Part shown: positions 1 through 15,679 of the stretch, piece by piece
How the letters are laid out: every line of letters starts with the position of its first letter
How positions within the stretch are numbered: position 1 is the stretch's first letter
Virus record (IMG/VR): IMGVR_UViG_2778261463_000010
Location: 1-15,679 of that record
DNA from: a virus
Taxonomy: Duplodnaviria; Heunggongvirae; Uroviricota; Caudoviricetes
Length of the DNA: 15,679 bases
Reading direction: 5' to 3' (one strand)
Position numbers and translations under genes: made by a program
The notes under the pieces: generated by a model
Database searches by the model: none
What the model was told of the DNA's origin: nothing
What the model saw: only the letters and a program-made list of their open reading frames with translations

Positions 1-76
1 CCATTTGATCATATGACAAGATGTGTATCCACCTTAACTTAATGATTTTTACCAAAATCATTAGGGGATTCATCAG
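1..76 (-). mobile_element. IS10 (Tn10-type) outside terminal end; element body lies left of the window
   Basis: Reverse complement of 1-76 reads CTGATGAATCCCCTAATGATTTTGGTAAAAATCATTAAGTTAAGGTGGATACACATCTTGTCATATGATCAAATGG, which matches the recalled IS10 outside end. The chromosomal reading frame resumes at position 77. Confidence 0.8.
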
Positions 77-690
77 TGCTCGGTGTCTTTGTGCTGGCGC
101 TGCTGGGCTGGATTTTCAGTAAGTCTCTGGGGGTTGATGAATCCACCGTGGCAATCGTTGTTATGGCAACCATGCTGCTGCTGGGTATCGTTACCTGGGA
201 AGACGTGGTTAAAAATAAAGGCGGCTGGAATACCTTAATCTGGTACGGCGGTATTATCGGCTTAAGCTCCTTATTATCGAAAGTTAAATTCTTCGAATGG
301 TTAGCTGAAGTCTTTAAAAATAACCTGGCATTTGATGGTCACGGTAACGTTGCTTTCTTCGTTATTATTTTCCTCAGCATTATCGTGCGTTATTTCTTCG
401 CTTCCGGTAGTGCCTATATCGTTGCTATGTTACCGGTATTTGCCATGCTGGCGAACGTCTCCGGCGCACCGTTAATGTTAACCGCGCTGGCACTGTTGTT
501 CTCCAACTCCTATGGCGGCATGGTTACTCACTATGGCGGCGCGGCAGGTCCGGTCATCTTTGGCGTGGGTTATAACGATATTAAATCCTGGTGGTTGGTC
601 GGTGCGGTACTGACGATATTAACCTTCCTGGTGCATATCACCCTCGGCGTGTGGTGGTGGAATATGCTGATCGGCTGGAACATGCTGTAA
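77..690 (+). pseudogene. ybhI: 3' portion (about 204 codons) of ybhI-like anion transporter gene, interrupted by the IS10 end
   Basis: Highly hydrophobic multi-helix ORF ending at 690, directly upstream of ybhJ as in the known attλ neighbourhood. An in-frame stop lies within the IS10 sequence upstream, so the gene is split. Confidence 0.7.
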
Positions 691-815
691 ATATTCTCGT
701 CATACTTCAAGTTGCATGTGCTGCGTCTGCGTTCGCTCACCCCAGTCACTTACTTATGTAAGCTCCTGGGGATTCACTCGCTTGTCGCCTTCCTGCAACT
801 CGAATTATTTAGAGT
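690..815. repeat. ERIC (enterobacterial repetitive intergenic consensus) element
   Basis: Contains ATGTAAGCTCCTGGGGATTCAC (755-776) and the reverse complement of AAGTAAGTGACTGGGGTGAGCG (735-756), the two classical ERIC primer sites, within an imperfect palindrome between ybhI and ybhJ. Confidence 0.75.
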
Positions 816-872
816 ATATCCATTTATTATCTTTCTGCGCACTTCACGGTGCGCAGATATCTGGAGCATTTG

Positions 873-3134
873 ATGATCAAGTTATCTGAAAAAGGCGTGT
901 TTCTCGCCAGTAATAACGAAATAATTGCCGAAGAACATTTCACCGGCGAAATTAAAAAAGAAGAAGCCAAAAAAGGCACTATTGCCTGGTCTATTCTCTC
1001 TTCGCATAATACGTCCGGAAATATGGATAAACTTAAAATTAAGTTTGATTCATTAGCCTCTCACGATATTACCTTTGTTGGTATTGTACAGACCGCTAAA
1101 GCGTCCGGTATGGAACGTTTCCCGCTGCCGTATGTGCTGACCAACTGCCATAACTCACTCTGCGCCGTCGGCGGCACTATTAACGGTGATGACCATGTTT
1201 TTGGTTTATCGGCGGCCCAGCGTTATGGCGGTATTTTTGTGCCTCCGCATATTGCGGTCATCCATCAATATATGCGTGAGATGATGGCAGGCGGCGGCAA
1301 AATGATCCTCGGGTCAGACAGCCACACCCGTTACGGTGCATTAGGGACAATGGCAGTCGGTGAGGGCGGCGGTGAGTTGGTAAAACAGCTGCTTAATGAC
1401 ACCTGGGATATCGACTATCCGGGCGTGGTTGCGGTGCATCTGACCGGAAAACCTGCGCCGTATGTGGGGCCACAGGATGTGGCGCTGGCTATCATTGGCG
1501 CGGTGTTCAAAAACGGTTACGTCAAAAACAAAGTCATGGAGTTCGTTGGACCGGGCGTTAGCGCGCTCTCTACCGATTTCCGTAACAGCGTTGACGTGAT
1601 GACCACTGAAACGACCTGTTTAAGTTCTGTCTGGCAAACCGATGAAGAAGTCCATAACTGGCTGGCGCTGCACGGTCGCGGCCAGGATTACTGCCAGCTT
1701 AACCCTCAACCGATGGCGTACTACGATGGCTGCATCAGCGTTGATTTAAGCGCCATCAAACCAATGATTGCGCTGCCGTTCCACCCGAGCAACGTGTATG
1801 AAATCGACACACTGAACCAGAACCTGACCGACATTCTGCGTGAGATTGAAATTGAGTCCGAACGCGTGGCGCACGGTAAAGCCAAACTCTCGCTGCTGGA
1901 TAAAGTGGAAAATGGTCGCCTGAAAGTGCAGCAGGGGATTATCGCGGGCTGTTCTGGCGGTAACTACGAAAACGTCATCGCGGCGGCGAATGCACTGCGC
2001 GGTCAATCCTGTGGCAATGACACCTTCTCGCTGGCAGTTTACCCGTCATCACAGCCGGTGTTTATGGATCTCGCCAAAAAAGGTGTGGTAGCAGATTTGA
2101 TTGGCGCAGGCGCAATCATCAGAACCGCGTTCTGCGGCCCATGCTTTGGCGCGGGCGATACGCCAATCAACAACGGTTTGAGTATTCGCCACACCACGCG
2201 TAACTTCCCGAACCGCGAAGGCTCTAAGCCAGCTAATGGGCAGATGTCAGCGGTGGCGTTGATGGACGCTCGTTCTATCGCTGCGACTGCGGCAAACGGT
2301 GGCTATTTAACCTCTGCCAGCGAACTTGATTGCTGGGACAACGTGCCGGAGTACGCCTTCGATGTAACGCCGTATAAAAACCGTGTTTATCAGGGCTTTG
2401 TGAAAGGGGCAACTCAGCAACCGCTGATTTACGGGCCGAACATTAAAGACTGGCCGGAATTGGGTGCGCTGACTGACAATATCGTCCTGAAAGTGTGCTC
2501 GAAGATCCTCGACGAAGTGACCACCACCGACGAACTGATTCCTTCCGGTGAAACCTCTTCTTATCGTTCAAATCCGATTGGTCTGGCGGAGTTTACCCTG
2601 TCTCGCCGCGATCCCGGTTATGTTAGCAGAAGTAAAGCGACTGCTGAGCTGGAAAATCAGCGTCTGGCGGGGAATGTCAGCGAGCTGACAGAGGTGTTTG
2701 CGCGCATTAAGCAGATTGCTGGTCAGGAGCATATTGATCCGCTGCAAACTGAAATTGGCAGCATGGTCTATGCGGTGAAACCAGGCGATGGTTCTGCGCG
2801 TGAACAGGCGGCGAGCTGCCAGCGTGTGATTGGCGGTCTGGCGAATATTGCCGAGGAGTACGCGACTAAACGCTATCGTTCTAACGTCATCAACTGGGGG
2901 ATGTTACCGCTGCAAATGGCGGAAGTACCAACCTTTGAAGTGGGGGATTACATTTACATCCCTGGCATTAAAGCGGCGCTGGATAATCCGGGTACGACGT
3001 TTAAAGGTTATGTGATCCATGAAGATGCGCCGGTAACGGAAATTACGCTCTATATGGAAAGTCTGACTGCTGAAGAGCGCGAGATTATCAAGGCGGGTAG
3101 TTTGATTAACTTCAATAAAAACCGTCAGATGTAA
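873..3134 (+). CDS. ybhJ: Aconitase-family protein YbhJ (753 aa)
   Basis: Long ORF with aconitase-like Cys/Gly-rich motifs. ATG at 873 is preceded by GGAG at 863-866. The six-frame track's longer form starts at GTG 849. Confidence 0.88.
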
Positions 3135-3147
3135 AAAGCGCCATGTG

Positions 3148-3352
<205 letters not shown>

Positions 3353-3367
3353 AATAGTTAATTGCTC

Positions 3368-4651
3368 TTACTTCTTCGCCTCTGCAACCACTTTACTACC
3401 CACGCCGCGGTTATTGTATTCCCACATGCGGTTGTAGTTAGTGTCATTCAGATTGCGCTGTATTTCGTCGTTATCATCTACGCTGCCGGTATTACCCGCA
3501 AACGGACGATTAGAGATCACCGCATCGGCCCACGGTTTAGCCGTGTTAAAACCTTCGTTGATGGCGCTATCACGGATCACCACCTGACCGTTGGTATTGG
3601 CATCAACATCCAGCGAGCGGCCCAGTTGCGCCACACCATCACCGAAAGCATTGAAACGGCTGTTTACGGCGAGGAAACCGTAGTAAATGTTGGACAGCGT
3701 AGCCGGTGCAAACACATACGCTTCTTGCTGAGTACGTGAGTTCACCACGCGGAATTCGGTGTTATCGAACACCACTGCGCCGCGACCAGAAACGATATCC
3801 ACATCCCCTTCAATGTAGCTGTTGGTCACCAGCGTACGCGGCTGACGATTTGTTTCCAGACGGTTCTGCACACCGCTGTTGGTGACAAAGAAGGTGTTCT
3901 GACGACCGAGAATGTTAACGTTGTTAATCTGTACCTGGTCACCATCAGTACGCAGTGCCACCGCCGGATGGTTACCTGCATCTACGCTATCGCCCAGCGT
4001 GTTTTCGATGGTCAGATTTTGCAGTTGCAGGCCATTGTTTTGTGACCAGAAGACCGCAGAGCAGAGAACACCGATACTGTCGCTGCGTTTGCTCTGGCAG
4101 CTATCGTACATATACCACGCTGGTTTACCTGGCATATATTTGCCGCGCGGGTTGACGTCGTGACGCCAGTCGGCAGGGCTCATGCCACCATCAAGGGAAA
4201 GCCCAATCTTCACATCAATCGGTTTTTCACCTGTACCGTACAGAGTAATTCCACCCGGAGCGGCAGGGACATATACCGTTCCCTGATACTCACCAGGCAT
4301 CACGGCAATATACTGGCGCTTGTTGGTACGCTTGATAATTGCCGCATCTACCGCCGCCTGAATCGTGGTATGCGTTACACCTTGAGTGCCCGCCGGGTCG
4401 ACAACAAAGTCAGGTTGCGCAGGCAGGGTAATCGGGGAAGGATTCCACGCTGCAGCACCTGGTGTCAGGGATGCAAAATAGTGTTGAGCATCGAAATTCT
4501 GCGCTTCTTTTGCCGACAGAATCGGGCGAGAAGAGGTACCAGGCGCGGTTTGATCAGAAGGACGTTGATCGGGCGGGGTTGAGCTACAGGCGGTCAGCGT
4601 CACGCCAAAAGCCAATGCCAGCGCCAGACGGGAAACTGAAAATGTGTTCAC
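3368..4651 (-). CDS. ybhC: Outer-membrane lipoprotein YbhC (pectinesterase-like, 427 aa)
   Basis: ORF with signal peptide and lipobox LTAC. GTG start preceded by GGAG. Sits immediately chromosomal-side of the att core, as expected for the attλ left flank. Confidence 0.88.
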   Translation of the reverse strand: MNTFSVSRLALALAFGVTLTACSSTPPDQRPSDQTAPGTSSRPILSAKEAQNFDAQHYFASLTPGAAAWNPSPITLPAQPDFVVDPAGTQGVTHTTIQAAVDAAIIKRTNKRQYIAVMPGEYQGTVYVPAAPGGITLYGTGEKPIDVKIGLSLDGGMSPADWRHDVNPRGKYMPGKPAWYMYDSCQSKRSDSIGVLCSAVFWSQNNGLQLQNLTIENTLGDSVDAGNHPAVALRTDGDQVQINNVNILGRQNTFFVTNSGVQNRLETNRQPRTLVTNSYIEGDVDIVSGRGAVVFDNTEFRVVNSRTQQEAYVFAPATLSNIYYGFLAVNSRFNAFGDGVAQLGRSLDVDANTNGQVVIRDSAINEGFNTAKPWADAVISNRPFAGNTGSVDDNDEIQRNLNDTNYNRMWEYNNRGVGSKVVAEAKK

Positions 4652-4689
4652 AGGTTGCTCCGGGCTATGAAATAGAAAAATGAATCCGT

Positions 4690-4784
4690 TGAAGCCTGCT
4701 TTTTATACTAAGTTGGCATTATAAAAAAGCATTGCTTATCAATTTGTTGCAACGAACAGGTCACTATCAGTCAAAATAAAATCA
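4690..4784. other. attL: Prophage attL: att core plus lambda P' arm
   Basis: GCTTTTTATACTAA at 4698-4711 followed by GTTGGCATTATAAAAAAGCATTGCTTATCAATTTGTTGCAACGAACAGGTCACTATCAGTCAAAATAAAATCATTATTTG, which matches the recalled lambda P' arm, running up to the int stop. Confidence 0.9.
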
Positions 4785-5855
4785 TTATTTGATTTCAATT
4801 TTGTCCCACTCCCTGCCTCTGTCATCACGATACTGTGATGCCATGGTGTCCGACTTATGCCCGAGAAGATGTTGAGCAAATTTATCGCTTATCTGCTTCT
4901 CATAGAGTCTTGCAGACAAACTGCGCAACTCGTGAAAGGTTGGCGGATCCCCTTCGAAGGAGAGACCTGATGCTTTTCGTGCGCGCATAAAATACCTTGA
5001 TACTGTGCCGGATGAAAGCGGTTCACGACGAGTAGATGCAATTATGGTTTCTCCGCCAAGAATCTTTTTGCATTTATCAAGTGTTTCCTTCATTGATATC
5101 CCGAGAGCATCAACATGCAATGTTGTTGGGATGGCAATTTTTACGCCTGTTTTGCTTTGCTCGACATAAAGATATCCATCTACGATATCAGACCACTTCA
5201 TTTCGCATAAATCACCAACTCGCTGCCCGGTAACAACAGCCAGTTCCATTGCAAGTCTAAGCCAACATGGTGATGATTCTGCTGCTTGATAAATTTTCAG
5301 GTATTCGTCAGCCGTAAGTCTTGATCTCCTTACCTCTGATTTTGCAGCGCGAGTGGCTGCGACCGGGTTTGTTGTTATATGGCCTTCAGCCATAGCCTCT
5401 CGGAATGCATCGCTCAGTGTTGATCTGATTAACTTGGCTGATGCCGCCTTTCCCTCGTCTATGTATCCATTGAGCATTGCCGCAATTTCTTTTGTGGTGA
5501 TGTCTTCAAGTGGAGCATCAGGCAGACCCCTCCTTATTGCTTTAATTTTGCTCATGTAATTTATGAGTGTCTTCTGCTTGATTCCTCTGCTGGCCAGGAT
5601 TTTTTCGTAGCGATCAAGCCATGAATGTAACGTAACGGAATTATCACTGTTGATTCTCGCTGTCAGAGGCTTGTGTTTGTGTCCTGAAAATAACTCAATG
5701 TTGGCCTGTATAGCTTCAGTGATTGCGATTCGCCTGTCTCGGCCTAATCCAAACTCTTTACCCGTCCTTGGGTCCCTGTAGCAGTAATATCCATTGTTTC
5801 TTATATAAAGGTTAGGGGGTAAATCCCGGCGCTCATGACTTCGCCTTCTTCCCAT
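4785..5855 (-). CDS. int: Lambda-type tyrosine integrase Int (356 aa)
   Basis: Translation MGRRRSHERRDLPPNLYIRNNGYYCYRDPRTGKEF...REWDKIEIK is essentially the recalled lambda Int, with the catalytic C-terminal HxxR...Y region present. Confidence 0.97.
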   Translation of the reverse strand: MGRRRSHERRDLPPNLYIRNNGYYCYRDPRTGKEFGLGRDRRIAITEAIQANIELFSGHKHKPLTARINSDNSVTLHSWLDRYEKILASRGIKQKTLINYMSKIKAIRRGLPDAPLEDITTKEIAAMLNGYIDEGKAASAKLIRSTLSDAFREAMAEGHITTNPVAATRAAKSEVRRSRLTADEYLKIYQAAESSPCWLRLAMELAVVTGQRVGDLCEMKWSDIVDGYLYVEQSKTGVKIAIPTTLHVDALGISMKETLDKCKKILGGETIIASTRREPLSSGTVSRYFMRARKASGLSFEGDPPTFHELRSLSARLYEKQISDKFAQHLLGHKSDTMASQYRDDRGREWDKIEIK

Positions 5856-5949
5856 TTCTGATCCTCTTCAAAAGGCTACCTGTTACTGGTCGATTTAAGT
5901 CAACCTTTACCGCTGATTCGTGGAACAGATATTCTCTTCCATCCTTAAC
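5833..5949 (-). pseudogene. xis: 3' remnant of excisionase gene xis (about the last 38 codons); 5' half replaced
   Basis: Minus strand encodes ...VKDGREYLFHESAVKVDLNRPVTGGLLKRIRNGKKAKS*, overlapping the int start as in lambda. Reading upstream, an in-frame TAG occurs with no start codon, and the sequence diverges from lambda beyond about 5949. Confidence 0.8.
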
Positions 5950-6123
5950 GCAGATCGGATGATTACCGGTTCGCTACCAGGGAAGAACGGGAAGGAAAGG
6001 TGAGCACGAATCTGATTTTCAAGGAGTGTCGCCAGAGTGCCGCGATGAAGCGGATGTTGGCATTTTATCGCGGCAATTTTCAATAGACTATGTACATAAA
6101 AATATCATTTTTTTAATACATGT

Positions 6124-6315
6124 CTAATTATTGGACGAAATTGGTTTTTGCTTTGGTTTAGTTAGCCTAGCAATCAAGCCAGAGGCAATAATGATGATCC
6201 AAGCAATTTGATGCAATGCTACTCCAATATAAGAACCTTTATAGATAATAAAGGCATAGATCGCTAGAAACGAAATAAATATCCATAACGAAAGTTGATA
6301 AATTTTGGCGCGCAT
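6124..6315 (-). CDS. Hypothetical small membrane protein (63 aa, two predicted TM helices, basic C-terminus)
   Basis: ORF MRAKIYQLSLWIFISFLAIYAFIIYKGSYIGVALHQIAWIIIIASGLIARLTKPKQKPISSNN. Two hydrophobic stretches. No clear Shine-Dalgarno. Lies in the AT-rich island, divergent from the lipoprotein operon. Confidence 0.45.
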   Translation of the reverse strand: MRAKIYQLSLWIFISFLAIYAFIIYKGSYIGVALHQIAWIIIIASGLIARLTKPKQKPISSNN

Positions 6316-6571
6316 ATTTAATCCAATCAATCAGAAAGACGAGTAATCATAGAGGTACTATCACCCGGGTAACTATTGCTATTATGAACGGATAGGATAG
6401 AGGCTTCAATAACATATGCATCAAGTATGATGGAATATGTAGGTGAAAATGACTTGTGTCAAATTTGTGGAAATGAGTACCATGTTTCTCTGAAATTGAT
6501 GTCGTTAATGGCTAGTGATAGTGAACTTTTTTACTTTATAATTCCTTTGGTTATAACAATAAGGTAAATTT

Positions 6572-7132
6572 ATGAAGAAGATAATATTATTAGCCATGAT
6601 TATTGGTTCTTTAACAGGTTGCGCTAGTGTGCCACCATTGAATTTTTCAACACCTAACGTGGGAGTTAGCCAGAAAAAAATAGATGCTGAAATTAAGTCA
6701 TTAACGGTATCACTTGCTCGTCCAGATGAGCAGAAAGGGGATATCACTGCTGGTATGGAGGCTATAACTCCAATTTGGCGTGAATCTTTGCAGGAAGCAC
6801 TCGACCGAATGACTATTTTTCGTGATAGTTCACCAAATACGGTTAGCTTAAATGTTAAAGTGTTGGCTCTTGACGTTCCTGCTTTTGGTGTTTCAATGAC
6901 AACTAAAGCAATTGCAAGGTATGAAATAATCAACCGTGCGAATGGTGATATTATATATACGCAGGATATTGAGTCTACCGGTACTGTTCCAGCCAGTTAC
7001 GCATTCTACGGTATTGTTCGAGCACGCGAATCTGTTAATCGCGCGGTGCAAAACAACATAACGCAGTTCTTGCAAGCATTAGAAAGTGTTGATCTTTCTC
7101 GTCCAATGTTTCCTGTTAGGGTAGCTAAATGA
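6572..7132 (+). CDS. Hypothetical lipoprotein (186 aa), first gene of a two-gene operon
   Basis: Signal peptide MKKIILLAMIIGSLTGC with lipobox LTGC. AAGG 6 nt upstream of the ATG. AT-rich codon usage. Stop overlaps the next start (ATGA). Confidence 0.8.
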   Translation: MKKIILLAMIIGSLTGCASVPPLNFSTPNVGVSQKKIDAEIKSLTVSLARPDEQKGDITAGMEAITPIWRESLQEALDRMTIFRDSSPNTVSLNVKVLALDVPAFGVSMTTKAIARYEIINRANGDIIYTQDIESTGTVPASYAFYGIVRARESVNRAVQNNITQFLQALESVDLSRPMFPVRVAK

Positions 7133-7635
7133 AGCGATTATTCGTAATTGCTCCACTCTTAGTGTTGGTTGGATGCGCACAAAATATATCGCCAAATAGT
7201 TATTCTGTTGGCTCTGTGGGCATGGTTAATCGAACTATCGCTGGTACAGTTATTAGTGCTAGGGGGGTTGATATCAGTGGGACTTCCGCGTTAGGCGGGA
7301 CTGCTGGGGCTGCCGTGGGGGCAACCGCTGGTTCTGCGCTTGGTGGGGGAGTTCGTTCTAATATCGTTGGTGCCGTTGGTGGTGCAGTCATTGGTGGTAT
7401 TGCCGGGGCAGCAATCGAATCTTCAGCAACAAAACAAACAGGCATGGAATATGTTGTCGAAACTGAGAATGGGAATTTAATGACCATTGTTCAAGGCAAA
7501 GATCCGTTATTTACTCAAGGAAGTAAGGTCCTTGTTTTATACGGAAACCCTTCTCGCATAATAACAGACCGCGTCACTAACATACCTTTTGATTTTGTAA
7601 AATCAATTCGTAATAATAAAGTCATCGGAGCTTGA
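7129..7635 (+). CDS. SlyB/Pcp-like glycine-zipper outer-membrane lipoprotein (168 aa)
   Basis: Lipobox LVGC. Gly/Ala zipper GTSALGGTAGAAVGATAGSALGGG...GAVGGAVIGGIAGAAI followed by a beta-rich C-terminal segment (NGNLMTIVQGKD...SKVLVLYGNP). This matches the domain order I recall for SlyB. Start overlaps the upstream stop. Confidence 0.8.
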   Translation: MKRLFVIAPLLVLVGCAQNISPNSYSVGSVGMVNRTIAGTVISARGVDISGTSALGGTAGAAVGATAGSALGGGVRSNIVGAVGGAVIGGIAGAAIESSATKQTGMEYVVETENGNLMTIVQGKDPLFTQGSKVLVLYGNPSRIITDRVTNIPFDFVKSIRNNKVIGA

Positions 7636-7770
7636 ACAACTCCGGTGACTTCTGCGCTAAACGGGGACGTTTATGCGCACATACAATCCAAACTCTCTTC
7701 TCCCTTCACAGATGCAGAAATGCACCTGCGATTTTTTGCATCCAGCGTCTGACCTCTGCGGAGGTGAAGC

Positions 7771-8226
7771 GTGAACCTACCACAAGATGGCATCAAACTG
7801 CATCGCGGTAACTTCACCGCTATCGGCCAGCAGATCCAGCCTTATCTGGAGGACGGAAAATGCTTTCGCATGGTGCTTAAACCGTGGCGTGAGAAACGCA
7901 GTCTTTCCCAGAATGCACTCAGCCACATGTGGTACAGCGAAATCAGTGAATACCTCATCAGCAGGGGGAAATCGTTCGCTACCGCAGCATGGGTAAAAGA
8001 TGCTCTCAAACACACATACCTCGGTTATGAAACCAAGGACCTGGTTGATGTCGTAACCGGCGAAATCACTACTATCCAGTCGTTACGCCATACCTCCGAT
8101 CTTGATACCGGAGAGATGTATATCTTCCTGTGTAAGGTTGAAGCCTGGGCGGTGAATATTGGCTGCCACCTGACTATTCCGCAGAGCTGCGAGTTCCAGC
8201 AGCTCCGCGACAAACAGGAGGCGTAA
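7771..8226 (+). CDS. ybcN: NinB-family protein (YbcN-like, 151 aa)
   Basis: GTG start with GGAGGTG upstream. Shares the RSLxQN motif with lambda NinB. Gene order matches DLP12 ybcN-ninE-ybcO-rusA. Confidence 0.85.
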
Positions 8227-8396
8227 TGGCTACACCGCTTATTCGTGTCATGAACGGACACATCTACAGAGTACCAAATCGTCGTAAGCGTAAACCGGAG
8301 CTGAAGCCTTCCGAAATACCAACACTGCTCGGATATACCGCCAGCCTGGTTGATAAAAAATGGTTGCGACTGGCAGCAAGGAGGAGTCATGGCTGA
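8226..8396 (+). CDS. ninE: NinE-family protein (56 aa)
   Basis: ATG overlaps the ybcN stop (TAATG). Basic RRKRKP...WLRL pattern as in lambda NinE. Below the ORF-track length cutoff. Confidence 0.7.
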   Translation: MATPLIRVMNGHIYRVPNRRKRKPELKPSEIPTLLGYTASLVDKKWLRLAARRSHG

Positions 8397-8679
8397 TTTG
8401 AGAAAAGCAGCGCGTGGTCGGGAATGCCAGGTAAGAATCCCTGGCGTATGTAATGGCAACCCTGAAACGTCTGTACTGGCACATATCCGGCTGACTGGAT
8501 TGTGCGGCACCGGTACGAAACCGCCAGACCTGATTGCCACCATTGCATGTTCTGCCTGCCACGACGAAATCGACCGCCGCACACATTTTGTCGATGCTGC
8601 ATATGCAAAAGAATGCGCGCTGGAAGGTATGGCGAGAACACAGGTTATCTGGCTGAAAGAGGGGGTTATTAAGGCGTGA
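8389..8679 (+). CDS. ybcO: YbcO-like protein (DUF1364, putative nuclease, 96 aa)
   Basis: ATG at 8389 preceded by AGGAGG. Cys-rich CxxC...CxxC pattern. Overlaps the ninE stop by 8 nt. Confidence 0.82.
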
Positions 8680-9038
8680 ATACCTACAGCATCACATTAC
8701 CCTGGCCTCCGAGCAATAATCGCTATTACCGCCATAATCGCGGGCGCACACACATCAGCGCAGAAGGGCAGGCATACCGCGATAACGTCACCCGAATCAT
8801 TAAAAACGCAATGCTGGATATCGGCCTGGCTATGCCAGTGAAAATCCGTATTGAGTGCCACATGCCGGATCGCCGTCGCCGTGACCTGGATAATCTGCAA
8901 AAAGCCGCTTTTGACGCACTCACCAAAGCAGGTTTCTGGCTGGATGATGCTCAGGTCGTTGATTACCGCGTTGTGAAGATGCCTGTTACCAAAGGTGGGA
9001 GGCTGGAACTGACCATCACCGAAATGGGGAATGAATGA
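8676..9038 (+). CDS. rusA: Holliday junction resolvase RusA (120 aa)
   Basis: Translation [23 protein letters not shown]...[12 protein letters not shown] matches recalled RusA. GTG start overlaps the ybcO stop (GTGA). Confidence 0.92.
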
Positions 9039-9175
9039 TGTTTGAGTTTAATATGGCAGAACTTCTTCGCCACCGCTGGATGCGCCTGCGCTTATATCGT
9101 TTCCCCAGTTCTGTTTTGACCGATTACCGAATACTGAGGAATTACGCCAAAACCCTGACAGGAGCAGGAGTATGA
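9035..9175 (+). CDS. ylcG: YlcG-like small protein (46 aa)
   Basis: ATG overlaps the rusA stop. Position and size match DLP12 ylcG. Short ORF with weak independent support. Confidence 0.55.
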
Positions 9176-9260
9176 AGTCAGAGATAACAATCAACTAATA
9201 CTGTTTTATTGATTTTTGCTTGTAATTGGCGTTCTGGTCTGATTTTTGTGGAGTAAGTTG

Positions 9261-9644
9261 ATGCGTGATATTCAGATGGTTCTTGAGCGTTGGGGAGCGT
9301 GGGCGGCTAATAATCATGAAGATGTGACCTGGTCGTCCATTGCCGCCGGTTTTAAGGGATTAATTACTTCAAAAGTAAAATCTCGCCCGCAATGTTGTGA
9401 CGATGACGCGATGATCATTTGCGGGTGCATGGCCCGTCTGAAAAAGAACAACAGCGATTTGCACGATTTATTAGTAGATTATTATGTAGTCGGTATGACA
9501 TTCATGTCACTGGCAGGTAAGCATTGCTGCTCTGATGGTTATATCGGGAAAAGGTTACAGAAGGCTGAGGGTATAATTGAAGGGATGTTAATGGCATTAG
9601 ATATCCGGTTAGAGATGGATATCGTTGTTAATAACTCTAATTAA
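9261..9644 (+). CDS. quuD: Late-gene antiterminator Q (QuuD-like, 127 aa)
   Basis: ATG at 9261 with GGAG 9 nt upstream. Cys-rich zinc-binding-like region ([12 protein letters not shown]...HCC). Position immediately upstream of the late region. Confidence 0.85.
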
Positions 9645-9659
9645 TATGCCAATTGTTTA

Positions 9660-9695
9660 CTAAAAATTATTAAAAATGGGGCGTTGAGACGCCCC
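9660..9695 (-). terminator. Intrinsic terminator on the minus strand, downstream of the porin gene
   Basis: Stem GGGGCGT/ACGCCCC (9678-9684 and 9689-9695) with a 4-nt loop, followed on the minus strand by AUUUUUAAUAAUUUUU. Confidence 0.6.
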
Positions 9696-9832
9696 CAAAA
9701 ATAAAGGGTAATATATAACAGAAGGTTTATATAGTTAGAAGCAAGGTTGTGCTCCTAAAGGAAGTGGCTTGAGGGAGCCACTTATATGTTGGGGAGGCAA
9801 AGCCTCCCGCAACATATCTTTTAGTAATCAAA
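9660..9832 (-). ncRNA. ipeX: Candidate IpeX-like small RNA / structured 3' region downstream of the porin gene
   Basis: Three consecutive stable stem-loops (9678-9695, 9762-9783, 9784-9817) in the porin 3' intergenic region. In DLP12 the sRNA IpeX is reported at the 3' end of nmpC. Boundaries not determined. Confidence 0.4.
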
Positions 9833-10915
9833 TTAGAACTGGTAAACCATACCTACAGCAACGATATCATCGGTAGCAACGCCAGATGCTTTCGTGAAAT
9901 CGCTCTTATCAATCAGGTTGATTTTGTAATCAACAAAAGTGGACATATTTTTGTTGAAGTAATAGGTTGCACCTACATCAATATATTCAACCAGGTCCTG
10001 ATCACCCCACGCACCCAAGTCTTTTCCTTTAGATTGCAGGTAAGCAACGGACGGACGCAGACCGAAGTCGAACTGATATTGTGCAACTACTTCGAAGTTT
10101 TGTGCTTTGTTGGCAATATGGTTATTACCAAAAACAGTCATGTTCTGGGTTTCAGAATAGGTGGTAGCCAGATAGATGTTGTTCGCATCATATTTCAGAC
10201 CAGCTGCCCATACTTCAGCATTTTGACCAGATGCATTCAGGCTGTTGTTACCGTAGATAACCTGATTATTAGTGCGGTCAGATTTAGCATAGGTTGCACC
10301 TACACCGAATCCTTCATACTCATAAGTAGTGGAGAAACCGAAACCATCACCATTAGCTTCAGTTACGTCAGTGCGGTCATTTTTACCCTGATACTGAGCA
10401 GCAAAGTTCAGACCATCAACCAGACCAAAGAAGTCATTGTTACGATAAGTTGCAACACCTGTGGTGCGACCAGTCATGAATACATCTGTTTGGGTCCAGG
10501 TATCGCCACCGAATTCTGGCAGAACGTCGGTCCATGCACCAATATCGTATGCTACACCGTAGTTACGGCCATAATCGATGGAGCCGTAGTCACCGAATTT
10601 CAGGCCAGCGAAGGCAAGACGGGTTTTATCTTTGGAGGAACCTTGAGATTCAGCGCGGTTGCCTTTGAATTCATATTCCCACTGACCGAAACCAGTCAGT
10701 TGATCGTTGATTTGGGTTTCACCTTTGAAGCCAAGACGGGCATAAGTAGTATCACCATCATCTGCATCATTAGAGGAGAAGTAGTGCTTAGCATTAACTT
10801 TCCCGTACAGATCCAGCTTGTTACTGTCTTTATTATAAATTTCAGCTGCCTGAGCAGACATCGCCATCAGTACTGATGCAGCTACAGCAGAAATTGCCAC
10901 TGTTAATTTTTTCAT
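9833..10915 (-). CDS. nmpC: Prophage-encoded general porin of the NmpC/Lc/OmpD family (360 aa precursor), apparently intact
   Basis: Signal peptide [23 protein letters not shown], then [16 protein letters not shown]...; Gly/Tyr-rich beta-barrel pattern; C-terminal ...VGMVYQF. The ORF track's longer form starts at 10975. Confidence 0.93.
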
Positions 10916-11341
10916 CGTGAGCCCTTTTTTTGAACTATTATTAAAAAATGATGTCACTGCGCGATAAATATTCATCTAATCAATGTGATTATTTCAAGAT
11001 GTAAGTTTTGGTTTCTCATTTGATTTGTGAAGTAGATCTCTATTTTTATCTGAACTTTTTCTATCGAATCCTATTCATGGCTCTTGGCTGAATAAAAATA
11101 AATCTATTAGCCAATTTATATTAATGGCTGTTATTTATAAGCGCTCTATAATTTGAAGATTCAATTTAAACCAGCTAAAAATAACGCTGGAAATTATTTG
11201 TTGGTTATTTGTTGAGATTTGCTTATGTATTTGTAGTGGTGTTTTCAATACTCGGTAGCATTCTCGCAAATATCATTTAGTGGTTTACGTACGTAAAAAA
11301 TTGGTTATGCTGTTAAGAGTGGTTACTTCGTCACACAGCTT

Positions 11342-11375
11342 AAACCCGCCGTCGAGCGGGTTTTTCCATTTTTTG
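11342..11375 (+). terminator. Intrinsic terminator-like hairpin plus U-tract upstream of the lysis cassette (possible tR'-type site)
   Basis: Stem AAACCCGC/GCGGGTTT with loop CGTCGA, followed by TTTCCATTTTTTG. About 130 nt upstream of the holin start. Confidence 0.55.
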
Positions 11376-11502
11376 AGTCTCGATATTAGCTGATAACCCA
11401 ATACCTGAGTTATTCACTGACTCCGAGTCTGTTACGTTTCTGCTTTTTTGCGATACGTTGTATTCCCTCAATTTACACCCGCTTTGTCTGCGAGGTGGGG
11501 TT

Positions 11503-11718
11503 ATGAAATCCATGGATAAGTTAACAACGGGTGTCGCCTATGGCACCTCAGCAGGTAGTGCCGGTTACTGGTTTTTACAGCTGCTCGATAAAGTCACGCC
11601 CTCACAGTGGGCAGCAATAGGTGTGCTGGGTAGCCTGGTATTTGGCCTGCTGACGTACCTGACAAACCTTTATTTCAAGATTAAAGAAGATAAGCGCAAG
11701 GCTGCGAGAGGTGAATAA
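11503..11718 (+). CDS. essD: Class II holin (P21 S-type pinholin, EssD-like, 71 aa) with dual-start motif
   Basis: Translation [24 protein letters not shown]...[15 protein letters not shown] resembles recalled S21. Met1/Met4 dual start. GAGGTGGGG SD. Confidence 0.88.
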
Positions 11719-12215
11719 TGCCTCCATCATTACGAAAAGCCGTTGCTGCTGCTATTGGTGGCGGAGCAATTGCTATAGCATCAGTGTTAATTACTGGCCC
11801 AAGTGGTAACGATGGTCTGGAAGGTGTCAGCTACGTACCATACAAAGATATCGTTGGCGTATGGACTGTATGTCACGGACACACCGGAAAAGACATCATG
11901 CTCGGTAAAACGTATACCAAAGCAGAATGCAAAGCACTCTTGAATAAAGACCTTGCCACTGTCGCCAGACAAATTAACCCGTACATCAAAGTCGATATAC
12001 CGGAAACAACGCGCGGCGCTCTTTACTCATTCGTTTACAACGTGGGTGCTGGCAATTTCAGAACATCGACGCTTCTTCGCAAAATAAACCAGGGCGATAT
12101 CAAAGGCGCATGTGATCAGCTACGTCGCTGGACATATGCTGGCGGTAAGCAATGGAAAGGTCTCATGACTCGTCGTGAGATTGAGCGTGAAATCTGTTTG
12201 TGGGGTCAGCAATGA
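11718..12215 (+). CDS. rrrD: SAR endolysin (P21 R-type lysozyme, RrrD-like, 165 aa)
   Basis: N-terminal Gly/Ala-rich signal-anchor-release segment [20 protein letters not shown] followed by a T4-lysozyme-like catalytic region. Start overlaps the holin stop (TAATG). Confidence 0.93.
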
Positions 12216-12673
12216 ACAGAGTAACCGCGATTATCTCCGCTCTGGTTATCTGCATCATCGTCTACCTGTCATGGGCTGTTAATCATTACCGTGATAACGC
12301 CATTACCTACAAAGCCCAGCGCGACAAAAATGCCAGAGAACTGAAGCTGGCGAACGCGGCAATTACTGACATGCAGATGCGTCAGCGTGATGTTGCTGCG
12401 CTCGATGCAAAATACACGAAGGAGTTAGCTGATGCGAAAGCTGAAAATGATGCTCTGCGTGATGATGTTGCCGCTGGTCGTCGTCGGTTGCACATCAAAG
12501 CAGTCTGTCAGTCAGTGCGTGAAGCCACCACCGCCTCCGGCGTGGATAATGCAGCCTCCCCCCGACTGGCAGACACCGCTGAACGGGATTATTTCACCCT
12601 CAGAGAGAGGCTGATCACTATGCAAAAACAACTGGAAGGAACCCAGAAGTATATTAATGAGCAGTGCAGATAG
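12212..12673 (+). CDS. rzpD: Spanin inner-membrane subunit Rz (153 aa)
   Basis: N-terminal TM helix plus coiled-coil region. Near-identical to recalled lambda Rz. Start overlaps the endolysin stop. Confidence 0.93.
12432..12614 (+). CDS. rzoD: Spanin outer-membrane lipoprotein Rz1 (60 aa), embedded in Rz in the +1 frame
   Basis: Lipobox VVGC and proline-rich [13 protein letters not shown], entirely within Rz. Confidence 0.85.
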
Positions 12674-12704
12674 AGTTGCCCATATCGATGGGCAACTCAT
12701 GCAA

Positions 12705-12998
12705 TTATTGTGAGCAATACACACGCGCTTCCAGCGGAGTATAAATGCCTAAAGTAATAAAACCGAGCAATCCATTTACGAATGTTTGCTGGGTTTCTGT
12801 TTTAACAACATTTTCTGCGCCGCCACAAATTTTGGCTGCATCGACAGTTTTCTTCTGCCCAATTCCAGAAACGAAGAAATGATGGGTGATGGTTTCCTTT
12901 GGTGCTACTGCTGCCGGTTTGTTTTGAACAGTAAACGTCTGTTGAGCACATCCTGTAATAAGCAGGGCCAGCGCAGTAGCGAGTAGCATTTTTTTCAT
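12705..12998 (-). CDS. bor: Bor lipoprotein (serum-resistance family, 97 aa)
   Basis: Translation MKKMLLATALALLITGC... with lipobox ITGC. Matches recalled lambda Bor. Confidence 0.9.
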   Translation of the reverse strand: MKKMLLATALALLITGCAQQTFTVQNKPAAVAPKETITHHFFVSGIGQKKTVDAAKICGGAENVVKTETQQTFVNGLLGFITLGIYTPLEARVYCSQ

Positions 12999-13288
12999 GG
13001 TGTTATTCCCGATGCTTTTTGAAGTTCGCAGAATCGTATGTGTAGAAAATTAAACAAACCCTAAACAATGAGTTGAAATTTCATATTGTTAATATTTATT
13101 AATGTATGTCAGGTGCGATGAATCGTCATTGTATTCCCGGATTAACTATGTCCACAGCCCTGACGGGGAACTTCTCTGCGGGAGTGTCCGGGAATAATTA
13201 AAAACGATGCACACAGGGTTTAGCGCGTACACGTATTGCATTATGCCAACGCCCCGGTGCTGACACGGAAGAAACCGGACGTTATGAT

Positions 13289-13699
13289 TTAGCGTGGAAA
13301 GATTTGTGTAGTGTTCTGAATGCTCTCAGTAAATAGTAATGAATTATCAAAGGTATAGTAATATCTTTTATGTTCATGGATATTTGTAACCCATCGGAAA
13401 ACTCCTGCTTTAGCAAGATTTTCCCTGTATTGCTGAAATGTGATTTCTCTTGATTTCAACCTATCATAGGACGTTTCTATAAGATGCGTGTTTCTTGAGA
13501 ATTTAACATTTACAACCTTTTTAAGTCCTTTTATTAACACGGTGTTATCGTTTTCTAACACGATGTGAATATTATCTGTGGCTAGATAGTAAATATAATG
13601 TGAGACGTTGTGACGTTTTAGTTCAGAATAAAACAATTCACAGTTTAAATCTTTTCGCACTTGATCGAATATTTCTTTAAAAATGGCAACCTGAGCCAT
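13289..13699 (-). CDS. ybcV: YbcV-like protein (DUF1398, 136 aa)
   Basis: ORF conserved at this position in lambda and DLP12. The shorter start MAQVAIFKE is chosen; the ORF track extends to 13822. Confidence 0.75.
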
Positions 13700-13984
13700 T
13701 GGTAAAACCTTCCATGTGATACGAGGGCGCGTAGTTTGCATTATCGTTTTTATCGTTTCAATCTGGTCTGACCTCTTTGTGTTTTGTTGATGATTTATGT
13801 CAAATATTAGGAATGTTTTCACTTAATAGTATTGGTTGCGTAACAAAGTGCGGTCCTGCTGGCATTCTGGAGGGAAATACAACCGACAGATGTATGTAAG
13901 GCCAACGTGCTCAAATCTTCATACAGAAAGATTTGAAGTAATATTTTAACCGCTAGATGAAGAGCAAGCGCATGGAGCGACAAA

Positions 13985-14191
13985 ATGAATAAAGAACAAT
14001 CTGCTGATGATCCCTCCGTGGATCTGATTCGTGTAAAAAATATGCTTAATAGCACCATTTCTATGAGTTACCCTGATGTTGTAATTGCATGTATAGAACA
14101 TAAGGTGTCTCTGGAAGCATTCAGAGCAATTGAGGCAGCGTTGGTGAAGCACGATAATAATATGAAGGATTATTCCCTGGTGGTTGACTGA
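13985..14191 (+). CDS. ybcW: YbcW-like small protein (68 aa)
   Basis: [24 protein letters not shown]... at the conserved position between ybcV and ylcI. Confidence 0.7.
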
Positions 14192-14355
14192 TCACCATAA
14201 CTGCTAATCATTCAAACTATTTAGCCTGTGACAGAGCCAACACGCAGTCTGTCACTGTCAGGAAAGTGGTAAAACTGCAACTCAATTACTGCAATGCCCT
14301 CGTAATTAAGTGAATTTACAATATCGTCCTGTTCGGAGGGAAGAACGCGGGATGT

Positions 14356-14550
14356 TCATTCTTCATCACTTTTAATTGATGTATATGCTCTCTTTTCTGA
14401 CGTTAGTCTCCGACGGCAGGCTTCAATGACCCAGGCTGAGAAATTCCCGGACCCTTTTTGCTCAAGAGCGATGTTAATTTGTTCAATCATTTGGTTAGGA
14501 AAGCGGATGTTGCGGGTTGTTGTTCTGCGGGTTCTGTTCTTCGTTGACAT
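14356..14550 (-). CDS. ylcI: YlcI-like protein (DUF3950, 64 aa)
   Basis: Basic N-terminus MSTKNRTRRTTTRNIRF. Conserved just upstream of cos in lambda-like genomes. Confidence 0.72.
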   Translation of the reverse strand: MSTKNRTRRTTTRNIRFPNQMIEQINIALEQKGSGNFSAWVIEACRRRLTSEKRAYTSIKSDEE

Positions 14551-14699
14551 GAGGTTGCCCCGTATTCAGTGTCGCTGATTTGTATTGTCTGAAGTTGTTT
14601 TTACGTTAAGTTGATGCAGATCAATTAATACGATACCTGCGTCATAATTGATTATTTGACGTGGTTTGATGGCGTAGATGCACGTTGTGACATGTAGAT

Positions 14700-14830
14700 G
14701 ATAATTATTATCATTTTGCGGGTCCTTTCCGGCATGTGGACCCGTTACGGGGCGTCGACCTCGCGGTTTTTCGCTATTTATGAGATTTTTTGAGGGGGTG
14801 GTTGTTGTTTAATTGTTTGGTATATCTAAT
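14700..14830. other. cos: cos region (cosQ/cosN/cosB); cosN-like site near 14750-14761
   Basis: GGGGCGTCGACCTCGCGGTTTTTCGCTATTTATGA closely resembles the recalled lambda cohesive-end region GGGCGGCGACCTCGCGGGTTTTCGCTATTTATGA. Located about 220 nt upstream of the Nu1-like start. Confidence 0.7.
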
Positions 14831-14977
14831 TGATAAGTAAGGTAAAAATAAAATAAATACAACAACCTTACGGTGTATTTTGATGTCATTAATGTGAAAA
14901 AATTCAATGATATCAAATGGTTTTGTAAAAACACATGGTTGTTGTATCGCTTTTTATCGATGACTTATGGAGAGGAG

Positions 14978-15484
14978 ATGGCCTTTTTATTGAATAAAAG
15001 TGATATGGCCTCCTCCATCGGTATCTCTGTTCAGGCATTTGATAAATGGGGCGTTCCTCCTGTCGAGCGTCGGGGGAGGGAAGTTTTTTATGACGTTAAA
15101 ACTGTACTGGAGATAGATCGCGAGCGGCGACAACACAATCATAGAACACCTGATGACGGGGGCGATCTGGAGGAAAGGCTGCTTCGGGCCAGAGCTGAAC
15201 TGACAGAAGAACAGGCCGTAGCTCAAAAACTTAAAAATCAGGTAACCGAAGGTAAGCTCATCGATTCAGACTTCTGCGTTTTCGCCCTCAGCAAGCTGGC
15301 GATGGCATTGTCCAGTACGCTTGATTCTATTCCGTTATCCATGCAGCGACAGTTCCCGGATTTAACGCCACGTCATCTTGACCATCTGAAAACCCTTATT
15401 GCGAAGGGCGCAAATCAGTGTGCGCGGGCAGGGGATAAATTACCGGATTTGCTGGATGAATATATCAGAGCAACAACTGAATAA
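14978..15484 (+). CDS. nohD: Terminase small subunit (Nu1/NohD-like); start codon uncertain
   Basis: Aligns with lambda Nu1: the segment NKSDMASSIGISVQAFDKW against NKKQLADIFGASIRTIQNW, and similar C-terminus. ATG 14978 has GGAGAGGAG immediately upstream; alternatives are TTG 14939, ATG 14960 or GTG 14873. Confidence 0.8.
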   Translation: MAFLLNKSDMASSIGISVQAFDKWGVPPVERRGREVFYDVKTVLEIDRERRQHNHRTPDDGGDLEERLLRARAELTEEQAVAQKLKNQVTEGKLIDSDFCVFALSKLAMALSSTLDSIPLSMQRQFPDLTPRHLDHLKTLIAKGANQCARAGDKLPDLLDEYIRATTE

Positions 15485-15488
15485 TCTG

Positions 15489-15679
15489 ATGGCTGCCGTT
15501 TCGGTTGCGCTGCAGCCTCTGGTCAGGGTTGTACCGATGACGGCAGTTGAATGGGCTGACCAGTATTATTATCTGCCGAAAGAATCCTCATACGGTGACG
15601 GCGAATGGAAAACGCTGCCGTTCCAGATCGCCATCATGAACAGTATGGGGAATGATCAGGTCCGCACTGTTAATCTGAT
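15489..15679 (+). CDS. A: Terminase large subunit (gpA-like), N-terminal fragment; continues beyond the window
   Basis: Translation MAAVSVALQPLVRVVPMTAVEWADQYYYLPKESSYGDGEWKTLPFQIAIMNSMG resembles the recalled lambda gpA N-terminus (TAVEWADANYYLPKES...). Confidence 0.88.
   Translation, partial: MAAVSVALQPLVRVVPMTAVEWADQYYYLPKESSYGDGEWKTLPFQIAIMNSMGNDQVRTVNL

Follow-up and report, generated by a model that had tools for sequence, protein, structure and literature searches.

The insertion sequence IS10 transposes by a cut-and-paste mechanism in which the bound transposase joins the excised element to a target cut with a 9-bp stagger, and repair leaves two copies of those 9 bp; the terminal repeats of the element are the transposase-binding sites. 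Two target consensus sequences are quoted in PMC4574204, namely NGCTNAGCN, the classical Tn10/IS10 hot-spot consensus (Halling and Kleckner, 1982, as cited in PMC4574204), and the relaxed NRCNNNGYN. Once inserted, IS10 can also activate adjacent genes from its outward-facing promoters (PMC4574204).

The 15,679-nt stretch of DNA analysed here (the window) begins with an end of this element. Positions 1–76 match the outside end of IS10-Right of the R100 Tn10 (L004 10501–10576) at 76 of 76 positions and the outside end of IS10-Left at 72 of 76, the mismatches being at IS10 nt 24, 25, 27, and 47. The segment is read on the minus strand as the terminal 76 bp of an IS10-Right-type (ISVsa5) element, with IS10 nt 76 at window position 1 and IS10 nt 1 at position 76, and its minus-strand reading is CTGATGAATCCCCTAATGATTTTGGTAAAAATCATTAAGTTAAGGTGGATACACATCTTGTCATATGATCAAATGG. 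The two ends of IS10 are labelled by their sequences, the outside end reading CTGATGAATCC or CTGATGAATCCCC and the inside end CTGAGAGATCC or CTGAGAGATCCCC. The 23-bp imperfect inverted repeat terminus of the outside end lies at 54–76 (minus strand) and reads CTGATGAATCCCCTAATGATTTT, which agrees with the inside-end terminus CTGAGAGATCCCCTCATAATTTC at 17 of 23 positions. A plasmid search with positions 1–76 gave E = 9e-32, and a search of 28 Gb of E. coli genomes gave E = 3e-31. Because the 76 bp are found at 100% identity in thousands of plasmids, and the IS10 outside end occupies 6329 places in 1876 of 5426 complete genomes, the match is not due to chance.

Further landmarks of the element are also discernible within the 76 bp. 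Positions 1–31 (plus strand, outward, towards the ybhI remnant) hold the 3' end of the gene for the antisense RNA RNA-OUT (Rfam RF00240; model positions 40–70 of 70, E = 4.4e-5), with a match that falls below the gathering score owing to 5' truncation by the window edge; the full-length RNA-OUT is found at the equivalent place in strain Br_112_kylling (L001 11962–12031, 98.8 bits). RNA-OUT ends at IS10 nt 47, which corresponds to window position 30 (PMC5006887), and its promoter, pOUT, lies outside the window. A GATC Dam site, read directly in the sequence at 7–10 (IS10 nt 67–70), overlaps the −10 region of the transposase promoter pIN (PMC5006887). Judging from the elements of relatives, the transposase gene would sit to the left of the window on the minus strand; IS10 encodes a 402-aa DDE transposase beginning about 108 nt from the outside end, the start codon in Br_112_kylling is 107 nt from that end, and the transposase is also present in contigs L016–L019. 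The position of the window start at the edge of a multicopy insertion sequence explains where the sequence begins.

Directly after the element, the window continues with the 3' part of ybhI, encoding a DASS-family (SLC13-type) anion permease (77–690, plus strand). This part starts with the second base of codon 274 and keeps the reading frame as far as the native stop codon at 690. Positions 77–690 are 100% identical to nt 821–1434 of the intact ybhI of FDAARGOS_1248 (L003) and K-12 MG1655. The first 820 nt of the gene are separated from this part by the insertion sequence, and the full-length ORF of 477 aa is absent from the window, in which only codons 274–477 are present. These results bear out the original prediction that an IS10 outside end at 1–76 interrupts ybhI close to attλ: the end matches IS10-Right in full and carries an RNA-OUT terminus recognized by Rfam, comparison with an uninterrupted ybhI finds the 3' part identical and in frame and the 5' 820 nt displaced, and the attL core lies at 4699–4712, ~4.6 kb downstream of the junction. 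Pfam families PF00939 (Na_sulph_symp) and PF03600 (CitMHS) are on record for the 3' fragment, and RefSeq annotates the equivalent fragment in Br_112_kylling as a pseudogene lacking the N-terminus. The fragment amounts to half of a DASS transporter and is not expected to work, and YbhI function would thereby be lost. The junction itself creates a 204-aa ORF in the ORF list (76–690, plus strand), the GTG start codon of which is made of the last G of IS10 and the TG of the target; this ORF almost certainly does not encode a functional protein, and its exact product is found in 28 blocks of the public contig collection, every one of them at this junction. For annotation, ybhI at this locus is a pseudogene that IS10 has split, and no protein should be called from the 204-aa ORF.

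Truncated forms of ybhI are frequent in public E. coli and Shigella assemblies in general, and many of these may be partial genes at contig edges. A 205-aa C-terminal YbhI fragment starting at the native Met273 is found on 474 contigs (cluster P0137 and others), and clusters of N- and C-terminal YbhI fragments have 367 and 1003 member sequences, respectively.

The 9 bp that follow the element, TGCTCGGTG (77–85), correspond to ybhI nt 821–829, where they occur once in the gene, and represent the right-hand copy of the target duplication. In relatives that share the junction, this proposed target proved to flank the whole element: TGCTCGGTG is present on both sides of a complete IS10 in Br_112_kylling and in contigs L017, L019, L029, and L030. 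Removal of the insertion sequence and one 9-bp copy from the Br_112_kylling sequence restores the 477-codon ybhI, which, together with the presence of TGCTCGGTG on both sides, confirms the target-site duplication. The site fits the relaxed consensus at 4 of its 4 specified positions and the classical consensus at 4 of 6; compared with the latter, the GCT half matches, and the second half-site is GGT instead of AGC.

The junction of the window was searched for in 5,426 complete E. coli genomes and is present in one, that of strain Br_112_kylling (NZ_CP182371). In this genome the element is a solitary 1329-bp IS10 whose inside end (CTGAGAGATCCCC) borders on the ybhI 5' part; it encodes a 402-aa transposase (WP_001339197.1) that R100 IS10-Right encodes as well and that is annotated "IS4-like element ISVsa5 family." In assembly GCA_015620415.1, contig L025 has 77 nt of an R-type outside end adjoining the 3' part of ybhI, and contig L028 has 77 nt of an R-type inside end adjoining the 5' part and the target; as a pair, these contigs therefore represent a solitary IS10-Right in the same orientation as in the window. 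Contigs L023 and L036 of GCA_025262165.1 pair likewise around a solitary element of L-type, and complete solitary L-type copies with the duplication are carried by L017, L019, L029, and L030. The resolvable outside-end cases (L001/L018, complete; L025 with L028 and L023 with L036, paired) are all solitary IS10. Contig L022 (GCA_958429955.1) has a flank identical to that of the window over 3614 nt and is not among the paired assemblies. Exact-pattern scans, one set for the right junction and another for either possible left junction, returned none in genome_contigs or metagenome_contigs.

Based on these relatives, the element in the window is most probably a solitary 1329-bp IS10 and not an end of Tn10, an assignment that we make with good confidence. 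The original prediction had instead raised the prospect of Tn10, with tetracycline resistance just outside the window. In that case the 76 bp would be the outer IS10-Right end of a complete Tn10 in ybhI, with tetD-tetC-tetA(B)-tetR and IS10-Left to the left, and the strain would be tetracycline resistant. The end is indeed of IS10-Right type and faces outward exactly as the right end of Tn10 does, and Tn10 is common, its marker, the tetD–IS10R junction, being fully present in 574 records and in 559 of the 5426 complete genomes. However, these ~574 account for only ~10% of the ~5750 R-type outside ends, so that ~90% do not belong to Tn10, and none of the resolvable cases at this ybhI site is Tn10. 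If the window is a whole short-read contig, its break at the element edge would also hint at a second identical R-type end, which a lone Tn10 does not supply because its ends differ at nt 24, 25, 27, and 47. We thus consider a complete Tn10 unlikely here. As the element is most probably a solitary IS10, no tetracycline-resistance genes are expected beside the window, and a tetracycline-resistance determinant should not be inferred from this IS10 end alone.

A different structure with this IS10 as one boundary, for instance a composite transposon or an integrated plasmid that carries other resistance genes, appears very unlikely. It is brought to mind by one metagenome scaffold (ERZ28662796 scaffold_33; L026 1–10000), in which an R-type IS10 at the same site is followed, beyond its outside end, by an IS91-like fragment, strB, strA, sul2, and genes of a plasmid pilI region where the 5' part of ybhI would be expected; a matching target copy is absent from the resistance-gene side. 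This scaffold may be chimeric across IS10 or may record an IS10-mediated plasmid integration. As a parallel for the window it is offset by the fact that the inside end, not the outside end, abuts the 3' part of ybhI, by a flank from a different lineage (99.3% identity), and by the possibility that a metagenome scaffold is chimeric across a repeat; the resolvable isolate assemblies are all simple insertions. Misassembly of the window itself, with a repeat end misjoined to a ybhI that is intact in the organism, is scarcely credible: the window does extend only 76 bp into a multicopy repeat, about the length of a typical k-mer overlap, but the switch from repeat to ybhI coincides exactly with the end of IS10 and with 9 bp that conform to the target consensus of the element, and a closed genome as well as many independent assemblies have the identical junction with the duplication.

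The insertion could in principle also be man-made, if a Tn10 or mini-Tn10 marker had been introduced close to attλ during strain engineering. K-12 mapping collections include Tn10 insertions near attλ and bio (e.g., zbi-29::Tn10 in CAG18493), and the window and MG1655 have just 4 differences across the 4.6 kb of positions 77–4715. Against such a construct, attλ in the window is occupied by a cryptic lambdoid prophage that is absent from MG1655 and common to ~19 natural isolates, and the flank is nearer to natural isolates, including FDAARGOS_1248, several NCTC strains, and MS 124-1 (2 differences over the 5.9 kb of 77–5949), than to K-12. The identical junction is also present in poultry, human, and metagenome assemblies. 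Mini-Tn10 derivatives retain only the outer 70 bp of IS10-Right, to which a marker cassette is joined; here native IS10 sequence runs past 70 bp to nt 76, a weak test that involves 6 extra bases only. Among the papers covered by a full-text search, none links ybhI with Tn10 or IS10. The suggestion that the insertion was laboratory-made therefore did not hold up well against the prophage-bearing, natural-isolate context and the IS10 match to nt 76: laboratory origin is unlikely, and an engineered Tn10 or mini-Tn10 marker in particular is highly improbable. Positions 77–14790 are 99.9% identical to the ~19 natural isolates, in which attλ holds the same cryptic prophage and ybhI is intact, and the sequence is best explained by a natural, K-12-like host of phylogroup-A type. 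Taken as a whole, a natural solitary IS10 insertion in ybhI is a highly likely account of the locus.

The prophage occupies 4716–14790. The match to K-12 stops at the attL core (4699–4712), where the cryptic lambdoid prophage starts; the core reads GCTTTTTATACTAA, with five T residues vs. six in K-12 attB and in related junctions (L003, L001), and the short T-run is either a real 1-nt core deletion, which would add to the locking-in of the prophage, or a homopolymer sequencing error. The λ-type int gene (4785–5855) is intact, and xis has lost part of its length to a deletion of 4.25 kb, as judged against the closest relatives (L003 8875–13123), with the joint at ~5946–5949. These relatives already lack the immunity and replication regions and have exo fused to a ren fragment. 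What remains of the prophage is a DLP12-like nin/Q/porin/lysis/bor late region, including a porin gene (9833–10975, minus strand; 380-aa ORF), the equivalent of which in relatives is annotated as "porin OmpC" and is nmpC-like. Past 14790, the window departs from its 99.9%-identical relatives and enters a cos-side region, with a small terminase and the start of a large terminase of another lambdoid type; the small terminase Nu1 (14978–15484, 168 aa) is a protein found in 2286 blocks of the collection. Prophages that other strains carry at other loci share 99% identity with positions 14790–15679, and the change at 14790 reflects either a mosaic joint or the repeat that ends the sequence.

In the contigs retrieved with the junction ORF, IS10 occurs in four arrangements at the same 9 bp. 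The 3' part of ybhI is adjoined by an R-type outside end in the window, L018, L022, and L025; by an L-type outside end in L023 and L024; by an R-type inside end in L016, L020, and L021; and by an L-type inside end in L017 and L019. All four possible left-junction fusion proteins, in which the 5' part of ybhI runs into an inside or outside end of R- or L-type, are likewise on record; they were found by exact look-up, and a homology search with the constructed left-junction protein gave no truncated representative. The ybhI–ybhJ flanks of these contigs share 97.5–100% identity with the window; at least eight haplotype-and-configuration classes can be distinguished among them, in six of which the first flank SNPs lie 14–95 nt from the junction. 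Spread of one insertion by recombination cannot explain these flanks and arrangements, and the insertions are thus independent. From these sequence comparisons, ybhI nt 821–829 emerges as a recurrent, preferred natural target of IS10 that has been hit independently in many strains. Since TGCTCGGTG is such a target, a shared IS10 at this site in ybhI is no evidence of common descent in strain typing. Beyond target preference, the recurrence may reflect selection for loss of YbhI or for pOUT-driven expression of ybhJ in IS10-rich E. coli of livestock and humans; the at least eight independent hits, in both orientations, and the frequent other truncations of ybhI speak for such selection, which we nevertheless regard as unlikely.

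PEC199 (NZ_CM168016; L002 ~4749–6077) is a second complete genome with IS10 in ybhI; the element has the orientation seen in the window but lies at another site, 554 bp upstream of the one hit there. Metagenome assembly ERZ27258594 combines a right junction with an R-type inside end (L021) and a left junction with an L-type outside end (L031), which suggests either a hybrid IS10, with an L-type outer part and an R-type inner part, or a mixture of strains.

Downstream of the ybhI remnant lies ybhJ (873–3134, plus strand), a gene for an aconitase-family hydratase whose position follows from its annotated counterparts in L003 and L005. Its expression may be affected by polarity or by outward IS10 transcription, and read-through from pOUT into the ybhI remnant and ybhJ is possible; a simple promoter scan of window positions 1–900 found nothing relevant. 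The ybhJ–ybhC intergenic region (3158–3352) contains repeated REP-type elements, with two overlapping copies of ~100 nt that are 92% identical, and a match to Rfam naRNA4 at 3229–3299 that barely exceeds the gathering score.

We propose that an active IS10-Right-type element inserted into codons 274–277 of ybhI in a natural E. coli chromosome. Staggered cuts at TGCTCGGTG would have been followed by duplication of the site during repair, the window retaining the right-hand copy and the outside end, and the transposase gene and second target copy would lie just to the left of the window. The insertion would thus have split the 477-codon ybhI, leaving a 5' part of 276 codons, extended by a short tail that the insertion sequence encodes, and a non-working 3' part, and outward transcription from pOUT, past the end of the RNA-OUT gene at about window position 30–31, may enter both of the reading frames downstream. 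Overall, the insertion represents ordinary, already-known biology in a dispensable gene, most likely involving a lone insertion sequence with no resistance cargo.

Compared with described systems, the locus shares with Tn10 (R100, 9147 bp) the same IS10-Right outside end at its right end; unlike Tn10, the window, which ends 76 bp into the element, shows no tet genes and no IS10-Left, and the elements at this site elsewhere are solitary. The agreement with IS10-Right (ISVsa5, IS4 family) is complete over the 76 of 1329 bp that are visible, comprising an identical, outward-facing terminus with the RNA-OUT end and Dam site, and the 9-bp target fits the known preference. As at classical Tn10/IS10 hot spots (NGCTNAGCN), insertion has occurred repeatedly at one exact 9-bp site and in either orientation, with a perfect GCT half-site; in contrast to those hot spots, the ybhI site has GGT in place of AGC and fits the relaxed consensus only, and it was recognized in natural genomes rather than in selection experiments. 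The non-consensus target upstream of cat in pSU8 provides a further parallel, in that all independent insertions were at one nucleotide, in a sequence that fits NRCNNNGYN and not the classical consensus, although that target was found under chloramphenicol selection for IS10 promoter activity (PMC4574204), whereas the ybhI site is not known to be under any selection. Site preference, insertion in both orientations, and non-consensus hot spots are established features of IS10 behaviour, to which recurrence at ybhI is a small addition.

Follow-up and report, generated by a model that had tools for sequence, protein, structure and literature searches.

What is left of an excision system when an apparently complete integrase gene stands beside a fragment of the excisionase gene xis? 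We addressed this question in a stretch of 15,679 nucleotides (hereafter, the window), in which a lambdoid element occupies the classical attachment site of lambda, flanked by ybhC and ybhB, with ybhI', ybhJ and ybhC of the chromosome to the left of attL. An initial annotation, made from the letters of the DNA, had described the element as an excision-impaired prophage without immunity genes and as likely locked in the chromosome. The impairment of excision is well supported by our analysis, and this reading is strengthened by a mutated attL core and by the loss of the promoters of int. The feature itself is very likely an inert 3' pseudogene fragment of xis, left by nested deletions in a cryptic lambdoid prophage at the lambda att site, and the element would have lost induction, replication and excision by its own means. 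The features of the window are collected in Table 1.

Table 1. Positions of the prophage features in the 15,679-nucleotide window
Feature	Position	Strand	Remarks
attL (B-O-P') beside ybhC	4680-4830	+	core 4698-4711; P' arm included
int, lambda-type tyrosine integrase, 356-aa ORF	4785-5855	-	five substitutions relative to lambda Int
xis remnant	5833-5949	-	codons 35-72 plus stop; start codon absent, promoter absent
TAAC microhomology at the xis'::bet' deletion junction	5946-5949		4,253 bp absent relative to FDAARGOS_1248
bet relic, 12 nt	5950-5961	-	left from earlier deletions; with flanking microhomologies, 5946-5966 = lambda 32453-32473
ren remnant, C-terminal 40 codons plus stop	5962-6086	+	= lambda 40449-40570; right edge of the old bet'::ren' deletion
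AT-rich cargo, 36-40% GC	6087-7700		between ren' and the nin-like genes; three small membrane/lipoprotein ORFs
Membrane ORF, 68 aa	6124-6330	-	in the AT-rich cargo
Lipoprotein, 186 aa, phrog_12521	6572-7132	+	low-GC insert at the ren/ninB boundary
Glycine-zipper lipoprotein, 168 aa, phrog_13877	7129-7635	+	C3-to-C2 frameshift variant; usual length 150
DLP12-like nin/Q block: ybcN (NinB-like), ninE, ybcO, rusA, ylcG, quuD	7771-9644	+	quuD (Q antiterminator) 9261-9644
OmpC/NmpC-type porin, intact, 360 aa	9833-10915	-	between Q and the holin gene
essD, holin	11503-11718		lysis cassette 11503-12998
rrrD, lysozyme	11718-12215		lysis cassette
rzpD	12212-12673		lysis cassette; embedded Rz1 12432-12614
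bor	12705-12998	-	after the lysis genes
cosN-like 12-mer, GGGCGTCGACCT	14750-14761	+	one match, 0 expected by chance
Nu1-family small terminase	14978-15484	+	module different from nohD of the closest relatives
Large terminase, start only	15456 onward to 15679	+	window ends inside the gene

The xis remnant

The remnant translates to VKDGREYLFHESAVKVDLNRPVTGSLLKRIRNGKKAKS followed by a stop, which corresponds to residues 35-72 of lambda Xis (V35 to S72). The single difference from the J02459 translation is G59S, and the solved Xis sequences also have S at this residue. The initial annotation had seen only the last ~38 codons of xis and had proposed an alignment to lambda xis as a check; the alignment bears it out, and the boundaries of 5833 and 5949 proved exact, with the homology ending at 5949.

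The surroundings of the remnant were compared with 50,697 phage records using megablast. The segment from ~4700 to 5949 aligned to the att-int-xis region of lambda-family phages, with identities from 98.3% (lambda) up to 99.7% (mEp332), and every alignment of this segment ended at window position 5949, equivalent to lambda 28976. The position of the gene is also preserved, directly upstream of int and overlapping its start: the xis stop lies at 5833-5835 and the int ATG at 5853-5855, giving the same 23-nt overlap as in lambda (28860-28882). This is contiguous, high-identity homology, and chance resemblance is excluded.

A complete Xis ORF of ~72 aa with a start codon is absent, and codons 35-72 are all that is left of it. 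Upstream of V35 the frame is closed by a stop at a distance of 9 codons, and no ATG, GTG or TTG intervenes, in agreement with the initial annotation; no ORF of at least 20 aa was found in the frame of the remnant. In the solved structures, the DNA-binding domain of Xis comprises residues 1-55 (PDB constructs 1-55 or 1-52). Residues 1-34 are deleted here, and only residues 35-55 of the domain are kept. With no start codon and without either helix of the DNA-binding domain, the remnant cannot give rise to Xis. Normal excision needs this protein: the P arm is bent by three molecules of Xis, which also form a bridge to the N-domains of Int (PMC4880445).

A function of another kind might nevertheless be imagined for the remnant, such as a translated C-terminal peptide that binds Int, a part in the 58-aa ORF that crosses the junction (5907-6083), or an RNA. 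The remnant still codes for the basic tail at the C-terminus, which makes contact with Int or DNA (PMC4880445), and the ORF spanning the junction has a TTG start. However, the xis frame itself has no start codon, and the 58-aa ORF lies in another frame, has no family match and exists only through the deletion. Furthermore, promoter-like matches in the region occur at chance level (7 found against 7.6 expected from shuffled sequence), and no Rfam family matches the remnant. We therefore find a functional remnant scarcely credible and retain the reading of an inert pseudogene fragment.

Probable deletion history of the xis'::bet' junction

The closest complete relative, FDAARGOS_1248 (L002), differs from window positions 77-14733 by one SNP and two 1-bp indels. 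It has a full xis and carries 4,253 bp that are absent from the window, namely the first 34 codons of xis, some ten ea-type genes and exo. Both ends of this missing segment share TAAC, of which the window retains one copy, and to the right of the deletion junction the sequence continues from TAAC directly into GCAGATCGG. The ren site is labelled 'protein ren, incomplete' by PGAP in the relatives. In most of these, for example VG48B2 (L003), a continuous 3' part of bet is joined to ren at the same point, and the few genomes of the FDAARGOS_1248 type have lost a further ~0.45 kb, so that exo runs directly into the final ~20 nt of bet.

Because most relatives carry the continuous 3' part of bet joined to ren, the bet'::ren' deletion was the oldest event. 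To the right of the junction, the window shows 0 SNPs relative to FDAARGOS_1248 and five differences relative to VG48B2, and it was therefore most likely derived from the FDAARGOS_1248 type. Going by SNP similarity only, the exo::bet' deletion would have preceded the xis'::bet' deletion.

Three nested deletions very likely account for the junction. In the first, an old event, ~8.0 kb (lambda ~32474-40448) would have been lost, bringing the 3' part of bet up against the terminal 40 codons of ren; in lambda, this interval holds gam, kil, cIII, ea10, ral, N, nutL, pL/oL, rexAB, cI, oR/pR, cro, cII, O with ori, P and the 5' part of ren. The second, confined to a sub-lineage, would have taken out ~0.45 kb and placed exo next to the last ~20 nt of the bet remnant. 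The third, in the lineage of the window, would have removed 4,253 bp between two copies of TAAC, so that codon 35 of xis came to adjoin this bet relic; the first 34 xis codons were lost with the segment, as were pI, exo and the ea-type genes.

The xis'::bet' junction was absent from all 5,426 complete RefSeq E. coli genomes and had zero exact matches in the GTDB species representatives and in the JGI metagenomes. Could the truncation of xis, or the attL core with five Ts (T5) described below, be an artefact of assembly or sequencing? Two of the three differences from FDAARGOS_1248 are 1-bp homopolymer contractions, which are a typical type of error. However, an independent draft assembly, GCA_044688485.1 (L005), is identical in the junction, the T5 core and the C3-to-C2 indel, and the 168-aa protein variant made by this indel is recorded on 87 contigs. 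The T5 core is also found in four related UTME strains. An artefact is very unlikely because the junction, the T5 core and the C2 indel recur in the independent assembly and the protein variant recurs on these contigs. The xis'::bet' junction is a lineage marker and not a new kind of feature.

We also observed that the exo::bet' deletion (FDAARGOS_1248 type) and the xis'::bet' deletion end in the same 4-7 bp (CGGTAAC, TAAC), ~15 nt from the bet'::ren' junction (window 5946-5966; L002 13119-13144; L003 14372-14394). A local hairpin formed by a 6-7-bp inverted repeat, CCGGTAA-N14-TTACCGG, was considered as the cause of the shared endpoint and rejected, since the DNA folded no better than shuffled sequence (z = -0.99, -0.37).

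The integrase gene, the attL core and excision

The int gene is a full-length ORF whose product is 98.6% identical to lambda Int and retains R212, K235, H308, R311, H333 and Y342 together with the arm-binding N-domain. On the identical int gene of GCA_044688485.1, PF09003 (arm-binding) and PF00589 (catalytic) are recorded. Lambda int is transcribed from two promoters only, namely the cII-dependent pI, which lies at the xis start, and the N-dependent pL (PMC2951348). In pI, the cII box (TTGC-N6-TTGC) corresponds to lambda 29104-29091, a position close upstream of the xis ATG that lies past the edge of the deletion (28976). The pL promoter, N and cII are likewise absent from the window, having been lost with the older bet'::ren' deletion.

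The window thus contains neither pI with its cII box nor pL with N read-through, and the consensus-like matches for an int promoter upstream of the remnant do not exceed the chance level given above. Because pI, pL/N and cII are lost, int is an orphan ORF that is probably almost silent. The initial annotation had regarded int as intact. This holds for the reading frame, a complete 356-aa ORF with the six catalytic residues, but not for its expression, as the lambda promoters pI and pL/N are gone. As a separate observation, the hydrophobic 68-aa ORF at 6124-6330, which has no family match, has the same orientation as int and lies just upstream of the ren remnant; transcription through it would be the only obvious source of read-through into int.

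The attL core reads GCTTTTTATACTAA, 14 bp with five Ts, and differs in this from lambda, ATCC 8739, FDAARGOS_1248 and VG48B2, all of which have six (T6). The 15-bp common core GCTTTTTTATACTAA with its 7-bp overlap is accordingly not found at attL. The P' arm (C', H', P'1-P'3) is present, and window positions 4700-4880 are identical to lambda 27727-27907, including the equivalent of the 'int 4' binding region of lambda (~4787-4827). Core and P' arm had both been taken as intact in the initial annotation; the arm is indeed 100% identical to that of lambda, but the core is one T short.

Since the run of Ts extends over the left core-type Int site and into the first part of the 7-bp overlap, the loss of one T would have either shifted the B site or shortened the overlap to 6 bp. 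Tyrosine recombinases generally need identity in the overlap regions of both partners (PMC2817482). In every relative examined, attR is T6, including that of strain PE164, whose attL is T5. Given this general need for identity and the T6 attR of the relatives, we infer that the T5 core may form a second, independent block to recombination between attL and attR.

Judged from its sequence, the element is very probably unable to excise unaided. Weak Xis-independent excision in lambda was reportedly described by Abremski and Gottesman in 1981. The K-12 prophage DLP12 still excises, at a frequency of <1e-5 (PMC3105296).

The lock might also be conditional, if a superinfecting lambda-type phage with the same Int specificity supplied Int and Xis in trans and thereby excised or mobilised the remnant. 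Such help would find a P' arm wholly identical to that of lambda, a close relative keeps an attR with lambda-like P1, P2 and Xis-site sequence, and phages with 98-99.7% identical int-xis are common. On the other hand, a T5 attL would be paired with a T6 attR, to judge from every relative examined, the strain with a T5 attL included, and unequal overlap regions would be expected to block strand exchange (PMC2817482). We consider mobilisation by this route improbable, and prefer the reading of a prophage impaired in excision.

The attL-int junction at this site was found in 1,920 of the 5,426 complete E. coli genomes. T5 cores with exact flanks were present at 11 of these 1,920 occupied attL sites and at 3 of 3,489 empty attB sites, counts that are lower bounds because exact flanks were required. 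The corresponding Fisher test, which ignores phylogeny, gave an odds ratio of 6.7 (p = 0.0012 naively, and p = 0.02 after collapsing four related strains), so that the enrichment of T5 at attL over attB is suggestive only. The ybhC/int haplotypes that carry T5 cores number at least four; they are divergent and differ in prophage content.

Lesions of other kinds were seen at the same end of related elements. In VG48B2 (L003 12187-13272), a deletion fuses int at ~codon 14 to a DUF1317 gene, and xis is entirely gone. In strain J6 (L021 5204-6614), xis is interrupted in its 5' end by an IS3-family element, and all sequence from there as far as ybcN is missing.

These lesions raise the question of whether the int-xis-attL end accumulates recurrent grounding lesions, possibly selected or provoked by Int, rather than decaying at random. 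The grounds for this idea are the occurrence of T5 on at least four haplotypes while the nearest relative is T6, the counts at attL and attB, the independent xis/int lesions of three relatives, and two successive deletions that end in the same 4-7 bp. We consider it quite improbable, and regard ordinary prophage decay as the better account of the locus.

Immunity, the late region and related prophages

Between xis and the nin genes, only the bet relic, ren' and the cargo are found, confirming the earlier statement that no cI, cro, N, O or P lies there. No HTH, repressor or excisionase family was found on the called genes of the window, and the repressor and the replication module are absent from it. 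The ybhC-attL-int context marks integration at the att site, and the bet'::ren' deletion removes the equivalent of lambda 32474-40448. With its repressor/immunity and replication genes lost in this way, the element is a cryptic lambdoid prophage. The window ends at 15679 inside the large terminase gene, and attR and the right arm lie outside it. In the closest complete relative, the segment from cos to attR carries nohD, a truncated large terminase gene fused to a tail-fibre remnant, a tail-fibre assembly gene, a gene for an AraC-family regulator, IS debris and a lambda-like attR. No substitute xis or immunity region was found between cos and attR of this relative.

The lysis cassette, Q, cos and terminase genes named in the initial annotation are kept: the window still contains Q, holin, lysozyme, Rz/Rz1, bor, cosN and a terminase gene of the Nu1 type, and bor is followed by ybcV, ybcW, ylcI and then the cosN-like 12-mer. 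In the cargo, the 186-aa protein is named 'UDP-N-acetylglucosamine acyltransferase' in some NCBI/UniRef records, and no Pfam match supports this name.

Some further observations concern the chromosomal side. Positions 1-76 of the window are an element end that interrupts ybhI, with a 100% match in two places in plasmid R100 and in about 3,000 other plasmids; ybhI is intact in the relatives and in GCA_044688485.1. Plasmid R100 is the classical Tn10 carrier, and we therefore take positions 1-76 to be the outside end of IS10/Tn10. The spacer between ybhJ and ybhC (3158-3352) holds a pair of inverted REP-type repeats, and the only Rfam match in the window is naRNA4 (REP-type) at 3229-3299, which scores 60.7 bits where the gathering score is 59.5.

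As far as 14733, no SNP separates the window from FDAARGOS_1248 (the single one noted above apart) or from GCA_044688485.1; from 14734, in the cos region, it carries a different cosN/cosB/Nu1/terminase module. This module is 98-99% identical to that of lambdoid prophages with full lambda-like head and tail gene sets, and the segment 14335-14733 is common to both module types. Because the sister assembly GCA_044688485.1 keeps the ordinary nohD arm, the switch of modules is recent. A search with the Nu1-like protein returned ten other prophage contexts, with that of the window not among them. The initial annotation had suggested that the late region could recombine with other phages, and the switch at 14734 shows that recombination with other lambdoid elements has taken place.

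The same switch raises the possibility of a composite element, in which the cryptic left arm was joined by homologous recombination at ylcI-cos to a recent lambdoid arm that could bring structural genes and may have its own int, xis and immunity region; the locus would then perhaps be neither immunity-less nor locked. The change at 14734 to a module like that of prophages with full structural sets is in keeping with this, and the shared segment 14335-14733 would be a substrate for homologous exchange. However, a short tract of gene conversion, or rearrangement involving a defective prophage already in the chromosome, would explain the pattern equally well, and the sister assembly keeps its ordinary nohD arm. 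A composite with a functional right arm seems to us somewhat unlikely, and a cryptic prophage with an exchanged cos-terminase module remains our preferred reading.

Comparison with known systems places the element among described prophages. Phage lambda (J02459; 1LX8, 1RH6, 2IEF, 5J0N) shares with it the closely similar Int, the P' arm, the xis/int overlap and Xis 35-72 (with G59S), whereas the window lacks xis codons 1-34, pI and the region from ea8.5 to mid-ren and has five Ts instead of six in the core. Defective lambdoid prophages between ybhC and ybhB have been reported as λB of E. coli B REL606 and λCr of the Crooks strain, ATCC 8739 (PMC3032704, Table 2). They resemble the present element in site, in a near-identical attL and int, and in the same pattern of internal deletions and IS insertions. 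Unlike the window, REL606 and ATCC 8739 keep the full 72-aa xis and the T6 core, and their internal remnants are P22-like debris in λB (B) and exo-bet-gam-kil-cIII in λCr (Crooks).

The late region resembles that of K-12 DLP12 in its order and in the PGAP names given in a near-identical relative (ybcN, ninE, ybcO, rusA, ylcG, quuD, porin, essD, rrrD, rzpD, bor, ybcV, ybcW, ylcI). DLP12 is likewise not known to have immunity or replication genes, and its degraded xis, exo and ren are annotated as the pseudogenes xisD, exoD and renD. The two differ in location, as DLP12 lies at argU with a different integrase and the present element is at the lambda att site with a lambda-type Int. They also differ in content: the cargo between ren' and ybcN consists of two lipoproteins in the window and of emrE-ybcK-ybcL-ybcM in DLP12, and the porin gene is intact in the window where K-12 DLP12 has nmpC disrupted by IS5.

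In the concept of the 'grounded' prophage, a prophage that has lost its RDF or att function becomes permanently settled in the host chromosome, where its useful genes are retained (PMC6379469). The present element differs in that it has also lost immunity, so that the proposed benefit of superinfection immunity is inapplicable. It belongs among the cryptic or 'grounded' lambdoid prophages, an already known kind, shaped by ordinary prophage decay.

The significance of the locus beyond its annotation is small. Its annotation should be that of a cryptic lambdoid prophage at attλ in which xis is a pseudogene, int is orphaned and the attL core is mutated, and not that of an inducible phage. In strains of this lineage, hybrid sites take the place of attB, with consequences for integration tools based on lambda. 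The late region, terminase included, survives as stand-alone cargo and recombination substrate, and lambdoid phages that enter the cell can still acquire Q, porin, lysis, bor and cos sequences from it. The variously decayed copies of this one prophage, at a site occupied in 1,920 of 5,426 genomes, form a natural series for how prophages become fixed in place.

Follow-up and report, generated by a model that had tools for sequence, protein, structure and literature searches.

The window, by which the whole stretch of 15,679 nucleotides analysed here (positions 1 to 15,679 of IMG/VR record IMGVR_UViG_2778261463_000010) is meant, contains the E. coli ybhJ-ybhC-attλ region followed by a decayed lambdoid prophage, in which a λ-type int is combined with a DLP12-type right arm. 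The features of the segment 5950–7770 and of the adjacent genes are summarized in Table 1. Positions 4700–5949 of the window align with lambda 27727–28976 with 98.3% identity, and int is flanked by ybhJ and ybhC in sister strains. The xis gene of lambda is located at 28860–29078 and the end of the alignment at 28976 falls within this gene, in agreement with the original prediction that the lambda homology ends mid-xis near 5949. The prediction that the homology returns only at 7771 is not borne out. The 3' end of λ ren is found from 5962 (92% identity to lambda 40449–40548 over positions 5962–6061, and 94% to K-12 renD), and the K-12 DLP12 backbone is found from 7587, upstream of ylcH, with 96.9% identity. 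Therefore, the cargo proper extends approximately from 6060 to 7586. The ybcN gene in the resumed backbone encodes a NinB-like base-flipping protein, which matches NCBIfam PRK09741 with an E value of 2e-83 and Pfam NinB with 23.3 bits, just below the gathering cut-off of 23.8 bits. Taken together with the role proposed below for the two cargo genes, it is quite probable that the segment 5950–7770 is a composite of two deletion scars, a 1.5-kb moron and the start of a DLP12-type nin region.

Table 1. Features in and around the segment 5950–7770 of the window
Feature	Position	Strand	Basis
Lambda-type integrase, 356 aa, apparently intact	4785..5855	-	ORF list; prophage left end at attλ beside ybhC
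xis 3' remnant, ~117 of 219 nt; N-terminal coding part deleted	5833..5949	-	Lambda alignment ends at 28976
Junction B (xis|bet), TAAC microhomology	5946..5949	.	Three-way sequence comparison
bet (recT-like) scrap, 12 nt unique, 19 nt with both microhomologies	5950..5961	-	L002 / PhiR30_1 / lambda match
Junction A (bet|ren), ATT microhomology	5962..5964	.	Sequence comparison
ren 3' remnant, pseudogene	5965..6086	+	Lambda and K-12 renD identity; PGAP in sister strains
Cargo segment (moron), ren / ylcH-ybcN slot	6060..7586	+	Homology breakpoints versus lambda and K-12 DLP12
AT-rich leader, 485 bp, 32% GC	6087..6571	.	Composition
Orphan ORF, hydrophobic; 63 aa from ATG at 6315, 68 aa from TTG	6124..6330	-	Unsupported as gene
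LP1, 186-aa lipoprotein, lipobox LTGC, Ala at +2	6572..7132	+	Lipobox, predicted fold
LP2, SlyB-family glycine-zipper lipoprotein, lipobox LVGC, 168 aa here	7129..7635	+	SlyB profile/fold match
DLP12 backbone resumes: intergenic 7587–7672, ylcH 7673–7774, ybcN 7771–8226	7587..8226	+	K-12 DLP12 alignment

The exo, gam, kil, cIII, N, rex, cI, cro, cII, O and P genes are all missing between 5949 and 7771, and bet is present only as a scrap of 12–19 bp (5946–5964), so that the claim that the recombination, immunity and replication block is missing is correct. The early region has been lost through two independent, nested, microhomology-mediated deletions in a lambdoid prophage at attλ. In the first step, bet was joined to ren through the shared ATT, and in the second step xis was joined to the residual bet through the shared TAAC. 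The two deletions together eliminated the recombination, immunity and replication functions and left the ren 3' stub, which is labelled by PGAP 'protein ren, missing N-terminus' in sister strains. The segment matching the bet scrap in L002 (7960–8018) is identical to PhiR30_1 4110–4168, inside bet, at 59 of 59 positions and to lambda 32412–32470 at 57 of 59 positions. Relative to PhiR30_1, the loss at junction A is 4169–10542 (6.4 kb), which contains the bet 5' end, gam, kil, cI, cro, cII, O, P and the ren 5' end. Relative to strain A14, the loss at junction B is ~3.4 kb (L002 4564–8000). Junction A is common to 19 complete genomes, all of which have a longer bet remnant. No other copy of junction B is detected in 5,426 complete E. 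coli genomes, IMG/VR or the JGI metagenomes; it is present in the assembly GCA_044160185.1, which matches the window with 99.99% identity, also carries the LP2 frameshift described below, and was reached solely via the frameshifted LP2 allele. Other deletion variants, at least four, are found in sister strains around the same unchanged cargo.

Only ~110 bp separate the cargo from the deletion junctions, and the early genes are missing, as expected if a single event had both brought a foreign island into the xis/nin junction and deleted the early region, so that the island replaced the early functions. This explanation, which had been proposed originally, is nevertheless hardly credible. PhiR30_1 (PV340558.1), a complete 47.4-kb phage, carries the cargo at 10641–12166 with 99.9% identity between intact ren and ylcH/ybcN, and the region 5962–14337 of the window is collinear with this phage at 96.6%. 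Full-length argU prophages such as that of strain 2012C-4431 have the same layout with complete recombination, immunity and replication modules. PhiR30_1 and these prophages retain exo, bet, gam, kil, cI, cro, cII, O, P, intact ren and the full virion genes, whereas the early genes are lost here; they also have a DLP12-type integrase and a 150-aa LP2 allele, instead of the lambda-type Int and the 168-aa LP2 of the window. Among 5,426 E. coli genomes the cargo has 280 carriers, always with a single chromosomal copy; conservation is at least 99% in all of them, and ~250 retain the P-ren-island arrangement intact. Thus, the cargo was not acquired with the deletion, because it lies beside intact ren in PhiR30_1 and in ~250 of the 280 carriers. 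In addition, the ren remnant that separates the cargo from the junctions aligns collinearly with intact phages, the two deletions, bet|ren and xis|bet, are separate events on the left side of this remnant, their junctions are simple microhomology junctions with no repeats around the cargo, and the other deletion variants carry the same cargo. Comparison of these genomes indicates that DLP12-family phages normally carry the cargo in the slot between ren and ylcH-ybcN, that this also applies to phages that seem intact, where the segment is simply the regular sequence of the site, and that the cargo is older than, and independent of, the early-region deletions. PhiR30_1 is presumably viable, as judged from its gene content and from its record naming E. 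coli C as host; no publication on this phage was found.

The occupant of this slot varies. In lambda, ren and ninB are separated by 73 bp without cargo. In K-12 DLP12, the same slot is filled by different cargo, emrE-ylcJ-ybcK-ybcL-ybcM (4.07 kb, as compared to 1.53 kb for LP1-LP2 here). K-12 DLP12 resembles the element here in ylcH, ybcN, ninE, ybcO, rusA, ylcG, quuD, the porin gene, essD-rrrD-rzpD, bor and ybcV, at 95.6–96.9%, and its early region is also truncated with a ren remnant. However, it is located at argU with IntD, whereas the element here is located at attλ with a lambda-type Int; its deletion junctions are different, and its porin gene is disrupted by IS5, while that of the window is not. 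The GC content is 39.7% for the cargo and 41.1% for the segment 5950–7770, as compared to 45.1% for int, 51.2% for the nin genes and 51–53% for the host genes. The GC3 values of LP1 (0.30) and LP2 (0.34) are lower than those of ybcN (0.61) and rusA (0.57), and are similar to those of other morons in the window (0.36 for bor and 0.33 for ybcV). The segment is therefore more AT-rich than its flanks, as predicted, but unevenly so: the GC content is 32% in the leader and 47% in the LP2 gene, and ~16–19% of the equal-length stretches within the 15.7 kb, such as that around ybcV, are equally or more AT-rich.

The cargo is thus an extra block between backbone genes, is absent from lambda, and has a codon composition unlike that of the neighbouring genes, as is typical of a moron, and this part of the original prediction holds. 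Its designation as a defence island does not, with no PADLOC match for LP1, LP2, the orphan ORF or ylcH. Direct and inverted repeats at the cargo borders (6060 and 7587) are limited to short matches at chance level, no direct repeats flank the island, and no transposase or integrase gene is present within 5950–7770. The absence of flanking repeats and of a mobility gene argues against an inserted genomic island or transposable cargo.

Three envelope-protein genes in two divergent units had been proposed for this segment. Two lipoprotein genes with lipoboxes, LP1 and LP2, are confirmed, but the ORF on the minus strand is not supported. The homologue search for this orphan ORF yields only five near-identical E. 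coli clusters, and the ORF has no Pfam, PHROG or PADLOC match; it is annotated in PhiR30_1 and is not called by PGAP. Since its homologues are only near-identical E. coli copies, it is not counted as a gene. The start of LP2 overlaps the end of LP1 by ATGA, and LP1 and LP2 form a translationally coupled two-gene operon for lipoproteins predicted to be located in the outer membrane.

LP1 is intact in the window and identical to the common allele. Its structural model (pLDDT 85) matches the folds of LptE, PelC, PqiC, CsgG and TraT, with 7–14% sequence identity to the PDB matches (15% in Foldseek), and LP1 is predicted to assume a two-layer alpha/beta fold similar to those of LptE, PelC and PqiC. 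Many members of this fold type form rings or plug barrels at the periplasmic face of the outer membrane. LP1 differs from the LptE, PelC, PqiC (DUF330), CsgG and YajG lipoproteins in its partner, which is a SlyB-like protein and not LptD, PelB or PqiAB. A sequence search against PDB gives nothing meaningful for LP1, and no Pfam family is matched at E ≤ 0.1, the YajG family model included. The LP1 profile is aligned with E. coli YajG by hhalign over residues 1–130 with a probability of 83% and an E value of 9e-6, a match that is partly driven by the signal peptide, and YajG family lipoprotein is the name given to LP1 by PGAP. The other database name of LP1, 'UDP-N-acetylglucosamine acyltransferase', is a propagated and widespread misannotation that needs correcting: no LpxA-type match is found in Pfam or NCBIfam, and the predicted fold is that of an alpha/beta lipoprotein.

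LP2 is a member of the SlyB family. The LP2 profile matches SlyB in PDB (7ojf_A) over its full length (residues 4–149) with an E value of 7.7e-15, the BLASTP identity to E. coli SlyB is 33% (E 7e-13), and 7ojf_A is the sole significant Foldseek match (E 2e-8) for a model of moderate quality (pLDDT 67.5). The glycine-zipper matches of the single sequence in Pfam are below the gathering threshold (20.8 versus 24.2 bits), and the PHROG family is phrog_13877. The lipobox signal peptide is MKRLFVIAPLLVLVGC, with Ala at +2 and a Cys that is invariant in 38 homologues. The lipobox, beta strand, glycine-zipper helical hairpin, C-terminal beta domain and terminal P-R of SlyB (PDB 7OJF/7OJG) are collinear with those of LP2. 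LP2 is nonetheless distinct from SlyB: it constitutes a separate subfamily with 65% mean column identity within it, it is nearly always preceded by LP1, whereas slyB has no LP1-like gene upstream, and no PhoP box is found upstream of LP2. According to a recent report (10.64898/2025.12.22.696046, citing Janssens et al.), SlyB oligomerises via its glycine-zipper hairpin into rings that enclose nanodomains of lipid and outer-membrane proteins, a function known for SlyB only.

LP2 of the window consists of 168 residues because a lineage-specific 1-bp deletion in the C-run at 7569–7570 shifts the reading frame. The normal allele encodes 150 residues and would end near 7581. The frameshift alters the last 3 residues and adds 21, such that the C-terminus reads DRVTNIPFDFVKSIRNNKVIGA. 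The C-terminal D-P-R motif, which is invariant or nearly so in the LP2 family (the normal allele ends with DPRH), is disrupted by this deletion, so the module may be impaired in this lineage. The 168-aa allele is found on 87 contigs. This change, the position of the cassette in a prophage that has lost its excision, immunity and replication genes, and the restriction of junction B to a single other assembly are the observations that would be expected if the cassette were a decaying passenger without current function here, drifting toward loss as part of a dead-prophage remnant. This explanation is rather improbable, however. LP1 is intact and the change in LP2 is limited to its very end, the cargo is highly conserved in its 280 carriers despite the erosion around it, and the repeated deletions have spared it along with the nin, lysis and bor region.

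A sigma-70-like site (GTGATA-16-TATAAT, 10 of 12 positions matched) is located at 6515–6542, 30 bp upstream of LP1, but such sites occur at the frequency expected from shuffled sequences. No convincing terminator is found after LP2, the leader (6087–6571) is absent from the Klebsiella and Bordetella copies of the operon, and no structured RNA in the island matches Rfam at the gathering threshold. Regulation by PhoP, as for slyB, is not favoured: all PhoP boxes in the island have two mismatches and their total count is not above that in shuffled sequences, and the only perfect PhoP box of the window is found upstream of bor. Expression of the pair probably takes place from the prophage, and a promoter in the AT-rich leader may be responsible for it.

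Of 76 species representatives across Proteobacteria, 69 have the LP2 gene immediately after that of LP1, and the homologous pairs retain ~60–70% identity over this range. Most of them are located in non-phage chromosomal contexts, and therefore a phage-specific role is not required. Lambdoid genes near the pair in other species are mostly not found, save for cI-like repressors in a few loci. LP1 is also present on 36 IMG/VR viral contigs in at least three different slots, and at five viral and three genome loci it is located immediately downstream of, and co-directional with, a repressor gene encoding HTH_3 and Peptidase_S24 domains. Several temperate phages have acquired the pair, in some cases immediately after cI. 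No mention of the RefSeq accessions of LP1 and LP2 was found in the literature. The pair resembles bor, lom and rexAB in being a compositionally distinct extra block for envelope proteins that is set between conserved backbone genes, and its location right after cI in some phages resembles that of rexAB. However, the proteins are unrelated, and the same operon is also common outside phages.

The leading guess for the function of LP1-LP2 is outer-membrane remodelling in the lysogen. Such remodelling would place the pair among the lysogenic-conversion functions, broadly comparable to bor, lom and the neighbouring prophage porin, and the blocking of phage receptors, that is, superinfection exclusion, may be either a consequence of it or an alternative role. 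That LP1-LP2 is primarily a superinfection-exclusion or anti-phage module, which binds an outer-membrane receptor from the periplasmic side and inactivates it or blocks DNA entry, is conceivable but doubtful. T5 Llp, phi80/N15 Cor and plasmid TraT are precedents for the logic of exclusion; no sequence relationship to Llp, Cor or F TraT is detected, and LP1-LP2 is a two-protein system rather than a single small lipoprotein. Llp is an inner-leaflet lipoprotein that blocks FhuA, as stated in 10.64898/2026.03.26.714494. The co-directional cI-type repressor directly upstream at eight loci, which is the position of rexAB in lambda, the acquisition of the pair by unrelated temperate phages in several slots, the inclusion of LptE (a barrel plug) and TraT (surface exclusion) in the fold family of LP1, and the encapsulation of outer-membrane proteins by SlyB rings, as described in the source cited above, are all consistent with exclusion. 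On the other hand, the pair has no PADLOC match and no similarity to annotated exclusion families, both PHROG families carry no functional assignment, and the ordinary chromosomal neighbourhoods and the sequence identity retained across Proteobacteria argue for a conserved, housekeeping-like envelope role and not for an arms race. A bolder proposal, which is quite doubtful, is that LP1 and the SlyB-like LP2 form an unrecognised two-component outer-membrane lipoprotein machine, in which LP1, as the partner with the LptE/PelC fold, would guide a SlyB-type ring to certain outer-membrane proteins, and that temperate phages have taken up this machine on several occasions, in some cases as part of the cI operon, in order to mask or inactivate receptors and thereby keep out competing phages. 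If true, LP1 would be the first dedicated partner known for a SlyB-family protein, and the machine would be a new type of superinfection exclusion.

As a genome feature, the segment is routine: a moron in a well-known variable slot of a DLP12-type prophage beside ordinary microhomology deletions. The nested deletion variants around a constant cargo illustrate clearly how a prophage can erode while its accessory genes are spared. LP1-LP2 would be a candidate for lysogenic conversion or receptor masking. A role of SlyB-family proteins in stabilising the outer membrane under stress has recently been recognised. The uncharacterised LP1/SlyB-like operon, which is both Proteobacteria-wide and phage-borne, may merit follow-up, and a dedicated partner of a SlyB-family protein, together with a phage-borne version, would widen this picture.

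The lambda sequence 27727-28976, which covers the att core and int and extends into xis, aligns with 4700-5949 of the window with 98.3% identity. From 7587 onward the window is 95.6-96.9% identical to DLP12, the cryptic prophage of E. coli K-12, and from 12212 it is 99.4% identical to the lambda right end. These identities indicate that the prophage is a hybrid lambdoid element with a lambda-type left end and a DLP12-type right arm. The features are listed in the table. The porin gene is intact in this prophage, whereas nmpC of K-12 is broken up by IS5. Counting the porin gene, bor and the two lipoprotein genes LP1 and LP2, at least four envelope genes are present in this small prophage remnant. 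A perfect PhoP-box consensus, TGTTTAGGGTTTGTTTA, is located at 13051-13067 on the minus strand and precedes the start codon of bor by about 53 bp; in K-12, borD has been reported to belong to the PhoP/Mg2+ stimulon. Between ybhJ and ybhC, a segment of 103 bp is repeated in a tandem-like manner with 92% identity (3158-3260 and 3251-3352), and a match to Rfam naRNA4 (RF02564; 60.7 bits, just over the gathering threshold) is detected at 3229-3299.

Features of the window and of one cI-adjacent locus used for comparison
Feature	Position	Strand	Remarks
ybhJ	849-3134		E. coli chromosome, at the window start
ybhC	3368-4651	minus	E. coli chromosome, followed by the lambda attachment site
Lambda-type integrase gene	4785-5855	minus	after the lambda attachment site
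LP1	6572-7132	plus	186 aa; lipoprotein signal peptide, LTGC, Ala at +2
LP2	7129-7635	plus	lipoprotein signal peptide, LVGC, Ala at +2
DLP12-type right arm	from 7587		ylcH, ybcN, ninE, ybcO, rusA, ylcG, quuD, undisrupted porin gene, essD-rrrD-rzpD, bor, ybcV
Porin gene	9833-10975	minus	nmpC/ompD-like, 380 aa, intact
bor	12705-12998	minus
cI (L119)	4203-4958		cI-adjacent locus, L119 coordinates
LP1 (L119)	5001-5567		L119 coordinates
LP2 (L119)	5564-6031		L119 coordinates

The homology to lambda ends at 5949, as had been predicted, leaving 117 nt of the 3' end of xis (lambda 28860-29078), and the recombination, immunity and replication block is missing, as had also been predicted. However, the homology does not resume only at 7771. 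A bet scrap of 12-19 nt lies between the xis remnant and a ren remnant, the ren 3' end is located at 5962-6061 (92% identical to lambda ren and 94% to K-12 renD), and the homology to DLP12 begins at 7587. The equivalent stretch is annotated as truncated ren in sister strains. Thus, the segment without a lambda or K-12 DLP12 counterpart, termed the cargo, spans about 6060-7586. A 12-nt inverted repeat, TGCCGCGATGAA / TTTATCGCGGCA, at 6038-6075 (11/12 paired, 14-nt loop) straddles the ren/cargo border near 6060, where the homology to lambda and K-12 ren ends, and may represent a boundary element, either terminator-like or of recombination.

The region 5950-7770 had been described as more AT-rich than its flanks. 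This difference is real relative to the flanks, because the GC contents are 41.1% for this region and 39.7% for the cargo, as compared to 45.1% for int and 51.2% for the nin genes, but it is unexceptional within the prophage. Of the stretches of equal length in the 15.7 kb, about 16-19% are at least as AT-rich, and the GC content varies within the cargo from 32% in the non-coding leader (6087-6571) to 47% in the LP2 gene. The third-position GC contents of LP1 (0.30) and LP2 (0.34) are clearly lower than those of ybcN (0.61) and rusA (0.57), and are similar to those of other accessory genes of the prophage, bor (0.36), ybcV (0.33) and the porin gene (0.39).

Comparison with the complete Escherichia phage PhiR30_1 (PV340558.1) shows that the junction between bet and ren joins PhiR30_1 positions 4168 and 10543, with ATT common to both sides (window 5962-5964), and that the 6.4 kb deleted contains the bet 5' end, gam, kil, cI, cro, cII, O, P and the ren 5' end. 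The prophage of strain A14 at attλ contains int, xis, several ea-region genes, a 447-bp bet remnant fused to the ren remnant, and the identical cargo. Relative to A14, a further 3.4 kb is lost from the window at a second junction (5946-5949), where TAAC is common to xis and bet. This xis-bet junction has no match in 5,426 complete E. coli genomes, IMG/VR or JGI metagenomes. The same junction is present in the draft genome GCA_044160185.1, which matches the window over 8.5 kb with 99.99% identity, and therefore it is real. The bet-ren junction together with a longer bet remnant is found in only 19 genomes. In VG48B2 (7086-8171 of the compared locus), the homology is lost at window 5814, within the 5' end of int, and an apparent int'-orf60a fusion, called by PGAP as a 361-aa 'DUF1317 family protein', is followed by exo, truncated bet, truncated ren and the cargo. 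In FDAARGOS_1248, exo' is joined via CGGTA to the same bet scrap, and in an IMG/VR contig, orf61 is joined to a longer ren fragment. These three arrangements represent further independent deletions round the same cargo.

The right-hand ends of two independent deletions, xis-bet of the window and exo-bet of FDAARGOS_1248, fall within the same 7 bp, CGGTAAC, immediately to the left of the older bet-ren junction (window 5946-5969; 6998-7030 in the FDAARGOS_1248 locus; 7998-8030 in the A14 locus). The older junction generated an inverted repeat, CGGTAA-N14-TTACCG, for which a DNA hairpin with a dG of -4.2 to -7.6 kcal/mol is predicted. This site may be a hotspot for deletions; alternatively, the window may be descended from the FDAARGOS_1248 type.

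The 1,525-bp cargo is present in 280 of the 5,426 complete E. coli genomes, always as a single chromosomal copy with at least 99% identity. PhiR30_1 (47.4 kb; recorded host, E. coli C) is the one deposited phage that carries it. On alignment to apparently intact phages, the segment is found at the same position in this complete lambdoid phage, between intact ren and ninB/ybcN, with the recombination, immunity, replication, lysis, head and tail modules complete, contrary to what the original prediction had expected. The same ren-cargo-ninB/ybcN arrangement is present in a full-length prophage at argU of strain 2012C-4431. In 250 genomes, coverage is at least 80% for a linkage probe consisting of the P 3' end, the whole ren gene and the first 135 bp past the ren stop, which includes the cargo left end. 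These occurrences beside ren do not agree with the prediction that the insertion was coupled to the early-region deletion. The slot is variable: it contains nothing in lambda, whereas in K-12 DLP12 its breakpoints enclose emrE-ylcJ-ybcK-ybcL-ybcM. The predicted moron is thus retained, and these comparisons indicate that it is older than the decay of the early region and independent of the deletions. The short direct repeats that were to be sought at the island junctions were not found flanking the cargo.

The island had been credited with three envelope-protein genes. The two lipoprotein genes, which overlap by ATGA, are supported, but the minus-strand ORF at 6124-6330, whose homologues are near-identical copies in the same element and which matches no family, is treated as unsupported as a gene. 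LP1 matches no Pfam family but matches phrog_12521, and its 512 homologues retain 60-70% identity in Klebsiella, Bordetella, Xanthomonas, Stenotrophomonas, Lysobacter and others. These are often named 'UDP-N-acetylglucosamine acyltransferase' in NCBI and UniRef (P0001, P0003, P0021, P0041 and others), a function supported by neither the sequence nor the predicted fold; the name looks like a propagated misannotation. LP1 is weakly related to YajG, its current PGAP name (hhalign probability 83%). Among its fold relatives, LptE is a barrel plug, and PelC and TraT are lipoproteins whose solved structures are multimeric rings.

LP2 is homologous to SlyB. Over the full length, the profile of the LP2 family matches SlyB (PDB 7ojf_A) with an E value of 7.7e-15, LP2 is 33% identical to E. 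coli SlyB, and SlyB is the only significant PDB match of the LP2 model, whose pLDDT of 67.5 is moderate. The common LP2 allele has 150 aa and ends with DPRH, of which D and R are invariant and P is nearly so across the family; SlyB likewise has PR at its C-terminus. In the window, one C is lost from the C-run at 7569-7570, so that the last three residues are replaced, 21 are added, the terminal DPRH becomes DRVTNIPFDFVKSIRNNKVIGA and this conserved motif is disrupted. This frameshift is a lineage marker rather than a read error, because the allele is present on 87 E. coli contigs.

LP1 is present in 76 species-representative genomes of Gamma-, Beta- and Alphaproteobacteria and two Chthoniobacteraceae, and in 69 of them LP1 is followed directly by LP2 on the same strand. 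That the two genes are so closely paired and translationally coupled across phyla implies that LP1 and LP2 act together. The E. coli cargo and a Klebsiella oxytoca copy are similar at the nucleotide level only in the two coding sequences (6572-7562, 71%), and the AT-rich leader is therefore specific to the phage version. A promoter-like site (10/12) at 6515-6542 could plausibly serve as a dedicated promoter, but the frequency of such sites does not exceed that in shuffled sequence. Neither a PhoP box nor an Rfam element is found in the cargo.

The neighbourhoods of the pair are varied and mostly not phage-like. LP1 is encoded by 36 IMG/VR viral contigs, including E. coli DLP12-type ones. The pair lies between tape-measure and J-like tail genes in three of these contigs, between terminase and portal genes in one, and directly after a cI-type repressor gene (HTH_3 + Peptidase_S24), in the same orientation, in five. 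Three genome loci have the same cI-adjacent arrangement, and the spacing is 40-80 bp in these (pro)phages of other Proteobacteria (L119, L117, L120, L121, L124, L032, L068 and L080). Because rexAB occupies this post-cI position in lambda, the arrangement argues for expression of the pair in the lysogen. In K. oxytoca (L006/L007, 2353-7010), the pair lies beside umuD-umuC and an SRAP (YedK-like) gene. These neighbours, and the proximity to S24 repressors in other taxa, hint at possible SOS or LexA-like control of some copies.

The cI-linked placement favours receptor masking, by which the pair would mediate superinfection exclusion. This main rival is rather unlikely; it is weakened by the prevalence of the pair in ordinary chromosomal contexts and by the lack of any match to a defence family. 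The latter result also leaves the defence island unsupported. The original prediction is partly confirmed as an observation, and its interpretation is partly supported, for the moron but not for the defence island or the coupling to the deletion. SlyB is described in 10.64898/2025.12.22.696046, citing Janssens et al., as forming rings via a glycine-zipper hairpin that enclose nanodomains of lipid and outer-membrane proteins under envelope stress. LP1-LP2 would best be read as a lysogen-expressed module that remodels or stabilises the outer membrane and that belongs to the same broad class as bor and the nearby prophage porin. The modest interest of this region lies in the uncharacterised LP1 and its SlyB-like partner, not in the junction itself.

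What the first reader, a model, noticed from the sequence alone, without database searches (positions are those of the whole stretch)
6124..6315. Divergent small two-helix membrane protein beside the lipoprotein operon
A 63-aa ORF with two hydrophobic helices and a Lys/Arg-rich tail is transcribed divergently from the lipoprotein operon across a 240-bp AT-rich intergenic region. Size and topology resemble small phage injection-blocking proteins (T4 Imm-like) or small membrane toxins. It could act with the lipoproteins. Its translation signals are weak, so it may not be expressed.
Basis: inference. Interest (0 to 1): 0.5.

Follow-up and report, generated by a model that had tools for sequence, protein, structure and literature searches.

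The report
Orphan prophage small membrane-protein gene
The 63-codon reading frame is a real gene under purifying selection for a tiny two-helix inner-membrane protein that lambda-like prophages of E. coli, Klebsiella and Enterobacter carry backwards between their replication and nin genes; it is not tied to the neighbouring lipoproteins and its function is untested.

Summary
The ORF at 6124-6315 (- strand, 63 aa) exists as described. Its length alone is not beyond chance: 9% of shuffles of the spacer give an ORF this long.

An exhaustive HMMER search found a very small family of 59-63 aa homologues at 37-52% identity. They share the start M-R-A-K and a Y-x-G-V-x-L-H-Q motif. Substitutions are mostly synonymous (dN/dS 0.11 for the one unsaturated pair), so the frame is translated.

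AlphaFold and hydropathy give a helical hairpin with basic ends, most simply read as N-in/C-in.

Every prophage copy lies at the replication/nin junction, on the strand opposite the early-right operon. Non-E. coli copies have a GC-rich hairpin right after the stop codon. They sit beside a DNA polymerase III theta (HOT-like) gene, not lipoproteins. The lipoprotein pair occurs elsewhere without this ORF, so the proposed partnership is not supported.

There is no relationship to T4 Imm (hhalign probability 0.9%) or to any Pfam, NCBIfam, PHROG, PADLOC or PDB family.

Best reading: an autonomous moron expressed from the prophage. It probably acts on a membrane partner, with superinfection exclusion as the leading guess. 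That function is inferred, not shown.

The parts
6124..6315 (-). Coding sequence of a 63-aa small membrane protein (MRAK...SSNN), stop codon included. It folds as a helical hairpin: helix 1 about residues 3-26, turn K26-G27-S28, helix 2 about residues 30-52, then a basic disordered tail. The conserved motif is Y29-x-G31-V32-x-L34-H35-Q36-x-x-W39.
   Evidence: ORF. Homologues at 37-52% identity. Alignments. dN/dS 0.11-0.27. Structure model. Hydropathy and charge.
6316..6571 (.). A 256-bp AT-rich divergent intergenic region. It holds two - strand sigma-70-like sites that could drive the small gene: 6462->6434 (TTGACA-17-CATATT) and 6409->6381 (TTGAAG-17-CATAAT). It also holds one + strand site, 6515-6542 (GTGATA-16-TATAAT), placed to drive the lipoprotein operon. 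The weak Shine-Dalgarno GGA is at 6322-6324.
   Evidence: Promoter scan: 4 sites against 3.3 expected, so not above chance. Sequence. G+C 0.32-0.35. No Rfam family.
6087..6123 (.). A 37-bp spacer between the convergent stop codons of the ren fragment and the small gene. It has only a weak AT-rich hairpin (-4.9 kcal/mol) and no canonical intrinsic terminator. The orthologous position in all non-E. coli copies holds a GC-rich hairpin. A T-run here varies by one base between E. coli strains, outside the ORF.
6001..6086 (+). The 3' fragment of the phage ren gene. It marks the end of the replication module and is the left boundary of the low-GC island. It is a flank, not part of the gene.
   Evidence: RefSeq annotation of identical DNA.
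6572..7635 (+). The neighbouring two-gene lipoprotein cassette. It comprises a YajG-like lipoprotein of 186 aa (6572-7132) and a glycine-zipper lipoprotein (7129-7635). This is context only, because the evidence argues against a functional tie to the small gene.

Best explanation
The ORF is a genuine protein-coding gene for a 63-aa inner-membrane helical hairpin. Its two transmembrane helices are joined by a 3-residue turn, and both ends are basic. The simplest reading is that both ends are cytoplasmic and the conserved Y-x-G-V-x-L-H-Q motif sits at the periplasm-proximal start of helix 2.

It belongs to a very small orphan family confined to Enterobacteriaceae. The gene behaves as an autonomous moron. 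It occupies one fixed slot in lambda-like prophages, the junction between the replication module and the nin genes. It always lies on the strand opposite the early-right (pR) operon, whatever genes flank it.

The following is inferred, not shown. In a lysogen it is transcribed from its own promoter while pR is silent, and translated at a low level from a weak Shine-Dalgarno. During lytic growth it is opposed by antisense pR read-through. Once in the cytoplasmic membrane it binds a membrane-embedded partner through the conserved motif.

My leading guess for the outcome is superinfection exclusion at the DNA-entry step, functionally like HK97 gp15, T4 Imm or P22 SieA but unrelated to them in sequence. 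It works independently of the adjacent lipoprotein pair.

Rough confidence by step:
- real translated gene: about 0.9
- independent moron not tied to the lipoproteins: about 0.75
- expressed from the prophage: about 0.6
- exclusion or defence as the function: about 0.3
For: **Shown**
1. Homologues.
   - The exhaustive phmmer search of 1.84 billion representatives gave 3 hits, with E-values 2e-14 to 6e-6 at 37-50% identity.
   - A profile search and a viral-contig scan added P0129, P0130 and L040-L046.
   - All are 59-63 aa and co-linear, with the same start and a basic tail.
2. Purifying selection.
   - L009 against L016 shows 17 synonymous and 8 non-synonymous differences (pS 0.40, pN 0.06, dN/dS 0.11).
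   - In the other pairs synonymous sites are saturated (pS 0.68-0.86), while pN is 0.24-0.48.
3. DNA similarity between the window and the homologous loci is confined to the coding sequence.
4. Fixed slot and orientation.
   - The gene sits between O/P/ren and ybcN-ninE-ybcO-rusA-Q here and in phage PhiR30_1.
   - In the homologous loci it sits between O/P, O/DnaB or O/DnaC-like modules and DUF1367/NinB-YbcO-RusA/NinG-Q. It is always antisense to them.
5. Moron hallmarks.
   - G+C is 0.32-0.36 against 0.47-0.51 in the flanks.
   - The island is present in 280 of the 3845 records that match this 1951-bp stretch.
   - A GC-rich hairpin (helix of 7-10 pairs; -15 to -22 kcal/mol for the folded 70-nt flank) begins 0-6 nt after the stop in every non-E. 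coli prophage copy examined. Three of these are followed by a T-tract.
   - A TATAAT box and a GAGAC box are conserved upstream.
6. The hairpin structure and the charge distribution.

**From the literature**
[quoted passage not shown] HK97 gp15 is a small inner-membrane exclusion protein (PMC3594210).
- Placement antisense to the lytic genes is described as characteristic of accessory loci expressed in lysogens (PMC7067206).
- A cryptic-prophage small protein, DicB, can protect against phage through inner-membrane receptor proteins (abstract of PMC6832061, as listed).

**Inference**
- Conserved polar residues inside helix 2 suggest a specific partner rather than non-specific membrane damage.
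Against: - No expression data of any kind were available.
- Promoter-like sites in the window are no more frequent than in shuffles.
- The window copy lacks a recognisable terminator.
- The Shine-Dalgarno is weak.
- RefSeq/PGAP leaves the ORF unannotated in every row listed for the 280 complete E. coli genomes.
- The function rests on analogy only. No family, structure or defence-system model matches.
- The family is very rare. It is in 1 of 50,697 phage records and 1 of 185,579 species-representative genomes. That is odd for a broadly useful exclusion gene.
- One homologue (L015) sits on a short metagenomic contig next to mlaFE-like transporter genes, with no phage genes visible.
- All non-E. 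coli prophage copies are tightly paired (56-71 bp) with a pol III theta gene. This could mean a link to that gene that I cannot explain.
Confidence: 0.5

Rival explanations
1. The protein is a membrane-active toxin. This could be a type I toxin-antitoxin-like peptide, a GhoT-like two-helix toxin, or an abortive-infection or addiction effector. It would oligomerise in the inner membrane and dissipate the proton-motive force. A weak Shine-Dalgarno and antisense transcription would keep it low.
For: - It is a small, very hydrophobic hairpin with basic ends.
- Weak translation signals are conserved across the family.
- Antisense pR read-through would give a natural antisense RNA in intact phages. 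This follows from the gene order.
- One member (P0130) gives a sub-threshold hit to a PADLOC '4TM effector' model, E 1.8e-4.
Against: - No match to Hok/Gef, Ldr, TisB, GhoT or any other Pfam toxin family.
- The PADLOC hit is seen in 1 of 6 members only.
- No Rfam sRNA and no + strand promoter-like site lie within or beside the ORF.
- Upstream spacers of only 56-71 bp in the orthologues leave no room for the long structured 5' UTR typical of type I toxins.
- There is a single copy per genome.
- The copy in this window is intact, although the pR region that would supply antisense RNA is deleted.
- The conserved polar motif points to a specific contact.
Confidence: 0.2
2. The small protein is a third component of an envelope system, working with the two adjacent lipoproteins. 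An inner-membrane anchor or regulator would act with two outer-membrane or periplasmic lipoproteins from a shared divergent control region.
For: - In E. coli the ORF and the lipoprotein pair always co-occur, in 280 of 280 genomes.
- They share a 256-bp divergent intergenic region and a low G+C.
Against: - The E. coli island is essentially one sequence: 279 of 280 copies are at least 99% identical. Co-occurrence is therefore a single event.
- Diverged homologues of the ORF never have the lipoproteins.
- Diverged lipoprotein cassettes never have the ORF. tblastn and blastn found nothing in L004-L007.
- In L005 there is only 130 bp upstream of the cassette.
Confidence: 0.07
3. The protein has a lytic-cycle or replication-linked role. 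It could be a pinholin- or antiholin-like membrane protein. Alternatively it could act together with the neighbouring pol III theta (HOT-like) gene.
For: - The topology equals that of class II holins: two transmembrane domains, N-in/C-in, and a charged C-terminal tail. The class II holin description is from my own knowledge; the topology here is.
- There is a tight, conserved divergent pairing with theta in all non-E. coli prophage copies, across saturated synonymous divergence.
Against: - The gene is not in the lysis cassette. That cassette (S-R-Rz, 11.5-12.7 kb) is complete elsewhere in the window.
- It is antisense to the early-right operon.
- No holin family matches.
- The E. coli copy has no theta gene or theta remnant beside it.
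Confidence: 0.08
4. It is not a gene. It would be a chance hydrophobic ORF on the T-rich strand of an AT-rich promoter spacer.
For: - ORF length is not significant: 438 of 5000 shuffles reach it.
- The Shine-Dalgarno is weak.
- It is unannotated in RefSeq.
- Within E. coli there is too little variation to test the frame.
Against: - Co-linear homologues at 37-52% identity lie in unrelated flanking DNA.
- dN/dS is 0.11-0.27.
- Start and stop positions are conserved.
Confidence: 0.04

Closest known systems
HK97 gp15 (YebO-family moron, inner-membrane superinfection-exclusion protein)
   Same: - It is a small inner-membrane protein encoded by a moron in a lambda-like phage.
- It is inserted between conserved backbone genes.
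- It has relatives in bacterial chromosomes (PMC3594210). Compare L015 here.
   Different: - There is no sequence relationship: no Pfam hit, YebO included.
- gp15 sits in the tail operon in the sense orientation. This gene sits at the replication/nin junction in the antisense orientation.
- No exclusion phenotype has been tested here.
T4 Imm (83 aa, immunity to superinfection membrane protein)
   Same: It is a small, predicted two-helix cytoplasmic-membrane protein of a phage (annotation, sequence).
   Different: - hhalign probability is 0.9% over 7 columns.
- There is no Pfam match and no BFVD structural match.
- Imm belongs to a virulent phage and is made early in infection, not from a prophage (my own knowledge).
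GhoT/OrtT and type I toxins (Hok/Gef, Ldr, TisB, ZorO)
   Same: These are small hydrophobic membrane peptides. GhoT is likewise about 57 aa with two helices (my own knowledge). They often lie in prophages and are translated weakly.
   Different: - No family match.
- No antitoxin RNA or protein partner was detected.
- There is a single copy per genome.
- The upstream region is short in the orthologues.
Class II holins / pinholins (e.g. phage 21 S21)
   Same: The size class and topology match: two transmembrane domains, N-in/C-in, and a basic C-terminal tail (my own knowledge).
   Different: - It lies outside the lysis cassette and on the opposite strand.
- No holin family match.
- A separate S-R-Rz cassette is present.

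Membership tests
T4 Imm superinfection-immunity family | Sequence or profile homology to T4 Imm | tested here: not met
   hhalign of the family profile against T4 Imm gives probability 0.9% over 7 aligned columns. No Pfam family was reported for any member at E up to 10.
T4 Imm superinfection-immunity family | Small cytoplasmic-membrane protein with two hydrophobic helices | tested here: met
   AlphaFold2 gives helices 3-26 and 30-52. Hydropathy peaks are 2.6 and 2.2. This is a resemblance of topology only.
T4 Imm superinfection-immunity family | Blocks DNA entry of superinfecting phage | not testable with these tools
   Needs plating-efficiency and DNA-entry assays.
Moron (Juhala et al. 2000; Cumby et al. 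2012, PMC3594210) | Extra DNA between backbone genes, present in some related phages and absent from others | tested here: met
   The island lies between ren and ybcN. Of the 3845 E. coli records that match the 1951-bp query (window 5850-7800), 280 carry the island. Lambda itself has ren followed directly by ninB (my own knowledge).
Moron (Juhala et al. 2000; Cumby et al. 2012, PMC3594210) | G+C content different from the surrounding genes | tested here: met
   G+C is 0.32-0.36 over 6000-6600, against 0.47 (5700-5999) and 0.51 (7650-8250).
Moron (Juhala et al. 2000; Cumby et al. 2012, PMC3594210) | Own promoter | tested here: inconclusive
   Two - strand sigma-70-like sites lie upstream, but the count is not above shuffles. 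A TATAAT box is conserved in L009 and L016. The orientation opposite to pR means it cannot be expressed from the phage early-right promoter.
Moron (Juhala et al. 2000; Cumby et al. 2012, PMC3594210) | Own terminator | tested here: inconclusive
   This is met in the orthologues. A GC-rich hairpin begins 0-6 nt after the stop in L009, L016, L017, L018, L040, L041 and L046, and a T-tract follows in L009, L016 and L040. It is not met in the window copy, which has only a -4.9 kcal/mol AT hairpin.
Moron (Juhala et al. 2000; Cumby et al. 2012, PMC3594210) | Expressed from the repressed prophage | not testable with these tools
   No transcriptome or ribosome-profiling data were accessible.
Type I toxin-antitoxin toxins | Membership of a known toxin family (Hok/Gef, Ldr, TisB, Ibs, ShoB, ZorO and others) | tested here: not met
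   No Pfam or NCBIfam hit.
Type I toxin-antitoxin toxins | Cognate antisense or adjacent small RNA | tested here: inconclusive
   There is no Rfam match at E up to 5 that is credible, and no + strand promoter-like site within or beside the ORF. A novel sRNA cannot be excluded.
Class II holin / pinholin | Located in the lysis cassette next to the endolysin | tested here: not met
   The lysis genes essD-rrrD-rzpD lie about 5 kb away on the other strand. No holin family matches.
HK97 gp15 / YebO family | Sequence homology to YebO/gp15 | tested here: not met
   No Pfam or PHROG match beyond E of about 0.1 to an unnamed PHROG in one member only.

The most novel reading that the evidence does not exclude
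The gene may found a previously unrecognised family of prophage-encoded two-helix inner-membrane proteins. The family holds a dedicated antisense slot at the replication/nin junction of lambda-like phages of Enterobacteriaceae. It would confer a lysogen phenotype by engaging a specific inner-membrane host protein through the conserved Y-x-G-V-x-L-H-Q motif. That phenotype would be either a block to phage DNA entry or a regulated membrane toxin.
Probability: 0.3. Interest if true: 0.5.

Novelty: new member of a known kind. Interest (0 to 1): 0.38.

Why it matters
**Annotation.** The gene is carried by about 5% of complete E. coli genomes, including the enteroaggregative reference strain 042. 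RefSeq leaves it unannotated in all the records examined. It shows how small membrane proteins in prophages escape annotation.

**Phage biology.** It marks a conserved antisense slot at the replication/nin boundary of lambda-like phages. If it proves to be an exclusion or membrane-active protein, it would add a new sequence family to the short list of small inner-membrane phage-resistance proteins. It would also be a compact 63-aa tool for probing phage DNA entry.

**Caveat.** The kind of element, a moron encoding a small membrane protein, is well known. The interest is therefore moderate.

Tried and rejected
- **Conservation within E. coli.** The 280 copies are at least 95% identical and 279 are at least 99% identical. 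The three-strain alignment gave one non-synonymous change in the ORF and one indel outside it. This was uninformative.
- **Word-indexed protein search with the single sequence.** It found only E. coli near-identical clusters. The exhaustive HMMER search was needed to find homologues.
- **Looking for the ORF beside diverged lipoprotein cassettes.** tblastn and blastn on L004-L007 found nothing.
- **Family libraries.** Pfam, NCBIfam, PHROGs and PADLOC gave nothing at or near threshold. The sub-threshold hits were SdpI at E 0.05-0.14 in 3 members and a PADLOC 4TM effector in 1 member. I judge these to be driven by transmembrane composition.
- **PDB sequence profile search.** It returned only PsbI-type single helices at E of 0.25 or more.
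- **Foldseek against viral structures.** Nothing better than E = 7.
- **Rfam on the region.** Only chance-level hits.
- **Theta-gene remnant in the E. coli spacer.** None found.
- **Literature search for phage PhiR30_1.** Nothing relevant.
- **Look-up of P0128.** No contig on record.
- **Genome-collection scan with the six-sequence alignment.** It failed for lack of a conserved stretch. The five-sequence alignment found only one Enterobacter MAG.

Full report
**Setting**

The window is E. coli chromosome beside ybhC. It carries a decayed lambda-type prophage. In order, it contains:
- int (4785-5855, - strand) and a C-terminal xis fragment;
- a large deletion, then the last 86 bases of ren (6001-6086, + strand);
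- a low-GC island;
- the nin genes ybcN/ninB, ninE, ybcO, rusA and ylcG, then Q;
- a porin gene, the lysis cassette and bor.

The island contains the ORF in question (6124-6315, - strand). It also contains two lipoprotein genes on the + strand (6572-7132 and 7129-7635).

**Checking the observation**

It runs from ATG at 6315 to TAG at 6126-6124 and encodes 63 aa.
- The alternative TTG start at 6330 is not used. Every homologue begins M-R/Q-A/V-K at the position of the ATG.
- There are two hydrophobic segments, a +2 N-terminus and a +4 tail.
- AlphaFold2 on the six-sequence family alignment gives helix 3-26, turn 27-29, helix 30-52 and a disordered tail, with pLDDT 72.
- The intergenic distance to the lipoprotein ATG is 256 bp at about 32-35% G+C.
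- The Shine-Dalgarno is only GGA, 6 nt upstream.
- ORF length alone proves nothing. In 5000 dinucleotide-preserving shuffles of the 485-bp spacer, 438 contain an ATG-ORF this long.
- Promoter-like hexamers are no more frequent than chance.

**Is it a gene?**

E. coli alone cannot answer this.
- The 485-bp spacer is present once per genome in 280 of 5426 complete genomes.
- In 279 of these it is at least 99% identical.
- RefSeq annotates nothing there in any listed row.
- A three-strain alignment shows one non-synonymous change in the ORF and one indel outside it.
- Some GenBank assemblies, and phage PhiR30_1, call the ORF a hypothetical protein.

The word-indexed search found only near-identical E. 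coli clusters. The exhaustive HMMER search of 1.84 billion cluster representatives found three diverged relatives:

| Protein | Length | Identity | E-value |
|---|---|---|---|
| P0126 | 60 aa | 50% | 2e-14 |
| P0127 | 75 aa | 49% | 1e-6 |
| P0128 | 63 aa | 37% | 6e-6 |

A profile search and a viral-contig scan added P0129, P0130 and seven further loci, L040-L046.

All are co-linear and 59-63 aa from the conserved start. They share M1, K4, Y29, G31, V32 and L34. Y20, H35, Q36, W39 and S45 are nearly invariant.

A Nei-Gojobori count on the codon alignment shows purifying selection.
- The only unsaturated pair, L009 against L016, has 17 synonymous and 8 non-synonymous differences (pS 0.40, pN 0.06, dN/dS 0.11).
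- In all other pairs synonymous sites are saturated (pS 0.68-0.86), while pN is 0.24-0.48.

Nucleotide similarity between the window and these loci begins 4 bases before the ATG and ends inside the ORF. The frame is therefore constrained as protein.

**Context of the homologues**

Every prophage copy lies between the replication module and the nin genes, on the strand opposite to them.
- The replication modules differ: O/P, O/DnaB-type helicase, or O/DnaC-like.
- The nin genes are DUF1367 or NinB, NinE, YbcO, RusA or NinG, and Q.

The window and the intact phage PhiR30_1 have the same arrangement.

In all non-E. coli prophage copies, the gene across the 56-71 bp divergent spacer is a DNA polymerase III theta (HOT-like) gene (PF06440, E 3e-34 in L041). 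It is never a lipoprotein.

One homologue sits on a 2.8-kb metagenomic contig next to mlaE/mlaF-like genes.

**The lipoprotein pair**

The pair is a separate mobile cassette.
- It has more than 500 homologues, including members from Klebsiella oxytoca, Edaphovirga, Bordetella, Xanthomonas and Lysobacter.
- In K. oxytoca it lies between chromosomal genes.
- In another phage it lies between the tape-measure and minor-tail genes, with only 130 bp upstream.
- It is also present in Edaphovirga.
- None of these loci has the small ORF or any similarity to the E. coli spacer.

The proposed partnership is therefore not supported. The perfect co-occurrence in E. coli reflects one nearly clonal island.

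**Transcription-unit features**

In all seven non-E. coli prophage loci examined, a GC-rich hairpin (helix of 7-10 pairs) begins 0-6 nt after the stop codon, and the folded 70-nt flanks give -15 to -22 kcal/mol. In L009, L016 and L040 it is followed by a T-tract, as in an intrinsic terminator.

L009 and L016 share a perfect TATAAT about 33 nt upstream of the ATG. All seven share GAGAC 5-6 nt upstream of the ATG, which is a weak GAG-type Shine-Dalgarno.

The E. coli copy differs.
- It has GGA in place of GAGAC.
- It has two candidate - strand promoters, 6462->6434 and 6409->6381.
- It has only a weak AT-rich hairpin after its stop.

These features match the published description of a moron: deviant G+C, presence or absence among related phages, its own terminator, and placement antisense to the lytic operon (PMC3594210). 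Antisense placement is described as characteristic of accessory loci transcribed in lysogens (PMC7067206).

**Comparison with known families**

| Library or comparison | Result |
|---|---|
| Pfam, NCBIfam, PHROGs | Nothing near threshold for any member |
| PADLOC | One sub-threshold hit, in one member |
| PDB sequence profile | Only PsbI-type single helices, E 0.25 or more |
| Foldseek, viral structures | Nothing better than E = 7 |
| hhalign against T4 Imm (taken from the T4 record) | Probability 0.9% over 7 columns |
| Rfam on the region | No credible RNA |

So the ORF resembles Imm, HK97 gp15, GhoT and class II holins only in size and topology. It is a member of none.

**Distribution**

The family is narrow and rare.
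- About 5% of complete E. coli genomes.
- Some Klebsiella pneumoniae and Klebsiella sp. assemblies.
- One Enterobacter MAG among 185,579 species-representative genomes.
- One of 50,697 phage records.

**How it most likely works**

Shown:
- a translated small protein that is predicted, not demonstrated, to form a transmembrane helical hairpin;
- an independent unit at a fixed antisense slot;
- no tie to the lipoproteins.

Inferred:
- transcription from its own promoter in the lysogen, when pR is off;
- low translation;
- insertion with both basic ends in the cytoplasm;
- the conserved Y-x-G-V-x-L-H-Q motif at the periplasm-proximal start of helix 2 contacting a specific membrane partner.

I rank superinfection exclusion or defence first, at about 0.3. 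Three things favour it: the genomic logic, precedents such as HK97 gp15 and P22 SieA, and the conserved polar motif, which suggests a specific contact.

A membrane toxin comes second, at about 0.2. It is disfavoured by the absence of an antitoxin signal, the short upstream regions, the single copy per genome, and the intact state of the gene in a remnant that has lost pR.

A role linked to the theta gene or to lysis, a lipoprotein partnership, and a non-gene are minor rivals.

**Verdict**

The element is an orphan family of a familiar kind, a moron-encoded small membrane protein. It is of moderate interest until a phenotype is shown.

Noticed in passing
window 7129-7635 (+), around 7569: The glycine-zipper lipoprotein is 168 aa here but 150 aa in other E. 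coli copies. A 1-bp deletion in a CCC run shifts the frame a few codons before the normal stop and adds an 18-aa extension.
   Followed up: partly
window 6572-7635 (+); loci L004, L005/L006, L007: The lipoprotein pair is a mobile two-gene cassette. It is found in the Klebsiella oxytoca chromosome, between the tape-measure and minor-tail genes of another phage, and in Edaphovirga. It has more than 500 homologues, including Xanthomonadales and Alcaligenaceae. Databases often call the first gene 'UDP-N-acetylglucosamine acyltransferase', a name that no family search here supports.
   Followed up: partly
window 5832-6086: The prophage is a nested-deletion remnant. After int comes a C-terminal xis fragment (- strand, read by eye). 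Next comes the same exonuclease/ren deletion junction seen in other strains (L001), then only the last 86 bases of ren. None of the 25 listed matches to window 5850-7800 began before base 97 of the query (window 5946).
   Followed up: partly
window 6427-6567 (+): A 46-aa ORF (MMEYVGENDLCQICGNEYH...) ends 5 nt before the lipoprotein ATG. It has been called on more than 600 contigs in public data but never named. The best + strand promoter-like site (6515-6542) lies inside it, so it is probably not a gene.
   Followed up: partly
L009 3672-3929, L016 3673-3930, L017 743-991, L018 3687-3935, L041 3693-3944: All non-E. coli prophage homologues of the small gene are divergently paired with a DNA polymerase III theta (HOT-like) gene. 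The spacers are 56-71 bp, and the pairing holds across synonymous-site saturation. The reason for this tight pairing is unexplained.
   Followed up: partly
L002 (E. coli 042), between ren and the lipoprotein gene: RefSeq locus tags jump from FVF73_RS03880 to RS03890 across the unannotated spacer that holds the small ORF. A feature may once have been called there and later dropped.
   Followed up: no
protein P0004 (85 aa, an E. coli genome): One E. coli variant matches the small protein up to residue R51 and then continues with unrelated sequence. This suggests an insertion or rearrangement at the 3' end of the gene in that strain.
   Followed up: no

Follow-up and report, generated by a model that had tools for sequence, protein, structure and literature searches.

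SlyB (E. coli b1641; PDB 7OJF/7OJG) is a PhoPQ-regulated glycine-zipper lipoprotein of the outer membrane, which forms transmembrane rings around outer-membrane proteins and lipid patches (PMC13067283; bioRxiv 10.64898/2025.12.22.696046). SlyB-type lipoproteins were only recently recognised as outer-membrane guardians, and how they select the targets that they enclose, and whether partners assist them, is an open question (PMC13067283). Among other E. coli lipoproteins, YajG (PF03923, Lipoprotein_16) is uncharacterised and is encoded by a core gene adjoining ampG. Genes with envelope products are also carried by lambdoid prophages. Indeed, the morons bor and lom, as well as the emrE-ybcM genes of K-12 DLP12, show a foreign composition and lie between backbone genes. 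Finally, Llp of T5, Cor of phi80/N15 and TraT of the F plasmid are single proteins with demonstrated exclusion.

The gene pair addressed here, LP1-LP2, is carried by a window of 15,679 nucleotides (the whole stretch of DNA analysed). Like the morons mentioned above, it has a foreign composition, lies between backbone genes and encodes envelope products. However, the proteins of bor, lom and emrE-ybcM are unrelated to LP1 and LP2, and LP1-LP2 forms a conserved unit of two genes that occurs outside phages as well. LP1 and LP2 likewise have no sequence relationship to Llp, Cor or TraT and constitute a system of two proteins, known here from sequence. What is new in this locus is a constant partner that is coupled in translation and belongs to an undescribed family, the mobility of the cassette and its repeated recruitment by phages. 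Literature searches for the LP1-LP2 pair or for phage PhiR30_1 returned nothing. One publication on EHEC phages refers to the SlyB study, in another context only.

The window starts in the E. coli chromosome (ybhJ, ybhC) and continues into a defective DLP12/lambda-like prophage located at the lambda attachment site. The prophage genes follow one another in the order int (4785-5855, minus strand), ren remnant, LP1, LP2, ninB/ybcN, ninE, ybcO, rusA and quuD, then an OmpC-type porin (9833-10975), the lysis genes, bor (12705-12998), ybcV, ybcW and nohD. The sequence-only reading, an earlier interpretation of the same DNA, was right that this prophage encodes its own porin and Bor. It also tied the pair to the porin, a link that does not appear to be specific, no porin being found within 8 kb on each side of the pair in Pantoea-type and Salmonella prophages. 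Compared with strain E423, all the DNA from xis' to ren' is deleted, with a junction at about 5946-5949, and the window prophage is devoid of the xis-to-P region. It is because of this deletion that LP1-LP2 lies close to int. The placement of the pair in the immunity region, proposed earlier, has to be abandoned, since its native slot is located between ren and ninB, as in PhiR30_1. This phage, deposited as a complete-genome record (host E. coli C), keeps its immunity, replication and head genes.

In the window, the left flank of the slot is a 3' remnant of ren (5962-6086, plus strand), which matches ren of PhiR30_1 and renD of K-12 and is annotated as a partial ren in E423. The right flank is ninB/ybcN (7771-8226, plus strand), which matches Pfam NinB and is annotated as ybcN in E423. 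Homology to K-12 DLP12 (blastn) stops at 6059, within ren, and restarts at 7587. The cargo segment thus delimited (6060-7586) replaces the emrE, ylcJ, ybcK, ybcL and ybcM genes that fill the slot in K-12 DLP12, and the pair is absent from both lambda and this prophage, in line with the sequence-only reading. The AT-richness noticed earlier is equally real, the GC content of the cargo segment being 39.8% (32% in its upstream part) versus 45.7% for the whole window. The pair was found in 280 of 5,426 complete E. coli genomes (5%), always on the chromosome and at least 99% identical, and no plasmid among these genomes carries it; it is therefore accessory in E. coli and does not correspond to core housekeeping genes, a status that would have counted against the sequence-only reading. 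In all 30 E. coli cases among the matches listed, it lies between the ren remnant and ybcN. A slot that is filled differently from one prophage to another is a trait of Hendrix-type morons, and it applies to ren-ninB, occupied by emrE-ybcM in K-12, and to the interval between the tape-measure gene and gene M in Pantoea-type prophages. From these comparisons, the E. coli pair can thus be regarded as a moron that DLP12/lambda-like prophages carry at ren-ninB.

LP1 (6572-7132, plus strand) encodes a predicted outer-membrane lipoprotein of 186 aa with an LTGC lipobox (Cys17) and the N-terminus MKKIILLAMIIGSLTGC. LP2 (7129-7635, plus strand) encodes, as read in the window, a predicted glycine-zipper lipoprotein of 168 aa with an LVGC lipobox (Cys16) and the N-terminus MKRLFVIAPLLVLVGC. 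Both have an Ala at position +2 after the lipid-modified Cys, which predicts sorting to the outer membrane. The stop codon of LP1 and the start codon of LP2 overlap in an ATGA motif (7129-7132, plus strand), seen directly in the sequence. Both open reading frames have the starts given by the sequence-only reading, whose description of two coupled lipoprotein genes holds. An overlapping stop/start is present in 47 of the 59 resolvable loci across taxa, and the ATGA motif is predicted to couple the translation of the two genes. When the E. coli genes are compared with those of K. oxytoca, synonymous sites are saturated (pS 0.77 and 0.85 for the two genes), and pN is only 0.10 and 0.14. LP1 and LP2 are therefore real genes under strong purifying selection. 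A search of 5.8 billion proteins gives more than 500 relatives (E <= 1e-3) for each of them.

The linkage of the two genes is tight. In 67 of 80 loci, each from a different species, and in all paired viral contigs, LP1 is followed directly by LP2; in IMG/VR, the 33 LP2-type matches are all on contigs that also bear LP1. Furthermore, the pairwise identity matrices of LP1 and LP2 correlate (r 0.84, Mantel p 0.001), and the nucleotide similarity between E. coli and K. oxytoca spans exactly the two coding sequences. No LP1-LP2 domain fusion was seen, long LP1 relatives bearing other extensions. Globally, these data argue that LP1-LP2 is one unit, a self-contained and horizontally mobile two-gene cassette.

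The E. coli cargo also contains a small hydrophobic ORF (6124-6330, minus strand; 63 aa from an ATG, 68 aa from a TTG), which the sequence-only reading had considered as a possible part of the module. All 22 E. coli loci, which are themselves about 99-100% identical in DNA, retain it intact; it has no match in Pfam, NCBIfam or PHROGs and is devoid of PGAP annotation. As the similarity between E. coli and K. oxytoca is restricted to the two lipoprotein genes, this ORF is specific to the E. coli segment and lies outside the conserved pair. A conserved third gene was thus rejected, the small membrane ORF being found in E. coli only and the neighbours elsewhere not being recurrent.

A sigma-70 promoter-like site, GTGATA-16-TATAAT (6515-6542, plus strand), matches the consensus at 10 of 12 positions, by consensus match only, and ends about 30 nt before the start of LP1. 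A weak terminator-like hairpin followed by a T-run (7713-7740, plus strand) is located after LP2 and before ninB, in backbone DNA common to K-12 DLP12. Such promoter- and terminator-like sites are weak in the E. coli region and not more numerous than expected by chance. No PhoP box, (T/G)GTTTA-N5-(T/G)GTTTA, is present in 6330-6571, even with 2 mismatches; the cassette differs in this from the chromosomal slyB, which is PhoPQ-regulated.

LP2 is a true member of the SlyB family, a full-length homologue new to this family. It shares 33% identity with K-12 SlyB over the full length (BLASTP, E 2e-12), and the profile built from 65 members of its own family retrieves SlyB (PDB 7ojf/7ojg) with E 1.6e-14 and no other noteworthy match; the hhalign probability between LP2 and SlyB is 98.6%. 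Its glycine-zipper score in Pfam, 20.8 bits, lies below the cut-off of 24.2, and many of its homologues bear PF13488 or PF05433. In the AlphaFold2 model of LP2 (pLDDT only 75), a long strand is followed by a hairpin of two helices (55-71, 75-101) and by a C-terminal domain of four strands. The sole significant PDB match of this model is 7ojf_A (SlyB13-BamA; Foldseek E 2.2e-8, TM 0.60/0.64). The earlier recognition of LP2 as SlyB-like is therefore upheld by sequence, profile and fold comparisons alike. LP2 and SlyB have in common an N-terminal strand, a Gly/Ala helical hairpin (predicted for LP2) with a GGG..R loop, a C-terminal beta domain, a C-terminal Pro-Arg and the LVGC lipobox, which is also that listed for SlyB (PMC3210124 Table 1). 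Within its own family, LP2 has the invariant motif SPSRxIxDPR. It resembles YfgH only faintly and is much closer to SlyB. The two proteins differ, however, by their genetic setting: LP2 is accessory and mobile whereas SlyB is core, and the LP2 gene always comes after LP1, while slyB of K-12 lacks any gene in the same direction directly upstream or downstream.

LP1 was described by the sequence-only reading as having no recognisable family. Indeed, it matches no Pfam or NCBIfam family, and the PHROG families of the pair (12521, which LP1 matches as phrog_12521, and 13877) have no function annotation in PHROGs. However, its fold can be classified and a weak relative was found. When 1.84 billion representatives were searched exhaustively with a profile, 987 clusters were retrieved at E <= 1e-3, including 97 at E <= 1e-30, and LP1 can thus be taken to found an unnamed family comprising about 1,000 clusters. 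Its confident model (pLDDT 87.8, pTM 0.81) consists of a four-stranded antiparallel sheet against which two helices pack, an architecture which assigns the predicted alpha/beta fold to the LptE/PqiC/PelC type, that of ring- or plug-type outer-membrane lipoproteins. The identity of LP1 to LptE, PqiC (DUF330), PelC and CsgG-N is only 7-15%, with no family match by sequence, and, unlike this class, LP1 has no associated transporter gene nearby. A search of viral folds in BFVD gave only low-quality matches (TM < 0.4). The most conserved segments of LP1, PPLNFSxPNVG just after the lipid anchor and RPMFP at the C-terminus, are candidate contact sites.

YajG, whose size is similar to that of LP1, shares 26% identity with it over 166 residues (BLASTP, E 2e-4), in an alignment partly made up of signal peptide. 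The hhalign probability is 82-87% (for the value of 87%, E 3.7e-6 over 121 columns, signal peptide included). With a limit as lax as E 0.1, PF03923 still gives no match to LP1, whereas K-12 YajG scores 176.8 bits, and yajG is a core gene, unlike the accessory LP1. The name "YajG family lipoprotein", given to LP1 by newer PGAP annotation, was reproduced in part only, and the link between LP1 and YajG is weak. An older annotation labels LP1 "UDP-N-acetylglucosamine acyltransferase", a label under which the LP1 family is widely mislabelled in databases; it was rejected, since neither Pfam nor NCBIfam gives LP1 an acyltransferase or hexapeptide-repeat match, and its fold is unrelated. A role of YfgI-like partner, suggested by analogy with the yfgH-yfgI pair, was rejected too, no similarity being found. 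The assignments proposed here for LP1 and LP2, taken by themselves, are very probably correct.

The pair is not restricted to lambdoid prophages of E. coli. In a Salmonella prophage, toxin-antitoxin modules surround it, and a ninB-like gene, ybcO and Q follow downstream. In other viral contigs, LP1 is found alone, either in the interval that separates tail genes K and I or adjoining the tape-measure gene, and in further contigs the pair lies next to CI-like repressors. Together with the Pantoea-type insertions in the tail operon, these locations suggest that several unrelated temperate-phage lineages have captured the cassette independently. Such captures, including those in tail-operon slots, fit a role useful to the phage or to the lysogen. 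In bacteria, the family is patchy among alpha-, beta- and gamma-proteobacteria, with 93 confirmed matches among 185,579 species representatives in a pattern-limited scan. The neighbours outside phages vary and include TonB-dependent receptors, two-component systems and umuDC; a repressor or an integrase adjoins about one locus in 10, and most neighbours are not phage genes. The co-occurrence of the two genes in other prophages, which the sequence-only reading had proposed to survey, is thus real, but most copies are found in other chromosomal settings. This predominance suggests an envelope function of general use, which phages would have borrowed.

By homology with SlyB, the glycine-zipper helical hairpin of LP2 would insert into the outer membrane, and LP2 would assemble into rings around outer-membrane proteins and lipid patches. 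The linkage of the two genes suggests that LP1 is most likely an obligate partner of LP2, acting as an adaptor, a cap or a lipid-binding subunit of the same assembly, both proteins being probably made in a fixed ratio. A lysogen would express the cassette from its own promoter, free of the PhoPQ control that applies to chromosomal slyB. The net effect would be a standing, prophage-supplied shield of the SlyB type, hardening the outer membrane against envelope damage and also lowering the accessibility of the enclosed proteins. Several observations count against this scheme: an identity of 33% to SlyB leaves scope for a different target or behaviour of LP2, an LP1 subgroup (44-60% identity; Photorhabdus, Xenorhabdus, Budvicia, Pseudomonas) is present without LP2, which indicates that LP1 is able to function alone, the promoter and terminator matches of the E. 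coli copy are weak, and LP2 is frameshifted in the window. We consider the whole chain, up to a benefit of this shield for the lysogen, to be evenly poised between true and false.

Whatever its benefit, the cassette offers a natural SlyB paralogue constantly accompanied by one specific partner lipoprotein, and is small enough to be cloned whole. Its study could show whether SlyB-like rings use adaptor subunits and what a prophage gains from a shield, tolerance to stress or exclusion of rival phages. It is also a first point of entry into the unnamed lipoprotein family of LP1, with its sequence clusters numbering roughly a thousand.

The second of these gains corresponds to an alternative, already proposed by the sequence-only reading, of a dedicated superinfection-exclusion system in which LP1-LP2 would lock or enclose receptors and thereby block the adsorption or injection of other phages. 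The mechanism is common to this alternative and to the shield, the selected benefit being what differs. The pair, or LP1, occupies at least four kinds of temperate-phage slots: ren-ninB in E. coli and Salmonella, tape measure-M, the K-I or tape-measure side for LP1 alone, and the side of CI-like repressors. A parallel for its placement beside host-recognition genes is provided by cor and llp, and we count it in favour of receptor masking. The spectrum of proteins enclosed by SlyB, which includes BamA and porins (PMC13067283), is also consistent with such a role. T5 Llp, an inner-leaflet lipoprotein, blocks FhuA (10.64898/2026.03.26.714494). However, few of the 40 species loci scanned (150 nearest flanking ORFs) have neighbours recognisable as phage genes, the proteins are 55-70% identical across bacterial classes whose receptors differ, and neither of them matches known defence or exclusion families, PADLOC giving no match for the pair. 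Receptor masking is, in our opinion, a rather unlikely explanation, but the main rival of the shield and a serious one. A more specific version, in which an LP2 ring capped or targeted by LP1 would corral receptors away from rival phages and from the phage's own progeny, is an unlikely one; if true, this new exclusion device would turn a bacterial stress protection into a phage weapon.

The copy of LP2 present in the window differs from all the other E. coli copies examined. The alignment with strain E423 reveals a 1-base deletion at 7569-7570 (plus strand), where the window reads CC instead of CCC. CCC is found in all 52 other E. coli copies examined (22 fetched loci and 30 genomes sampled across the ranking, in each of which the 1,009-base query matches 1,010 bases), and the native LP2 is therefore 150 aa long; it ends in ...IITDPRH, with a stop codon at window positions 7578-7580. 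The end at 7635 given by the sequence-only reading is thus an artefact of the deletion. The latter shifts the frame after Asp147, with loss of the near-invariant Pro148, the invariant Arg149 and the terminal His, and adds a tail of 21 residues, mostly read from prophage backbone DNA (starting at 7587), so that the local copy may be impaired. This invites the view that the cassette of the window is decaying cargo devoid of present function, a view compatible with the other readings for intact cassettes. The loss of conserved residues, the 21 foreign ones and the absence of the frameshifted allele from the 52 other copies speak for decay, as does the loss of the early region (xis-to-P) by this prophage. 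Nevertheless, the deletion affects only the last 3 of the 150 residues of LP2, it lies in a short homopolymer and may therefore be a sequencing error, and LP1 is intact; decay of this copy thus seems improbable.

In Pantoea-type prophages, the tape-measure gene and gene M flank the pair, which has the orientation of the tail operon, the gaps being 42-60 nt. Such an arrangement, like that of LP1 alone between K and I in other prophages, would fit a late lytic role, in which the pair, co-transcribed with tail genes, would keep progeny off debris or tune the strength of the outer membrane or the timing of lysis. However, in one of these prophages, L172, a perfect hairpin followed by a T-run comes after LP2, and the GC content of the pair is 38-46% versus 50-60% for its flanks; a strong intrinsic terminator and a deviating composition mark the pair as an autonomous insert rather than as a member of the operon. 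No clear promoter was seen in L172. Furthermore, the lysis genes, which possess an Rz/Rz1 of their own, are remote from the E. coli pair in the early-right region, and most copies are outside phages. A late lytic role is thus very improbable.

Protection against the envelope weapons of competitors (secreted effectors, colicins, antimicrobial peptides), encoded in variable island regions, finds support in some neighbours of the pair (T6SS PAAR/Tle1 effectors, a NERD protein, X-Tfe T4SS effector domains, MmeI restriction genes, BstA and many toxin-antitoxin pairs). However, these were each seen only once or twice, are typical of any variable region and include no recurrent partner gene, and such a protection is most improbable. 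As to the host range of the cassette, the pair is also present in records under the names Nocardiopsis and Chitinophagaceae, but these were found to be Stenotrophomonas- and Pseudomonas-like DNA, and do not widen it.

The lipoprotein gene LP1 (6572-7132) and the SlyB-like lipoprotein gene LP2 (from 7129) are also found together in a Salmonella enterica prophage (loci L169-L171), where the pair belongs to a run of accessory modules that extends from the replication genes to a ninB-like gene (about 5300-9800 in L169). The other modules of this run are, in order, YdaS/YdaT, PaaA2-ParE and MazE-PemK, then YoeB-YefM and HigB. The LP1 gene call reaches only 107 aa in L169, versus 201 aa in L170 and L171. 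LP1 can also stand alone, inside the tail gene cluster of Xenorhabdus-type and related prophages (L127-L130, 4466-10427; L123, 4552-9554), in which its insertion site is flanked either by the homologues of lambda K and I or by the genes for the major tail protein and the tape measure. The taxon labels of two loci from this survey probably result from contamination or mis-binning, judging from sequence identity: L035, labelled Nocardiopsis yanglingensis A18, is 94.6% identical to a Stenotrophomonas MAG across 12.5 kb, and L086, labelled as a Chitinophagaceae MAG, displays 92-94% identity to Pseudomonas loci.

Many LP1 relatives (for example P0001, P0003, P0021, P0041 and XSB42265.1 from the complete-genome phage record PhiR30_1) are labelled 'UDP-N-acetylglucosamine acyltransferase' in databases. 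This assignment was rejected for the family and, since neither sequence nor fold supports it, the label looks like an annotation error that has been passed along. Some relatives carry long C-terminal extensions of unassigned nature, namely P0244 (289 aa), P0247 (440 aa), P0322 (539 aa) and P0299 (644 aa); the last two are devoid of the lipobox cysteine and their tails are coiled-coil-like and rich in Lys, Gln and Glu.

Among the envelope genes of the window prophage, bor (12705-12998) is preceded by a PhoP-box-like repeat, TGTTTAGGGTTTGTTTA (13051-13067, minus strand), located 53-69 nt ahead of the gene's start (12998) and the sole zero-mismatch match in the whole window. As borD of K-12 is reported to be PhoP-activated, this perfect box suggests that the PhoPQ-controlled envelope gene of the prophage may be bor rather than the SlyB-like gene. 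The mechanical ORF of the porin (9833-10975, minus strand) is probably too long by 20 codons at its 5' end; the OmpC-type porin of E. coli strain E423, which carries a related prophage, is annotated at 360 aa, shorter than this ORF.

Comparison with E423 also delimits an early-region deletion, at whose junction (5946-5962) xis is cut short and runs straight into the 3' end of ren. The interval from xis to exo, about 4.25 kb, is retained in E423 and gone from the window prophage; in addition to this loss, the immunity and replication genes are missing from both. In the flanking chromosome, the interval separating ybhJ from ybhC contains a REP/BIME-type palindromic unit in two almost identical copies (3145-3321), which give rise to spurious mirrored ORFs on both strands.

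Follow-up and report, generated by a model that had tools for sequence, protein, structure and literature searches.

The window analysed here, a stretch of 15,679 nucleotides, carries a defective Escherichia coli prophage of the lambda-like type. Over positions 9200–11300 it is 100% identical to several complete E. coli chromosomes, which have genes annotated as quuD and a porin there; gene coordinates were taken from the annotation of an identical E. coli record (offset 199 for this part) and agree with the open reading frame list of the window (Table 1). The two genes are convergent, and the 188-bp spacer between their stop codons is the hairpin-rich region that we studied. QuuD shares 78% identity with the Q protein of the Stx-type phage phi345 (933W/Sakai type) and is matched distantly by the solved Q21 structure, the porin gene is about 92% identical to the lc region of phage PA-2, and the holin belongs to the P21 type according to Pfam. 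The coding potential of the hairpin region is confined to overlapping open reading frames of 26–35 amino acids. A 70-amino-acid 'ORF1' annotated in PA-2 was treated as not a gene because the window holds no counterpart of at least 40 amino acids.

Table 1 Features in and around the quuD–porin spacer, in window coordinates
Feature	Position	Strand	Detail and basis
quuD (Q), late antiterminator of the 933W/Stx-phage type, 127 aa	9261–9644	+	Pfam Phage_antitermQ, E = 3.5e-53
Putative relic of the PR′ −35 region (GTTTAC), non-functional	9655–9660	+	Left edge of the predicted porin–ipeX insertion, beside the Q stop
IpeX RNA region, 3′ untranslated tail of the porin mRNA	9667–9832	−	Homology, reviews, fold z = −8.6
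Intrinsic terminator common to porin mRNA and IpeX	9667–9695	−	Stem-loop 9678–9695, then A-UUUUU-AAUAA-UUUUU
Hairpin 1, terminator stem-loop	9678–9695		GGGGCGT (9678–9684)/ACGCCCC (9689–9695), loop TGAG
Unpaired core, proposed antisense seed	9699–9727	−	Between SL-C and the terminator
SL-C, fourth hairpin	9735–9758	−	9-bp stem, 6-nt loop
Hairpin 2 (SL-B)	9762–9783	−	AAGTGGCT (9762–9769)/AGCCACTT (9776–9783); 8-bp stem, 6-nt loop CCCUCA
Hairpin 3 (SL-A)	9784–9817	−	ATATGTTGGGGAGGC (9784–9798)/GCCTCCCGCAACATAT (9802–9817), one bulged G
Porin of the NmpC/Lc type, intact, 360 aa	9833–10915	−	Pfam Porin_1, E = 3e-153; porin in identical E. coli records
PR′-type late promoter region	11283–11369	+	Homology to Stx-phage PR′; just upstream of essD, between the porin 5′ end and essD
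Late promoter −35, TTTACG	11284–11289	+	Alignment
Late promoter −10, TATGCT	11306–11311	+	Alignment
Putative late transcript start	A11318	+	Homology to Stx PR′
essD (holin), first gene of the late lysis operon	11503–11718	+	Pfam Phage_holin_2_1; annotation of identical record
rrrD	11718–12215	+	Gene order table
rzpD	12212–12673	+	Gene order table
bor	12705–12998	−	Gene order table

The spacer is 97.5% identical to the quuD–nmpC spacer of prophage DLP12 in E. coli K-12, the published ipeX locus, with five differences in the alignment to MG1655, and 97.6% identical to the DNA downstream of lc in the phage PA-2 record J02580. In MG1655, where IS5 splits nmpC, its counterpart separates quuD from the 3′ fragment of that gene. 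The structured region of the window starts at 9832, directly 3′ of the porin stop codon and on the same strand as the porin, and the IpeX region extends for about 160–167 nt from the base after that codon to the U-runs past the terminator. Three reviews (PMC12197685, PMC5069750 and PMC8065619), citing Castillo-Keller et al. 2006, describe a 167-nt RNA of DLP12 and PA-2 at the 3′ end of nmpC/lc that is made within the porin transcript, is then processed, and lowers OmpC and OmpF. Near-identity of the spacer to K-12 and PA-2, together with this placement, identifies the element as the known ipeX locus, and we take the minus strand of 9667–9832 to be ipeX almost certainly. An IpeX-like small RNA at the porin 3′ end had been proposed in a first-pass annotation made from the sequence, and the match to the K-12 and PA-2 loci and the position 3′ of an intact NmpC/Lc-type porin gene bear this proposal out. 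RefSeq annotation of MG1655 lists no ipeX feature, so the identification draws on sequence and the published papers; the stable RNA of about 167 nt and the lowering of OmpC and OmpF, not OmpA, are known from the literature only. The element was already known, and its finding here is a re-discovery. The spacer is present in 2510 of 5426 complete E. coli genomes, and the whole Q–porin–holin module in 36 phage records including PA-2. A search of Rfam gave no family match for the region at gathering scores and only chance-level matches at E ≤ 10; IpeX apparently lacks an Rfam model.

The window copy shares locus, strand and terminator with the IpeX of DLP12 and PA-2 and likewise follows immediately upon an NmpC/Lc-type porin stop codon. 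In K-12, by contrast, IS5 interrupts nmpC 58 bp before the stop codon, whereas the window porin is intact, as in PA-2, so that the porin promoter can drive synthesis of the RNA. Among the five base differences from K-12, the one at 9754 replaces an A-U pair of SL-C by G·U in the window.

Hairpin folding in the spacer is well beyond chance. The three strong stem-loops of the first-pass annotation (hairpins 1–3 in Table 1) all read exactly where it had placed them and fold far better than shuffled sequences; folded alone as minus-strand RNA, hairpin 1 reaches −13.9 kcal/mol (z = −3.8), SL-B −10.9 kcal/mol (z = −6.2) and SL-A −23.3 kcal/mol (z = −7.2), and a fourth hairpin missing from that list, SL-C, reaches −9.7 kcal/mol (z = −3.9). 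SL-A consists of an 8-bp outer stem, a 1-nt bulge, a 7-bp G+C-rich inner stem and a 3-nt loop. For the entire 176-nt stretch the folding energy is −63.2 kcal/mol as minus-strand RNA (z = −8.6, a value matched by 0 of 200 shuffles) and −63.5 kcal/mol as plus-strand RNA (z = −7.4; equalled by no shuffle). Hairpin 1 with its minus-strand U-tract had been read as the porin terminator, and a terminator scan independently called the same site as a minus-strand intrinsic terminator (9695..9678). On the plus strand, hairpin 3 folds at −22.7 kcal/mol and is followed by CUUUU (4 T in the window, 5 T in K-12); this short T-run is the only one to follow a hairpin of the region on that strand, and the terminator scan left hairpin 3 uncalled.

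We gathered copies of the region from IMG/VR prophage contigs, E. coli genomes, phage P7 and E. albertii, aligned 32 distinct sequences in RNA sense and scored an explicit five-segment structure. Scanning a genome collection with the AT-rich pattern AARGGTAATANATAACA returned almost solely chance matches, with E. albertii the sole true homologue among the matches listed. The copies form about five lineages: the window/K-12 type, a 92% type, an 81% type, E. albertii (88%) and the copy of the P1-like phage P7, which is about 70% alike and lies behind nmpC with ssb as a neighbour and no Q gene. The P7 arrangement links ipeX to the porin: the element goes with the porin gene rather than with Q.

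Four helices, SL-A, SL-B, SL-C and the terminator, are kept through compensatory change. RNAalifold recovers all four from the 32-sequence alignment, in which 96.3% of cells are paired compared with 41–48% in slid controls. Structure and covariance across homologous prophages had been named at the outset as the check on a structured RNA, and 10 pairs are changed on both sides, as against 3.7 ± 1.4 in shuffles (0 of 500 reach 10) and 1–5 in slid controls, a count that represents few independent compensatory events because all aligned sequences come from Escherichia phages and prophages of about five lineages. The outer stem of SL-A is 100% paired in the 32 sequences with compensatory changes at two pairs, and its bulged base is variable or deleted among copies. 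The SL-B stem is kept in P7-type copies through two double changes, and five of the six columns of its loop are invariant, with a loop complement, UGAGGG, that resembles a Shine–Dalgarno sequence. SL-C carries compensatory changes at three pairs. The terminator retains its stem, in which G·U variants occur in minus-strand sense, around a freely varying loop. Single changes in the stems also discriminate between the strands: in the minus sense, 14 pair positions show G·U and 3 show A·C, or about 11 and 2 in a conservative count from which misaligned P7 columns were dropped. The C at 9754 of the window, within SL-C, likewise makes G·U when read as minus-strand RNA and A·C on the plus strand. Because G·U and A·C would be equally frequent in a neutral duplex, the porin-sense RNA is the selected molecule: selection acts on the minus strand.

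The first-pass annotation had also expected the Q-dependent late promoter and its qut site in the spacer, and this expectation fails. A promoter scan of both strands over 9645–9832 yielded no promoter-like site, nor any on the minus strand near the porin 3′ end, and a PR′ homologue is found instead upstream of essD. Positions 11283–11365 are 77–78% identical to the stretch at the Q stop codon in about 300 Stx phage records, and in phi345 the corresponding stretch, with the counterparts of the −35/−10 elements, falls under the 'Promoter' and 'Terminator' labels of the record. The late promoter region further holds TAAGAGTGGTTAC, a strongly conserved early transcribed block that is a candidate pause or Q-loading site, and a hairpin with a T-run at 11342–11369, of which 11342–11363 is the sole strong plus-strand terminator call in 9100–11800. 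Weak isrK and Trp-leader matches at 11247–11369 scored far below threshold and were disregarded. The corresponding start in Sakai Sp5, 7 nt past TATCAT, is followed at a distance of 258 nt by a clear terminator hairpin, in agreement with the 258-nt PR′-to-tR′ distance mapped in Sakai by dRNA-seq and Term-seq (StxS, PMC7547250), provided that the two record versions are shifted by about 142 bases, as we infer. The window has a homologue of the promoter and first ~50 nt of StxS, the short PR′ transcript of Stx phages (PMC7547250), which lies outside the hairpin region; in Sakai the transcript extends over 258 nt as far as a second terminator, whereas upstream of essD the window has the first hairpin alone. 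In DLP12, published work assigns control by Q and RpoE to the lysis-operon promoter.

Alignment of the Q 3′ end with Sakai Sp5 suggests how Q and its late promoter came apart. Homology continues past the QuuD stop codon to AATTGTTTACTA (9650–9661), stops, and resumes with GTTTACG at 11283, and GTTTAC flanks both sides of a block of about 1.62 kb that holds ipeX, the porin gene and the porin promoter. Homology broken at AATTGTTTACTA and resumed at 11283 indicates that the porin–ipeX block (~9662–11282) is an insertion inside PR′. The left copy of GTTTAC would be dead because the ipeX terminator occupies the place of its −10 element. On this homology the Q-dependent late promoter is a separate element at 11283–11369, predicted to serve the essD lysis operon. 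We consider it probable that the locus as a whole is best explained by ipeX as the structured 3′ tail of the prophage porin mRNA, with the late promoter elsewhere.

The unpaired core between SL-C and the terminator is 61% invariant among 33 alignment columns (window 9701–9733), the highest proportion of any long unpaired block. Its plus-strand sequence AAATAAAGGGTAATATATAACAGAAGGTT resembles the ompC leader AAATAAAGGCATATAACAGAGGGTT, and the core is predicted to form a duplex of 9 + 15 bp with ompC mRNA over the Shine–Dalgarno sequence (−31..−7), in which 9713–9727 pairs with −21..−7 (15 bp including one G·U) and 9699–9707 with −31..−23 (9 bp). The same block can, by prediction, pair with ompF at −15..+9. 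Whole-length RNAduplex runs against long leaders produced meaningless end-to-end duplexes, and we used core-only duplexes with controls, and cofolding, instead. The core–ompC duplex reaches −26.7 kcal/mol (z = −4.4), an energy attained by 1 of 2000 shuffles and equalled by 2 of 40,440 non-self 66-nt windows of E. coli prophage DNA, both at one locus. The core–ompF duplex, at −18.8 kcal/mol (top 0.85% of background, z = −1.65), is only modestly above background for the window type. The corresponding energies are −11.4 kcal/mol with ompA, −12.5 kcal/mol with the start region of the window's own phage porin and −10.0 kcal/mol with the P7 nmpC start region. Cofolding full-length IpeX with the leaders leaves the four helices undisturbed and yields the same intermolecular duplex, with energy gains of −18.6 (ompC), −15.4 (ompF) and −7.1 (ompA), and the order ompC > ompF >> ompA is reproduced in silico.

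Pairing is retained in all lambdoid lineages and reappears in a different form in P7. The P7-type core (42 nt for the host leaders) reaches −26.1 kcal/mol with ompF, which 0 of 26,171 background windows equal, −23.4 kcal/mol with ompC and −11.5 kcal/mol with ompA; in a 57-nt version it reaches −19.1 kcal/mol with the window porin start and −10.9 kcal/mol with the start of P7's own nmpC. Its predicted duplex with ompF is nearly continuous, 22 bp over −12..+9, and that with ompC lies around the start codon. Two published papers deny that IpeX base-pairs with the mRNA of ompC or ompF and state that complementary sequences do not exist, and a 2025 review holds that its mechanism does not rely on complementarity alone; on a role for Hfq the literature is mixed. 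The complementarity described here contradicts the published no-pairing statements. In the original study, OmpA was reportedly unaffected, the ompC 5′ untranslated region is said to have been required, and the effect on ompC, not that on ompF, was reportedly independent of Hfq. This reported Hfq pattern and the specificity for OmpC and OmpF would be compatible with extended pairing to ompC and weaker pairing to ompF.

Readings of the region other than a porin-silencing RNA with a pairing core differ in how much of the evidence they accommodate. It is highly improbable that the spacer holds a plus-strand Q-dependent late promoter with its Q-utilisation site and a terminator. PR′ normally follows Q directly in lambda-like phages, and a −35-like TTTACT (9656–9661) stands 12 nt past the Q stop codon, but the position of a correctly spaced −10 element is taken by GGGCGT of the terminator stem, the plus strand has no T-run after hairpins 1 and 2, the promoter scan has no match, and a full PR′ homologue of the matching Q type exists further downstream. 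We also think it unlikely that the hairpins serve only to terminate or insulate transcription where the Q and porin units converge, with no trans-acting RNA. Hairpin 1 is a textbook minus-strand terminator, and plus-strand hairpin 3 with its CUUUU could stop transcription leaving Q, so SL-A may have a side role as a plus-strand terminator; yet such functions would leave SL-B, SL-C and the conserved core unexplained, in every helix the excess of G·U over A·C points to the minus strand, the P7 copy keeps the helices without a plus-strand T-run or a Q context, and published genetics assign porin-silencing activity to this DNA.

A further reading, which we regard as possible but doubtful, accepts the RNA and denies the pairing: IpeX would titrate a protein (Hfq, ProQ or a ribonuclease) or act indirectly, and the complementarity would be a functionless fossil of an inverted porin leader. 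The published statements denying pairing speak for it, three stable and structurally conserved 5′ stem-loops could be protein-binding sites, and the P7 plus strand looks like a porin start region (GGTAATAAATAACATGAAGTTAAA), which fits an origin by duplication. The complementarity could indeed be such a relic. Against a functionless relic, however, complementarity to both experimentally known targets is far above background, and neither ompA nor the phage's own porin shows it; it survives intramolecular competition; and it sits in the most conserved unpaired block, whose conservation argues against a purely passive relic. The lambdoid and P7 cores, moreover, differ, yet each is strongly complementary to a host porin start region.

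We weigh the antisense reading, in which IpeX would be a classical antisense regulator acting through its conserved unpaired core, contrary to the literature, as having a modest edge towards being correct. According to published accounts, transcription of the porin gene would be followed by release of its tail as an RNA of about 167 nt, and the freed IpeX would lower OmpC and OmpF synthesis post-transcriptionally, so that a lysogen would swap host porins for the phage porin. An AA|UUU at the porin stop codon fits an RNase E motif and is a candidate processing site, as read from the sequence only. The core would then pair with the ompC translation-initiation region (−31..−7) and less well with ompF (−15..+9), this pairing would block ribosome binding, and the 5′ stem-loops would mainly stabilise the processed RNA. 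On the antisense reading we incline slightly to the view that the lambdoid core is tuned to ompC and the P7 core to ompF and the ompC start codon, and, with similarly slight confidence, that the phage's own porin mRNA would be immune.

As an antisense regulator, IpeX would resemble MicF and MicC, the chromosomal antisense RNAs directed against ompF and ompC, in its proposed pairing over a porin ribosome-binding region. The P7-type core even has in common with MicF a 12-nt anti-ompF string, UUAUUUAUUACC, from which the window type differs at one base. Homology between IpeX and MicF was rejected, as these 12 nt are all that they share; homology to MicF or MicC goes no further than this string, and the region has no Rfam match. 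Unlike MicF and MicC, IpeX has no separate gene but forms the 3′ tail of a protein-coding mRNA, and its proposed seed is internal, just before the terminator, and not at the 5′ end. In this respect IpeX resembles RNAs derived from 3′ untranslated regions, such as MalH, with which it shares the use of the upstream coding sequence's terminator and a reported release by processing; CpxQ and SroC are further regulatory RNAs of this kind that share the terminator of their parent mRNA. IpeX differs from them in lying on a phage accessory block and in targeting host genes that compete with the product of its parent gene.

ipeX itself is a textbook-listed prophage RNA, and finding it again adds little; what the present analysis contributes is a position for PR′, comparative evidence on the structure and strand of the RNA, and a testable pairing model for a 'non-pairing' regulator. 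The layout of a widespread prophage module is clarified, with porin and ipeX apparently inserted in the late promoter and a predicted working PR′ before essD, a placement that matters for studies of how Q controls expression of the DLP12 lysis genes. For twenty years the literature has presented IpeX as acting without base pairing, and a specific 24-bp interaction predicted at the ompC ribosome-binding site, with pairing recovered in the diverged P7 lineage, makes this puzzle experimentally simple. OmpC is both a phage receptor and a route of antibiotic entry, and its shut-off in lysogens is of practical interest. If the antisense reading is true, the prophage accessory block would consist of a porin gene with a built-in antisense RNA against the host porins that it replaces.

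Alignment to Stx phages suggests that the late promoter of this prophage has been split by a block carrying its porin gene. Sequence homologous to the end of Q and the late promoter PR′ of Stx phages breaks off at a GTTTAC hexamer at window 9655-9660 and restarts at a second GTTTAC at 11283-11288. These two copies lie at the edges of a block of about 1.62 kb that contains ipeX, the porin gene and the porin promoter, and on sequence the block looks like an insertion separating the −35 from the −10 element of the late promoter.

The 3′ end of the antiterminator gene quuD also differs from its Stx-phage counterparts. In an alignment of Q 3′ ends, a 27-nt gap and a premature stop codon account for QuuD being 17 aa shorter than the Stx-phage protein. 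The last quuD codons contain an 8-bp inverted repeat (window 9600-9623; GATATCCG...GGATATC) that coincides with the onset of decaying homology to Stx-phage Q, and a terminator scan scored this repeat as terminator-like on the plus strand. At the other end of the block, a hairpin with a T-run follows the inferred PR′ start and is the sole terminator-like site that the scan found in the window before the holin gene essD. Its counterpart in the Stx prophage Sakai Sp5 lies within the 258-nt StxS precursor and therefore seems to be read through there; in the window the hairpin may act in termination, in pausing or as an aid to Q loading.

Features of the window and of comparison loci (L-numbers)
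Feature	Sequence	Position	Strand	Remark
Two ORFs (427 aa; 356 aa)	Window	within 3368-5855	minus	Same lengths as ybhC and prophage integrase of a related strain
Hairpin and T-run	Window	11342-11369		~25-50 nt past inferred PR′ start
IS5-family element within ipeX core	L010 (E. coli JB2)	about 1570
IS5 interrupting nmpC	L002 (K-12 MG1655)	2592-3786		58 bp upstream of nmpC stop
Diverged IpeX-like tail after nmpC	L009 (phage P7)	930-1132		Also in L091, L058 and L156

In the left part of the window, the ORF lengths match those of ybhC and the prophage integrase, and the prophage therefore seems to adjoin ybhC. Integrase and Q are separated by only ~3.4 kb, versus ~7.7 kb in the related strain, indicating that the early region has been heavily deleted. 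Rfam returned a gathering-level match to the REP-type element naRNA4 (3229-3299; 60.7 bits), flanked by a 761-aa ORF and the 427-aa ORF.

The porin–ipeX module has been repeatedly struck by insertion sequences, in both E. coli JB2 and K-12. P1-like phages carry a diverged IpeX-like tail 3′ of nmpC. On the opposite strand, the P7-type core resembles a porin start region with a Shine–Dalgarno sequence and ATG (GGTAATAAATAACATGAAGTTAAA), and this core has 12 nt in common with MicF. Within ipeX itself, the loop of the SL-B hairpin (CCCUCA; window 9770-9775, minus strand) is nearly invariant, with five of six columns conserved in all lineages compared. The loop is complementary to UGAGGG in the ompF Shine–Dalgarno region (−13 to −8) and is a possible second contact site.

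Follow-up and report, generated by a model that had tools for sequence, protein, structure and literature searches.

An intact NmpC/Lc-type porin gene between the antiterminator gene Q and a homolog of the late promoter PR' in a DLP12-like prophage

We found an uninterrupted porin gene of the NmpC/Lc type in a 15,679-nucleotide stretch of viral DNA (IMG/VR record IMGVR_UViG_2778261463_000010; hereafter, the window), where it lies between the gene for the late antiterminator Q (quuD) and the lysis genes, on the opposite strand. Knowledge of this porin type dates from the 1970s-80s (PMC11677980, which cites Blasband et al. 1986), and the gene in the window is an already known one. From the comparisons described below, we judge it very probable that this ORF is a functional NmpC/Lc allele and represents a lysogenic-conversion gene ('moron') carried by lambdoid prophages of the DLP12/PA-2 type, and, jointly with this, that the late promoter PR' lies on the lysis side of the porin gene, with the porin and late units diverging.

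The porin gene and the prophage that carries it

The porin gene extends over 9833-10915 on the minus strand. It consists of 360 codons and a stop codon, and the ORF call and the translation contained no frameshift and no internal stop, in agreement with the initial annotation, which had described the ORF as uninterrupted. The longest form of the ORF starts at the ATG at 10975; the ATG at 10915 gives a canonical signal peptide of 23 residues (encoded by 10847-10915), which ends in AQA and is followed by AE. The start and stop are identical to those of the RefSeq protein WP_000737275.1 from strain FDAARGOS_1248, which is 100% identical to the window over 9000-12200.

At the sequence level, the protein is a general porin. 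It matches the Pfam profile PF00267 (Porin_1) over positions 1-337 of 337 (E = 3e-153), and mature residues 24-360 align end to end with the solved 16-strand chains of OmpK37, OmpC, OmpK36, PhoE, and OmpF (E = 1e-137 to 1e-116), which settles the fold. The protein contains PEFGGD (the PEFGG region is residues 132-140) and ends in VYQF, that is, in a terminal Phe. In porins, PEFGG is the constriction-loop motif, the C-terminal aromatic residue (Phe) serves outer-membrane assembly, and the signal peptide is cleavable.

Identity to the known proteins and the position of the gene place it in the NmpC/Lc group. The protein is 91% identical to Lc of phage PA-2 (GenBank J02580) and 92% identical to K-12 NmpC over the first 346 residues of the latter, the part preceding IS5, and the gene, encoded on the opposite strand, separates Q from the holin gene and has a conserved upstream region. 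As the protein also aligns end to end with solved porins, the barrel is judged to be intact; the alignment check thus bore out the initial annotation in both the assignment to the NmpC/Lc type and the integrity of the barrel. RefSeq labels the protein 'porin OmpC', a label derived from an NCBIfam model at the subfamily level (score, 518 bits; cutoff, 484). The printed alignments with OmpK37 and OmpC, judged by eye, contain many more substitutions than those with Lc and NmpC, as well as several indels. The gene shares with OmpC, OmpF, PhoE, and Salmonella OmpD the 16-stranded trimeric porin family, the PEFGG motif, and the C-terminal Phe, but it differs from these chromosomal porins in being borne on a prophage and in its regulation, with activation by CRP and induction when carbon is limiting (PMC8144880).

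Relative to Lc and NmpC, the changes, two small indels among them, are concentrated at residues ~182-187, 216-231, and 263-267 (window ~10113-10372), and the alignment with OmpK37 also has indels at the first two of these stretches. From the sequences, the three variable stretches probably form surface loops, a location that would be consistent with diversification of receptors or antigens. A 280-codon ORF on the plus strand (10034-10876) runs antisense within the porin gene, and the corresponding ORF in phage 434B is annotated as a hypothetical pseudogene. Most likely, the ORF is only a shadow of the porin reading frame.

The window represents a DLP12-like defective lambdoid prophage. The gene order ybcN, ninE, ybcO, rusA, ylcG, quuD, porin, essD, rrrD, rzpD, bor, ybcV matches that of K-12 DLP12, with 96-97% identity. 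In this part of the window (3368-6100), the prophage adjoins ybhC, the left flank of the lambda attachment site (the site lies between ybhC and ybhB), and carries a 356-aa lambda-type integrase. Besides the immunity, N, and replication region, another 4.25 kb (2697-6945 of the extracted locus L001) is absent relative to FDAARGOS_1248 and the nearest complete-genome relatives, and the int/xis end is joined to a ren fragment. This exact int-ren arrangement was present in none of the complete Escherichia coli genomes in our collection. The identity with DLP12-like relatives stops at 14790, and 14791-15679 contains a different allele of a Nu1-type small terminase gene, which marks another mosaic joint; the same allele occurs at 99% identity in other E. 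coli prophages.

We compared the locus with those of nmpC and lc, both of which were reportedly sequenced in 1986. In the case of nmpC, which belongs to the cryptic prophage DLP12 (qsr') of K-12, the gene and the module ylcG-quuD-porin (reverse)-essD-rrrD-rzpD-bor are the same, and the DNA from Q to the holin gene is 93-97% identical to the window. The K-12 copy, however, is broken by IS5 after codon 346, whereas the copy in the window is intact, and K-12 DLP12 is located at argU, whereas the prophage in the window is located between ybhC and ybhB with a lambda-like integrase. In the case of PA-2, the Lc gene (protein 2) shares the signal peptide (record J02580 annotates one of the same length), the upstream region with annotated CRP sites, the flanking Q end, and the lysis genes. 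The allelic changes from Lc fall in the three variable stretches described above, and PA-2 is a viable phage, whereas the window is a deleted prophage.

The module is widespread. The whole Q-porin-holin module was found in 36 deposited phage genomes with 92-99% identity. At least 80% of window 9000-12200 was present in 2318 of the 5426 complete E. coli genomes, and at least 80% of the porin gene was present in 2503 of them (~46%), with up to six copies per genome. The stock of phage 434B acquired the K-12 version of the module together with its IS5. In JNEC-KY204 (NZ_AP045180.1, 3569197-3571056), a 100%-identical porin gene is split by IS1, which adds another kind of IS disruption to the IS5 insertions in K-12 and 434B.

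The flanks of the porin gene

On the 3' side, the porin gene is convergent with quuD (9261-9644, plus strand), as described in the initial annotation. The same annotation had assigned a terminator to the porin gene, and our predictions agree with this. On the porin strand, the terminator scan and the fold placed an intrinsic terminator-like site at 9668-9695 (minus strand), with a stem at 9695-9678 followed by ATTTTTAATAATTTTT; this site is likely the 3' end of the porin mRNA, with terminator function predicted from the scan and the fold. Two stable hairpins were found in the fold right after the porin stop codon (9759-9818), the second of which precedes CTTTTAGT on the plus strand. The minus strand of 9700-9835, the 136 nt past the porin stop, folds with -47.1 kcal/mol (z = -8.8), and the plus strand of 9740-9835 folds with -42.1 kcal/mol (z = -6.3). 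The porin mRNA would therefore be expected, if the predictions hold, to end in a cluster of hairpins and terminator just short of Q.

The second hairpin of 9759-9818 may also stop transcripts leaving Q in the other direction, and the terminator scan called no plus-strand terminator at 9759-9818. This point bears on a further way in which antisense porin RNA might arise. In intact relatives, polymerase modified by N in the early right operon would continue past Q, ignore the hairpins at 9678-9818, and enter the porin gene during lytic growth; it is established lambda biology that N-antiterminated PR transcripts read through terminators, and the plus-strand hairpins after Q have only a short T-run and went uncalled in the scan. 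The prophage in the window, however, lacks the immunity region, N, and the replication region, with int joined to a ren fragment, and the source of such transcripts is absent here. We consider antisense RNA from the early operon unlikely, while giving it some weight.

On the 5' side, the DNA is AT-rich, with a GC content of 0.275-0.29 over 10900-11299 compared with 0.42-0.50 in the adjacent genes. The initial annotation had taken all of 10916-11340 as the upstream region of the porin gene. The AT-rich composition was confirmed for the part nearer the gene, but the distal part does not belong to the regulatory DNA of the porin gene. From 11284 to 11340, and further to 11375, it consists of a promoter and a hairpin terminator on the plus strand, with homologs at the late promoter of Stx phages, as described in the next section. 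The porin promoter region PnmpC corresponds to 10916-11114 (minus strand), the 199 bp upstream of the ATG, as judged from conservation and from deletion data in K-12, where removal of -199 to -1 abolishes PnmpC activity and the start was confirmed by 5' RACE (PMC11677980). PnmpC of K-12 has been reported to respond positively to CRP, at two sites, and to be repressed by OmpR, IHF, and MprA, and the small RNA RyhB is reported to control nmpC post-transcriptionally (PMC11677980). One of the CRP binding sites annotated in the PA-2 lc record (J02580, misc_binding 1363-1383) maps through the alignment to 11023-11043 (minus strand) in the window, where it reads AGAGA-N6-TCACA, with one perfect half-site.

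The mean column identity of the porin-holin intergenic region among the window, K-12, and PA-2 is 97%. A generic sigma-70 scan of the window called neither PnmpC nor the PR' homolog, though it called the PR' of Sakai; thus, the promoter positions given here rest on homology and the literature. In summary, a terminator and hairpins are predicted for the porin gene, and a promoter of its own has been documented for the K-12 gene (PMC11677980); the corresponding DNA of the window has a mean column identity of 97%, and the scan called no promoter in it. It would be transcribed leftward from its own sigma-70 promoter, located no more than about 200 bp from the ATG.

The late promoter homolog and the lysis genes

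We found a homolog of the late promoter PR' at 11284-11311 (plus strand), with the -35 element TTTACG (11284-11289), a 16-bp spacer, and the -10 element TATGCT (11306-11311), by alignment with Stx phage phi345 and Sakai Sp5. The window aligns over 11284-11375 with the annotated promoter and terminator of phi345, and the Sakai Sp5 counterpart of the promoter is TTTACG-16-TATCAT. In the motif search, each of the two conserved PR' motifs occurred once in the whole window, at 11284 and 11315, on the side of the porin gene that faces the lysis genes. Conserved TAAGAGTGGTTAC follows the TATGCT in the window, and then come a stem at 11342-11363 and a T-run to 11375. The -10 element of the window is weaker than the TATCAT of Sakai.

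The start of Sakai PR' was mapped by dRNA-seq and the 3' end by Term-seq, and the two are 258 nt apart (Sy et al., PMC7547250). The Sakai coordinates in that study fit NC_002695.2 after a shift of +142, which puts the 3' end at the final T of a hairpin and T6 and the start 7 nt past the -10 element TATCAT. The shifted start is the last A of TAAGAGTGG, and the equivalent base in the window is 11318. By this homology, we infer that the late transcript starts at A11318.

The hairpin and T-run at 11342-11375 (plus strand) resemble tR' and would cover about +25 to +58 of the late transcript, as judged from the terminator scan and from homology to the first hairpin in phi345 and Sakai. This hairpin is the sole terminator-like element between the PR' homolog and the holin ATG at 11503; hence, Q-dependent read-through at 11342-11375 is the likely control step, with termination and Q action at this position also assigned by homology. 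Late transcription would thus proceed rightward from about 11318, meet the hairpin, and need Q to reach the holin gene. For this module, the start, the termination, and the action of Q are all predicted from the homology with Stx phages.

The hairpin in the window matches the first hairpin and T7 of Sakai Sp5, which extends from +24 to about +52 (869-890 of the extracted locus L010). The Sakai transcript ends at a second hairpin at +258 (PMC7547250; L010 1076-1103), for which the window has no counterpart, and just 127 nt separate the T-run of the window hairpin from the holin ATG. As the mapped 3' end in Sakai is at the second hairpin, the first one is possibly an inefficient or leaky terminator. 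An Rfam scan of 9000-12000 at E <= 1 gave no described RNA family; a hit to Trp_leader over the PR'/hairpin region was rejected as chance-level (20.8 bits against a gathering score of 41).

The lysis cassette follows at 11503-12673 (plus strand) and consists of the phage-21-type holin gene essD (11503-11718), the lysozyme gene rrrD (11718-12215), and the Rz-type spanin gene rzpD (12212-12673). The products match Pfam Phage_holin_2_1, Phage_lysozyme, and Phage_lysis, and the RefSeq annotation is the same. Sixteen base pairs of the holin leader (GTATCGCAAAAAAGCA, window 11441-11456) are present in the window and PA-2 and are missing in K-12. With quuD at 9261-9644 and essD from 11503, the porin gene is situated between Q and the lysis genes as the initial annotation stated.

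In lambda, 21, 82, and 933W, the late promoter PR' lies right after Q. The initial annotation had reasoned that, if late transcription begins shortly after Q, it would cross the porin gene in the antisense direction, so that the porin and the late genes would be expressed in a mutually exclusive manner. PR' does abut Q in lambda and in 933W-type phages. The Q-porin gap (9645-9832), however, contained no plus-strand promoter-like site in the promoter scan, and it holds the terminators of the porin gene itself. Each PR' motif occurs only within 11284-11326, with a hairpin terminator about 25 nt past the predicted start as in Stx phages, and across the 100 contigs surveyed below, the distance from Q to the PR' motif ranges from 45 nt to 3 kb. 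A PR' immediately downstream of Q, with Q-modified transcription crossing the porin gene, is thus highly improbable, and the mutual exclusion by antisense late transcription that had been deduced from it is not supported, the porin and late promoters being divergent. Phage 434B was deposited as a complete phage genome and carries this module with its porin gene interrupted by IS5. We considered it as evidence on the site of PR'; it shows that a long distance from Q to the holin gene is evidently tolerated, but it does not discriminate between the models.

Another site of initiation for the lysis genes has been proposed in the case of DLP12. The cassette might be driven mainly by a sigma-E-dependent promoter, essDp, with a start near 10965 abutting the porin start codon, and Q would act on that transcript. 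Rueggeberg et al. in 2015 reportedly described essDp as sigma-E-dependent, and overexpression of RpoE is said to have stimulated the DLP12 lysis promoter. The published reporter fragment for this promoter (primers of Pasqua et al., PMC7918800) covers the equivalent of window 10844 to about 11625. It lies wholly beyond the body of the porin ORF, toward the lysis genes, and spans the PR' region; as it is numbered -121 to +650, with primers at 10844 and about 11625, the start would be near 10965 (about 12876 in the K-12 extract, L002). The implied start is beside the core of the porin promoter, about 350 nt upstream of the PR' homolog, and conflicts with a start at 11318. A transcript from about 10965, however, must still pass the PR' region and the hairpin at 11342-11375. 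Moreover, the segment conserved with Stx phages is 11284-11375 and not 10940-10990, and Q proteins of the QuuD class load at a sigma-70-dependent promoter-proximal pause, as established for lambda, 82, and 21. We regard essDp as the main driver of the cassette as quite unlikely; transcription from it would in any case leave the porin ORF and not cross it.

We therefore return to PR' at 11284-11311 as the preferred late promoter. The porin and late promoters would then stand back to back, with their starts a few hundred base pairs apart, and because the two units diverge, late transcription would not cross the porin gene.

Cargo between Q and PR'

The quuD gene (9261-9644, plus strand) encodes a DLP12-type late antiterminator Q of 127 aa, which matches Pfam PF06530 (Phage_antitermQ, E = 3.5e-53) and, more distantly, the solved Q of phage 21 (E = 8e-7). 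Up to the motif RLEMD, QuuD shares 77% identity with the Q of Stx phage phi345 (933W/Sakai type); beyond it, the C-terminal tails diverge, and a mosaic joint lies directly after this motif (window 9621-9644). Three tails follow RLEMD: IVVNNSN in the DLP12 type, RYVERELPGG... in the 933W type, which is 17 residues longer, and ADCLR in Lambda_2E9. The cassette extends over about 9.60-11.28 kb and includes a new C-terminal tail of Q, the porin terminators, the porin gene, and its promoter region; it very probably replaced the last ~20 codons of Q and parted Q from its cognate PR'.

A search of IMG/VR with a 35-nt PR' pattern found 119 contigs, of which the 100 with enough upstream DNA were assessed. 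A PF06530-type Q was located upstream on the same strand in every one of them. In 18 contigs, the gap between the end of the Q match and the -35 element was 45 nt, the Stx arrangement. Another 48 contigs had a porin gene on the reverse strand and a gap of 1642-1661 nt, and the remaining 34 had other cargo and a gap of 0.6-3.0 kb. PR' thus appears from sequence to travel with this Q family, and the DNA between the two is a variable cargo slot. The elements that flank the porin gene are adjacent in related phages, as is the case for morons: in phi345 and Sakai, Q either adjoins PR' or overlaps it. By these comparisons, the porin gene is very probably a moron that was inserted into the space separating Q from PR' and does not belong to the late operon.

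Other cargo in the gap includes Blc lipocalin and YbgA-like genes in Lambda_2E9 (L008, 561-2237), two reverse-strand ORFs in SfII (L009, 2082-3696), and, in the IMG/VR loci, ORF6N antirepressor-like genes, a homolog of the NA37 nucleoid protein, and several reverse-strand ORFs without a family. A GmrSD_N/NsnA-like defence protein was also encoded in the gap, beside an ORF that looks, on visual inspection, like a cytosine methyltransferase. Q proteins with just 45-50% identity to QuuD (SfII-like, ~103-113 aa) precede the same strict 35-nt PR' motif (for example, in IMG/VR loci L015, L017, and L034). In Lambda_2E9, which has a QuuD-like Q, BLAST gave no match to the PR' segment of the window; by eye, a suggestive TTTACA-16-TATGAT, with a spacer beginning ATCGTAAAAA, is present about 1.9 kb downstream of Q, past other cargo.

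The stx genes of 933W/Sakai-type phages are cargo tied to the same Q family (77% identity) and the same PR' sequence. Whereas stx follows PR'-tR' on the late strand and is Q-dependent, the porin gene precedes PR', lies on the opposite strand, and would be expressed from a promoter of its own; it thus lacks both the position and the strand of Q-dependent late-operon cargo. The porin and stx are opposite solutions for the expression of cargo.

The second CRP site annotated for lc in the PA-2 record maps to 11318-11338, that is, +1 to +21 of the predicted late transcript. It contains one perfect TGTGA half-site on the minus strand, and the PR' regions of Stx phages without the porin keep the stretch with the half-site lost (CGTGG). 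Under carbon limitation, the condition that induces the porin, cAMP-CRP bound here could block or pause the late promoter, so that porin and late expression would be reciprocal by another route. In the QuuD family, the Q-PR' gap resembles a slot for cargo that late transcription does not reach; this slot and the block by CRP together form a speculative proposal, to which we assign only a small likelihood.

The initial annotation had suggested that an intact prophage porin can alter the outer membrane, and published data support this. According to proteomics, NmpC makes up about 2% of the proteome of K-12 NCM3722, in which nmpC is intact; it is the major porin there when carbon is limiting, and loss of nmpC is accompanied by a rise in OmpC (PMC8144880). 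An intact copy such as that in the window would have ordinary consequences for permeability, sensitivity to colicins and phages, and the balance with OmpC. The added value of the present analysis is a correction: in this Q family (the QuuD type), cargo may be carried between Q and PR', where the porin, unlike stx, would be insulated from late transcription. This matters when the timing of prophage cargo expression is predicted from gene order alone.

What the first reader, a model, noticed from the sequence alone, without database searches (positions are those of the whole stretch)
11342..11375. Strong intrinsic terminator just upstream of the holin: possible tR'-type antitermination target
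A GC-rich 8-bp stem followed by TTTCCATTTTTT sits about 130 nt upstream of the pinholin start, on the late-gene strand. This is the arrangement expected for a terminator that Q-modified RNA polymerase reads through. Candidate promoter hexamers upstream are weak (for example TTTACG-16-TATGCT at 11284-11311), so I cannot decide whether the late promoter is here or directly after Q.
Basis: seen in the sequence. Interest (0 to 1): 0.35.

Follow-up and report, generated by a model that had tools for sequence, protein, structure and literature searches.

The report
Late-operon terminator of a lambdoid prophage
The hairpin is the ordinary stop signal just after the late-gene promoter of a lambda-like prophage, the one the phage's Q protein overrides to switch on the lysis genes; the same unannotated module is in about half of complete E. 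coli genomes.

Summary
The hairpin and T tract are at 11342-11375 as described. Alone they are not statistically remarkable (fold z = -1.9). Comparison with other phages identifies them. Window 11283-11365 is homologous to the stretch of Shiga-toxin phage 933W annotated as pR', qut and first rho-independent terminator, which there abuts the Q stop codon. The window's Q is 78-81% identical to the 933W-type Q and belongs to Pfam PF06530, the Q21 family.

It is separated from Q by a 1.64-kb stretch carrying a reverse-strand porin cassette (lc/nmpC type).

The inferred start is about 11318, so the hairpin spans +25 to +46 and the terminated leader is about 48 nt.

Across 67 distinct relatives, 56 carry a hairpin plus T tract after the conserved transcribed block, against 1.3% of shuffles. 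These use more than eight different stem sequences. The palindrome over the -35 region changes one-for-one with the helix-turn-helix segment of Q.

No transcript data exist for this module. In Sakai Shiga-toxin phages the homologous hairpin is read through to a second terminator that this window lacks. Verdict: supported, ordinary, essentially known in kind.

The parts
9261..9644 (+). Q antiterminator gene (127 aa from the ATG; the ORF listing gives a TTG start at 9246). Q21 family, 933W/DLP12 subtype.
   Evidence: Pfam PF06530, E 4e-53. PHROG 79 'anti-termination protein Q-like'. Q21 structures 6P18/6JNX match at E 7e-7 for the single sequence and 1e-9 for a profile, residues 20-100. 78-81% identical to the Q of Shiga-toxin phages.
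9645..11283 (-). Stretch of 1.64 kb between Q and its promoter, carrying the reverse-strand cargo cassette. It holds the porin gene 9833-10975 (-), the porin 3' UTR with a terminator-like hairpin at 9695-9678 (-), and the porin promoter region with the CRP site that PA-2 annotates (about 11023-11043).
   Evidence: Pfam Porin_1, E 4e-153. 95-98% identical to the lc region of phage PA-2 and to phage 434 / K-12 DLP12 nmpC. Terminator-like site on the - strand. The left junction lies inside the Q 3' end, near 9620.
11284..11297 (+). Perfect 14-bp palindrome TTTACGTACGTAAA at about -34 to -21. Candidate Q-binding element, overlapping the -35-like hexamer TTTACG (11284-11289).
   Evidence: Unique in the window. 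Six or more palindrome classes map one-to-one on the Q helix-turn-helix class in 110 loci. Corresponds to the first half of the annotated pR' of 933W.
11306..11311 (+). -10 hexamer TATGCT of the late promoter pR'.
   Evidence: Homologous to TATCAT of the annotated pR' of 933W. In most variants listed, the hexamer in this register keeps T1, A2 and T6 while positions 3-5 vary; one class reads CAGTAT.
11318..11318 (+). Inferred transcription start (+/- 2 nt).
   Evidence: It lies 7 nt after the -10. It corresponds to 933W position 736 of locus L007, which is 258 nt upstream of the end of the T tract of the second terminator. That matches the 258-nt PR'-tR' transcript mapped by dRNA-seq and Term-seq in Sakai (PMC7547250; sequence). 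This is an inference, not a measurement on this element.
11315..11336 (+). Conserved initial-transcribed block AAGAGTGGTTACTTCGTCACAC. It probably holds the sigma70-dependent pause and Q-loading determinant. The best -10-like hexamer is TACTTC at 11324-11329 (TACATT in 933W, overlapping the annotated qut).
   Evidence: Shared by all sampled copies regardless of palindrome class, though the 20-mer AAGAGTGGTTRCWTYGYCAC was itself the search pattern. Unique in the window, 0 expected. GenBank J02580 (PA-2) annotates 11318-11338 as a CRP site.
11342..11363 (+). Terminator hairpin AAACCCGC-CGTCGA-GCGGGTTT, at +25 to +46 of the inferred transcript.
   Evidence: -11.5 kcal/mol. Homologous to the annotated first terminator of 933W. 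Identical in K-12 DLP12. 56 of 67 distinct relatives keep a hairpin plus T tract, against 18 of 1340 shuffles.
11361..11374 (+). U-rich tail TTTTTCCATTTTTT. The predicted release point is about 11365-11367, giving a leader RNA of about 48-50 nt.
   Evidence: Read from the sequence. It meets the scan rule of at least 5 T in 8. The end point is an inference.
11376..11502 (+). Rest of the late leader. No second terminator-like site is present.
   Evidence: The scan shows no + strand terminator-like site between 11376 and 11502. K-12 lacks 16 bp here, at 11431-11446. The 933W-type second terminator and StxS region are not homologous to this stretch.
11503..11718 (+). First late gene: S21-type pinholin with a dual start (71-aa antiholin from 11503, 68-aa holin from 11512).
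   Evidence: Pfam PF04971, E 2e-35. Annotation of phage 434.
11718..12215 (+). SAR endolysin (lysozyme).
   Evidence: Pfam PF00959, E 8e-46. Annotations of phage 434 and of K-12 rrrD.
12212..12673 (+). Rz i-spanin (with embedded Rz1).
   Evidence: Pfam PF03245, E 3e-54. Annotations.

Best explanation
Window 11284-11375 is the late regulatory module of a lambdoid prophage whose Q protein belongs to the Q21 family (933W/DLP12 subtype). A sigma70 promoter fires at about 11318; its -35-like TTTACG overlaps a 14-bp palindrome, and its -10 is TATGCT. Without Q, RNA polymerase transcribes the conserved leader block and meets the hairpin at +25 to +46 with its U tract. A fraction of polymerases, not measured here, releases a leader RNA of about 48 nt, so the lysis genes 128 nt downstream stay low.

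With Q the sequence of events is as follows. Q binds the palindrome, probably as a symmetric dimer. It loads onto polymerase paused in the conserved block. As shown structurally for Q21, it then narrows the RNA-exit channel so that the terminator hairpin cannot form. Transcription continues into pinholin, endolysin, spanins and the rest of the late operon.

Q itself lies 1.64 kb upstream, because a reverse-strand porin cassette sits between the gene and its promoter.

Shown here: the sequence features, the homology, the co-variation and the conservation of a terminator-like hairpin. Inferred: the start site, the pause, the binding mode, the termination efficiency and the Q-dependence.
For: Feature present.

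Gene context. Q (PF06530), porin, S21-type holin, lysozyme and Rz are identified.

Homology. Window 11283-11365 is 77% identical to 933W 20665-20746, annotated as pR', qut and terminator directly after Q (sequence). Q is 78-81% identical to the Q of Shiga-toxin phages.

Start site. The Sakai PR' start and the 258-nt transcript were mapped by dRNA-seq and Term-seq (PMC7547250). That places +1 at the position equivalent to window 11318.

Promoter and Q belong together. The Q helix-turn-helix class maps one-to-one on the palindrome class in 110 loci, with or without intervening cargo.

Terminator conserved. 56 of 67 distinct relatives have a strict hairpin plus T tract within 75 nt of the block, against 18 of 1340 shuffles. 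More than eight stem sequences are used, and most start at +25. Species of other enterobacterial genera (Serratia, Trabulsiella, Kosakonia, Atlantibacter, Phytobacter) carry non-homologous hairpins at the same place. One double compensatory change is seen in POCJ13, A-U to C-G.

Breadth. The module is identical in K-12 DLP12 upstream of essD and present in 2658 of 5426 complete E. coli genomes. It is also in plaque-forming phages (434, PA-2, mEp332, the PhiR series), which need Q-dependent late transcription.

Literature. The DLP12 lysis operon is reported to be under the phage Q-type antiterminator (PMC7918800, citing Rueggeberg 2013). The Q21 nozzle mechanism is from bioRxiv 10.1101/651190 and PMC6606751.
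Against: There are no transcript 5' or 3' ends for this element. Nothing for essD is in the E. coli Term-seq supplements held.

In Sakai Shiga-toxin phages the PR' transcript was mapped to a terminator 258 nt downstream. So the homologous first hairpin, which has a better U tract than this one, is read through by a sizeable fraction of polymerases in lysogens. Here the U tract is interrupted by CCA.

The fold is only marginally better than shuffles (z = -1.9). RNAalifold finds no covariation in the core class, where the stem is nearly invariant.

The best -10-like hexamer in the leader (TACTTC) matches only 2 of 6 consensus positions and lacks the T at position 6. The pause element is therefore not identified.

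A common natural variant (PA-2 type, G to T at the position of 11358) breaks the stem (-5.3 kcal/mol) in a viable phage. Tight termination is thus not essential.

This prophage seems to lack its early region, so whether Q is ever made here is unknown.
Confidence: 0.78

Rival explanations
1. The hairpin is mainly the 3' end of a small leader RNA with a job of its own, comparable to lambda 6S RNA or to StxS of Shiga-toxin phages. Termination would then be a way of making that RNA rather than of gating the late genes.
For: The PR' leader of Sakai Shiga-toxin phages yields an Hfq-binding regulatory sRNA (PMC7547250). The predicted leader here ends in a hairpin plus U tail, as Hfq-dependent sRNAs do. 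The transcribed block is more conserved than the promoter spacer.
Against: StxS is the 3' 74 nt of a 258-nt transcript that ends at the second terminator. That part has no homologue in the window. No Rfam family matches; the best is isrK at 11.8 bits, E 3.6, against a gathering score of 50. The conservation of the block is equally explained by contacts with host RNA polymerase and sigma70 and with the conserved N-terminal body of Q. The two roles do not exclude each other.
Confidence: 0.1
2. The hairpin is an insulator. It would stop transcripts that arrive from upstream, that is, early transcripts reading past Q and antisense through the porin gene. It would have no cognate promoter of its own next to it.
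For: It faces the + strand and lies downstream of 1.6 kb of reverse-strand cargo. Any readthrough from Q would cross that cargo.
Against: The promoter homology to 933W pR' and the start site mapped in Sakai. The -10 hexamer keeps A2 and T6 in all the classes listed, and T1 in all but one. The palindrome co-varies with Q. In 933W-type phages with no cargo the same hairpin sits 48 nt after the Q stop, inside the pR' transcript. An insulating side effect is compatible with the main explanation.
Confidence: 0.05
3. The conserved block next to the hairpin (11318-11338) is a CRP site that regulates the porin gene, as GenBank J02580 (PA-2, 1986) annotates. On this view the hairpin is incidental.
For: The GenBank annotation. 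The block contains TCACA and a weak left half-site. As I recall, expression of the PA-2 Lc porin is catabolite-sensitive; I did not check this here.
Against: The block and the hairpin are conserved in phages that carry no porin gene at all: 933W, SfII, PhiR55_1, phiP27 and several enterobacterial species. Most relatives read GCCAC, not GTCAC. The left half matches TGTGA in 2-3 of 5 positions only. The site lies about 340 bp from the porin start, and a much better CRP-like site sits at about 11023-11043.
Confidence: 0.03
4. It is a chance hairpin in an AT-rich intergenic region with no function.
For: z = -1.88 only. 19 terminator-like sites were found in the window against 14.9 expected.
Against: Conservation, replacement by non-homologous hairpins at the same position, and the 43-fold excess over shuffles.
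Confidence: 0.02

Closest known systems
pR'-qut-terminator region of Shiga-toxin phages 933W, H-19B and Sakai Sp5/Sp15 (RefSeq NC_000924 features 20666-20748; PR' start mapped in PMC7547250)
   Same: Homologous sequence (77% over 83 nt), with the same order of parts: palindrome TTTACG-NN-CGTAAA over the -35 region, -10 of the form TAnnnT, conserved block AAGAGTGGTTAC..., and a CCCGC/GCGGG hairpin with T tract starting at about +25. The Q type is the same (78-81% identical)..
   Different: In 933W the Q stop codon lies inside the palindrome, with no cargo. Here 1.64 kb carrying a reverse-strand porin cassette intervenes, and the Q C-terminal tail differs (127 against 144 aa). 933W has further terminators; the transcript mapped in Sakai ends at the second one, 258 nt from the start, and gives StxS. 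The window has only the first hairpin, no StxS region, and a U tract interrupted by CCA. The cargo after the module is stx and tRNA genes there, and directly the lysis genes here.
Phage 21 late cassette (Q21, PR'21 with QBE and sigma-dependent pause element, tR'21). Structures 6P18, 6P19, 6JNX.
   Same: The Q protein is of the same Pfam family (PF06530). The N-terminal body and the first helix of the DNA-binding motif align (Q21 residues 20-100). The logic is the same: a promoter-embedded Q site, a promoter-proximal pause, then an intrinsic terminator before an S21-type pinholin lysis cassette.
   Different: Q21 binds two tandem direct repeats (6-bp TGAGCA subsites; 8-bp subsites in the crystal) between -35 and -10, through a helix-turn-[long loop]-helix. 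Here, and in all sister classes, the site is two-fold symmetric, lies further upstream (-34 to -21), and the turn is short. No DNA homology to PR'21 was tested, because no phage 21 sequence was fetched.
Lambda PR'-6S RNA-tR'
   Same: Same regulatory principle: a constitutive late promoter, a short terminated leader, and Q-dependent readthrough into S-R-Rz.
   Different: Qlambda belongs to an unrelated protein family (PF03589; PMC9388147). Lambda terminates at +193 (PMC4914094), against about +48 here. There is no sequence homology.
E. coli K-12 DLP12 essD-rrrD-rzpD lysis cassette and its Q-like regulator (ybcQ/quuD)
   Same: The module 11284-11375 is identical base for base in K-12 upstream of essD. 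The literature reports that the operon is controlled by the phage Q-type antiterminator, by RpoE and by Hha (PMC7918800).
   Different: In K-12 nmpC is interrupted by IS5 and the leader lacks 16 bp. By recall, DLP12 sits at another chromosomal site. I could not read the primary papers (Rueggeberg 2013, 2015), so I do not know whether they name this hairpin.

Membership tests
Q-dependent late regulatory cassette of lambdoid phages (Q gene, PR' with QBE, sigma-dependent pause element, terminator, late genes) | A Q antiterminator gene upstream on the same strand | tested here: met
   PF06530, E 4e-53. PHROG 79. Q lies 1.64 kb upstream rather than adjacent.
Q-dependent late regulatory cassette of lambdoid phages (Q gene, PR' with QBE, sigma-dependent pause element, terminator, late genes) | A sigma70 promoter between Q and the late genes | tested here: inconclusive
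   TTTACG-16-TATGCT matches 8 of 12 consensus positions and is below the scan threshold. It is homologous to the annotated 933W pR', whose start was mapped in Sakai. The -10 hexamer keeps A2 and T6 in all the classes listed. Activity of this copy was not measured.
Q-dependent late regulatory cassette of lambdoid phages (Q gene, PR' with QBE, sigma-dependent pause element, terminator, late genes) | A Q-binding element embedded in the promoter and specific for the cognate Q | tested here: met
   The palindrome at -34 to -21 changes one-for-one with the Q helix-turn-helix class in 110 loci. Binding itself was not tested.
Q-dependent late regulatory cassette of lambdoid phages (Q gene, PR' with QBE, sigma-dependent pause element, terminator, late genes) | A -10-like sigma-dependent pause element in the initial transcribed region | tested here: inconclusive
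   A conserved block is present at 11315-11336. The best hexamer, TACTTC, matches 2 of 6 positions; it reads TACATT (4 of 6) in 933W and TACTTT in others.
Q-dependent late regulatory cassette of lambdoid phages (Q gene, PR' with QBE, sigma-dependent pause element, terminator, late genes) | An intrinsic terminator between the pause site and the first late gene | tested here: met
   Hairpin plus T tract at 11342-11374. Conserved in 56 of 67 relatives against 1.3% of shuffles.
Q-dependent late regulatory cassette of lambdoid phages (Q gene, PR' with QBE, sigma-dependent pause element, terminator, late genes) | Readthrough of the terminator depends on Q | not testable with these tools
   This needs a reporter assay or in vitro transcription. 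There is only indirect literature support for DLP12.
Intrinsic (Rho-independent) terminator | G+C-rich stem, short loop, immediately followed by a U tract of 7-9 nt | tested here: met
   8 pairs (5 G-C), a 6-nt loop and -11.5 kcal/mol. The tail is UUUUUCCAUUUUUU, that is 5 U then an interruption.
Intrinsic (Rho-independent) terminator | RNA 3' ends map to the U tract | not testable with these tools
   No entry for essD or nmpC in the E. coli Term-seq supplements held. An RNA of about 48 nt would escape standard libraries.
StxS small RNA locus of Shiga-toxin phages | A 258-nt PR' transcript ending at a second terminator, whose 3' 74 nt form StxS | tested here: not met
   Homology stops right after the first hairpin. 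There is no second terminator-like site before the holin gene.
Q21 protein family (for the Q that acts on this terminator) | Sequence membership in Pfam PF06530 and similarity to the Q21 structure | tested here: met
   The family assignment of PF06530 is from PMC9388147.
Q21 protein family (for the Q that acts on this terminator) | QBE made of two tandem direct-repeat subsites, as in PR'21 | tested here: not met
   All the main classes found carry inverted repeats of 8-14 bp, a few of them imperfect. The protein is a member by sequence, but its DNA site is built differently.
Rfam families (isrK, Trp leader, others) | Score at or above the family's gathering threshold | tested here: not met
   No hit at gathering score in this region. 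Best below threshold: Trp_leader 20.8 bits (gathering 41) and isrK 11.8 bits (gathering 50).

The most novel reading that the evidence does not exclude
The 933W/DLP12-type Q proteins are Q21-family members by sequence. They may form a sub-class that reads a two-fold symmetric Q-binding site lying over the -35 region, through a compact helix-turn-helix, instead of the tandem direct repeats and helix-turn-[loop]-helix of Q21.

Their terminator hairpin begins about 25 nt from the start. Q would therefore have to load and become termination-proof within about 20 nt, on the shortest late leader described (about 48 nt).

The gap between Q and this promoter would also be a preferred slot for lysogen-expressed, reverse-strand cargo genes: porin, lipocalin and others.
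Probability: 0.4. Interest if true: 0.5.

Novelty: already known. Interest (0 to 1): 0.22.

Why it matters
For annotation: a promoter-terminator module that gates a lysis cassette is present in about half of complete E. coli genomes, including K-12 (upstream of essD), and carries no annotation there. One old GenBank record labels part of it as a CRP site.

For biology: the module sets the basal and induced level of holin, endolysin and spanins. In K-12 these have been linked to biofilm formation and vesicle production (PMC7918800). A common natural variant (PA-2 type) is predicted to weaken the terminator.

For the study of Q proteins: the paired variation of Q helix-turn-helix and promoter palindrome gives a ready-made specificity table for a large, medically relevant branch of the Q21 family. 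The same module heads the late operon of many Shiga-toxin phages.

None of this changes the picture of how lambdoid late control works.

Tried and rejected
1. Phage 82 as the closest model. I first recalled that the 933W and DLP12 Q proteins were 82-like, and read PMC4914094 for the 82 pause at +25. PMC9388147 assigns PF06530 to the Q21 family and PF06323 to the Q82 family, so the 82 analogy was dropped. The coincidence of +25 with the start of the hairpin carries no weight.

2. Covariation in the stem. RNAalifold on 24 core variants found 0 compensatory pairs. The core stem is nearly invariant, so conservation was tested instead by hairpin replacement and shuffles.

3. Rfam, at gathering and at permissive thresholds: nothing significant.

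4. E. coli Term-seq supplements (PMC7815308): no essD or nmpC entry. PMC10448788 and PMC11879457 held nothing on this locus. Plunkett 1999 and Guo 1991 are not held. The supplements of PMC4914094 are not held.

5. Mapping the Sakai start-site coordinates on NC_002695.2. The published coordinates fall inside Q in the current record and so do not fit it; probably they refer to an older version. The start was therefore inferred from the 258-nt length.

6. Single-sequence AlphaFold model of Q: pLDDT 42.6, unusable. No fold search was made. I ran no further search on building an alignment, because Q structure is peripheral to the finding.

7. A leader peptide or attenuator. The ORF 11308-11394 (28 aa) is annotated 'hypothetical protein' in some phage records. 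Its ATG lies inside the -10 hexamer, upstream of the inferred start, and is absent in the other promoter classes. Rejected.

8. Genome-collection scan. About 35 chance matches are expected for the degenerate 20-mer, and the actinobacterial and planctomycete hits are coincidences in coding sequence. Only the enterobacterial hits were used.

9. The first local BLAST returned nothing because the locus files were not yet on disk. It was repeated.

Full report
**Observation**

The feature is real and at the stated coordinates. The scan lists a + strand site at 11342-11363, AAACCCGC-CGTCGA-GCGGGTTT, followed by TTCCATTTTTT (sequence). The hairpin alone folds at -11.5 kcal/mol. It lies 128 nt before the ATG of an S21-type pinholin at 11503 (Pfam PF04971).

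By itself it is not statistically striking. Ten of 200 dinucleotide shuffles fold as well (z = -1.88). Terminator-like sites are also about as frequent in the window as in shuffles (19 against 14.9).

**Context**

The window holds chromosomal genes, then a lambda-type integrase, then a short stretch without recognisable immunity or replication genes. After that come ninB, ybcO, rusA and ylcG, followed by:

- Q at 9261-9644;
- a porin gene on the opposite strand at 9833-10975;
- a 527-bp intergenic region;
- pinholin, SAR endolysin and Rz, then bor, a DUF1398 gene and Nu1.

This is the late-region layout of phage PA-2, of the sequenced phage 434 isolate, and of the K-12 prophage DLP12. The intergenic region is 95-98% identical to them.

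**Identity of the element**

A sensitive DNA search with 11276-11380 found the module in 363 phage records. Many are Shiga-toxin phages. In the 933W reference record the aligned stretch (20665-20746) is annotated as three features directly abutting Q (sequence):

- pR', 20666-20693;
- qut, 20707-20714;
- 'possible rho-independent terminator', 20726-20748.

The window's Q is 78-81% identical to the Q of these phages. By Pfam it belongs to PF06530, which Yin et al. define as the Q21 family (PMC9388147). It also matches the Q21 structures.

I had first recalled these proteins as phage-82-like. The literature check shows that is wrong, so I do not use the phage 82 data.

**Where the promoter is**

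Only 33 bp lie between the Q stop and the porin terminator. Neither the palindrome nor the conserved transcribed block occurs elsewhere in the window.

I collected 119 further copies of the module from viral contigs by scanning for the 20-mer AAGAGTGGTTRCWTYGYCAC, and some from genomes. All copies therefore share that block by construction. What precedes it is not constrained by the search. In most variants listed, the -10 hexamer keeps T1, A2 and T6 while positions 3-5 vary; one class reads CAGTAT.

Upstream of the -10, each group has its own inverted repeat followed by an A tract:

- TTTACG-TA/AT-CGTAAA
- GCGTACGC
- GCGG-T-CCGC
- TGGAATTCCA
- TGTTATAACA
- ATTCGT-T-ACGAAT
- TGTAATTACA

In 110 loci the Q gene could be found upstream. 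In these, the 27-residue segment of Q that aligns with and follows helix H5 of Q21 falls into classes that map one-to-one on the palindrome classes. The N-terminal 75 residues are conserved throughout. This holds whether Q abuts the promoter or lies 0.6-2.4 kb away. So the module at 11284-11375 is the cognate late promoter of the Q at 9261-9644, and the palindrome is the likely Q-binding element.

**Start site and geometry**

Sy et al. mapped the PR' start in Sakai Shiga-toxin phages and a 3' end 258 nt downstream (PMC7547250). In the 933W sequence, 258 nt back from the end of the T tract of the second annotated terminator falls 7 nt after the -10. The equivalent window position is 11318 (+/- 2).

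The published coordinates fall inside Q in the current Sakai record, probably because they refer to an older version. This is therefore an inference from the transcript length.

With +1 at 11318 the hairpin spans +25 to +46, and release in the first U run gives a leader of about 48 nt. Lambda terminates at +193 (PMC4914094).

**Is the hairpin a terminator?**

Of 67 distinct downstream sequences, 56 carry a strict hairpin plus T tract within 75 nt of the block, against 18 of 1340 shuffled controls. Most start at +25. More than eight stem sequences occur. Species of other enterobacterial genera (Serratia, Trabulsiella, Kosakonia, Atlantibacter, Phytobacter) have unrelated hairpins at a similar place. 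POCJ13 shows one double compensatory change.

Within the core class the stem hardly varies, and RNAalifold finds no covariation.

Most of the 11 exceptions are one-nucleotide derivatives of the hairpin. The most frequent is the PA-2-type G to T change in the 3' arm, found in 18 of 131 sampled copies, which lowers stability from -11.5 to -5.3 kcal/mol.

**Limits**

No transcript ends are available for this element. The 258-nt Sakai transcript shows that the homologous first hairpin is not a complete block in lysogens. The window has no second terminator-like site before the holin gene. Its U tract is also interrupted, so some basal expression of the lysis genes is plausible. That fits reports that the DLP12 cassette is expressed and is also controlled by RpoE and Hha (PMC7918800).

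The sigma-dependent pause element is not identified. The best -10-like hexamer here is TACTTC, against TACATT in 933W.

**Mechanism proposed**

The promoter fires at about 11318. Without Q, polymerase terminates at the hairpin with an efficiency that is not known. With Q:

- Q binds the palindrome;
- it loads on polymerase paused in the conserved block;
- as shown for Q21, it forms a nozzle on the RNA-exit channel that prevents the hairpin from forming (bioRxiv 10.1101/651190; PMC6606751);
- the late operon is then transcribed.

The DNA site differs from that of Q21, which is two tandem direct repeats. This is a difference in recognition, not in principle.

**Rivals**

- A function of the leader as a small RNA is possible but unsupported. 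The StxS part is absent, and no Rfam family matches.
- A pure insulator role is contradicted by the promoter evidence.
- The CRP-site annotation of 11318-11338 in the PA-2 record is contradicted by conservation of the block in phages without a porin gene.
- Chance is contradicted.

**Novelty and verdict**

The kind of element is textbook. The homologous copy in 933W is annotated. The identical copy in K-12 belongs to an operon already reported to be under a Q-type antiterminator. I therefore file the finding as already known and of low interest.

Two things this analysis adds for this family:

- the placement of the promoter next to the terminator rather than next to Q;
- the side observations, namely symmetric Q sites co-varying with the Q helix-turn-helix, and a reverse-strand cargo slot between Q and pR' in 60 of 69 dereplicated loci.

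Noticed in passing
window 9645-11283, and loci L003-L134: The gap between Q and its promoter is a recurrent cargo slot. Of 69 dereplicated Q-to-module gaps, 4 are empty, 60 hold ORFs on the reverse strand only (the '+' ORFs in the mixed class look like antisense shadows of the porin gene), and 5 hold a forward ORF. The cargo here is an lc/nmpC-type porin; elsewhere it is a lipocalin or proteins of unknown function.
   Followed up: partly
window 9490-9563 (Q residues about 78-101) and 11284-11297: The helix-turn-helix segment of Q and the promoter palindrome vary together in six or more classes, while the N-terminal 75 residues of Q and the transcribed block stay constant. The sites are inverted repeats, unlike the tandem repeats bound by Q21.
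   Followed up: partly
window 9600-9644: The left junction of the porin cassette lies inside the 3' end of Q, near 9620. Q proteins with different cargo therefore have different C-terminal tails (127 aa here, 144 aa in 933W, 113-128 aa elsewhere). In 933W the stop codon lies inside the palindrome.
   Followed up: partly
position equivalent to window 11358; L002 (PA-2) 1770: A G to T change in the 3' arm of the hairpin is found in 18 of 131 sampled module copies, including phage PA-2. It breaks the middle of the G-C stem (-11.5 to -5.3 kcal/mol) and predicts a leakier terminator.
   Followed up: partly
window 11318-11338: GenBank J02580 (PA-2, 1986) annotates this stretch as a CRP-binding site. 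It is the conserved initial-transcribed block of the late promoter and is present in phages without a porin gene.
   Followed up: yes
window 11308-11394: A 28-codon ORF that several phage records annotate as 'hypothetical protein'. Its ATG lies inside the -10 hexamer and is absent in the other promoter classes, so it is probably not a gene.
   Followed up: yes
window 11431-11446: E. coli K-12 DLP12 lacks these 16 bp of the leader (CTGCTTTTTTGCGATA). The window and PA-2 have them.
   Followed up: no
window 9678-9832: The porin 3' untranslated region holds three hairpins (about 9760-9785 and 9793-9809, plus the terminator at 9695-9678 on the - strand). From memory, the equivalent region of DLP12 and PA-2 was described as ipeX, an inhibitor of OmpC/OmpF expression. 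I did not verify this, and Rfam has no match.
   Followed up: partly
window 4785-7771: A lambda-type integrase (4785-5855, - strand) lies next to a ybhC-like pectinesterase gene. There are no recognisable N, cI, cro, O or P genes before ninB, only ORFs of unknown function (PHROGs 12521 and 13877). The prophage is probably defective, and it is unclear how Q would be expressed.
   Followed up: partly
window 3229-3299: Rfam naRNA4 (REP-derived nucleoid-associated RNA) scores 60.7 bits, just above its gathering score, in the chromosomal part of the window.
   Followed up: no
loci L138-L177 (genome-contig scan): The degenerate 20-mer of the conserved block also matches a conserved coding sequence in freshwater Actinomycetota and a few other MAGs. 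About 35 chance hits are expected for this pattern in 596 Gb, and these loci have no hairpin, no -10 and no Q gene.
   Followed up: yes

Follow-up and report, generated by a model that had tools for sequence, protein, structure and literature searches.

The 15,679-nt stretch of viral DNA analysed here, which as a whole we refer to as the window, carries at positions 11503-12673 a compact set of lysis genes that raises two questions, namely whether these genes are a mosaic of phage 21 and lambda components and whether they could still function despite lying in a defective prophage. A sequence-only reading of the window had proposed that a phage 21-type holin and endolysin are fused to lambda-type spanin genes and that the resulting cassette is complete. 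We aligned the cassette with the genomes of phage 21 (OL657228), phage 434, lambda, the K-12 prophage DLP12 and two environmental lambdoid phages. The explanation that we hold with high confidence is that the cassette is an intact copy of the canonical late lysis operon of the phage 21/434/DLP12 type, carried by a defective lambdoid prophage at att-lambda.

Gene organization of the lysis cassette

Inspection of the ORFs and of the sequence itself revealed four intact, overlapping reading frames in the interval 11503-12673, all on the plus strand and matching, to the base, the coordinates and anatomy that had been given for them. The first gene (11503-11718) encodes a class II holin of the S21 type, the full-length product of which, the antipinholin form, has 71 residues and starts with MKSM; it begins with the ATG at 11503 and ends with the TAA at 11716-11718. 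Within this gene, the M1-K2-S3-M4 motif, which can be seen directly, places a second start at Met4 for the 68-residue pinholin form (11512-11718). Next come the gene for a signal-anchor-release (SAR) endolysin, a GH24 lysozyme of the R21/RrrD type (165 residues; 11718-12215), and the gene for the i-spanin Rz (153 residues; 12212-12673), which has an N-terminal transmembrane domain (TMD) and a periplasmic, mostly helical domain. The fourth gene (12432-12614) encodes the o-spanin Rz1, an outer-membrane lipoprotein of 60 residues. The expected overlaps were found at all junctions: holin and endolysin meet in the sequence TAATG, in which the endolysin ATG and the holin stop codon share one base; the endolysin TGA is overlapped by the Rz ATG in the sequence ATGA; and Rz1 lies entirely inside the Rz gene in the +1 frame relative to Rz. 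At 11492-11501 on the same strand are tandem Shine-Dalgarno-like sequences (GAGGT and GGGGT) for the two holin starts, which correspond in position to the pair of ribosome binding sites that the phage 434 annotation gives for S71 and S68. Across the ~1.2 kb of the cassette, including the overlapping gene pair, there are no frameshifts, stops or motif losses. With all four Pfam matches well over the gathering scores, the pattern is far beyond chance.

The pinholin and the SAR endolysin

The holin matched the Pfam family PF04971 ('P21 holin S') with an E-value of 2e-35 and 121 bits, against a cut-off of 26, and covered 63 of the 64 profile positions. In pairwise alignments, it was identical in 71 of 71 residues to the holins of phage 434, K-12 (EssD), ev207 and Turner, and it shared 61 of 71 residues with S21 (86% at the amino acid level and 76% at the nucleotide level). 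The ten differences from S21 are mostly conservative (L/I, K/R, T/S and F/L) and also comprise L27W and K30Q. Judged by its sequence, the window holin has the dual-start motif, from which two products are predicted, a short holin and an antiholin that is longer and has an additional basic residue; for phages 21 and 434, separate coding sequences for the S71 antiholin and the S68 holin are annotated at the same relative positions as the two starts in the window. TMD1 (residues 10-27) consists to 56% of Gly, Ala, Ser and Thr, and its mean Kyte-Doolittle value is never >1.0, i.e. it is weakly hydrophobic and SAR-like. TMD2 (residues 36-58) is strongly hydrophobic and contains G40, S44 and G48; the G40xxxS44xxxG48 face of pinholin TMD2 was reportedly identified as significant by Pang et al. 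in 2009.

We also folded the RNA of the holin initiation region (11470-11545) and of the corresponding regions in phage 21 and K-12, in search of a conserved structure able to set the S71:S68 ratio. The fold energies were no better than those of shuffled sequences (z from about -0.7 to -0.9), and the window is predicted to fold differently from phage 21.

The endolysin matched the phage lysozyme family PF00959 (E-value 8e-46, 155.8 bits) and is identical to R21 in 163 of 165 residues (98.8%), the differences being V40I and T98M. It differs from RrrD and from the R protein of phage 434 likewise at two of 165 positions (V40I and I159V), and its best matches in the PDB are 4ZPU (RrrD) and 3HDE/3HDF (R21), with 163 of 165 identical residues for both 3HDE and 4ZPU. 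E-X8-D-X5-T is the catalytic triad motif of these enzymes (PMC9239132), and Glu35 of R21 has been named as catalytic (PMC6024848); in the window endolysin, the triad E35-X8-D44-X5-T50 is present with exact spacing. Residues 8-26 form a SAR segment with 63% Gly, Ala, Ser and Thr that is preceded by the basic residues R6-K7, and the entire stretch of residues 1-39, which includes both of these elements, is identical to that of R21. The N-terminus of the endolysin is thus, as far as sequence can tell, a predicted uncleaved signal-anchor. The assignment of holin and endolysin to the P21 type is borne out by the identities to S21 and R21, and the Gly/Ala-rich SAR segment that had been recognized earlier is confirmed by the composition of residues 8-26. 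The middle of R shows 10-15 differences from every reference.

The spanins Rz and Rz1

Rz matched PF03245 (E-value 3e-54, 183 bits) and Rz1 matched PF06085 (E-value 3e-20, 72 bits). Rz is identical to the lambda protein in 151 of 153 residues (98.7%), to that of phage 21 in 149 (97.4%) and to that of ev207 in 152, and its gene has 99.1% nucleotide identity to both lambda and phage 21. Rz1 is identical to its counterparts in phage 21 and ev207 in all 60 residues and to lambda Rz1 in 59 of 60 (98.3%), so the description of this gene pair as lambda-like was correct. Rz has a hydrophobic TMD at residues 4-24 and cysteines at positions 99 and 152. Rz1 has the lipobox V-V-G-C20, which fits the lipobox consensus [LVI][ASTVI][GAS]C, a further cysteine at position 29, and a Pro-rich mature part. 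C99 and C152 of Rz and C29 of Rz1 are the periplasmic cysteines for intermolecular disulfides, a requirement for which has been described (PMC6139136). The pair has the make-up of an embedded two-component spanin, with an i-spanin supported by its TMD and Pfam match, an o-spanin with a lipobox encoded inside Rz, and all three cysteines in place.

Intactness of the cassette

The claim that the cassette is potentially functional would be undermined by inactivating substitutions in the endolysin catalytic residues or in the TM domains of the holin. The alignments to S21, R21 and the lambda spanins contain no such substitutions. We considered two further residues as candidates for inactivation. 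V40 of the endolysin sits in the E35-D44 loop and is Ile in every reference that we compared directly; distant solved GH24 structures have Thr or Asn there. Y18 of Rz sits in the TMD, at a position that is Cys, Ser or Gly in the directly compared references, viable phages among them. Among 50,697 phage records searched, none was 100% identical to the window endolysin and none was 100% identical to the window Rz. Because position 40 varies among GH24 homologues and position 18 of Rz varies in viable phages, we judge it unlikely that either residue is inactivating, and both changes are probably tolerated. Taken at the level of sequence, the cassette is probably lysis-competent if transcribed.

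Compared with phage 21, S differs at 33 synonymous and 10 non-synonymous codons and R at 13 and 2, respectively; the four differences in Rz are all non-synonymous. The mostly synonymous changes in S and R are consistent with past purifying selection, which may have acted in active phages.

Origin of the R/Rz junction

The proposed fusion of P21-type and lambda-type genes stands in one respect and fails in another. Homology to lambda DNA sets in precisely with the Rz ATG (12212) and continues with 99.4% identity to 14732, essentially to cos; to the left of 12212 there is no DNA match to lambda. The S and R of the window are unrelated to their lambda counterparts, which are a holin of the canonical large-hole type and a soluble transglycosylase, respectively (~20% identity in a forced global alignment). 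In this sense, a boundary does coincide with the R/Rz junction. Phage 21 itself, however, carries lambda-type Rz/Rz1 and aligns unbroken across this junction, with a single HSP spanning 11502-13055. In agreement with this alignment, a published strain table gives identities of 96% and 98% between the RzRz1 of lambda and that of phage 21 (PMC12642591). Because phage 21 carries the same lambda-type Rz/Rz1, the combination of P21-type S and R with lambda-type Rz/Rz1 is the canonical phage 21 cassette.

We weighed against this the reading implied by the word mosaic, i.e. that a new chimera arose in this prophage by recombination of a phage 21-like with a lambda-like phage at the R/Rz boundary. The onset of lambda homology exactly at 12212 is what such an event would leave behind, and so is the lambda allele of the DNA from bor rightward: bor is 100% and the DUF1398 gene 99.6% identical to lambda at the nucleotide level, while in phage 21, 434, ev207 and Turner this DNA is 93.5% identical or absent. 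Yet the junction between S/R and Rz is common to phage 21, 434, DLP12, ev207, Turner and thousands of E. coli genomes and was not created here, and the Rz gene in the window is no nearer to lambda than to phage 21. We therefore regard a chimera newly formed at this junction, a reading already refuted by the comparison with phage 21, as exceedingly improbable. Because bor and the DUF1398 gene are lambda-like rather than 21/434-like, a right arm of the lambda type must have taken part in a local exchange at some position rightward of Rz. The bor gene (12705-12998, minus strand; PF06291, 2e-30), which encodes a serum-resistance lipoprotein identical to lambda Bor in 97 of 97 residues, is a neighbouring moron rather than a lysis gene and shows that the lambda-identical segment continues here.

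By sequence comparison, the S21-R21-Rz-Rz1-bor block is one standard, widely distributed module and no new chimera, and the R/Rz junction is an old, shared module boundary that lies exactly at the overlap of the R stop and the Rz start and is found in phage 21 too. On a finer scale, the window S and the region upstream of it match ev207 and Turner (100% and 99% at the nucleotide level, respectively), and the DNA from bor rightward is the lambda allele rather than the 21/434 allele; patchwork of this kind, as read from these alignments, is usual for lambdoid phages.

Distribution and closest relatives

A 1351-bp block was covered to at least 80% in 2710 of 5426 complete E. coli genomes, i.e. 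in about half of them. Among the matches listed, it was 100% identical in at least 14 E. coli genomes and 96-99% identical at the nucleotide level in 21 phage records; the identical 1351 bp occur in strains from crow, opossum, pig, chicken and human. Phages with the block include 434, ev207, ev243, Turner, PhiR phages and mEp332. The viable phages 434, ev207, ev243, Turner, PhiR34_1 and mEp332 share the block with 96.5-99.0% nucleotide identity, and 434, ev207 and Turner also share the Q-porin-S arrangement of the window; these six differ from the window in having complete phage genomes and, from bor onward, the other allele (93.5% at the nucleotide level).

Phage 21 (OL657228, 39866-41036) has the same four genes in the same order, with the same lengths (71, 165, 153 and 60 residues), overlaps and MKSM dual start and with bor downstream, but has tRNA genes (tRNA-Asn and tRNA-Thr) upstream, where the window has a porin gene; a tRNA scan found no tRNA genes in the window. 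DLP12 of K-12 (essD-rrrD(ybcS)-rzpD-rzoD) resembles the window in its proteins (holin 100%, R 98.8%, Rz 96.1% and Rz1 98.3%) as well as in the flanking quuD, nmpC-type porin gene, bor, ybcV, ybcW and ylcI. It differs in that the porin gene is interrupted by IS5 in K-12 and intact in the window, that residue 34 of Rz1 is R in DLP12 and P in the window, and that identity falls to 91.6% in the intergenic stretch immediately before S.

Prophage context and expression signals

The prophage occupies the att-lambda region and is distinct from DLP12: it adjoins ybhC and has a lambda-type integrase gene with an arm-binding domain at 4785-5855. The integration site of DLP12 we take to be argU. DLP12 has been described at 12 min (PMC7918800). 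PGAP names the E. coli copies of the cassette essD-rrrD-rzpD; at this locus, which is not DLP12, such automated gene names are homology labels. The late region of the window is DLP12-like but belongs to another prophage.

The prophage had been called defective, and it is. In the closest genomes, a ren fragment lies directly next to exo, and none of N, cI, cro, O and P is therefore left. A further deletion of 4.25 kb, from mid-xis to the end of exo, is specific to the window. The nin-region genes ybcN, ninE, ybcO, rusA and ylcG are intact, as is a gene for a QuuD-like late antiterminator of the Q type (9261-9644, plus strand; PF06530 Phage_antitermQ, 3.5e-53), which is annotated as quuD in the near-identical strain FDAARGOS_1248. 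By analogy with lambdoid phages, Q is the presumed activator of late transcription reading through to the lysis genes. Between Q and S lies an intact porin gene of the OmpC/NmpC/Lc type in antisense orientation. A consensus scan also identified a terminator-like GC hairpin followed by a T-run at 11342-11373 on the plus strand, ~130 nt upstream of the holin gene, which may act as a barrier to be passed by Q-modified RNA polymerase. In a sigma-70 scan of the DNA from Q to S, no match was convincing as a late promoter; matches were fewer than in shuffled sequences, and none lay at a plausible pR' position. The only match in an Rfam scan was a REP-type naRNA4 element far from the cassette. Expression in the source strain is uncertain because the cascade that switches on Q is deleted.

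Predicted mechanism of lysis

The mechanism of lysis by a pinholin and a SAR endolysin has been described (PMC6116005, PMC12642591, PMC9239132), and based on near-identity to experimentally studied proteins (PMC6116005, PMC12642591, PMC9239132, PMC6139136) we infer how the window cassette would act. Q-dependent late transcription would cross the antisense porin gene and the terminator-like hairpin and continue into S, R and Rz/Rz1. The holin gene would give S71 from Met1, the antipinholin, and S68 from Met4, the pinholin, with S71 opposing S68. S68 would build up in the inner membrane and then trigger, upon which the weakly hydrophobic TMD1 would exit the bilayer and TMD2, through its G40/S44/G48 face, would form nanometre-scale pinholes that collapse the proton motive force. 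The endolysin would have been exported beforehand by the Sec system and kept inactive by its Gly/Ala-rich SAR anchor; depolarisation would free it to the periplasm, where it would refold, with E35-D44-T50 becoming the active muramidase site, and degrade the murein. Finally, Rz in the inner membrane and the lipoprotein Rz1 in the outer membrane, joined via disulfide-bonded homodimers (C99 and C152 in Rz; C29 in Rz1), would form a complex that fuses the inner and outer membranes and thereby completes lysis.

Fate of the cassette in the defective prophage

With N, cI, cro, O and P lost, Q can no longer be switched on by the normal cascade, and expression of the operon may be weak or absent. This raises the question of why it is intact, and here we considered two readings in addition to that of a canonical operon copy. 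One is that the operon is a domesticated host module, the low-level expression of which aids the cell in murein turnover, control of outer-membrane vesicle (OMV) production or biofilm formation; this would be an added role and involves no alternative biochemistry. The lysis operon of DLP12 in K-12, to which that of the window is nearly identical, is transcribed at a basal level, its plasmid-borne copy causes a lytic phenotype in a deletion strain, its deletion raises OMV production, and control by Q, RpoE and Hha has been reported (PMC7918800). In the window, all four frames have stayed intact despite the deleted immunity and replication region, the identical block is found in strains from diverse hosts, and the changes in S and R are mostly synonymous, all of which would fit a benefit to the host. 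However, intactness may equally result from recent acquisition or repeated gene conversion, with active lambdoid phages carrying the block at 96-99% identity, and the K-12 evidence concerns a different prophage, at argU. Moreover, each of the four codon differences between the Rz genes of the window and phage 21 is non-synonymous, which is unlike strong constraint, albeit with tiny numbers. On balance, we consider domestication possible but doubtful.

The other reading is that the operon is a silent relic, which is intact for want of time, is never expressed and is starting to drift. The loss of the early genes together with the window-specific xis-to-exo deletion points in this direction, as do the terminator-like hairpin upstream of S, the lack of a recognisable sigma-70 promoter between Q and S, and the lineage-specific non-synonymous changes giving V40 in R and Y18 in Rz, which were matched by no phage record. 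Against it stand the intact Q gene, the transcription of the equivalent K-12 operon (PMC7918800), and ~1.2 kb of coding sequence in which nothing has yet been disrupted. We judge a relic of this kind to be unlikely. A more specific proposal is that the operon has been retained by host selection in the att-lambda remnant, independently of DLP12 at argU, as a low-level module for murein turnover or vesiculation in which the V40 and Y18 alleles attenuate lethality; we offer it as speculation and regard it as quite improbable.

Discussion

We conclude that the cassette is an already known, ordinary module, i.e. a textbook system of pinholin, SAR endolysin and spanins, the proteins of which are identical or nearly so to those on which the mechanism of lysis was worked out. 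What appeared as a mosaic of P21 and lambda is the native architecture of phage 21 and of a module that about half of the complete E. coli genomes carry. The main value of the finding is correct annotation. Beyond that, the window provides a further case of a defective prophage that keeps a complete lysis operon, lethal if expressed, and it thereby bears on prophage domestication and on work on OMVs.

Mosaic right arm and lineage-specific residues of the lysis cassette

From Rz, the i-spanin gene, to cos (positions 12212-14732 of the window), the sequence shares 99.4% identity with lambda itself, and this lambda-like segment takes in bor, a DUF1398 gene (ybcV/lambdap78-like), and a DUF3950 gene. 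Past ~14790 (14790-15679), the similarity to lambda gives way to another version of the Nu1-type small terminase gene (14873-15484), which is 99% identical to that of other E. coli prophages and unlike nohD of DLP12, the cryptic K-12 prophage with lysis genes of the same type. Therefore, another mosaic joint lies close to cos.

Within the lysis cassette, two residues are lineage-specific, i.e. V40 of the endolysin (codon 40, 11835-11837) and Y18 of Rz (codon 18, 12263-12265). Both are present in 14 listed E. coli genomes with a 100% identical cassette, and none of the 50,697 phage records searched for endolysin and Rz identity contained an exact match to either residue. Among near-identical Rz proteins, position 18 is unusually variable, being occupied by C, S, G, or Y. 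Between Rz of the window and that of the lambdoid phage 21, all four nucleotide differences are non-synonymous and none is synonymous (Y18C, K45T, A50V, and M54I); all four lie 5' of the overlap with the embedded o-spanin gene Rz1 (that is, in 12212-12431), and these numbers are too small for interpretation.

Left edge and integrase region

At the left edge, positions 1-76 are foreign to ybhI. We take this segment to be the outside end of IS10 in reverse complement (CTGATGAATCCCCTAATGATTTTGGTAAAAATC...), and in some E. coli genomes it is multi-copy, with up to 40 or more sites in a single record. The source strain therefore seems to carry an IS10/Tn10 insertion within ybhI. Further inward, BLAST self-matches of the window revealed an inverted pair of ~100 nt in the ybhJ-ybhC intergenic region, and Rfam reported the REP-derived nucleoid-associated RNA naRNA4 between these two genes (3229-3299, + strand; 60.7 bits versus a gathering score of 59.5).

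In the region covered by 4785-5949 and 5946-6570, a lambda-type integrase gene adjoins ybhC at att-lambda, and xis is truncated. A 4.25-kb deletion from xis to exo is present only in the window when compared with the near-identical E. coli strain FDAARGOS_1248 and 19 other genomes; N, cI, cro, O, and P genes are found neither in the window nor in the version without this deletion.

Region between Q and the holin gene

On the coding strand, ~130 nt 5' of the holin start, a GC hairpin and the T-run after it resemble a terminator (11342-11373, + strand) and may be a site antiterminated by Q, the late antiterminator. In the lambdoid phages ev207 and Turner, two tiny annotated "hypothetical" ORFs overlap this hairpin and are probably spurious.

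Also between Q and the holin gene, in antisense orientation, is an intact porin gene of the OmpC/NmpC/Lc type (9833-10975, - strand; Porin_1 at 3.7e-153). The same gene is split by IS5 in DLP12 of K-12 and in phage 434B, whereas the copy in the window is intact. This porin gene is a prophage-borne moron, and it could change outer-membrane permeability or phage receptor display.
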